This document shows, one piece after another, positions 1-28,417 of a stretch of DNA of 28,417 nucleotides. The translations under genes and the position numbers were made by a program. Source of the DNA: a virus (taxonomy: Duplodnaviria; Caudoviricetes); IMG/VR virus record IMGVR_UViG_3300032277_000061, positions 1-28,417 of that record. One strand, 5' to 3'. Position 1 is the first letter of the stretch; every line of letters begins with the position of its first letter. Under the pieces are notes generated by a model that was not told where the DNA came from, made no database searches, and was given only the letters and a program-made list of their open reading frames with translations.

Positions 1-1189
1 TGGCGTCTGAGGAAAGCAAAGGCACCGTTGTAGAATGATTAAATATTAAATTTCTAACCGTTGCACCTGCTGATAATCCTAGAATTGAAGATGTGCCACT
101 AAACTCACCTTCAAATGTAACGCCGTTAATGATGCTTTCATCATTACCTTCAATAACACTGTCGCAATTTGTTCCGCCGCCGACTATAGTCACATTTCTT
201 AATTTTAATTTGCTAGCAGCATAAAACCCAGTTTGAGAGAAGTTGGAGCAAGTTACCTTTAAGTCTTGGAAAATACCATTTCCTTCACAAATTGAAGTAT
301 TTCCAATTCCTGATAGATTTGTGATGTCTACTCCCTTGACATCTGCCAGAGAGCCCGTCGAGCCAAAGTTTAAAAATGGGTCGTTACCAGTTCTAGCGTA
401 AGTAATAGCGCCACCGCCCCTTATATTTACGCGAGAACCAGCGCCACCCTGGGCGATTGAATTGTTGCCCATAGTTATAGTTACATTTGGCTGAACCCAT
501 AAGTTAACAACTTGCCCGGCAGGGATGCTTGTGTCAGCTGTTTCTGTAACGTCTGCGGTAACCTGTATTCTTCTTTCGCCCGCCGTAACCGCCGCGCTCA
601 CAGAAGTATAATCAGCACCAGAAGGCGCTACACTTGCATTGTAAAGTTCATTTGAAACGCCTCCTCCAGGAAGACTTGAAACTAATATATGCTTCTTAAC
701 TCCGCCTGCACCGCTATCTTCTATTGCAATAACGTCAGCGCCAACAGGGCTTGCTTTTAAAGCAAATGAAGTAAAATCATTTGCGCTTCTTTTTAACTGA
801 GCATCATTGGTGACATTGTCTAATGATAAGGTGGTTCTTTGGTCTCCCGCAGTCGCATCATCTAATAAAGCTCTACCTGCAGCTGTGCATGGGATTTCTT
901 CTGGGTCCCCGGTGCCCGCAGTAGCGCGACCAAGAACAGTGTCTGTATTAACATCTTGAATCTTAGCAAATGTAACAGAACCATCTGTTATTTGAGCGGT
1001 TCCCAAAGTTCCATTTAAAGTGCTTATATCATTTAGCGTAAAAGTTGCGGGCGTATCGGTTATCCAGAGCGGATTACCGGCCCCATCACAATGAATGATG
1101 GAAGTATTTGCGTCCGCTACCGGTGGCGTCCCGGTGTGGTCCATCACCATCTTTCCATCGAGCAATTCAACGTTTGTATATCCAGCCAT
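1..1189 (-). CDS. Tail/head fibre-spike protein with beta-helix domain (partial; C-terminal end runs off the left edge)
   Basis: Not in the ORF track because it has no stop inside the window. ATG at 1189 with AAGGAG SD; open to base 1 (about 396 aa: MAGYTNVELLDG...). Contains fibre motifs ITDGSVTFAKIQDV..LGRATAGTGDPEEI and TAAGRALLDDATAGDQRTTLSLDNVTN, then a Gly/Asn/Ile-rich beta-helix-like region. Confidence 0.8.
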   Translation of the reverse strand, partial: MAGYTNVELLDGKMVMDHTGTPPVADANTSIIHCDGAGNPLWITDTPATFTLNDISTLNGTLGTAQITDGSVTFAKIQDVNTDTVLGRATAGTGDPEEIPCTAAGRALLDDATAGDQRTTLSLDNVTNDAQLKRSANDFTSFALKASPVGADVIAIEDSGAGGVKKHILVSSLPGGGVSNELYNASVAPSGADYTSVSAAVTAGERRIQVTADVTETADTSIPAGQVVNLWVQPNVTITMGNNSIAQGGAGSRVNIRGGGAITYARTGNDPFLNFGSTGSLADVKGVDITNLSGIGNTSICEGNGIFQDLKVTCSNFSQTGFYAASKLKLRNVTIVGGGTNCDSVIEGNDESIINGVTFEGEFSGTSSILGLSAGATVRNLIFNHSTTVPLLSSDA

Positions 1190-1207
1190 GGCTAGTTCTC
1201 CTTTAGT

Positions 1208-4200
1208 TTAGTGTGGAATATTACCAATAATTATTGTTGACGGGTCATTGTTAGATATAGGCTCATCAGTCCGCACGCCGTTTATCAATGTGTTTTGCGC
1301 GCCCAGTTGAACAGTAATAGAGTTGCTAGTGGTTCCTCCATCCGGACCAATTTGACCACCCATTATCGTAGTATCATCTCCAGTCACTACTATTTCAGAA
1401 GCTATATTAGCTCCAATGAATTTATTTCCATCACCGTTGATAAATGTGGTGGATGTTTGATCTTTAAACCTACAATTTGAAAATTGATTAAAGTCACCTG
1501 ATATGCTCGCCAATGGGCCATTTCCATTCACATTTACAATTTCACATCCATTTGCTGAAACTTCCAGAGAAGCAACAGTACCTGTTCCCCCTAATTGCGC
1601 TTGTGTAACTTGGGAATTATCTCCATTTATTTGCAATGTTACGCCGCCTCCCAAATTTGATGCATGCGCTATATTTGATACGGCGCCATTTGCTAGTAAT
1701 TTATAATCATTAGCATCGTTTATGTTAAAATAAACGCCATTAATAATAGATGAAACAGCCGATCCAAAAGCAACAGCCGTTCCAAATGCAGCTGTAATAA
1801 AACTTCCTTCTAGAATTGTATTTACAGCAACCAATGGACCTAAAATATCAATGGAGCGCTCTGATGAAGTTCCCGTTCCAATTATTTTACAGTCAATCAA
1901 TTCAGAACTAAATTGTGTACCCGTTTGAATAGCGCCTCTTAATCTATTTGGAGTTGTTATATGCACATTCTTAAGTCGATGAGTTATGTTCTTAATGAAT
2001 GATTGAGATACATTTGTTGATGTGTTAATCGGTCGCCAATTTGTCAAAAACAAAATAGCATTGGCAACGTTTGGAGTGTTGTCAAAAAAACCATCAACTC
2101 CGGTTAGAGCAGATGTTACAGTTCCAGTACCTTCCCCAAAAAATATAGATCCAGCCTGAAAAATACATCGTCTAGTATTAGCGTCTACGGTAACGCCCGG
2201 CTTAATCCAAACTAAAGTTTCTGAAGCTGGAAGTATCCAGTCACCAGATTCTACCGTATCACCCACAACCAATATGTCTGTATGGCCTGCCGCAATTGCT
2301 AAAGAAACATCAGAAAATTCAGATGTTGGTCCAACCTCAGTTGTAAAAAGCTCCGGAACTTTTAATTCAATCTGCTCATTACCAGGAGAGTTTAAAGTGT
2401 TTTTTGTAATACCTGTTCCAGCAACAATTTTATCATTTAGAAATGCGGCGGTAGTATCCGTTGCACTAACTTTAACAAACTCATCTGTTCCGCCGGTTCC
2501 CACAACCAAATCAGTAACCGTTCCGGATGTGTCTTTAAATGTAAGATTGTTTGTGGTGCTGTCAACATACGTTATACCATTGCCGGCCGACGTCGGAGGA
2601 GTGGCAATCGGGGACATGACGATGGGTATACCCTCAGTCTTAAGCGCAGCTTCATTAACAGACACCCTTAAGTCATTAGTATTTCCAAGTCCTGCGCTTC
2701 TGGTCCTTATGTCATAACGACCCGATACAGAACCGGCGCCGATTGATAGTAAAATATGCGCTGCACTACTAGCAGTTAAAAATTCTGAGCCGTCCCAATA
2801 TGCACCTGAAGACTTAAACCCTACATCGCCATTTGATGGTAAAGTGGGAGAAGCAAATGTTCCACGTGACTTAAGTCCTAGTACCTCACCACCCTCAGCT
2901 TCATTTGAAGCTTTTCGCATAACCATGGTTGCACGAGTATTTCCGCCATCATCCGCAACATTGGCGAGGACATTTTTTGTTCCCCCGTCAAGAGAATAAG
3001 AAAATGTGGCATCACCAAAACTTAATAGGTTTGAATCTTCATCATAAAAAAGCCCGGTAGTTCCAACGCCCCACGCAATATCTCCTTTTGTCGCGCTTGA
3101 GGTTGATGTGAAAAATAGAGTGTCATCTGCATCAGTTCCGCCGATTACAGTTTGACCGCCAGAGCGGCCTGCTGAGAAAACATACTGAGTATGAACATCC
3201 CCTACAGCCAAGTTAGATAGAGAGTTATGGTCTACAGCGGAAGCATTTACGCTTAACTCTAGCTGTTCATTAGCACCAGGGTTTAAAGTCGTTTTTGTAA
3301 CGCCAGTTCCCGCTGCTACTTTATCGTTTAAGAAGCCAGTAGTCGTATCAGCCCCAGTTACCTTTACAAACTCATCTGTTCCGCCACCGCCGCCACTTAA
3401 ATCTTGCCAAACCCCTGCTTCTCTTCCTTGAAGCTTATCTGTGGTTTCGTTATAAATAATCGCGCCATTAGCTGGAGTTAGTAAGTCTCGTGCGCCTGTC
3501 GTCATTGGATTGGCGTTTAGGCCGGCGAATGTGTTCGCTGAAAAATTAATATTTCCAAAAAGCGTGCTAGATTGATCAATATTGATTTTATACCCAGGAG
3601 CTGGAAATGCAGCACCTTGATTCCTGGTGAAGAAAGTAATAGAGGTTGGCATATCCCCCACCCCTGGAGTCCCCTCTACTTGATGCATTATCAAAGTTGC
3701 ATTATGAAATTCTGTGCCATCGTAACCGATAGAAGCCTCAATTAATAATTGATCTCCATTTTGTACAATCGTTTTTGATGCTAATGTTCCTCGAGATTTC
3801 CCTCCTCCCAGTATTGCGCCAGCAACTTGGTCTACAGATTTTATTGCGCATACACATGCAGCACTATTTGACTCATCTTGTATTAAAAGTTTTACTGGGT
3901 CAGAGCTTCCATTTACAGGTACTGTATTATCTGTGCCTCCAATAACAACAGAATTTTCGTCAACAATGTTAACGCCGTCTGCCCCACCAATTTGAACCAA
4001 TCCCTTTGTTGCATCTGAAGTCGTAGATAAAACTAAATTATCTCCGGGTGCAGTACCACCCGTTAAAGTTTGACCTCCGGCACGACCCGCTAGAAAAGCA
4101 TATTGAGTATGAACGTCTCCAGTAGGTAAGTTTTGTAGAGCGTTATGGTCTAACGTAGAAAGGTCAATATTAGTTCCGAGAATATCGCCTGCGCCATTAA

Positions 4201-4432
4201 CCTCTAAAAAATTGCTCGTAATTCTAAGAAGACGGCCGCCACCAACAGTAGGTTGGATAACATTAATATCATCAGCTACAGCCGCCGATGTGGGGTCATA
4301 TTTAAAAAAACCTAACCCAATAATTAGAGAAAGAACACCAGATGATACAGGTGTAAAATCAAATGCTTTAGCCGCAGCCAGGTTTGAAAAAGGTTCAGTA
4401 AGCCTTAGGTCTTCTAATATTATATTAGCCAT
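1208..4432 (-). CDS. Large fibre/tailspike protein: internal duplication plus C-terminal parallel beta-helix (possible depolymerase)
   Basis: 1074 aa, G/T/S/N rich. N-terminal FKYDPTS..ADD..VIQPT..GGRLLR resembles a tailspike neck motif. Two ~300-aa repeats; the C-terminus has periodic beta-helix-like rungs (ISGDFNQF, INGDGNKF, VTGDDTTI). AAGGA SD. Confidence 0.8.
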   Translation of the reverse strand: MANIILEDLRLTEPFSNLAAAKAFDFTPVSSGVLSLIIGLGFFKYDPTSAAVADDINVIQPTVGGGRLLRITSNFLEVNGAGDILGTNIDLSTLDHNALQNLPTGDVHTQYAFLAGRAGGQTLTGGTAPGDNLVLSTTSDATKGLVQIGGADGVNIVDENSVVIGGTDNTVPVNGSSDPVKLLIQDESNSAACVCAIKSVDQVAGAILGGGKSRGTLASKTIVQNGDQLLIEASIGYDGTEFHNATLIMHQVEGTPGVGDMPTSITFFTRNQGAAFPAPGYKINIDQSSTLFGNINFSANTFAGLNANPMTTGARDLLTPANGAIIYNETTDKLQGREAGVWQDLSGGGGGTDEFVKVTGADTTTGFLNDKVAAGTGVTKTTLNPGANEQLELSVNASAVDHNSLSNLAVGDVHTQYVFSAGRSGGQTVIGGTDADDTLFFTSTSSATKGDIAWGVGTTGLFYDEDSNLLSFGDATFSYSLDGGTKNVLANVADDGGNTRATMVMRKASNEAEGGEVLGLKSRGTFASPTLPSNGDVGFKSSGAYWDGSEFLTASSAAHILLSIGAGSVSGRYDIRTRSAGLGNTNDLRVSVNEAALKTEGIPIVMSPIATPPTSAGNGITYVDSTTNNLTFKDTSGTVTDLVVGTGGTDEFVKVSATDTTAAFLNDKIVAGTGITKNTLNSPGNEQIELKVPELFTTEVGPTSEFSDVSLAIAAGHTDILVVGDTVESGDWILPASETLVWIKPGVTVDANTRRCIFQAGSIFFGEGTGTVTSALTGVDGFFDNTPNVANAILFLTNWRPINTSTNVSQSFIKNITHRLKNVHITTPNRLRGAIQTGTQFSSELIDCKIIGTGTSSERSIDILGPLVAVNTILEGSFITAAFGTAVAFGSAVSSIINGVYFNINDANDYKLLANGAVSNIAHASNLGGGVTLQINGDNSQVTQAQLGGTGTVASLEVSANGCEIVNVNGNGPLASISGDFNQFSNCRFKDQTSTTFINGDGNKFIGANIASEIVVTGDDTTIMGGQIGPDGGTTSNSITVQLGAQNTLINGVRTDEPISNNDPSTIIIGNIPH

Positions 4433-4443
4433 AATTAAATCCT

Positions 4444-4578
4444 TTATCCTTTAATGAAGAAGTCGCCATTTCTATCTACGAAGAAATCACCATTTCTATT
4501 TACCCAGAAAATAGGCCCTGGAGGCGGTCCAGCTGAGTCAAAACGACCCATCCATATTCCAATAGAGATGCCAAACAT
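4444..4578 (-). CDS. 44-aa peptide, putative head-fibre anchor/adaptor
   Basis: ATG 4576-4578 overlaps the upstream stop (TAATG coupling). Sequence MFGISIGIWMGRFDSAGPPPGPIFWVNRNGDFFVDRNGDFFIKG. The 98-aa track ORF is probably over-extended at its 5' end. Confidence 0.6.
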   Translation of the reverse strand: MFGISIGIWMGRFDSAGPPPGPIFWVNRNGDFFVDRNGDFFIKG

Positions 4579-4919
4579 TAGTTTCCACCGCCCCAATACA
4601 CAGTTGCTGTAGTAGCTAGACCAATTCCAATAAGCGCCCAAGGATGATACCCGACGGGTAGATTTGGAAGTATTTCTGAGTGCCCATCGGCATACACAAT
4701 CTCGACATCCCCTTGAGCTATTACCCAAAAGGCCTTGCACATTTCAGCTACAGGTTGAGGATTTTGGGGTGTAGAGGGTCCAGCATAAGAAAACAATTCT
4801 CCAGGTACCGCAAAGCCTCCTCGAGACATGGAAGAGTCCCATTCTTTTTGCCTTCTTGGGTCTAAAGCGTCTGGAATTGGAAAGTTACCCTTCCTGAATT
4901 CTGCAACAGTAATCGCCAT
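4578..4919 (-). CDS. Putative head-spike base protein (RcGTA Rcc01079-like)
   Basis: KAFWVIAQGDVEIVYADGHSEILPNLPVGYHP...ATTAT matches the pattern I recall for this family (RALYVG..GD+.V...DG..V.F.N+PAG.LP.....TTA). AGGAG SD. Confidence 0.6.
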   Translation of the reverse strand: MAITVAEFRKGNFPIPDALDPRRQKEWDSSMSRGGFAVPGELFSYAGPSTPQNPQPVAEMCKAFWVIAQGDVEIVYADGHSEILPNLPVGYHPWALIGIGLATTATVYWGGGN

Positions 4920-4960
4920 TTATAAATCTCCTAAATTATATATATTATACACCAATGTAC

Positions 4961-7135
4961 TCAATAATGCGCACGTATTAAATAATCAAAATGGACTACA
5001 CACCTTAAATCATAAGACACTCCCTCCTGTAAAATAATATTGAAAGGTGGAATTGTTAGACGCATATTTCGATGGGTTCCAGAGCCAAAAGCGGCCGTTA
5101 AAACAGTCTGCGGTAAATGGCCCGGAAATGGATCACCTGATTCTAGAGCAATGGTGACTCGGCATGAGTTTGGGTTTGCCCCTAATGGATCAGATATATT
5201 AACCGTAGGAATGCCTGTTCCTATGCTTACAAGTTTATTTAATATTGGTTGAAGTAATTGCTCATTACTAAGAGTCAGCGTATATACACTACCAAAATTA
5301 ATTAAACTGGCGAGTTTAATATCAAATAAATATGGAGAGCTATCAAGCGCTGGCACTGAAGGATAAGCTGCAGCGCCAGCTTGTAAACTAGTTTGAATAT
5401 ACCTCTGGCATCGTTCAAATTCTTCTCCAGCTGTTATATTATCAAACCCACTGGCAGAACCCCCGTGATTTAAGTGAATTTTATCAATCACTAGCCCAGA
5501 CAAGGGAGCGCTAGTCAAATCCTCACTCCAGACAAATGCTGCAATATTATTTATTGTTGGCCCAATAGGAATATCTACAAAAGTTTCTTCCAGCAAAGAG
5601 CCCATTGTTGTAATTTCAGTAAATGTATCACCTGAAGAATTTGGCAAATAACTCCAATTGGGAACCAGAGTCGGCTCTGCACCCGGGTTCCAGTTTAAAA
5701 TAGGGTCTATAGTTGGCGAGTTGGCTACTCCACTCCAGCCCAATAGAGCGATTTTTACGCTATTAATATTGTTCAGCGCAAGACGAACACGCATAGATAC
5801 GCGTCCTTCCCCTTCTCTAATTGAAAGAACATCTTGGAACTCAACAATATTCATGACGCCAAACTTTTTACCTGCGCCAGAAGCTGTAATGACAGAGTTA
5901 AAATATTCTGTCCCTGTGCCAGGAAAAATCTCAACCACGTCATTTCCATCAGATAAAAGAATGGTTTGATCCATAATATAGGAGGCATCATTGTTTGGAA
6001 AAGCAGTTGAAGCAGTGTTAGCTTGCCCAAGTTGTCTTGGGTTATTTACAAAATAACTTCCCACCAAGATATTGTTTTTTACCGCACCATCAAGCGCCTC
6101 TCTCACTGTTTGCTGTGGCGTGTACTGAACTAAATTTGCACCTCTATCATCTTCTGTTTCCTTTAATGCTCCGGGCAATATACGAACAAATTGTTCATCT
6201 GGAGTCTCGTAGGGGTACGTTTCTGTAGGGTCCTCAAGCTCGAATTTTCCATTAGCTATATCAATCGTAATAGGTTGAGATATTTGGGGCTGAAGCATAA
6301 TGGATAAATAATCATCCCCATTAGTACCAAGGTTTCTTCCTGCAGTGCTGTTAATGGTAAAAGAGATATTATAAATTTGCCAATTTTCATCTATGTTAAA
6401 TGTATTAACATCTTGAATGTTGGTGGGGTCCGGAGCACCTCCTGTACCGAAAAACTGTTCATATTGTAATTTTACTGTGCTTGTAGTGCCTGGAACCCCA
6501 GTTCGCGCGACGAAATAAACATTCACTATTCTTCCGTTTAAAGAATGAACATCCTGAAATATTTGCTTGTGCCTGTTAGCCGCATCTCCTGCCGCACCAT
6601 CCGAAACATATCGAATATAATAGATTGGCGTAGACCCGGGAACCGTAACTCCTCCGCCAAAAGCTTGGCGTGAAATCGTTACATTTGAAGCGTCATTTGT
6701 TCTTTCAAAATACCAATCCGTTGCTGTCTCAGTAGTTCCAATTGGCAAATCATCATTAGTGAAAGTTTCTTTACCTTCTCTCCAAAAAGTAAACTGCTCA
6801 TTTCTGAAGAAATTATCTACTGTGACAAAATTATTTACCGGGCTTCCGCCACCAGAACCATCAACAAAAGGATAATTATTTTCATTAAATACTGGGACGC
6901 CATTTTTATCAAAAACTTTAATTGCGTATAAAGCATCCTGGTCCCAATAAATAATTTTACCGCCATTTTGATCTAACCGAATAGGGTTTGAAAGAGCGAC
7001 GACTTCTCCAGGGTCCTCAAAAGCAGCCTTAGGGGTTATGCCATCTATTTCATAAGTTTCTACATAACCACCACTAAGCGGCTTACCCTCGTTATCCCTG
7101 AAATATTGTACTGCATTTGGAGCTAATATTGCCAT
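4961..7135 (-). CDS. Tail fibre/spike with P22-like virion (head)-binding domain and two jelly-roll/lectin-like domains
   Basis: N-terminal YFRDNEGKPLSGGYVETY...TP..FED....NPIRLDQNG head-binding motif. Later NFFRNEQF..W..G...TDW and EEFERCQRY motifs typical of phage fibre domains. Occupies the position of P22 gene 9. Confidence 0.8.
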   Translation of the reverse strand: MAILAPNAVQYFRDNEGKPLSGGYVETYEIDGITPKAAFEDPGEVVALSNPIRLDQNGGKIIYWDQDALYAIKVFDKNGVPVFNENNYPFVDGSGGGSPVNNFVTVDNFFRNEQFTFWREGKETFTNDDLPIGTTETATDWYFERTNDASNVTISRQAFGGGVTVPGSTPIYYIRYVSDGAAGDAANRHKQIFQDVHSLNGRIVNVYFVARTGVPGTTSTVKLQYEQFFGTGGAPDPTNIQDVNTFNIDENWQIYNISFTINSTAGRNLGTNGDDYLSIMLQPQISQPITIDIANGKFELEDPTETYPYETPDEQFVRILPGALKETEDDRGANLVQYTPQQTVREALDGAVKNNILVGSYFVNNPRQLGQANTASTAFPNNDASYIMDQTILLSDGNDVVEIFPGTGTEYFNSVITASGAGKKFGVMNIVEFQDVLSIREGEGRVSMRVRLALNNINSVKIALLGWSGVANSPTIDPILNWNPGAEPTLVPNWSYLPNSSGDTFTEITTMGSLLEETFVDIPIGPTINNIAAFVWSEDLTSAPLSGLVIDKIHLNHGGSASGFDNITAGEEFERCQRYIQTSLQAGAAAYPSVPALDSSPYLFDIKLASLINFGSVYTLTLSNEQLLQPILNKLVSIGTGIPTVNISDPLGANPNSCRVTIALESGDPFPGHLPQTVLTAAFGSGTHRNMRLTIPPFNIILQEGVSYDLRCVVHFDYLIRAHY

Positions 7136-7164
7136 TTGACTTTCCTATGTAAAAGGGTTAACAT
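7136..7164 (+). promoter_or_regulatory. Sigma70-like promoter of the antisense membrane-protein gene
   Basis: TTGACT (7136-7141), 17 bp spacer, TAACAT (7159-7164). Confidence 0.55.
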
Positions 7165-7173
7165 ATTTGTTTA
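7158..7173. promoter_or_regulatory. Operator copy 1
   Basis: TTAACA-TATT-TGTTTA palindrome overlapping the -10 and start region. Confidence 0.55.
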
Positions 7174-7196
7174 AATTAGTAATGAATGGTGAAAAA

Positions 7197-7391
7197 ATGA
7201 ACTTCGGAGCGCTATACCTAGATATAACAGAATCACAAATATTTAAATCAATTATTAACTTCATAATATTACCATTGCTTTACGCATCATTTATATCACA
7301 ATATGGTGCGCTGAGCTTTCTTAAATTAATGATAGCGTGGTTTGGCTTGAATGTAGGTATTCGCTCAATAATAAGAGTGTGCTCAACATAA
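7197..7391 (+). CDS. Small two-TM membrane protein (moron; possible superinfection exclusion)
   Basis: 64 aa from ATG 7197 (GGTGA upstream) with two hydrophobic segments. Fills the gap antisense to the late operon, has its own promoter, and its stop abuts the ejection gene stop. Confidence 0.55.
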   Translation: MNFGALYLDITESQIFKSIINFIILPLLYASFISQYGALSFLKLMIAWFGLNVGIRSIIRVCST

Positions 7392-7394
7392 ATA

Positions 7395-9125
7395 TTAGTT
7401 TGCACCTGAAACATCCCGGCTTAAAGCAAGCCCTGCTAACCTAGAGGCGCCGCCTTTCACGCCTCTTTTAGCCAACTTCGGCGCTCTTTCTTTTGCTGCG
7501 CCAACACCTTCTACAGCTTTATCAATAAGATATTCTGCGGCTTCTGGTTTTGCATGCGTTAAAGCACCAGCAGCAATACCCCACCCAGGGGAGTATCCAA
7601 GAATGGATGAGAGTCCAGCCATAACACCCGCAGACAAGACGCTGTTTTTAACCTTCTCGTGCCCTTTTGCGTTTTTTAAATATTTTGAAAGGCTTTTCCC
7701 GCTCTCGCCCTTACCAAAAAGGTGAGAGTGCTTATCGCTTACTGACTTATCATAAGCTTTTGACAGGTTATTTATATACCCCTCTCCGTCAATAGTGCTT
7801 GTCAAATTTCCTAACGCATCATAAGCTATTAAGTTTTGCGTCTCCTCTGGAAGTTTTTTGTAAGCTTCTTTTAAGTCAGACCCTTCTTTTGAAAACATTT
7901 GAGCTGGGGTAATGGTTTCTTTTCCATTTTCAAACTTATCTAAATTCTTTCTCAGAATAGTTCCTTTTTTAAATGGAGTGTAATTTTCTTTATAATACTT
8001 GTCTGCTCCTTTTTGAAGCGCTCTAATATCATACTTGTCTCCCAATGATTTCTTTATATCCTTTTCAAGTAAATCATTTGCACCAGATAGCTGACTGCCT
8101 AACCCTCGCTTGAAATCGTCTCCACTATTAAGTAAATCGCCAGCATGGTTTTTAAGGTTTTTAGACATAGAGCCAGCATTTTGTAGGCTTCTATTTTTCT
8201 TATAAGTATCCAAGTCATTGAAAAGATCTTTAGGTACTCTTGATGAGTTCTCTTTTTGTTGCGTTATTCCATCCATATAATTTTCAAAATTTGGAGTTTC
8301 CAACTTGTTGGGTCCCTCATTATGGTATCCGGCTTTTTTTATAGCTTCTTTAGCGGTATTAAAAGCTTCATCTTTCTTTTTCCGAATAGTATGTCTTACC
8401 TGATTTAAATCGGTCATTGTTTTCTTGTACAATCCGCTTGGCTTTGTATCGCCAAGGAATCTTTTTGCCGCAACAAGTCCATGATTCCCCAGAATACCAA
8501 CCCCTTTTCCTGCGGCGCCTAATCCTGCGGCGCCCAATGCTCCCATACCCAAGTCCTCCATTAAGTTGCCGTGGCTGGGGTCAGAAGCGCCATATATCGC
8601 TGACAAAACCCCAGCTTCTGCTGGCGTTGCAGCTTTTGATAGGCCTGCCCCAATCATATGACTTAATGTAGGCACGTATTTTTCTGCAACTTTAGCCACT
8701 TTAGGAGCAGCTTTTACAGCAGCTCCTTCTGGAAGTAAAAATGAAGATGCAATTTCCCCTAGCGTTGATGAGACCGGATGAGATTCCCTGAGCTCTTTAG
8801 CAAATTCTGGCTTTTGAAACGCAGGTATATTCTTGTTAAACTTTCTTGGTATAGCCGTTGCAATATTCCCTAGCCCAGTCGCAAGCTCACCAAGACCTTC
8901 AACCCCACCAGCTCCTGCAGCTAAAATATCATTCCCTATATCTTTTAGCATTCCGACACCTTTACCGGTAGAGCCATGACTACCCTTAGTCTGAGCTGGA
9001 ACTGGAGAGCCTATTTTTAATGATTCTCTTAACTGTCTTTTTGCTTCCGAAGGATTTCCGCGAGCGGACTCAGTAATGTCCCCGTCTTTTATCCAATTAT
9101 CATAATCTTTATTGGTAATAGCCAT
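7395..9125 (-). CDS. DNA ejection protein (P22 gp16 position)
   Basis: 576 aa, Ala/Gly/Lys-rich and helical with hydrophobic GxxxG stretches. Third of three genes after the tail genes. Confidence 0.65.
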   Translation of the reverse strand: MAITNKDYDNWIKDGDITESARGNPSEAKRQLRESLKIGSPVPAQTKGSHGSTGKGVGMLKDIGNDILAAGAGGVEGLGELATGLGNIATAIPRKFNKNIPAFQKPEFAKELRESHPVSSTLGEIASSFLLPEGAAVKAAPKVAKVAEKYVPTLSHMIGAGLSKAATPAEAGVLSAIYGASDPSHGNLMEDLGMGALGAAGLGAAGKGVGILGNHGLVAAKRFLGDTKPSGLYKKTMTDLNQVRHTIRKKKDEAFNTAKEAIKKAGYHNEGPNKLETPNFENYMDGITQQKENSSRVPKDLFNDLDTYKKNRSLQNAGSMSKNLKNHAGDLLNSGDDFKRGLGSQLSGANDLLEKDIKKSLGDKYDIRALQKGADKYYKENYTPFKKGTILRKNLDKFENGKETITPAQMFSKEGSDLKEAYKKLPEETQNLIAYDALGNLTSTIDGEGYINNLSKAYDKSVSDKHSHLFGKGESGKSLSKYLKNAKGHEKVKNSVLSAGVMAGLSSILGYSPGWGIAAGALTHAKPEAAEYLIDKAVEGVGAAKERAPKLAKRGVKGGASRLAGLALSRDVSGAN

Positions 9126-9127
9126 TT

Positions 9128-10081
9128 TTAACCTTCTTCTTCCAATTTCTTTAAAGCTGCTTCTTTCCGCTTCCTCTGGTAAAGGGCGCCACCATAAATA
9201 CCCTCCTGGGTAGGTTCTCGGTCTTTATCTGTGGAAGCCAGCTTCATTCCCTTACCCTGATTTAAGTTTTCATTTCTAAACTGCATCATTAAGTAAGGTA
9301 AATCATGTAATCCACCAAAATAGCGGGTTTTTGTTTTAAAAGATTTAGGCATTAATAAATCCCGAACCCTGCCAAGCTGCTTATCAGTCAAATTAACACC
9401 ATAGGCTTTTGAGATGCTATCCATCGCGCTATTAACATATGTATTAATATCGTTATCTATAGCTTGTCGCCTTTGTGTACCCGCTCCATCAAAGACACCT
9501 CCAATCGTATCATCCCACGCTTTGTCAAATCCGCCTCCAGAAAAATATCCCCAATGATTTGCAAGCTCCTTAAGGTCATTTATAATGGGTATAGCCTTCT
9601 CTGCAGCAGCAGCCTGATTAAATAGTTTTGTTTTTGATGCGGTGGTAGGCATGAATGTTTGCTTGCCGGTATTAGGGTCGGTTTGAACCCCCCCCGCTCT
9701 AGCAGTAGTATTTGCGCTTGCTCCGCCAGTGGTAACAATCGGCCTACCTTGGTCATCATACCCTACAGTAACTCCTGTAGCCGGACCAATTAACTGCTTC
9801 CCATCCGGCCCCATAACTGGCTCTGATTTTGATGGGTCAAGTTTGCTGACTCTATAAAGTTCATTATTAGGACCTTTTTGAATTACAAAGTCAGAAGCTT
9901 TAGCTTGAGGATGAAGCAGCCCCTGAGTTTGGGCGCCAAGCTGTCCTATTTTAGCCTGTGTTAACATATCAGCTAAGGCAGACTTTTTTCTAGCATCACG
10001 CCTTTTTTCATCGAAGTCCCACCCATCTTGAGCGGCATCATAAATATCACTAGTTGGAATTAAAGAACCTAAAATAGACAT
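9128..10081 (-). CDS. DNA ejection protein (P22 gp20 position)
   Basis: 317 aa; synteny and composition only. Confidence 0.6.
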   Translation of the reverse strand: MSILGSLIPTSDIYDAAQDGWDFDEKRRDARKKSALADMLTQAKIGQLGAQTQGLLHPQAKASDFVIQKGPNNELYRVSKLDPSKSEPVMGPDGKQLIGPATGVTVGYDDQGRPIVTTGGASANTTARAGGVQTDPNTGKQTFMPTTASKTKLFNQAAAAEKAIPIINDLKELANHWGYFSGGGFDKAWDDTIGGVFDGAGTQRRQAIDNDINTYVNSAMDSISKAYGVNLTDKQLGRVRDLLMPKSFKTKTRYFGGLHDLPYLMMQFRNENLNQGKGMKLASTDKDREPTQEGIYGGALYQRKRKEAALKKLEEEG

Positions 10082-10089
10082 ATACCTTC

Positions 10090-10749
10090 CTACATCATCA
10101 TCGCTATCATGGCAGCTTTTGCTAACCGAGAAAGAGCTTTGGTTGCGCCTTTGATTTGATCGTGACGCTTAGCTCCCTTATATTGTTCCAAATCCGCTTT
10201 ATTGCTAGCAAACTGACCTGGGATTTGAGCCAGTGTGTTAGCCGCACCATACTCCCTACCAATTCCTGCATTTGCTAAATTAGCAAGACGGCTAGCATCT
10301 GCATTATATTGGTTTCCCTGGAATTGACCTATATCATAAAGATTTGAAAAATCCTGCTGTTGGTCTTTAGATATTATAGACTGCGTAAGCTCAGCCATTC
10401 TTCTTTGGTCTTCGGGAGTTCCCAGCATTCCGCCTGATGCAGCCGCATGCTGCTCTCCTTTTTGAGCTTGATCAAGTTGATATTGAGCATAAGGAGACAT
10501 TTGATAACCTCCCTCAGCACTGTTTAAAATCGCTCTAGGCGTCATACCCATAGCAGATTGATGCATCTGATAAGCGGGACCTAAACCTTGGTATTGGTTC
10601 CCAATTGCCCCACGATATGCATTAAAATCAGGGCCTGCATGTTGTGTGTATGGAGCCAATTGTTGCTGCGCTTGTTGGTAAGCATGGTCGTATTCTTTCT
10701 GAGCGTTATGTATTCCATAAAAATGTGGATTTAGTGGAGATTCAGCCAT
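10090..10749 (-). CDS. DNA transfer/ejection protein, P22 gp7-like
   Basis: YQMSPYAQYQLDQAQKGEQHAAASGGMLG resembles the gp7 SPxYQF...AAAxGGL motif. Gln/Ala rich. Confidence 0.7.
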   Translation of the reverse strand: MAESPLNPHFYGIHNAQKEYDHAYQQAQQQLAPYTQHAGPDFNAYRGAIGNQYQGLGPAYQMHQSAMGMTPRAILNSAEGGYQMSPYAQYQLDQAQKGEQHAAASGGMLGTPEDQRRMAELTQSIISKDQQQDFSNLYDIGQFQGNQYNADASRLANLANAGIGREYGAANTLAQIPGQFASNKADLEQYKGAKRHDQIKGATKALSRLAKAAMIAMMM

Positions 10750-10759
10750 AATATTATTC

Positions 10760-11536
10760 CTACAAATTATCTATTCTAATCTTTTCTAAAGTATGATTTA
10801 TTCCCAACAAAGATGGGTTTTCTCCAAACTCTACTTTAACATATTGCAAGTCAAAATCAGCAGAAGCACCACCTAAATCATCAACTAAAACTCTAAGCTG
10901 ACTAAATGAGCCTGAACCTGGATTTAAACTTCCAACCTGAATGTTTTTTGATATTTTATTTAAGCCAGGGTCTAAAAAAATAGCCCCGCTATTATAAATA
11001 TCTCCGGTACCATCAGTATAGACCGAAAACCTTATTTTTGTCCTATTGCTAGTGTTGTTACTTATCTGAGCACTGAAAGTTAAATTCTTTTCTTGATATT
11101 TAAAAGCTGTATTAAAATCAGATGAATAATTAACATTATAAAAATAAATAGGTGCTGTAGGCATAGCTGTTATAGATACATTGACGTAATTCTTAGAGCC
11201 CAACAGATTGCTTGAATCAGAGGGGTAAGCGGTAGGAGTCAACGTATACATATTGCCTCCAGTTGCTCCTACAACGTTCCACTGCTCTACAAACTCAGCA
11301 TCGTCCCCGTCAGCCTGAGTCGTTGGCGTAAGCCCTTTGGTTCGTATAAAGTTATAGTCAGGATTTATAGTTTCAGAAGGATTAGGAATTCCTAATGTGG
11401 CATTTATATTATTCTGAACTCGAGAAAAATAAAGCTCATACAGGTGCGATAAGGTCTTGCTATCCTGGGTCAATACAGAATCATGGATGGGCAAAGATGA
11501 TAACTGAGGATATATGTTTTTATTGCTATCTGTCAT
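10760..11536 (-). CDS. Tail-associated protein at the tail-needle (gp26) position, with a beta-sandwich domain
   Basis: Overlaps the gp10-like stop (ATGA). Short helical N-terminus, then a beta-rich domain ending YVKVEFGENPS. Confidence 0.5.
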   Translation of the reverse strand: MTDSNKNIYPQLSSLPIHDSVLTQDSKTLSHLYELYFSRVQNNINATLGIPNPSETINPDYNFIRTKGLTPTTQADGDDAEFVEQWNVVGATGGNMYTLTPTAYPSDSSNLLGSKNYVNVSITAMPTAPIYFYNVNYSSDFNTAFKYQEKNLTFSAQISNNTSNRTKIRFSVYTDGTGDIYNSGAIFLDPGLNKISKNIQVGSLNPGSGSFSQLRVLVDDLGGASADFDLQYVKVEFGENPSLLGINHTLEKIRIDNL

Positions 11537-13035
11537 GACAATATCCCATAATGCATAATCCCACCCATTAAAAAATAAGGAACTGGGTCTGACATGCTAA
11601 TCTTAAAAACCAGTCTGTTCGACTGAACTCTTCCAAGCAACCTATGTCGGCATCTATGGTCTCGCCTACCAATTGCGCCTATAGAAATTCGATGCTCGTT
11701 ACCAAAAGAAGTGCCCCCGTCCCTGGAGACACTAAGACGTATCGTTGGGATTGAACCCAATACTACTGGTGTTTGATTCTGTATCAAAGAAGGTAGCTGA
11801 CTTATCCCGACACCAGCTTGAAAATGAAGCTCAACTTCATTTATCGTAATATACCCATATGGCAACCCTGATAAATTCGGACTAAAAACCCTTTCCCTAA
11901 TTATAGTCTCACCTACATCTAAAAAATAATCCAATGAGAGCTCATAAATATTTGAATCATTAAAACTCGAGAAGTATTGTCTATTATTGAAAAATGAAAT
12001 AGAAACCATTGGATGATATCCACCAGAATGGCTTGTTCTTTTGTGCCACTCTCTAGTATTCACATCATAAACTAAAGTAGTATTGGCGTTTTTTGATGTC
12101 ATCACGTAGAACAAATGTCCATCTTCTACATAATCCATTCCTACCATATCGGAGATATCAAATTGATGAGAAAGCTCTTGGATTACAAAATCTATAGATG
12201 CATTGCTAGCCTTAATGGGAACGCCGCCATCAGTCATCATTACACTTGATGGTCCGCTTGAATTACCACTTAGCCAGAAAACCGCAGCATATCCACCTGG
12301 GCCTTGGGCCTTTACCAAAGAATTTGGTGAAAATATTCCATATTCGAAAAGAAAGTTATTGTCTCTTGCGAGAGGAGCGTTAGTCTGAGGAGTTATATAC
12401 CAACTTTCTGTTGAATATACTCCTAAGAATAAAACCCTTTGATGTATCGATGTGATACGAACTACATTATCAGATTCTGACTCAAATGCGACCCGGTCAA
12501 GTATATCCCAAGCGAATATATCATTGTTTCCAGATAGGGCTATTATTTTTGAGTTTTTACTGAGCAATATAAAATAAGTTCCCTTGTATATTATAGAGTC
12601 AGGGTTTGGAGGAAGACCAGGCGTTAATACTTGAACAAATGTACCGGATAACGGAGTGTATGCCCACAAATCAGTTCCATCTGTTATTCCTATTTGTGTA
12701 CCACTAGAAGCCATGCTAACGCCGCCAGTCGACGTGTTTAATGTTCCACGTAATGTGGGTACTAAGTTTGAGTTAAAGGAATAAAACTTGTCCCCTAACA
12801 CTTTGTATAGAACGCCATCGAAAACACGGGAGCCACCAGGCCTTCCTGTGTGTGTGGACGAACCTGTATCTACTTCTCGAGACAATACGCTTCCAGGTGT
12901 ATTCCTAAGAAATAATTTTTGATTACTTAAGTTTATGTCTGGATATAGATTAATCGATATTTGAGGGCTAACATCGGTGCTTCTAGACTCATTGTAGGGG
13001 CCTACAACGTGAAGATTAGTTATATTTCTTTTCAC
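11533..13035 (-). CDS. Tail hub/packaged-DNA stabilisation protein, P22 gp10-like
   Basis: 500 aa, beta-propeller-like. SINLYP, TPG, DGHLFYV, TLVYD...WH, SRDGG.SF and ISMSDPV motifs; synteny. Confidence 0.85.
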   Translation of the reverse strand: MKRNITNLHVVGPYNESRSTDVSPQISINLYPDINLSNQKLFLRNTPGSVLSREVDTGSSTHTGRPGGSRVFDGVLYKVLGDKFYSFNSNLVPTLRGTLNTSTGGVSMASSGTQIGITDGTDLWAYTPLSGTFVQVLTPGLPPNPDSIIYKGTYFILLSKNSKIIALSGNNDIFAWDILDRVAFESESDNVVRITSIHQRVLFLGVYSTESWYITPQTNAPLARDNNFLFEYGIFSPNSLVKAQGPGGYAAVFWLSGNSSGPSSVMMTDGGVPIKASNASIDFVIQELSHQFDISDMVGMDYVEDGHLFYVMTSKNANTTLVYDVNTREWHKRTSHSGGYHPMVSISFFNNRQYFSSFNDSNIYELSLDYFLDVGETIIRERVFSPNLSGLPYGYITINEVELHFQAGVGISQLPSLIQNQTPVVLGSIPTIRLSVSRDGGTSFGNEHRISIGAIGRRDHRCRHRLLGRVQSNRLVFKISMSDPVPYFLMGGIMHYGILS

Positions 13036-13046
13036 TGAAACACCTT

Positions 13047-13808
13047 TTATCTTCCACTATACCACCATCCATATTTTGGACCATATGTTGCATAGCTTCC
13101 AAATGCAGCACCATTTGTTTTTGAACGATTGTCCTTTATTGTTCTTACTAGGAATTCCGAGCGAAGCCTGTTAAGTTCTGCGTGGAACTTTAATCCAAGC
13201 TCAGTTCCAAATATATCGGCCAAATCTGATGAAAGTTGATACCTTGCATACTTCATCATGAATGTAGGGAGTCTGCCTGTAATATCCTCAAACTCAGTAT
13301 AAACAGGATATTTTTCTTTCACCAAACACCTAACCTCTCTAGGAGTAGATGGAGAGGTTGGGAAATCCAGTTTAGAATACCCATTCTCATCGCCTTCCCT
13401 TCTACCCTGTTTTAGAATATAAACTGAAGTTGGATAGCCTCCACTATAAGTAATGGACCTATTATTGAATTCAAAGGCATCTATAATGGTCACAGGCTGC
13501 CATGCCTCAGTACCATCAGTATTAGTATCAATTCTTATTCTAATTTCTGTAAAATCAGCAACCTCTGGTGTGATAATATCATTAGATGAATCAGGGCCAA
13601 CAGTATAAATTCTTTTTGTTGGAGTTAATGTAAAAGAGAGTTCTGACAAATATGGCGTCATGTCCTGATGTTCACTGAAATCCTGAAGCATATTATTTAA
13701 CGCAAGCATGCCTTGACTTAAGTAAGTTGCATTGGGTGACTCTTCTGGATCTACAATTTGAGCCATAATGAGTGATTGACGTACCAATTCACCAGCTATA
13801 ATAGCCAT
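13047..13808 (-). CDS. Head-to-tail adaptor, P22 gp4-like
   Basis: N-terminal ELVRQSL..A.I...E.P......GM.ALN.ML and C-terminal YQLSSDLA..FG pattern; immediately after coat. Confidence 0.75.
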   Translation of the reverse strand: MAIIAGELVRQSLIMAQIVDPEESPNATYLSQGMLALNNMLQDFSEHQDMTPYLSELSFTLTPTKRIYTVGPDSSNDIITPEVADFTEIRIRIDTNTDGTEAWQPVTIIDAFEFNNRSITYSGGYPTSVYILKQGRREGDENGYSKLDFPTSPSTPREVRCLVKEKYPVYTEFEDITGRLPTFMMKYARYQLSSDLADIFGTELGLKFHAELNRLRSEFLVRTIKDNRSKTNGAAFGSYATYGPKYGWWYSGR

Positions 13809-13820
13809 ATAAACCTCTTT

Positions 13821-13851
13821 AAATAGGCGCCCACCCTAAGATAGACGCCTA
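13821..13851 (-). terminator. Stem-loop after the coat gene (weak intrinsic terminator or mRNA-stabilising hairpin)
   Basis: Minus strand UAGGCGUCUAUC-UUAG-GGUGGGCGCCUA (12-bp stem with G:U pairs) followed by UUU. Confidence 0.65.
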
Positions 13852-13859
13852 ATACTTAA

Positions 13860-15068
13860 TTATACAGATGCAGGTTGACTTATATTTAGCGCCAAATATT
13901 TATTGAACACTAAAAAGCCCATCAACACATCAAATCGGAATATATGAGCGCCGGTATTATAATTCCAGTCTCTAACATAACGAATTGACATGTACCCTCT
14001 ACCGTCAGAACCCTCAATGTATCGGCATACTCGACCAGGAGCTTCTGGAAGCTTTTGAGATACCATAGTACATGCATCAGGATGAGCGATAAAGTTTTTC
14101 TGATGACTAGGAATAACCGTAACAGTAGCACCATTTGCTGGGTAGTCTGTAACGGTACCCTCATTTGGATCTAACACAGTTGGAGTTATTGGGTTATTCA
14201 GGGTTACTGCTGCATTACCAGAGCCATCAGAGCCAACATCAGCAGCCACAGAGAACTGAGCAGCAGAAACTCCAGTTTGGTTGTTAACATTGGTAGCTAA
14301 AATGCCATCAATAACCAACAAATCACCCTCTTTAAATGCATCTGGGTCACTTACTGCGAGACCAGTAACATTTAATGTTAAACCAGATTGAGTTGCCCCA
14401 TCAACTGTAACTGTTGCCGCACTTGCGGTTCCAGAAACGTGATTTAACACATCATTATCTTCTAAAATGGTATGACCAGCAAAATAAGGTAAATCACCAG
14501 TTTTACTAATAAAAGAGTTTAGACGAGTATTAAAGTTGTTATTAAGCCCACCAGCAATAGACGCATAATCATCTATTGAGTAGATACCATAAGCGTTGTT
14601 ACTTTCAATACCAAACTTCTTCAATACAGTTCTACCCGCATTTACAGAGGGGAATGAATTAAGAGGTGCACCGCTAGATCCAGTAAAATGAAATGCTTTA
14701 TTAATTTGAGCCATCATACGCTTGTTGGCCTCAACTTTAATAGATTCAATTGCAGGCTTTACAACTGCATTAGCCAAGTCAGGGAAGCTTTGAGCTAATT
14801 GACGACTGTCAATCTCAAAATCTTGACCAAACTCATCCATTACAACTAAAGCTTTTGAATTTTGATTTATTGACTTTGGAACAAAGTTGACACCGTCCCT
14901 AGCCTGGTAGTAGTTGGGCTCTTGAATCCTAAGAGTGTCGCCCGTTTTATTTGTAAAATCTTTCTCGTATTTTCTATTTGCGAATTCGCAAATTTTCATT
15001 TCGTTTTTTAAGTATGCAGTACCGTACCTGACGACCATGTCATCATTAATTGCATTATTAACAGCCAT
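13860..15068 (-). CDS. Major capsid protein, P22 coat (gp5) family
   Basis: NRKYEKDF..KTGDTLRI..P, I-domain-like F.EGD.+.IDG, and C-terminal RFDVLMGF. GAGG SD. Confidence 0.92.
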   Translation of the reverse strand: MAVNNAINDDMVVRYGTAYLKNEMKICEFANRKYEKDFTNKTGDTLRIQEPNYYQARDGVNFVPKSINQNSKALVVMDEFGQDFEIDSRQLAQSFPDLANAVVKPAIESIKVEANKRMMAQINKAFHFTGSSGAPLNSFPSVNAGRTVLKKFGIESNNAYGIYSIDDYASIAGGLNNNFNTRLNSFISKTGDLPYFAGHTILEDNDVLNHVSGTASAATVTVDGATQSGLTLNVTGLAVSDPDAFKEGDLLVIDGILATNVNNQTGVSAAQFSVAADVGSDGSGNAAVTLNNPITPTVLDPNEGTVTDYPANGATVTVIPSHQKNFIAHPDACTMVSQKLPEAPGRVCRYIEGSDGRGYMSIRYVRDWNYNTGAHIFRFDVLMGFLVFNKYLALNISQPASV

Positions 15069-15081
15069 TTCGATAATATCC

Positions 15082-15951
15082 TCATGTCATATTACCTCCA
15101 CTCTGAACCCAGGCCAGTACTTGTTCGTCGCTCATGTCGTTTAAGTTAGAACTACTGCCCTTAGACTCTACATTAATAGAGGGAGGCGTTTTTGTAACTT
15201 TAGGTTTGGGTTTGGAAAATCTAGTTTCTATTTTTCCAAGCTCCATAACCGCCTTATGAGCAGGCATTTTTGAAATGTTTTCTAAACGAGAAGGGTTCTT
15301 TGTGAGATACATGATGATATCCGGGCCATGTTCGGCATCAAGGATAGCATTGTGAACCTCTTTAGCTGCAGCCATGTTGACTATTTGATCTGCAAACTCT
15401 GATTCAGCGTTTTCAAAATCACTATAGGTGTCAAGCGCAGCAGAATACTTCTCATTCCATTTCTCAATCCTGCGTTCCTGTTCTTTTTGTGCTTGACGAC
15501 GATATTCATGTTCTGTTAACTTTCTTTCGAAAAAAGCGTCCATATCTTGACTCGGCTCAGCTACATCTGATTTCCCAGAGCTAGCTAAATCCTCACCAGA
15601 ATATTCTGATTCTTTGAGAGCTTTAAGCCTTTCATTCTCAGCTTGCAATCTCTCCAATGCTTCTTGAGCATCTTTTTTTTGCCTAGTAAGCTTATTGATA
15701 CGCTTCTCGTACCCATTTGATTGCTTACTAGATTCATCAGAATCGCTATCTATTGAGTCATCATCAGACTCAACTTCCAACTCTTCCTCAGTATCCTCAG
15801 AATCATCTTTAATATTTTCACTATCTTCATTTTTGACCTCAGAATCTTCAACAACCTCATCTTGACGATCAGATTGAGAGTCTTCTAAAACCTGTTGAAT
15901 GGTTTCATCTTCATTCAACTCGTTAACATTTTCAATTTTTTCGTTCGACAT
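15082..15951 (-). CDS. Scaffolding protein
   Basis: Acidic N-terminus, YEKRINKLTRQK coiled coil, GPDIIMYL.KNP, ELGKIE and TKTPP.I motifs; lies between portal and coat. Likely start ATG 15951 (GGTGG SD) rather than 16005. Confidence 0.85.
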   Translation of the reverse strand: MSNEKIENVNELNEDETIQQVLEDSQSDRQDEVVEDSEVKNEDSENIKDDSEDTEEELEVESDDDSIDSDSDESSKQSNGYEKRINKLTRQKKDAQEALERLQAENERLKALKESEYSGEDLASSGKSDVAEPSQDMDAFFERKLTEHEYRRQAQKEQERRIEKWNEKYSAALDTYSDFENAESEFADQIVNMAAAKEVHNAILDAEHGPDIIMYLTKNPSRLENISKMPAHKAVMELGKIETRFSKPKPKVTKTPPSINVESKGSSSNLNDMSDEQVLAWVQSGGNMT

Positions 15952-16055
15952 AACACCACCTATATTTTGAAAAAATATATAAAACAAACCTGGGTAAAAA
16001 GCCACCCATAAAGCTACCGGTTTTTTCTAAAACCGAAAACACCATGACTAAGTCA

Positions 16056-18170
16056 TTATTCATTTTGAGACAATTGCCCCAACTCATTCTTTATAATCGG
16101 AATCGTTGAGCTTGTCAAGTTTTTAACCACATCTAAAGCCAACTTAACTTGCTCTATATTATTTTCATTTTCTGATTTTAACATTTCAGCCTCGGCCGCT
16201 TGAAGCCTTGCTTGAACTTGAGACAAAGTCCCGATTAACTTACCAACCTGCTCTGTATGTTCATTTTCAATCTTCTCCTTCTCAAGCACCAGCTTTTGCT
16301 GTTCAAGCATTAATTTCTGCTGATTATATTGCTGGTCTGCCTGCATTTTCTGCTCTTGAGGAGAGGGGCCAGGAGGAGTTGGCTGAGGAGAGATACCTTG
16401 TTTTTCAGCCTGATAAATATTAAATGGCAGTAATGTTTTGAACCTGTCAGATATTAATTTAGCATTTTCAATATCAAGATTTTGCGCAGCTTCTCCAGCA
16501 ACAAAACTCATAGCCTCTGGATTATTCATAGCTTGGCCAAAATCAACAAGTTGTTGTACAGCTCTCTGTTTTTGAGTTGCGAAATTCGGTCCAGCAATCA
16601 CCTGGAGTCCAGAGAGTTTCTCAGGTATTTCCATAGAAGATTGGCTAGATGCCTGGACTCCACCCTCATACTCTACAAAAGAACCAGAATCAGCATTGTT
16701 AATATGAACAAACTCCGGCTCACCAGATTTGCTCAATATAGAAATAGTGCGACTACCGTCATAGACCTTAGGAAATGCTTTTACATACGCATCTCCAAGA
16801 GCCTCCATAGCCCGGTTAACATTGCTGCCTATCAGTTCTTGAGTATCATTTGCTGCTTCTTGTCTTGCCATGATAGCTAAGCCAGAGGACGCATTGCTTT
16901 GCTGCCCCCGACTTTCATCGAAAACCCCAACAATTTCGCGAACCTGTCTCTGCTGTTGCTCAAACAAAGTTAAAAGCTCTGGGCTAAACGGTATGGGAGC
17001 AATATAAGTAGGCGCCTGACCAGCATACCCGTTATAAGTCAAAGTACCATGATATCGTAAAGGTTCTTTCCAACATTCGTGCCCTTTCACAACTTCCGCG
17101 TCAGCCATGAAATTTGGCTTTTTAGCATTCAATATCTGATTAACAATCTCAGAGCCAGTGTAGTTAACAAGATGCTGAGCATCTTTAACATCTTCTGCGA
17201 AAGAGCGAGTATATTGTTGCCCATCTACACATTTAGAATTTCCATCAGCATAAAATACCGGAAGTGTATAACCCGGGAATTCGCCTTCTTCAATTATTCT
17301 ATCCTGAATCAGACGATAAAATTTTATTTTAGACTTTACAGAATCCCTTTTCCTAACAATTTCTGGCTTAATAACTAAGTCAGCATATTGCTCGTCATAC
17401 TTTTCTTTTGTGATGCTCGTATTATCTTCAAGCAAGTACAATGTTAATTTGTGGAATTCTTTCACGTAATGCATGCATATTGTGACAGATTGATCGGAAG
17501 CCCACGCAAAAGCAGGTCCTATATTTTGATTTTCTGGACCATACCCTCCAATTCTTCCGTAATACCCATCTCTAAAATTTATTGAATCCAAATCAATACT
17601 TGGATATTTCTTTTTAAATTTCTTCTTTGGCATAGAATATAGGTAGCCAGCAAATTCGCCGTCATCCTTCGTTAAGCTCATAGCGTTTGGATCAAAATAT
17701 ACTGAGAATGGGTCATAAACCTTGTCGAAGATAAATTCCTGATCCATAGAATCTTCGTCTTTATAGTCAGTACGCATTATAAAAGCGCCCCAACCCGCCT
17801 CATAAGCATCTCGGTAAACTTCTTGATAAACTTGATTGAAATTAGACTTTACAGATATATCGCGAAGCTTACCCGCAACCACATCTGTAACTTCTTGAGA
17901 AACAGATGCATCCACTTGCTCAACTTTAAACTCGGGAGTGTTTTTCCTTTGCTTCCCGATGACATTGCTAGAGATTGATGGAAGAAGATTAAACGTAAGA
18001 GTCGCCAAATCTGACTGCTCCCTAGTTTGCATCTGAGAGTCACCCCACTGACTGCAATATATATACTTTGTGTTAATTCTGGCTCGTTGTATATTATCTT
18101 GCCAATACGAATACCAGCTTTCTATTTGCTTTGAAAACAATTCGGCTTTCGATTGAACATCATCTGACAT
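16056..18170 (-). CDS. Portal protein, P22 gp1-like
   Basis: 704 aa. QW....R...LTFN, VYFDP.A...D, VKDAQ...N and SG.AI.ARQ motifs; Gln-rich C-terminal barrel helix. Confidence 0.92.
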   Translation of the reverse strand: MSDDVQSKAELFSKQIESWYSYWQDNIQRARINTKYIYCSQWGDSQMQTREQSDLATLTFNLLPSISSNVIGKQRKNTPEFKVEQVDASVSQEVTDVVAGKLRDISVKSNFNQVYQEVYRDAYEAGWGAFIMRTDYKDEDSMDQEFIFDKVYDPFSVYFDPNAMSLTKDDGEFAGYLYSMPKKKFKKKYPSIDLDSINFRDGYYGRIGGYGPENQNIGPAFAWASDQSVTICMHYVKEFHKLTLYLLEDNTSITKEKYDEQYADLVIKPEIVRKRDSVKSKIKFYRLIQDRIIEEGEFPGYTLPVFYADGNSKCVDGQQYTRSFAEDVKDAQHLVNYTGSEIVNQILNAKKPNFMADAEVVKGHECWKEPLRYHGTLTYNGYAGQAPTYIAPIPFSPELLTLFEQQQRQVREIVGVFDESRGQQSNASSGLAIMARQEAANDTQELIGSNVNRAMEALGDAYVKAFPKVYDGSRTISILSKSGEPEFVHINNADSGSFVEYEGGVQASSQSSMEIPEKLSGLQVIAGPNFATQKQRAVQQLVDFGQAMNNPEAMSFVAGEAAQNLDIENAKLISDRFKTLLPFNIYQAEKQGISPQPTPPGPSPQEQKMQADQQYNQQKLMLEQQKLVLEKEKIENEHTEQVGKLIGTLSQVQARLQAAEAEMLKSENENNIEQVKLALDVVKNLTSSTIPIIKNELGQLSQNE

Positions 18171-19651
18171 TATCTAGACATCCACGATGAGGGAGCGGGT
18201 TTTTGGTAAGGCATTTTTTTTATATCAACATTTTCTAGCTCGCCAACATAATGCATACAAATATACTGAAATGCATCTTGAATATGAGACCACTTATCTT
18301 TTTTTGGCAACTCTTTAAAACCCTCTGTTGACAGACTGTTAATTCGCTCGTACACATATCGACCATTTAAACCCTCGATAAGAGTCTTGCTGGTTGGTGA
18401 TATTATGCACATTGGTTCGGCATTTGTCAACTTATTGAGTACATTCTTTACACTATCCAGTCGTCTTTTTATAGAGTTAGACCGAGCAGCAAAAGCATTT
18501 ATGCCATGTTTACTCAATACTTGGAACGCAAAAGAAGCGTCTGTATCTTTTCGATTGTTACCAGATGGGTCTCCAACTGCAGTGTACGTTGCATTGGGGA
18601 ATCTATTTCTCACATAGGGCAAAAATATTTTAGAACAGAATTCATCAATTGATATATCAGTACCACCACACTCGCCTAACACATACAATCTTCTGTCTAT
18701 ATACTGAACAAACACGCAGCACGGGTCTAATCCAAAGTCTAACCCCATGCCAACGGGGTAATTTGGGTCGTAAGAAATCTCTTGAGGAGATACATGTAAG
18801 TGACTTGAAAACTCAGGATAAACAGGCTTACCATCCCTTGTGTATCCATACTCACCCATACCATACACACGAACATAATCCTCTGTAGATACGTCTATCA
18901 TGTTTTGATAATACTGAACTCCAACATTACGTATATTCTCTGCAAACTCATTAACCTTAAAGTCTCCATTCTGGTCTTTATAAACTGCTGGAGGTTGTTT
19001 GAATATCTCCATGTTTTTAGGAACTTTTCCAGTCTCAAACTTTTGATATATCCAGTTGTGCTCATCCGGCGCATTTGTGTCAACGATGATGCATTTGTGG
19101 CAAACCGGAACATCCTTTTTGTTGGGAAATCTAAGTCGATATATAAGTGCTTGGTATACTTCAAAGGGAAGCTCTCTCCCTTCATTCACCCATACTCCGG
19201 TAACCTCTCTAGAAAGTAATTTCTTCTCATCTTTCTTACCGCTTACAGCAAGAAATTCAATTTCAAGATTAACTTTAAGTTCAGGTATTTTTATGTTGAC
19301 AGTGATGGGATGACTTAACTTTGGATGTCCAAGGCTTCCGAACCACTCTTGCCACGTCTTCATAGTAGTCCCGATGAGCTCAGGATAAGTGTTTCTAATG
19401 ATTACCCACCTGCTCTCACGCCAGCCAGTGGCAGGATGAATAGGCATCAAGGAAGCTTGTCTAAAGATTTCAAAGCAGCATGTTACAGATTTACCAGACC
19501 CTACGGGGCCCATAATCACTTTTAGCAGGGCATTAGATTTATGGAAGAGGGCGCCTGTGGGGCTTGCTACGTAGCTTATAGCTTCCGCTGATACCTCGAC
19601 TTCATAATCGTACTCATCCTCTTCTAGCCAGCTAGGTTCAGATTCAGTCAT
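18170..19651 (-). CDS. terL: Terminase large subunit
   Basis: Walker A GPVGSGKS, Walker B GVWVNE, coupling motif DTN, nuclease GLDFG...SHIQDAFQY. Likely start ATG 19651 overlapping the terS stop (ATGACTGA). Confidence 0.95.
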   Translation of the reverse strand: MTESEPSWLEEDEYDYEVEVSAEAISYVASPTGALFHKSNALLKVIMGPVGSGKSVTCCFEIFRQASLMPIHPATGWRESRWVIIRNTYPELIGTTMKTWQEWFGSLGHPKLSHPITVNIKIPELKVNLEIEFLAVSGKKDEKKLLSREVTGVWVNEGRELPFEVYQALIYRLRFPNKKDVPVCHKCIIVDTNAPDEHNWIYQKFETGKVPKNMEIFKQPPAVYKDQNGDFKVNEFAENIRNVGVQYYQNMIDVSTEDYVRVYGMGEYGYTRDGKPVYPEFSSHLHVSPQEISYDPNYPVGMGLDFGLDPCCVFVQYIDRRLYVLGECGGTDISIDEFCSKIFLPYVRNRFPNATYTAVGDPSGNNRKDTDASFAFQVLSKHGINAFAARSNSIKRRLDSVKNVLNKLTNAEPMCIISPTSKTLIEGLNGRYVYERINSLSTEGFKELPKKDKWSHIQDAFQYICMHYVGELENVDIKKMPYQKPAPSSWMSR

Positions 19652-20018
19652 TCTCTTTATCAGAATCGACAGACTCTGCAGGCTCTCCAAAGTTCATATT
19701 AAAAGAAATGTTTCTACCATCACTTGATGAAACGTCAATAGCTTTAATTGTAGGCGCACAGTACTTATACATGTTATTAATCAATTGAACCTTATATTTA
19801 ATAGTACATTCAGGGTCATTAAACAAAGCAAGAGATTCGTTTACAAGATCAAAACCCTCCTCTTTCAATCTAGAAACTACATTATAGTATTTATCTTGAG
19901 ATAAACGATTAGTCTTTGCACCCTTTGGCCTTCCGCCCGGATTTCCAGAAACTCCTTTAACAAACACACCGCTCGGGTCTCTTGGCACTTCAGACTTTAC
20001 TTCATCTTCAGCAGACAT
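19644..20018 (-). CDS. terS: Terminase small subunit
   Basis: GVFVKGVSGNPGGRPKG (DUF5681-like motif common in TerS); directly upstream of terL. Confidence 0.8.
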   Translation of the reverse strand: MSAEDEVKSEVPRDPSGVFVKGVSGNPGGRPKGAKTNRLSQDKYYNVVSRLKEEGFDLVNESLALFNDPECTIKYKVQLINNMYKYCAPTIKAIDVSSSDGRNISFNMNFGEPAESVDSDKEND

Positions 20019-20032
20019 TCTATTGATTTTCT

Positions 20033-20081
20033 CCTGTTATTTACCTGTTAATCCTGTTTCGCTCACCTGTTTTCACCTGTT
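20033..20081 (-). repeat. Five direct copies of AACAGG (CCTGTT on +) in the late leader
   Basis: CCTGTT starts at 20033, 20044, 20053, 20066 and 20076. The copy nearest terS forms its SD (AACAGGAG). Confidence 0.85.
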
Positions 20082-20148
20082 TTCAGTTATCCGGAATTTC
20101 CGACATACTGAAGTATAAAGGATTACTTGACAGTTGAATTGTACACAC

Positions 20149-20177
20149 ATTATACAAACGATAGATTTCAATGTCAA
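20149..20177 (-). promoter_or_regulatory. Late-operon promoter, perfect sigma70 consensus
   Basis: Minus strand TTGACA (20177-20172), 17 bp spacer, TATAAT (20154-20149). Confidence 0.85.
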
Positions 20178-20190
20178 ACATTAATGTTTT
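20175..20190. promoter_or_regulatory. Operator copy 2
   Basis: CAAACA-TTAA-TGTTTT overlapping the late -35. Confidence 0.6.
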
Positions 20191-20233
20191 TTATAAAAAA
20201 GACAAAAAAAACACTGATTTTCTATAAAAACTC

Positions 20234-20262
20234 TTGACACACTAAACAAAAATGTTTAATAT
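20234..20262 (+). promoter_or_regulatory. Promoter of the accessory operon, containing operator copy 3
   Basis: TTGACA (20234-20239), 17 bp spacer, TAATAT (20257-20262). Perfect palindrome TAAACA-AAAA-TGTTTA at 20243-20258. Confidence 0.75.
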
Positions 20263-20305
20263 TAACTTGTAGTGATGGTGCTACATGAAGAAAACGGAGA
20301 TTAAC

Positions 20306-20491
20306 ATGACTATTGAGAAAATCACAAACAAACACCCCTTAAGCATGACTGCTGATGAAAAAGAATTCTTAGAAGAAGTTTTACTTGAGTGTAAACGAGA
20401 AGACTTATGCTTCGCAGATGAATGGGTTCAAGAGCTACATCAGAAAGTTCAAGATGAAAGTTCACTTGATTTAATTTTAGCTAATTTTTAA
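20306..20491 (+). CDS. Hypothetical acidic protein
   Basis: GGAG SD before ATG 20306 (track start is 20285); first gene after the promoter. Confidence 0.65.
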   Translation: MTIEKITNKHPLSMTADEKEFLEEVLLECKREDLCFADEWVQELHQKVQDESSLDLILANF

Positions 20492-20503
20492 AGGAGGTTA
20501 TTT

Positions 20504-20812
20504 GTGAAAATTAAGAAGAGGCTGAAAATTACGAAAGAATTGCTGAGAAGCGATGAATATGAGGTTGAATGTCGTATAGAGAGCGCAGAACGCAGCTTAG
20601 CTAGGCTTTGCAAAAGATTTGACTTTAAAAAAGCATCTATAAGTATATCCCACATTCCGTTAGAATCCATCCCTTATGGAACGGGCCCAGACGTGCAGAA
20701 AATACTTTTTGAGATTGATCGCATAGAGTCGATAATTCAAGCCGCTGAAAAAATAATTGGCAGAAGCATTGAAACTTGTTATGAGATTAGCAAAAGATAT
20801 AAGGAGATTTGA
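20504..20812 (+). CDS. Hypothetical protein
   Basis: GGAGG SD, GTG start, tight operon packing. Confidence 0.7.
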   Translation: MKIKKRLKITKELLRSDEYEVECRIESAERSLARLCKRFDFKKASISISHIPLESIPYGTGPDVQKILFEIDRIESIIQAAEKIIGRSIETCYEISKRYKEI

Positions 20813-20813
20813 C

Positions 20814-21143
20814 ATGACAAAAGAAGAATTACAAAAAACAAAAGATAAAATTAATAAGTTTCGAGAAGACGCACTTTCCGATTTAGATGATTTAATGGTA
20901 ATTTCTGAACCATTGCGACGCTACTTTTCACAAAAAGGGGGTAGCCTTCCGGAGGGGTACGATATGGGTGATATTACAATAGAGTTCAATCATATTTTTC
21001 TAAGACTTAGGGTTATAAGAGAAATCATAGGTGAGGCATCTCAAAAAATTCATAATAAGGTAGTAGAGTCTGAAAAGACAGTTAAGCAATACAGAACCCG
21101 AGCAAAACAATTACATGAAGATAACCAAGGAGATTTAAAATGA
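20814..21143 (+). CDS. Hypothetical coiled-coil protein
   Basis: AAGGAG SD before ATG 20814; stop overlaps the csrA start (ATGA). Confidence 0.7.
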
Positions 21144-21412
21144 AATATACAGACAAAAACGGCATGCTAGTACTAACACGCAGACCACACGAATACGTAC
21201 TGATAGGACCCAATGGAGAGATTGAGGTTACCGTTCTTGGTGTTCGAGGAAATCAAGTTAAGTTAGGTTTTAAAGCGCCCAAAAACATTCCGGTACATCG
21301 AGAAGAAGTATACGATAGAATCGAACGAGAAAAGCCCGACAACTTTGGAAATCGCATAGATAACGAATCTATTAACGAAGCTGTGTGTACTGAATTTCAT
21401 GAGGTGGCATGA
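21140..21412 (+). CDS. csrA: Carbon storage regulator CsrA/RsmA-family RNA-binding protein
   Basis: MLVLTRR..E...IG....[18 protein letters not shown]...VHREEVY.RI signature, with the RNA-binding Arg of HREE intact. Confidence 0.95.
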
Positions 21413-21897
21413 TGGATATTACAGGTGCCGAAATTACAAAATTTAATATTAAATACGGACAAAGGGCTTGCATAAGATGCAGAGCATACTTAAAACCTAT
21501 ACTTATTGAAGTAACGGGTTATCGTCGTACAGGTGGGTTATTTTGCACATTATCTTTTCAAGAAAAAGAAGAGTCATACTCTTCTAAGAATAATAATTTC
21601 CCAGAACCAGAAAACATAAGCGTGATGACAGAGCTCTTTATTGTCGATAAAACCGAAATTTCAATTTCTACGTCAGTTAAGGGTAGTCTGAGCGGAAAAG
21701 AGTATGATGAAGACGAACCATACGACAAAGAATATTCGTTTAGCTGCACTCCCTTATTATTAATTCCGAGCAACAAGATAGAAGCTTTTGAAGATGATGA
21801 TGAACCTTCTCTTATCGTAGGCCTTACAAGAAATTACTACCCCATCGAATTTGTATGTCCTTCTAAGGTTGATTTTTATCATAAAAATAGGGAGTGA
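21409..21897 (+). CDS. Hypothetical protein
   Basis: GAGG SD, ATGA coupling to csrA; one CxxC; no family recognised. Confidence 0.65.
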
Positions 21898-21900
21898 TTT

Positions 21901-22098
21901 ATGATGCACATTATTTATATATTAACTGGATTATTCTTGATTGGGATTCAAATCCACGTTGTGTTGACTGAGCCGAAATTAGACCTTGCGAGGTCCGTTC
22001 TTTTATTTATTGTCATGTCTGCCATCATTTTCTTTTTAGCAAATAGCTATGTAGAGTTTGTGCGGCTTATATGTAATTTGCCAATTGCGGGGAAATGA
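21901..22098 (+). CDS. Small two-TM membrane protein
   Basis: GGGAG SD, two hydrophobic segments. Confidence 0.6.
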   Translation: MMHIIYILTGLFLIGIQIHVVLTEPKLDLARSVLLFIVMSAIIFFLANSYVEFVRLICNLPIAGK

Positions 22099-22101
22099 AT
22101 T

Positions 22102-22644
22102 ATGCACACAACAAAAAGCTGGACAGATGAATGTGGTTTCTTTAACCAGGAATTTATACTTACATATGATTGCGTATTTTCAACGGCGGGAGAACCCATG
22201 GGGCCGGGAAGTTGGGATAGAGATCGGCTAACTTTTTTGCTAGACACGGACATTAACAATCCAGAAGCGCTGCTTATAAAGTCGTTATTTTTTTCATACT
22301 CAAAAGAGATTGATGGGTATTTAGCGCTTATGTCAATGAGCTATCGCTACCGAAGTCAAAGTGGTGAATTATGCTACTTACATCGCGATATTAGATTCAA
22401 TGGAGTATTGAGCATGCATTCAAATTTCTGGGGTTTGGAACCTGGTTCTTTTGATTTTACAACGCCGCAGATAACACTGAGAATAGAAAATTTCAAAGTA
22501 ATAGTTACAGTTACAGCAGATTCACAAGAAGAAATAAGACTAATAGAGGGAGAAGAGGAGGTTGAGTTTGATTTCTTTGACGAAAACAATAAGTGGAAGA
22601 GACGAGAGGCTGAGAGGATGAAGGATGAATCTAATGAAAATTAA
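22102..22644 (+). CDS. Hypothetical protein
   Basis: 180-aa ORF in a tightly packed operon. Confidence 0.65.
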   Translation: MHTTKSWTDECGFFNQEFILTYDCVFSTAGEPMGPGSWDRDRLTFLLDTDINNPEALLIKSLFFSYSKEIDGYLALMSMSYRYRSQSGELCYLHRDIRFNGVLSMHSNFWGLEPGSFDFTTPQITLRIENFKVIVTVTADSQEEIRLIEGEEEVEFDFFDENNKWKRREAERMKDESNEN

Positions 22645-22822
22645 TTTTTCAATTTTAGATATTTTGTTTTCTATACCGCTTCTTATAAATTACGTTCACG
22701 TGGTCGGCGTAGATTGGAGATTTATATTGGCCATCTCTATACTTTCATTCGCAATATTCTCATTAATTTTATTTATTTTAGTGAGCATAGCAAGCCCAAA
22801 AACTTATAGAGAATGGATTTAA
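22634..22822 (+). CDS. Small two-TM membrane protein
   Basis: AAGGA SD before ATG 22634 (alternative start 22625); very hydrophobic. Confidence 0.6.
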   Translation: MKINFSILDILFSIPLLINYVHVVGVDWRFILAISILSFAIFSLILFILVSIASPKTYREWI

Positions 22823-23229
22823 TAATGCACGTAGAATTTTTAAAAAAAAATAGTTATATTTTTATAGACAGCGATAAAGTTTGCGACAGAATAATTATAA
22901 ACCATTACAGAGACGAACATAAAAATGACGCTCTAAATTATCTGTGTTTTAAAAAAGGGGGGAATATTACAACTCATAAAGAGGAGCTTACAGAGGAAGA
23001 AGAACCATTTGTCTCGAGGGGACCATACGAACTAAAAGACAATAGAAACGAAACATTTGAAGTTGTTGATTTAACATACCCAGAACAAAGAGTGGAAATA
23101 ATAATAGAGTCCACCCTTGAAATTATTCCATTTTACAAATCAACAGCATTTGAAATATTACCAATTTTTAGAGAAGATCTAATTACAGGGTTTCAAATAA
23201 TTAAAAAAAAGTCACTAAGAGGAAGATAA
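22813..23229 (+). CDS. Hypothetical protein
   Basis: 138-aa ORF continuing the operon; start uncertain. Confidence 0.6.
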   Translation: MDLIMHVEFLKKNSYIFIDSDKVCDRIIINHYRDEHKNDALNYLCFKKGGNITTHKEELTEEEEPFVSRGPYELKDNRNETFEVVDLTYPEQRVEIIIESTLEIIPFYKSTAFEILPIFREDLITGFQIIKKKSLRGR

Positions 23230-23231
23230 AA

Positions 23232-23321
23232 ATGAAAGAACTGGAGATAGTCACAGAGAATCAGATAAGAAAGAATTCTTTAGATTGGAAGTTAAGCTAT
23301 ATAAAACCGGTGAAATTCTAA
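23232..23321 (+). CDS. Possible 29-aa peptide
   Basis: GAGG SD; ATG two bases after the previous stop (MKELEIVTENQIRKNSLDWKLSYIKPVKF). Confidence 0.3.
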   Translation: MKELEIVTENQIRKNSLDWKLSYIKPVKF

Positions 23322-23371
23322 TTAAAATAGAACACCCAGATGATTTTGAATGGCATACGTGTTAAATAGAG

Positions 23372-23692
23372 TTACTTTTCGGTATCTTTTTTCTCTTCAT
23401 CAGTAAGCTTTATCAAAGCCTCTATAGCATTAATATCTGCCGCAGTTATCTCAAGACGGACCACTTGCACGGGAGGATGGTTTGTCCTTTTCCTATACCA
23501 TAAAATCTCACACTCTTCGAAAGCGATAAGAATACCAACAACAACAATACCGACAAATTTGCCAACATTTATTACGCTATAATTACCCTCTTTTACATTT
23601 TTTAATATCTCCCTAATTGATTCGACCGCATCTAGAATTTTACTCAAATTAATTAAGCGGCCTTTACGTATCGCTCCTCGATCTTCGAGCAA
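23372..23692 (-). CDS. Hypothetical protein with one hydrophobic segment
   Basis: Follows rusA on the same strand; TTG start uncertain. Confidence 0.45.
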   Translation of the reverse strand: MLEDRGAIRKGRLINLSKILDAVESIREILKNVKEGNYSVINVGKFVGIVVVGILIAFEECEILWYRKRTNHPPVQVVRLEITAADINAIEALIKLTDEEKKDTEK

Positions 23693-24129
23693 AAATATTC
23701 ACAACCATTCCCAAACTCAAATCTAGGGTTAACCATGAAATTAAATTTTCTCAAGTCAGAAACGAGACATTTAACTTCGCCGCCCTTGGGTGCCACATCC
23801 AACATGTGAATCAAAGTTTGCCAGCATAGAGAGTCATCAGAATATACGCCGCCCTGCTTCAAACCGTCTTGTATCCCCTTCAGCAAGTTATCCCCATCTC
23901 TAACCCTCCAGTCCGGCCGAAATACAGCTATCTGAAGCAATACTGGCGTTTTAAAAGGCTCTCTTTTGTGAGAACCCGCTTCCCAGCAGCACCACTTTGA
24001 CATTTCTAGAAATTTTCGGGCCTTCGGCTTTAGATATTTCCCATGCTTTGCATCGCCATAATAATCGTTAACACTCGGTGGGTAAGGTAGTGTAACCAGG
24101 AAATCGTCTAAAAATTTATCATTTCTCAT
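23653..24129 (-). CDS. rusA: RusA-family Holliday junction resolvase
   Basis: LPYPPSVN.YY and PD.R.RDGDNLLKGIQDGL...GVYSDDS catalytic motifs. Confidence 0.92.
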   Translation of the reverse strand: MRNDKFLDDFLVTLPYPPSVNDYYGDAKHGKYLKPKARKFLEMSKWCCWEAGSHKREPFKTPVLLQIAVFRPDWRVRDGDNLLKGIQDGLKQGGVYSDDSLCWQTLIHMLDVAPKGGEVKCLVSDLRKFNFMVNPRFEFGNGCEYFCSKIEERYVKAA

Positions 24130-24180
24130 GTGAGCTCCATTAAGCAGTCTAGGTTAGTTTTTTTAATTTAAAGGTGGTTT

Positions 24181-25242
24181 CTATGCTATGTCCGGCAAAT
24201 CAGCTTCTGAGCATCCTGTATGGGCCTCATACTCGAACTTTATGAAGCACTCTTTGATAATATGTCGATGATAGTCTTCTAACGACTTAAATCCAACCGG
24301 ATAACCATTTTTACCATTAAGCCCACCTCCATACACGAAAGTTCGGATTGTTTCCGGTTTTCGATATTTATCTACAAGCAATATTTCTTTATACGACCTT
24401 TCTTTGAAAAGTTCGTCACCTTTTTTTATAAAATAAGCTTTGTCAGCGCTTGTCAGCGCATTAAACCACAAGTTGAACGCGATTAGAATCTTCTTTTCTT
24501 CTCTCTTCTCTTGCTTTTCTTTTTTTATTTTGTCTAATTTCTGTGACATTTCCCGCTCTTCGCGTCTTTTCTGAAAAATAATCTCATTTTTCGATTGATA
24601 TCCCGGGCTGTAGTATTGCTTTCCTTTTGCTAATATCGAGAAAAGGTAGTCTTTGGGGCTCTTCACGCTCTTTCCCTTCTCAGTCGTTAGAAAATTTGAG
24701 AAATGATCAATCGATAGCTGGATTTCATCTGCAGAAAGCACAGCCTTCTCACGAAGCTGACGAAGTTGAGACACCCCAAATCCAGAATAGGCAAGTTCTG
24801 AGAAATCTATATACCCCCAATCCCCATCAAGCGTGTTTTTATATTCGTCCTCTTTTTGTTCCAATTCATTATTTTCAGACACTAGTTCTTTACTAACTAG
24901 TATATTATTAGAGTGAGGTCGCTGTTCCGACACATCTGTCGGTGATTCCGACACAATTTCGCCGTTAGACCGACATACTTTTTGTACAAAAAAAGACCTA
25001 CCTGTGGATAAGTCTTCTCTCGAATCAACGGATAGTTTTACATATGTTACATTTTTTCTTTGAGCAAACCCCTTTTTGCATATTTCAGCTATTCTTCTTT
25101 CGACGGTTCTGAGGGTTATGTCCATCTGTGTGGACATTATCTTTTTTAGTTCTGCGCTAATATAGCCGCCTTCAAACAAGTCTACGCCGTGGGTTGCGAA
25201 AAAGTTTAGCGCCATCATTGCGCCGTCTGATAATCTATTCAT
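24181..25242 (-). CDS. Phage replication initiator (lambda O-like architecture)
   Basis: N-terminal wHTH-like MDITLRTVERRIAEICKKGF; low-complexity linker coinciding with DNA repeats; VKSPKDYL.SIL motif; upstream of rusA; AGGAG SD. Confidence 0.65.
   Translation of the reverse strand: MNRLSDGAMMALNFFATHGVDLFEGGYISAELKKIMSTQMDITLRTVERRIAEICKKGFAQRKNVTYVKLSVDSREDLSTGRSFFVQKVCRSNGEIVSESPTDVSEQRPHSNNILVSKELVSENNELEQKEDEYKNTLDGDWGYIDFSELAYSGFGVSQLRQLREKAVLSADEIQLSIDHFSNFLTTEKGKSVKSPKDYLFSILAKGKQYYSPGYQSKNEIIFQKRREEREMSQKLDKIKKEKQEKREEKKILIAFNLWFNALTSADKAYFIKKGDELFKERSYKEILLVDKYRKPETIRTFVYGGGLNGKNGYPVGFKSLEDYHRHIIKECFIKFEYEAHTGCSEADLPDIA
24880..25011. other. Putative replication origin (AT-rich tract, CCGACA iterons, DnaA box)
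   Basis: TTCCGACACA at 24925 and 24946, inverted TGTCGG at 24937, CCGACATA at 24970. TGTGGATAA (reverse complement TTATCCACA) at 25003-25011. AT-rich stretch about 24890-24910. Confidence 0.65.
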
Positions 25243-25281
25243 TGTTTCTCCTATGTTGATTTTATATAACTATCAAGTTAT

Positions 25282-25310
25282 AGTATTAACAGATAAAACA
25301 AAAATGTTAA
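25282..25310 (-). promoter_or_regulatory. Promoter of the rep-rusA operon with operator copy 4
   Basis: Minus strand TTAACA (25310-25305), 17 bp spacer, AATACT (25287-25282). AAAACA-AAAA-TGTTAA at 25295-25310. Confidence 0.55.
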
Positions 25311-25378
25311 AGGCTATTTGTGAATTTTAAGATATATCTCACAAATAAATTCAATTTTTTTCTGATTTGGAGGTTTGT

Positions 25379-25714
25379 ATGTCAGAAATACGTCAAGAGT
25401 TGAAAGGTATGCACGTAGTTACGGCGTGGGAAAAGAGTATCATTGATAACTATAAAGCACGTGCAGATGAGTATATTGAGACAAAGGTGGGTAGAGGAGC
25501 GTCTAAATATGTTAGGAATTTGGTGGAAGTGATGAAGCATTACCCAACATTTTCTGATTTTTTTAAAGCAGTAGGTCGCTCTAGGTGTGGAATATGGCAT
25601 ATGCTAAATAGTTCACATGTGAATATGTATGGTGTTACGCCCGAATTTGCTGAGCAAATAGAGAAATTAACTTGCGGAAAGTACAAAAAAGAAGATTTTT
25701 GCAGAAATGTTTAA
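25379..25714 (+). CDS. Cro/YdaS-like HTH transcriptional regulator
   Basis: GGAGG SD before ATG 25379. FSDFFKAVGRSRCGIWHML (HTH-like) and AEQIEKLTCGKYKKEDF resembling the YdaS/Cro A..IE..T.G.V...DL tail. Confidence 0.65.
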   Translation: MSEIRQELKGMHVVTAWEKSIIDNYKARADEYIETKVGRGASKYVRNLVEVMKHYPTFSDFFKAVGRSRCGIWHMLNSSHVNMYGVTPEFAEQIEKLTCGKYKKEDFCRNV

Positions 25715-25732
25715 TTTTTTTTGAAAAAGGTG

Positions 25733-25761
25733 TTGACATTTTTGTTTAAGGGTAATATCAT
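25733..25761 (+). promoter_or_regulatory. Promoter of the recombination arm with operator copy 5
   Basis: TTGACA (25733-25738), 17 bp spacer, TATCAT (25756-25761). TTGACA-TTTT-TGTTTA at 25733-25748. Confidence 0.75.
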
Positions 25762-25804
25762 TAACTTGTTCGATGTGAACAACAACCTTTTAGGAGATTT
25801 AGAA

Positions 25805-26113
25805 ATGATAGATCCAAATTCAAAAAATGCGATACCTTACATAATGAAGGTTTCTGAGATAGCGTTATCAAACCCTGGTAAAGATTTTATGGGGCTTGAT
25901 TTTGATTCTAGGAAAGTCCTTATCGATTATTATTTCAACTGCTCAATTCCTTATCGTGTCTCTTCATATAGAAGCGCGTTTGAGTCAGTTAGGTATCATT
26001 TTGACGCGATTATATCTTCTTCTTTGGAGAATGTTAAAGATATGATTTATAGACAGGAAAATGGATATTTGTGGAATTGGAAAAATGTAGATTCTACAAG
26101 GAGGGTAGCGTAA
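25805..26113 (+). CDS. Hypothetical protein
   Basis: AGGAG SD before ATG 25805; the track start 25721 lies upstream of the promoter. Confidence 0.7.
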   Translation: MIDPNSKNAIPYIMKVSEIALSNPGKDFMGLDFDSRKVLIDYYFNCSIPYRVSSYRSAFESVRYHFDAIISSSLENVKDMIYRQENGYLWNWKNVDSTRRVA

Positions 26114-26523
26114 TGGGTGCGGATCGTATTGTTATTAATAGAGATACATGCGCAAGCCTTGCCTACGCTATAAATAATAGGTATGAGTGCAGCTGTTATT
26201 ATGGTGAGGATCCTTTAACTTCGTTTATTGCTGAAAATGTTGAGCGTCTACTTGCTCCATTATTCTTATCAGATTCTGAGATTGAAGAAAGTCAGTTAGC
26301 CCAGCAGGTAGCACGCGAGGAGGTTGAAAAAGAGGAGAGATTAGCTCAGGAAGAATTAAAGAAGGAATATGAAGAAATCGCTTTAAAAAGGGAGCGGCTT
26401 TTAAATATAATTTTAAAGGATAAAGAAGGCATCTCTAGTAAAGATAAAGCGGCCTCACTCTTGGAGGAAGAGATGGCAGATTTAGAAGCGCGGTTGAATT
26501 TAGGAGAAGATAATGGATTCTGA
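26113..26523 (+). CDS. Hypothetical coiled-coil protein
   Basis: TAATG coupling at 26111-26115, GAGG SD. Confidence 0.7.
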   Translation: MGADRIVINRDTCASLAYAINNRYECSCYYGEDPLTSFIAENVERLLAPLFLSDSEIEESQLAQQVAREEVEKEERLAQEELKKEYEEIALKRERLLNIILKDKEGISSKDKAASLLEEEMADLEARLNLGEDNGF

Positions 26524-26896
26524 AATTAAAGATTACTTGTTAGATGTTTGTACTAAGGTTAATTATGATGACGATCCAAGATGGTTGGACGATAATGACA
26601 GGTTATTGTTATCAGCCAAGATAGTTGAAACTGAGTGGAGTGATGATGATATTCCCGATTTGCTATTAGATTTAATATCTGAGAACGGCAGTTTTATGGA
26701 TTTTCTTCTTTCTATGGTTGGTTTAAAGACAAATGCAGTTGATGTTGAACGTTATAGAAAAAGCTTATCAGATTCATTTGAATCAGAGATTAATTGTTAC
26801 TATCGTGATGTGATTGCAGAATGTGATGAATACTACAGTACTACATCTGCAAATGATGAGTATATTGGTAAAGATTTAGGAGGAGATGCAGCATGA
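26513..26896 (+). CDS. Hypothetical acidic protein
   Basis: AGGAG SD, overlapping operon arrangement. Confidence 0.7.
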   Translation: MDSEIKDYLLDVCTKVNYDDDPRWLDDNDRLLLSAKIVETEWSDDDIPDLLLDLISENGSFMDFLLSMVGLKTNAVDVERYRKSLSDSFESEINCYYRDVIAECDEYYSTTSANDEYIGKDLGGDAA

Positions 26897-27288
26897 GTGA
26901 TTTGGAAGATATTGATAGGGGAGCTAAAGATCTTTACAACTCTTTTTCGTTTAATGTTAAAAAATACGTACCCGGAAAAATTATGACGATCGACATGATG
27001 ATTTCCATTAGAAATATTCTAAAGGAGTTTGAGATAATAAATTCTTCAGTTTCTTCTATAGGGGAGCTTCTAGAGAAATTCGAAGATGACTTTATTAAGA
27101 GAGAAAATCCAGAAGCTAGAAGTGGCTGTATTTACGAGGATGATTATTTGGGGATCCCAAAGGAATTTATTTGTATGGTAGGCGAGTCAAAAAATTCAAT
27201 TTATATTAAATGCCAGTCGACTATTGAGGGTTTGAGGGGCGTATTATTTAAAATAATGGAAGATATTGCCATGGGAGGTATGTCATGA
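26893..27288 (+). CDS. Hypothetical protein
   Basis: GGAGG SD, ATGA coupling. Confidence 0.7.
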   Translation: MSDLEDIDRGAKDLYNSFSFNVKKYVPGKIMTIDMMISIRNILKEFEIINSSVSSIGELLEKFEDDFIKRENPEARSGCIYEDDYLGIPKEFICMVGESKNSIYIKCQSTIEGLRGVLFKIMEDIAMGGMS

Positions 27289-27364
27289 ATATGATACATC
27301 CTACCCTGTGGGAAAGAAATTTTAGAATTAGAAAGAGAAATTAATTTTTTGGAGGAATTTAGAA

Positions 27365-28003
27365 ATGAAAAATCTAGCAGCTAAGATGCTTAAAGTTATG
27401 GAAGATGTCGGATATATCCAAAAAAGCGGATGGAACTCTTTTCATAAGTATAGATACGCTACTGAGGCTGATGTAGCCTCTTCTGTTTCAGGTGCTTTAA
27501 TAAAAAATGGCGTCCATGTTTTTCACTCGGTTATAGATAGAGAGTGTTTGCAATTTAAGACCGCTAAGGGGAGAGACTCTTTTTTGATTACGGTTAAACT
27601 TGAGCTTACTTTTATTGATGTGGATAGTGATGAAAAGTTTGTTGGCACCTTCTACGGTGATGCAAGCGATTCAGATGATAAGGCAATTTATAAAGCCATA
27701 ACCGGCGGTGTAAAATACGCTCTAATGAAATCGTTTATGATTGAGACTGGAGACGATCCGGAAAGGGATGCAAAGGCTGAAAAAGATTCTGTAGTGACTC
27801 AGGTTGATTTGAATAAAAAACTCAGTGAGTCCAGACAGGCTCTGAAGCTTGCGGCTCATAGTGGCCTGAGCTCTTTAAAGGAAGCCTGGGAGGGTTTAGA
27901 CGGATACTCACAGGGTGTGTTAAAGGATGAGAAAGATGCGTTTAAAAAAATAGCTCAAAGCGCTAATGATGCACTTGAAGGTAGTGCTCAGGAGGCAGCA
28001 TGA
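27365..28003 (+). CDS. erf: ERF-family single-strand annealing recombinase
   Basis: IQKSG.N.FHKY.YA.EADV and G...D..DKA.YKA.TG..KYAL...F.I.TGDDPE ERF signature; GGAGG SD. Confidence 0.9.
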   Translation: MKNLAAKMLKVMEDVGYIQKSGWNSFHKYRYATEADVASSVSGALIKNGVHVFHSVIDRECLQFKTAKGRDSFLITVKLELTFIDVDSDEKFVGTFYGDASDSDDKAIYKAITGGVKYALMKSFMIETGDDPERDAKAEKDSVVTQVDLNKKLSESRQALKLAAHSGLSSLKEAWEGLDGYSQGVLKDEKDAFKKIAQSANDALEGSAQEAA

Positions 28004-28134
28004 GTTTTAAATATTTAGATGATGATGAGACTCATTTTGAAAAAGTGGTTAAGGAGGTTTTTTATAATGTTTTTGGTGAAGAGCTCATTAGCGATCTTAA
28101 AGATGTCGAAGAAGGGGTAAACTCTGATGAGTAA
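28000..28134 (+). CDS. Small acidic hypothetical protein (44 aa)
   Basis: GGAGG SD, ATGA coupling with erf; below the ORF-track length cutoff. Confidence 0.55.
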   Translation: MSFKYLDDDETHFEKVVKEVFYNVFGEELISDLKDVEEGVNSDE

Positions 28135-28148
28135 AATATTAGCTGAAT

Positions 28149-28367
28149 GTGCTAACTATGTCTAGAAATGTTAGGTATATTTCATTGGAATCTAAGCCTA
28201 TTTTTAAATTCAAAAAGCTATTTTTTGGAGGGGTTGAGGGTGATGTTTTTGGGGTTAAAGTTAAGTTTGATAGCGTTGAGGATTTAGAGTTTTTTGAGAA
28301 ATGTATGTTTAATGTTTTTGAAGAGGCAGTAAAATTAGGTGAGAGAGGAGTAGCGGATGATGAGTAA
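28149..28367 (+). CDS. Hypothetical protein
   Basis: ORF continuing the operon; start uncertain. Confidence 0.5.
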   Translation: MLTMSRNVRYISLESKPIFKFKKLFFGGVEGDVFGVKVKFDSVEDLEFFEKCMFNVFEEAVKLGERGVADDE

Positions 28368-28417
28368 AACAATGAATTCAACTTTAAAAGAAATAATTAA
28401 AATTGAAAAAGATTTGA
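28357..28417 (+). CDS. Partial CDS running off the right edge
   Basis: GAGGAG SD; ATGATG start (MMSKTMNSTLKEIIKIEKDL...), open to the window end. Confidence 0.5.
   Translation, partial: MMSKTMNSTLKEIIKIEKDL

Follow-up and report, generated by a model that had tools for sequence, protein, structure and literature searches.

The window described here, the whole 28,417-nucleotide stretch of a linear virus record that is about 43% complete, encodes a head-spike base of the Rcc01079 type coupled to a stand-alone peptide of 44 residues, and this pairing of base and peptide recurs in other phage lineages. The reading that we favour, and hold to be somewhat probable, is that the peptide is an adaptor, with an N-terminal anchor that sits in the base pentamer and a C-terminal tag that a fibre, in this phage fibre B, receives in a socket made of three chains.

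Gene order and virion context

The window carries a P22-like virion module with genes for terminase, portal (PF16510), scaffold, capsid, Hc3 head closure, ejection proteins and a 724-aa tail-fibre-like product. Following the 724-aa gene, the order on the minus strand is the 113-aa gene, the 44-aa ORF, the 1074-aa fibre A and the truncated fibre B (Table 1). The window does not show the combination of a host-integrated cluster, RcGTA-like tail genes and lack of phage replication genes by which a gene transfer agent (GTA) is recognised and, because the P22-like portal, capsid, Hc3 and ejection genes lie in a linear virus record, it is not regarded as one. A search for direct relatives of the 724-aa gene returned none and a search against PDB sequences was likewise without a match. 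Parts of this gene and of a 258-aa gene (10760-11536) look similar by eye, with jelly-roll-like segments; BLASTP between the two gave only 32% identity over 34 aa (E 0.15). Close relatives of the 113-aa protein, of the 44-aa peptide and of the phage itself were searched for and none were found. The junction is supported by a single contig from one microbial-mat run, identical across 3500-5500 at a depth of 11.4. This contig may be the window's own source and is therefore not an independent confirmation.

Table 1. Positions in the window of the features discussed in the text
Feature	Position	Strand	Basis or remark
P22-like virion module	4961..19690	minus	PF16510, phrog_156, 283, 578, 598, 4492
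724-aa tail-fibre-like gene	4961-7135		Just upstream of the 113-aa gene
Head-spike base, Rcc01079 (GhsA)-type jelly roll, 113 aa	4578..4919	minus	Profile, relatives, structural model
Stand-alone anchor-linker-tag peptide, 44 aa	4444..4578	minus	Sequence; same architecture in other phages
Anchor, peptide residues 1-10	4549..4578	minus	Sequence against the available passages of PMC7296036
C-terminal tag, peptide residues 23-44	4447..4512	minus	Sequence; six-frame search
Fibre A, 1074 aa	1208..4432	minus	Two pairs of internal repeats; without the candidate socket motif
Fibre B, at least 396 aa	2..1189	minus	Cut by the contig end
Candidate socket motif, fibre B residues 136-174	668..784	minus	Profile and tblastn matches

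The spike base

The 113-aa ORF has an AGGAG 7 nt before its ATG, and a preliminary description had assigned its product to the Rcc01079 type of spike base. The model NF048002 gives this protein 17.2 bits (E 0.0047), which is below the curated 28-bit cut-off for membership. When it was compared with 1.84 billion protein representatives, five non-self matches were obtained at E up to 0.001. Its relatives P0029 and P0032 pass the NF048002 cut-off with 67.6 and 71.9 bits; P0028, P0030 and P0031 were discarded as base relatives, being long repeat proteins with repeat-driven matches. A profile built from 30 other bases gives the window's protein 34.6 bits, and a base alignment that includes it retrieves 6tb9_E3, a chain of Rcc01079, at E 3.5e-5.

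Folding of the single sequence gave an unusable model (pLDDT 39), and the model that was used was built from an 18-row alignment. This model, of low confidence (pLDDT 57), has a six-stranded jelly-roll fold, and two solved spike bases rank first when it is compared with 48,161 solved chains. The first is Rcc01079 (6tb9_E3; Z 6.9, rmsd 4.7, 73 residues aligned) and the second the Carin-1 spike base (8cjz_h; Z 6.3), with the next chain at 4.7; a Z under 8 can by itself reflect a common arrangement, and the rank order of the bases agrees with the results from NF048002 and from the Atlas. In the Atlas structural list for the 113-aa protein the top two rows are RCAP_Rcc01079 clusters. The assignment made in the preliminary description is in agreement with these results: the 113-aa protein is a divergent homologue of Rcc01079 that fails the curated threshold and, by analogy with RcGTA, it would form a pentamer on the capsid vertices.

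The 44-residue peptide

The TAA of the base gene overlaps the ATG of the 44-aa ORF by one base (TAATG), and this coupling, reported earlier, can be read directly at 4578. In the Rhizobium phage RHph_TM3_3_9 (EVB39_059/058) an NF048002 base is also joined through a one-base TAATG overlap to a Gly/hydrophobic anchor, but there the anchor is in frame with a 462-aa SGNH-type body and there is no separate peptide. Since that base and its 462-aa fibre share the TAATG, the overlap alone is no marker of a split system.

The ORF encodes MFGISIGIWMGRFDSAGPPPGPIFWVNRNGDFFVDRNGDFFIKG. The codon index of its frame is 0.71, compared with 0.68-0.78 in the large genes of this phage and 0.53-0.57 in the shifted and reverse frames across the same ORF. 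At the N-terminus the hydrophobic residues F2, I4, I6, I8 and M10 are in register with the five (iso)leucines of Rcc01080 as given in the available passages of PMC7296036, which upholds the likening of this segment to the Rcc01080 anchor. As in the Rcc01080 type, residues 2-10 alternate and are encoded right after the base; the receptor-binding body that would follow in the same chain is missing, as a stop is reached after 44 codons. A GPPPGP linker separates the anchor from the tag. In the tag, hydrophobic triplets at residues 24-26, 32-34 and 40-42 are split by two (N/D)RNGD turns with a period of 8, so that the tandem hairpin-like repeat seen in the preliminary description is indeed present. 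It is the sole tandem tag in the window (one match among 442 six-frame segments). The two 8-codon repeat units differ by two synonymous codons and one non-synonymous codon, which are small numbers. Alignment of the peptide against PDB sequences gave no match, and Atlas feature matches of 0.92-0.93 to unnamed clusters of 46-52 aa serve as a lead only. At 4436-4454, on the minus strand, the 7-nt sequence TAAAGGA stands twice in tandem, and this duplication supplies both the last codons of the peptide and the ribosome-binding site of fibre A.

Recurrence of the base and peptide

Reading from the base side covered 33 viral loci. Several of these run into long anchor-led fibres, many have no evident anchor gene, and five loci from two lineages continue with stand-alone peptides, which are of 37 aa in L034/L038-L040 and are encoded by a 13-aa and a 48-aa ORF in L044. 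In L034 (2559-3283) and L038/L039 (3578-4332) two tandem spike-base-like genes are followed by the 37-aa anchor peptide, and the peptides of L034/L038-L040 have a different, Phe/Asp-rich C-terminal motif. The short fibre gene after the 37-aa peptide is conserved at its N-terminus and varies at its C-terminus among L034, L038 and L039. Between L034 and L038, 11 of 20 base differences fall at third positions. The two micro-ORFs of L044 (4207-4394) are consecutive, both bear an anchor and both come after one base gene. In L041 (4210-4662) an anchor motif was observed after an apparent signal peptide, in a locus where the base frame also has a signal-like N-terminus.

The peptide was also sought with a DNA pattern made up of a start, an anchor and a tandem tag, in which the base gene is not included. 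The first pattern returned 119 loci, five of them with an in-frame anchor-and-tag ORF of 40-48 aa, and an NF048002 base lies directly upstream in all five of these records, over the cut-off in four. The other 114 loci were dropped as chance, among them L094 and L111, whose 49-aa ORFs are tag-like but have neither anchor nor base. Three further loci came from a second pattern (68 loci): L280, whose base is over the cut-off, and L271 and L254, in which no base could be recognised. The remaining 65, including the short tag-like ORFs of L218, L244 and L266, were again dropped as chance. An exact anchor pattern gave one locus, a chance match, and none of the 11 loci from a genome scan with a TGATG pattern was retained. 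In a pattern scan of metagenomes (27 loci) the only base-peptide pair was the window's own record.

With the window excluded, the base-bearing lineages that have an 8-periodic tag are L084/L077/L152, L101, L146, L280 and L044, and a tag peptide is present where no base was detected in L271, L254 and MW202897.1. Peptide-coupled genes that do not match NF048002 were observed in MW202897.1 (L213, 4500-4838) and, as a 160-aa upstream gene, in L271. These may encode bases that have diverged further, or another type of vertex socket. The peptides of all these lineages are 40-48 aa long and stop no more than a few residues after the tag, and an end at this point in the peptides of unrelated phages argues against a chance break. 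Comparison of these sequences suggests that the stand-alone peptide is a recurring design and that a frameshift artefact is unlikely. The preliminary description had taken the peptide to be a stand-alone product, and the finding of such a peptide with a base in five other lineages supports this.

Downstream fibres and a candidate socket motif

Fibre A starts 11 nt past the peptide, in another frame, with its own AAAGGA and with an in-frame stop six codons upstream. Its first 100 aa show weak matches to genes for tail fibres, tailspikes and depolymerases (12 records, best E 4e-4), on which basis the protein may be an appendage of the tail. Given this N-terminus, the earlier statement that the fibres lack a tail anchor is not established. 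Their description as beta-helix fibres was a reading by eye: a Pfam search of the fibres for a beta-helix gave no match, and a search of PDB sequences with the 1074-aa protein gave nothing meaningful.

Fibre B contains a motif that is a candidate homologue of the N-termini of fibre genes following anchor-tag peptides elsewhere. When 67 residues of fibre B were compared by tblastn with 50,697 phage records, four were matched. One of them is MW202897.1 (E 2, 49% identity over 35 aa), where the matched stretch opens a 275-aa gene lying directly after a 46-aa anchor-plus-triple-tag ORF, behind capsid genes. Another of the four, a jumbo phage, carries two motifs of this kind. Of the 255 ORFs of the window, a socket profile built from sequences other than the window's matched fibre B alone (16.9 bits against 1.8), and its reversed control reached at most 5.5 bits.

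The motif is short and divergent in sequence. In a 13-row socket alignment the leave-one-out score was 14.6 bits for the fibre B segment and 11.0 bits for MW202897.1; other scores of 10.4, 8.0 and 5.1 bits were equalled by 8, 10 and 22 of 3000 background windows, and this range of the top 8-22 of 3000 covers the segments of the window, L280, L182 and L271. The seeds were chosen by eye, and one of them (L007) failed leave-one-out. A six-seed profile made without the split-anchor loci gave 7.7 bits to the window, 5.9 to MW202897.1 and 1.4 to L280, against a background maximum of 5.6, and missed L271. The socket alignments had no PDB sequence match and no convincing PHROG.

Among the eight other lineages with an 8-periodic tag, four have the motif of about 40 aa at the start of the gene adjoining the peptide, and in L101, L146, L044 and L254 it is absent downstream of the peptide. 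In the window it is internal to fibre B and two genes from the peptide. The preliminary description had proposed a search for base-peptide-fibre triplets; the comparisons made here show the base and peptide together in five other lineages and a motif-led next gene in four of the eight that have the tag. Its suggestion that the C-terminal repeat docks a fibre gains support by association from the motif-led genes; the adjacent fibre A, which the same suggestion would involve, is without the motif. The partner of the peptide in the window is likely, from these sequence comparisons, to be the second fibre, B, rather than the adjacent 1074-aa fibre. A complex prediction with three copies of fibre B (residues ~127-185) and the peptide scored 0.00 in two runs in which the controls were not folded, and it speaks neither for nor against this pairing.

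Comparison with known spikes

The head spike of RcGTA (PDB 6TB9/6TBA/6TSU/6TUI) is built of the base Rcc01079 (GhsA) and the fibre Rcc01080 (GhsB). According to the available passages of PMC7296036, residues 2-10 of Rcc01080 form a five-point star in which the alternating (iso)leucines fill the pockets of the five base subunits, and in those of PMC10218006 the remainder of the chain serves receptor binding. The Carin-1 podophage Spike Base Protein (8cjz chain h) places the same base family on a podophage capsid. The window resembles RcGTA in the jelly-roll base, in the order of base then anchor and in the alternation of five hydrophobic residues over positions 2-10. It differs in that Rcc01080 is one chain of 325 aa comprising both anchor and capsule-binding body, whereas the anchor chain of the window stops at 44 aa and has an 8-periodic tag and no receptor-binding domain. 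In addition, the window's base has about 30 more residues at its N-terminus and its virion is P22-like rather than that of a GTA.

Secondary tail spikes are docked by short peptides or adaptors in K1-5/K1E/SP6 (gp37), G7C (gp66/gp63.1) and KP32 (gp37/gp38). The window's arrangement is similar to these branched systems in that a secondary spike or fibre would be hung via a short docking element and not by an anchor of its own. In the branched systems, however, docking takes place on the tail and it is the incoming spike that bears the peptide, whereas the arrangement proposed here, from an association in gene order, has a free micro-protein as the plug on the head side and a putative socket on the fibre.

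No description of a split head-spike anchor was found in the full-text literature searched (mainly open papers), in agreement with the preliminary description, which had been aware of none; in the same full text 'spike base protein' occurs in two papers, and RcGTA is the subject of each. In the available parts of PMC10172136 (crAss001), PMC13450770 (phi92), PMC11440229 (PhiM1) and PMC13317679 (Carin-1 Dpo31) no split head-spike anchor was seen.

A proposed adaptor and its alternatives

By analogy with RcGTA, the N-terminus of the peptide would plug into the base pentamer on the capsid vertices, with one peptide per pentamer and its five alternating hydrophobic residues in the five pockets. The GPPPGP stretch could then lift the tag off the base and each 8-periodic triplet could bind one of the three chains of a trimer by way of the socket motif of about 40 aa, here most likely that in fibre B. 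This docking of tag and socket is suggested by gene order and by the three-fold periodicity of the tag. The peptide would in this way bridge five-fold to three-fold symmetry, and a trimeric sugar-binding fibre would sit where RcGTA holds a monomeric one.

We consider it unlikely that base and peptide are instead a complete minimal spike, in which the aromatic tail of the peptide binds a surface or another part of the virion and the two fibres are parts of the P22-like tail, where they might, for instance, branch from the 724-aa protein. The position of that tail-fibre-like gene just upstream, the weak N-terminal matches of fibre A, the many base loci with no anchor-led gene directly downstream and the four lineages with no downstream socket motif would all be consistent with this, but it does not account for the motif of fibre B heading the gene that adjoins the peptide in four other lineages. 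Furthermore, no other protein of the window bears the tag, which would leave a socket in fibre B with no other partner in the sequenced part.

Rather improbable, too, is that the peptide is an adaptor whose partner is the adjacent fibre A, bound through another N-terminal domain, or a chain of fibres A and B. Elsewhere the motif-bearing gene usually adjoins the peptide, and L101, L146 and L044 carry other N-termini after it, so that there may be several types of socket; two genes after the tag protein of L017 there is an N-terminus that by eye is similar to that of fibre A. The socket profile, however, scores nothing on fibre A. That the 44-aa ORF is what was once the start of a longer head fibre, now broken or wrongly assembled, through a frameshift or as a remnant after fibre exchange, seems very improbable: long anchor-led fibres right after the base are common (L027, L036, L046, L056, L057, RHph_TM3_3_9), the 7-nt duplication lies at the peptide's end and the sole confirming contig may be source data, but a ribosome-binding site and an upstream in-frame stop belong to fibre A itself, the frame without one 7-nt copy still ends three codons later, and the peptides of unrelated phages stop at the same point past the tag.

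The tag on other proteins and diversified fibres

A strict tandem-tag pattern was found at 20 viral loci, and most of these tags are inserts in, or C-termini of, hub, neck, tail and portal-adjacent proteins (ORFs read by eye). At least one locus, L010, is a chance ORF. At five of the 20 a nearby gene opens with the shared motif of about 40 aa; these five had been picked by eye as seeds and that count is therefore circular, which the tblastn result with fibre B is not. In L009 and L014, which have P22-like modules, the tandem tag is inserted into a 593-aa head-closure-like protein; the tag is lacking from the Hc3 protein of the window itself (11533-13035).

In L182 (record G003; 3154-6466, minus strand), one of the four lineages with a motif-led gene after the anchor-tag peptide, this gene resembles the target of a diversity-generating retroelement. 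A template-like repeat is present at 4298-4417, with 17 of 22 mismatches at A, and an Avd-like gene, the template repeat and a reverse transcriptase follow (gene labels by eye). A retroelement target in this position fits a receptor-binding role, and directed mutagenesis acting on a head-spike fibre would be of note. A weaker repeat (17/31) and an Avd-like gene were observed in L271 (3629-5566 and downstream).

It is possible, although we would stop short of calling it probable, that tag and motif are a general and undescribed plug-and-socket pair among tailed phages. The tag would have been grafted onto hub, neck, tail and vertex-anchor proteins, any socket-bearing trimeric fibres, including those diversified by retroelements, would be hung there, and the micro-proteins of 40-48 aa would be five-fold-to-three-fold adaptors at the vertices.

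Implications

The head spike described in the literature found is of the two-gene RcGTA type only. The adaptor reading would assign a function to ORFs of 40-48 aa that have no family annotation, and to a repeat met with in many structural proteins of phages. With a separate adaptor it would become clear how a vertex base with five pockets carries a trimeric fibre, and how phages could swap the receptor-binding proteins of the head as single genes with the spike unchanged. The candidate pair of peptide and domain could also serve for protein display on phage capsids.
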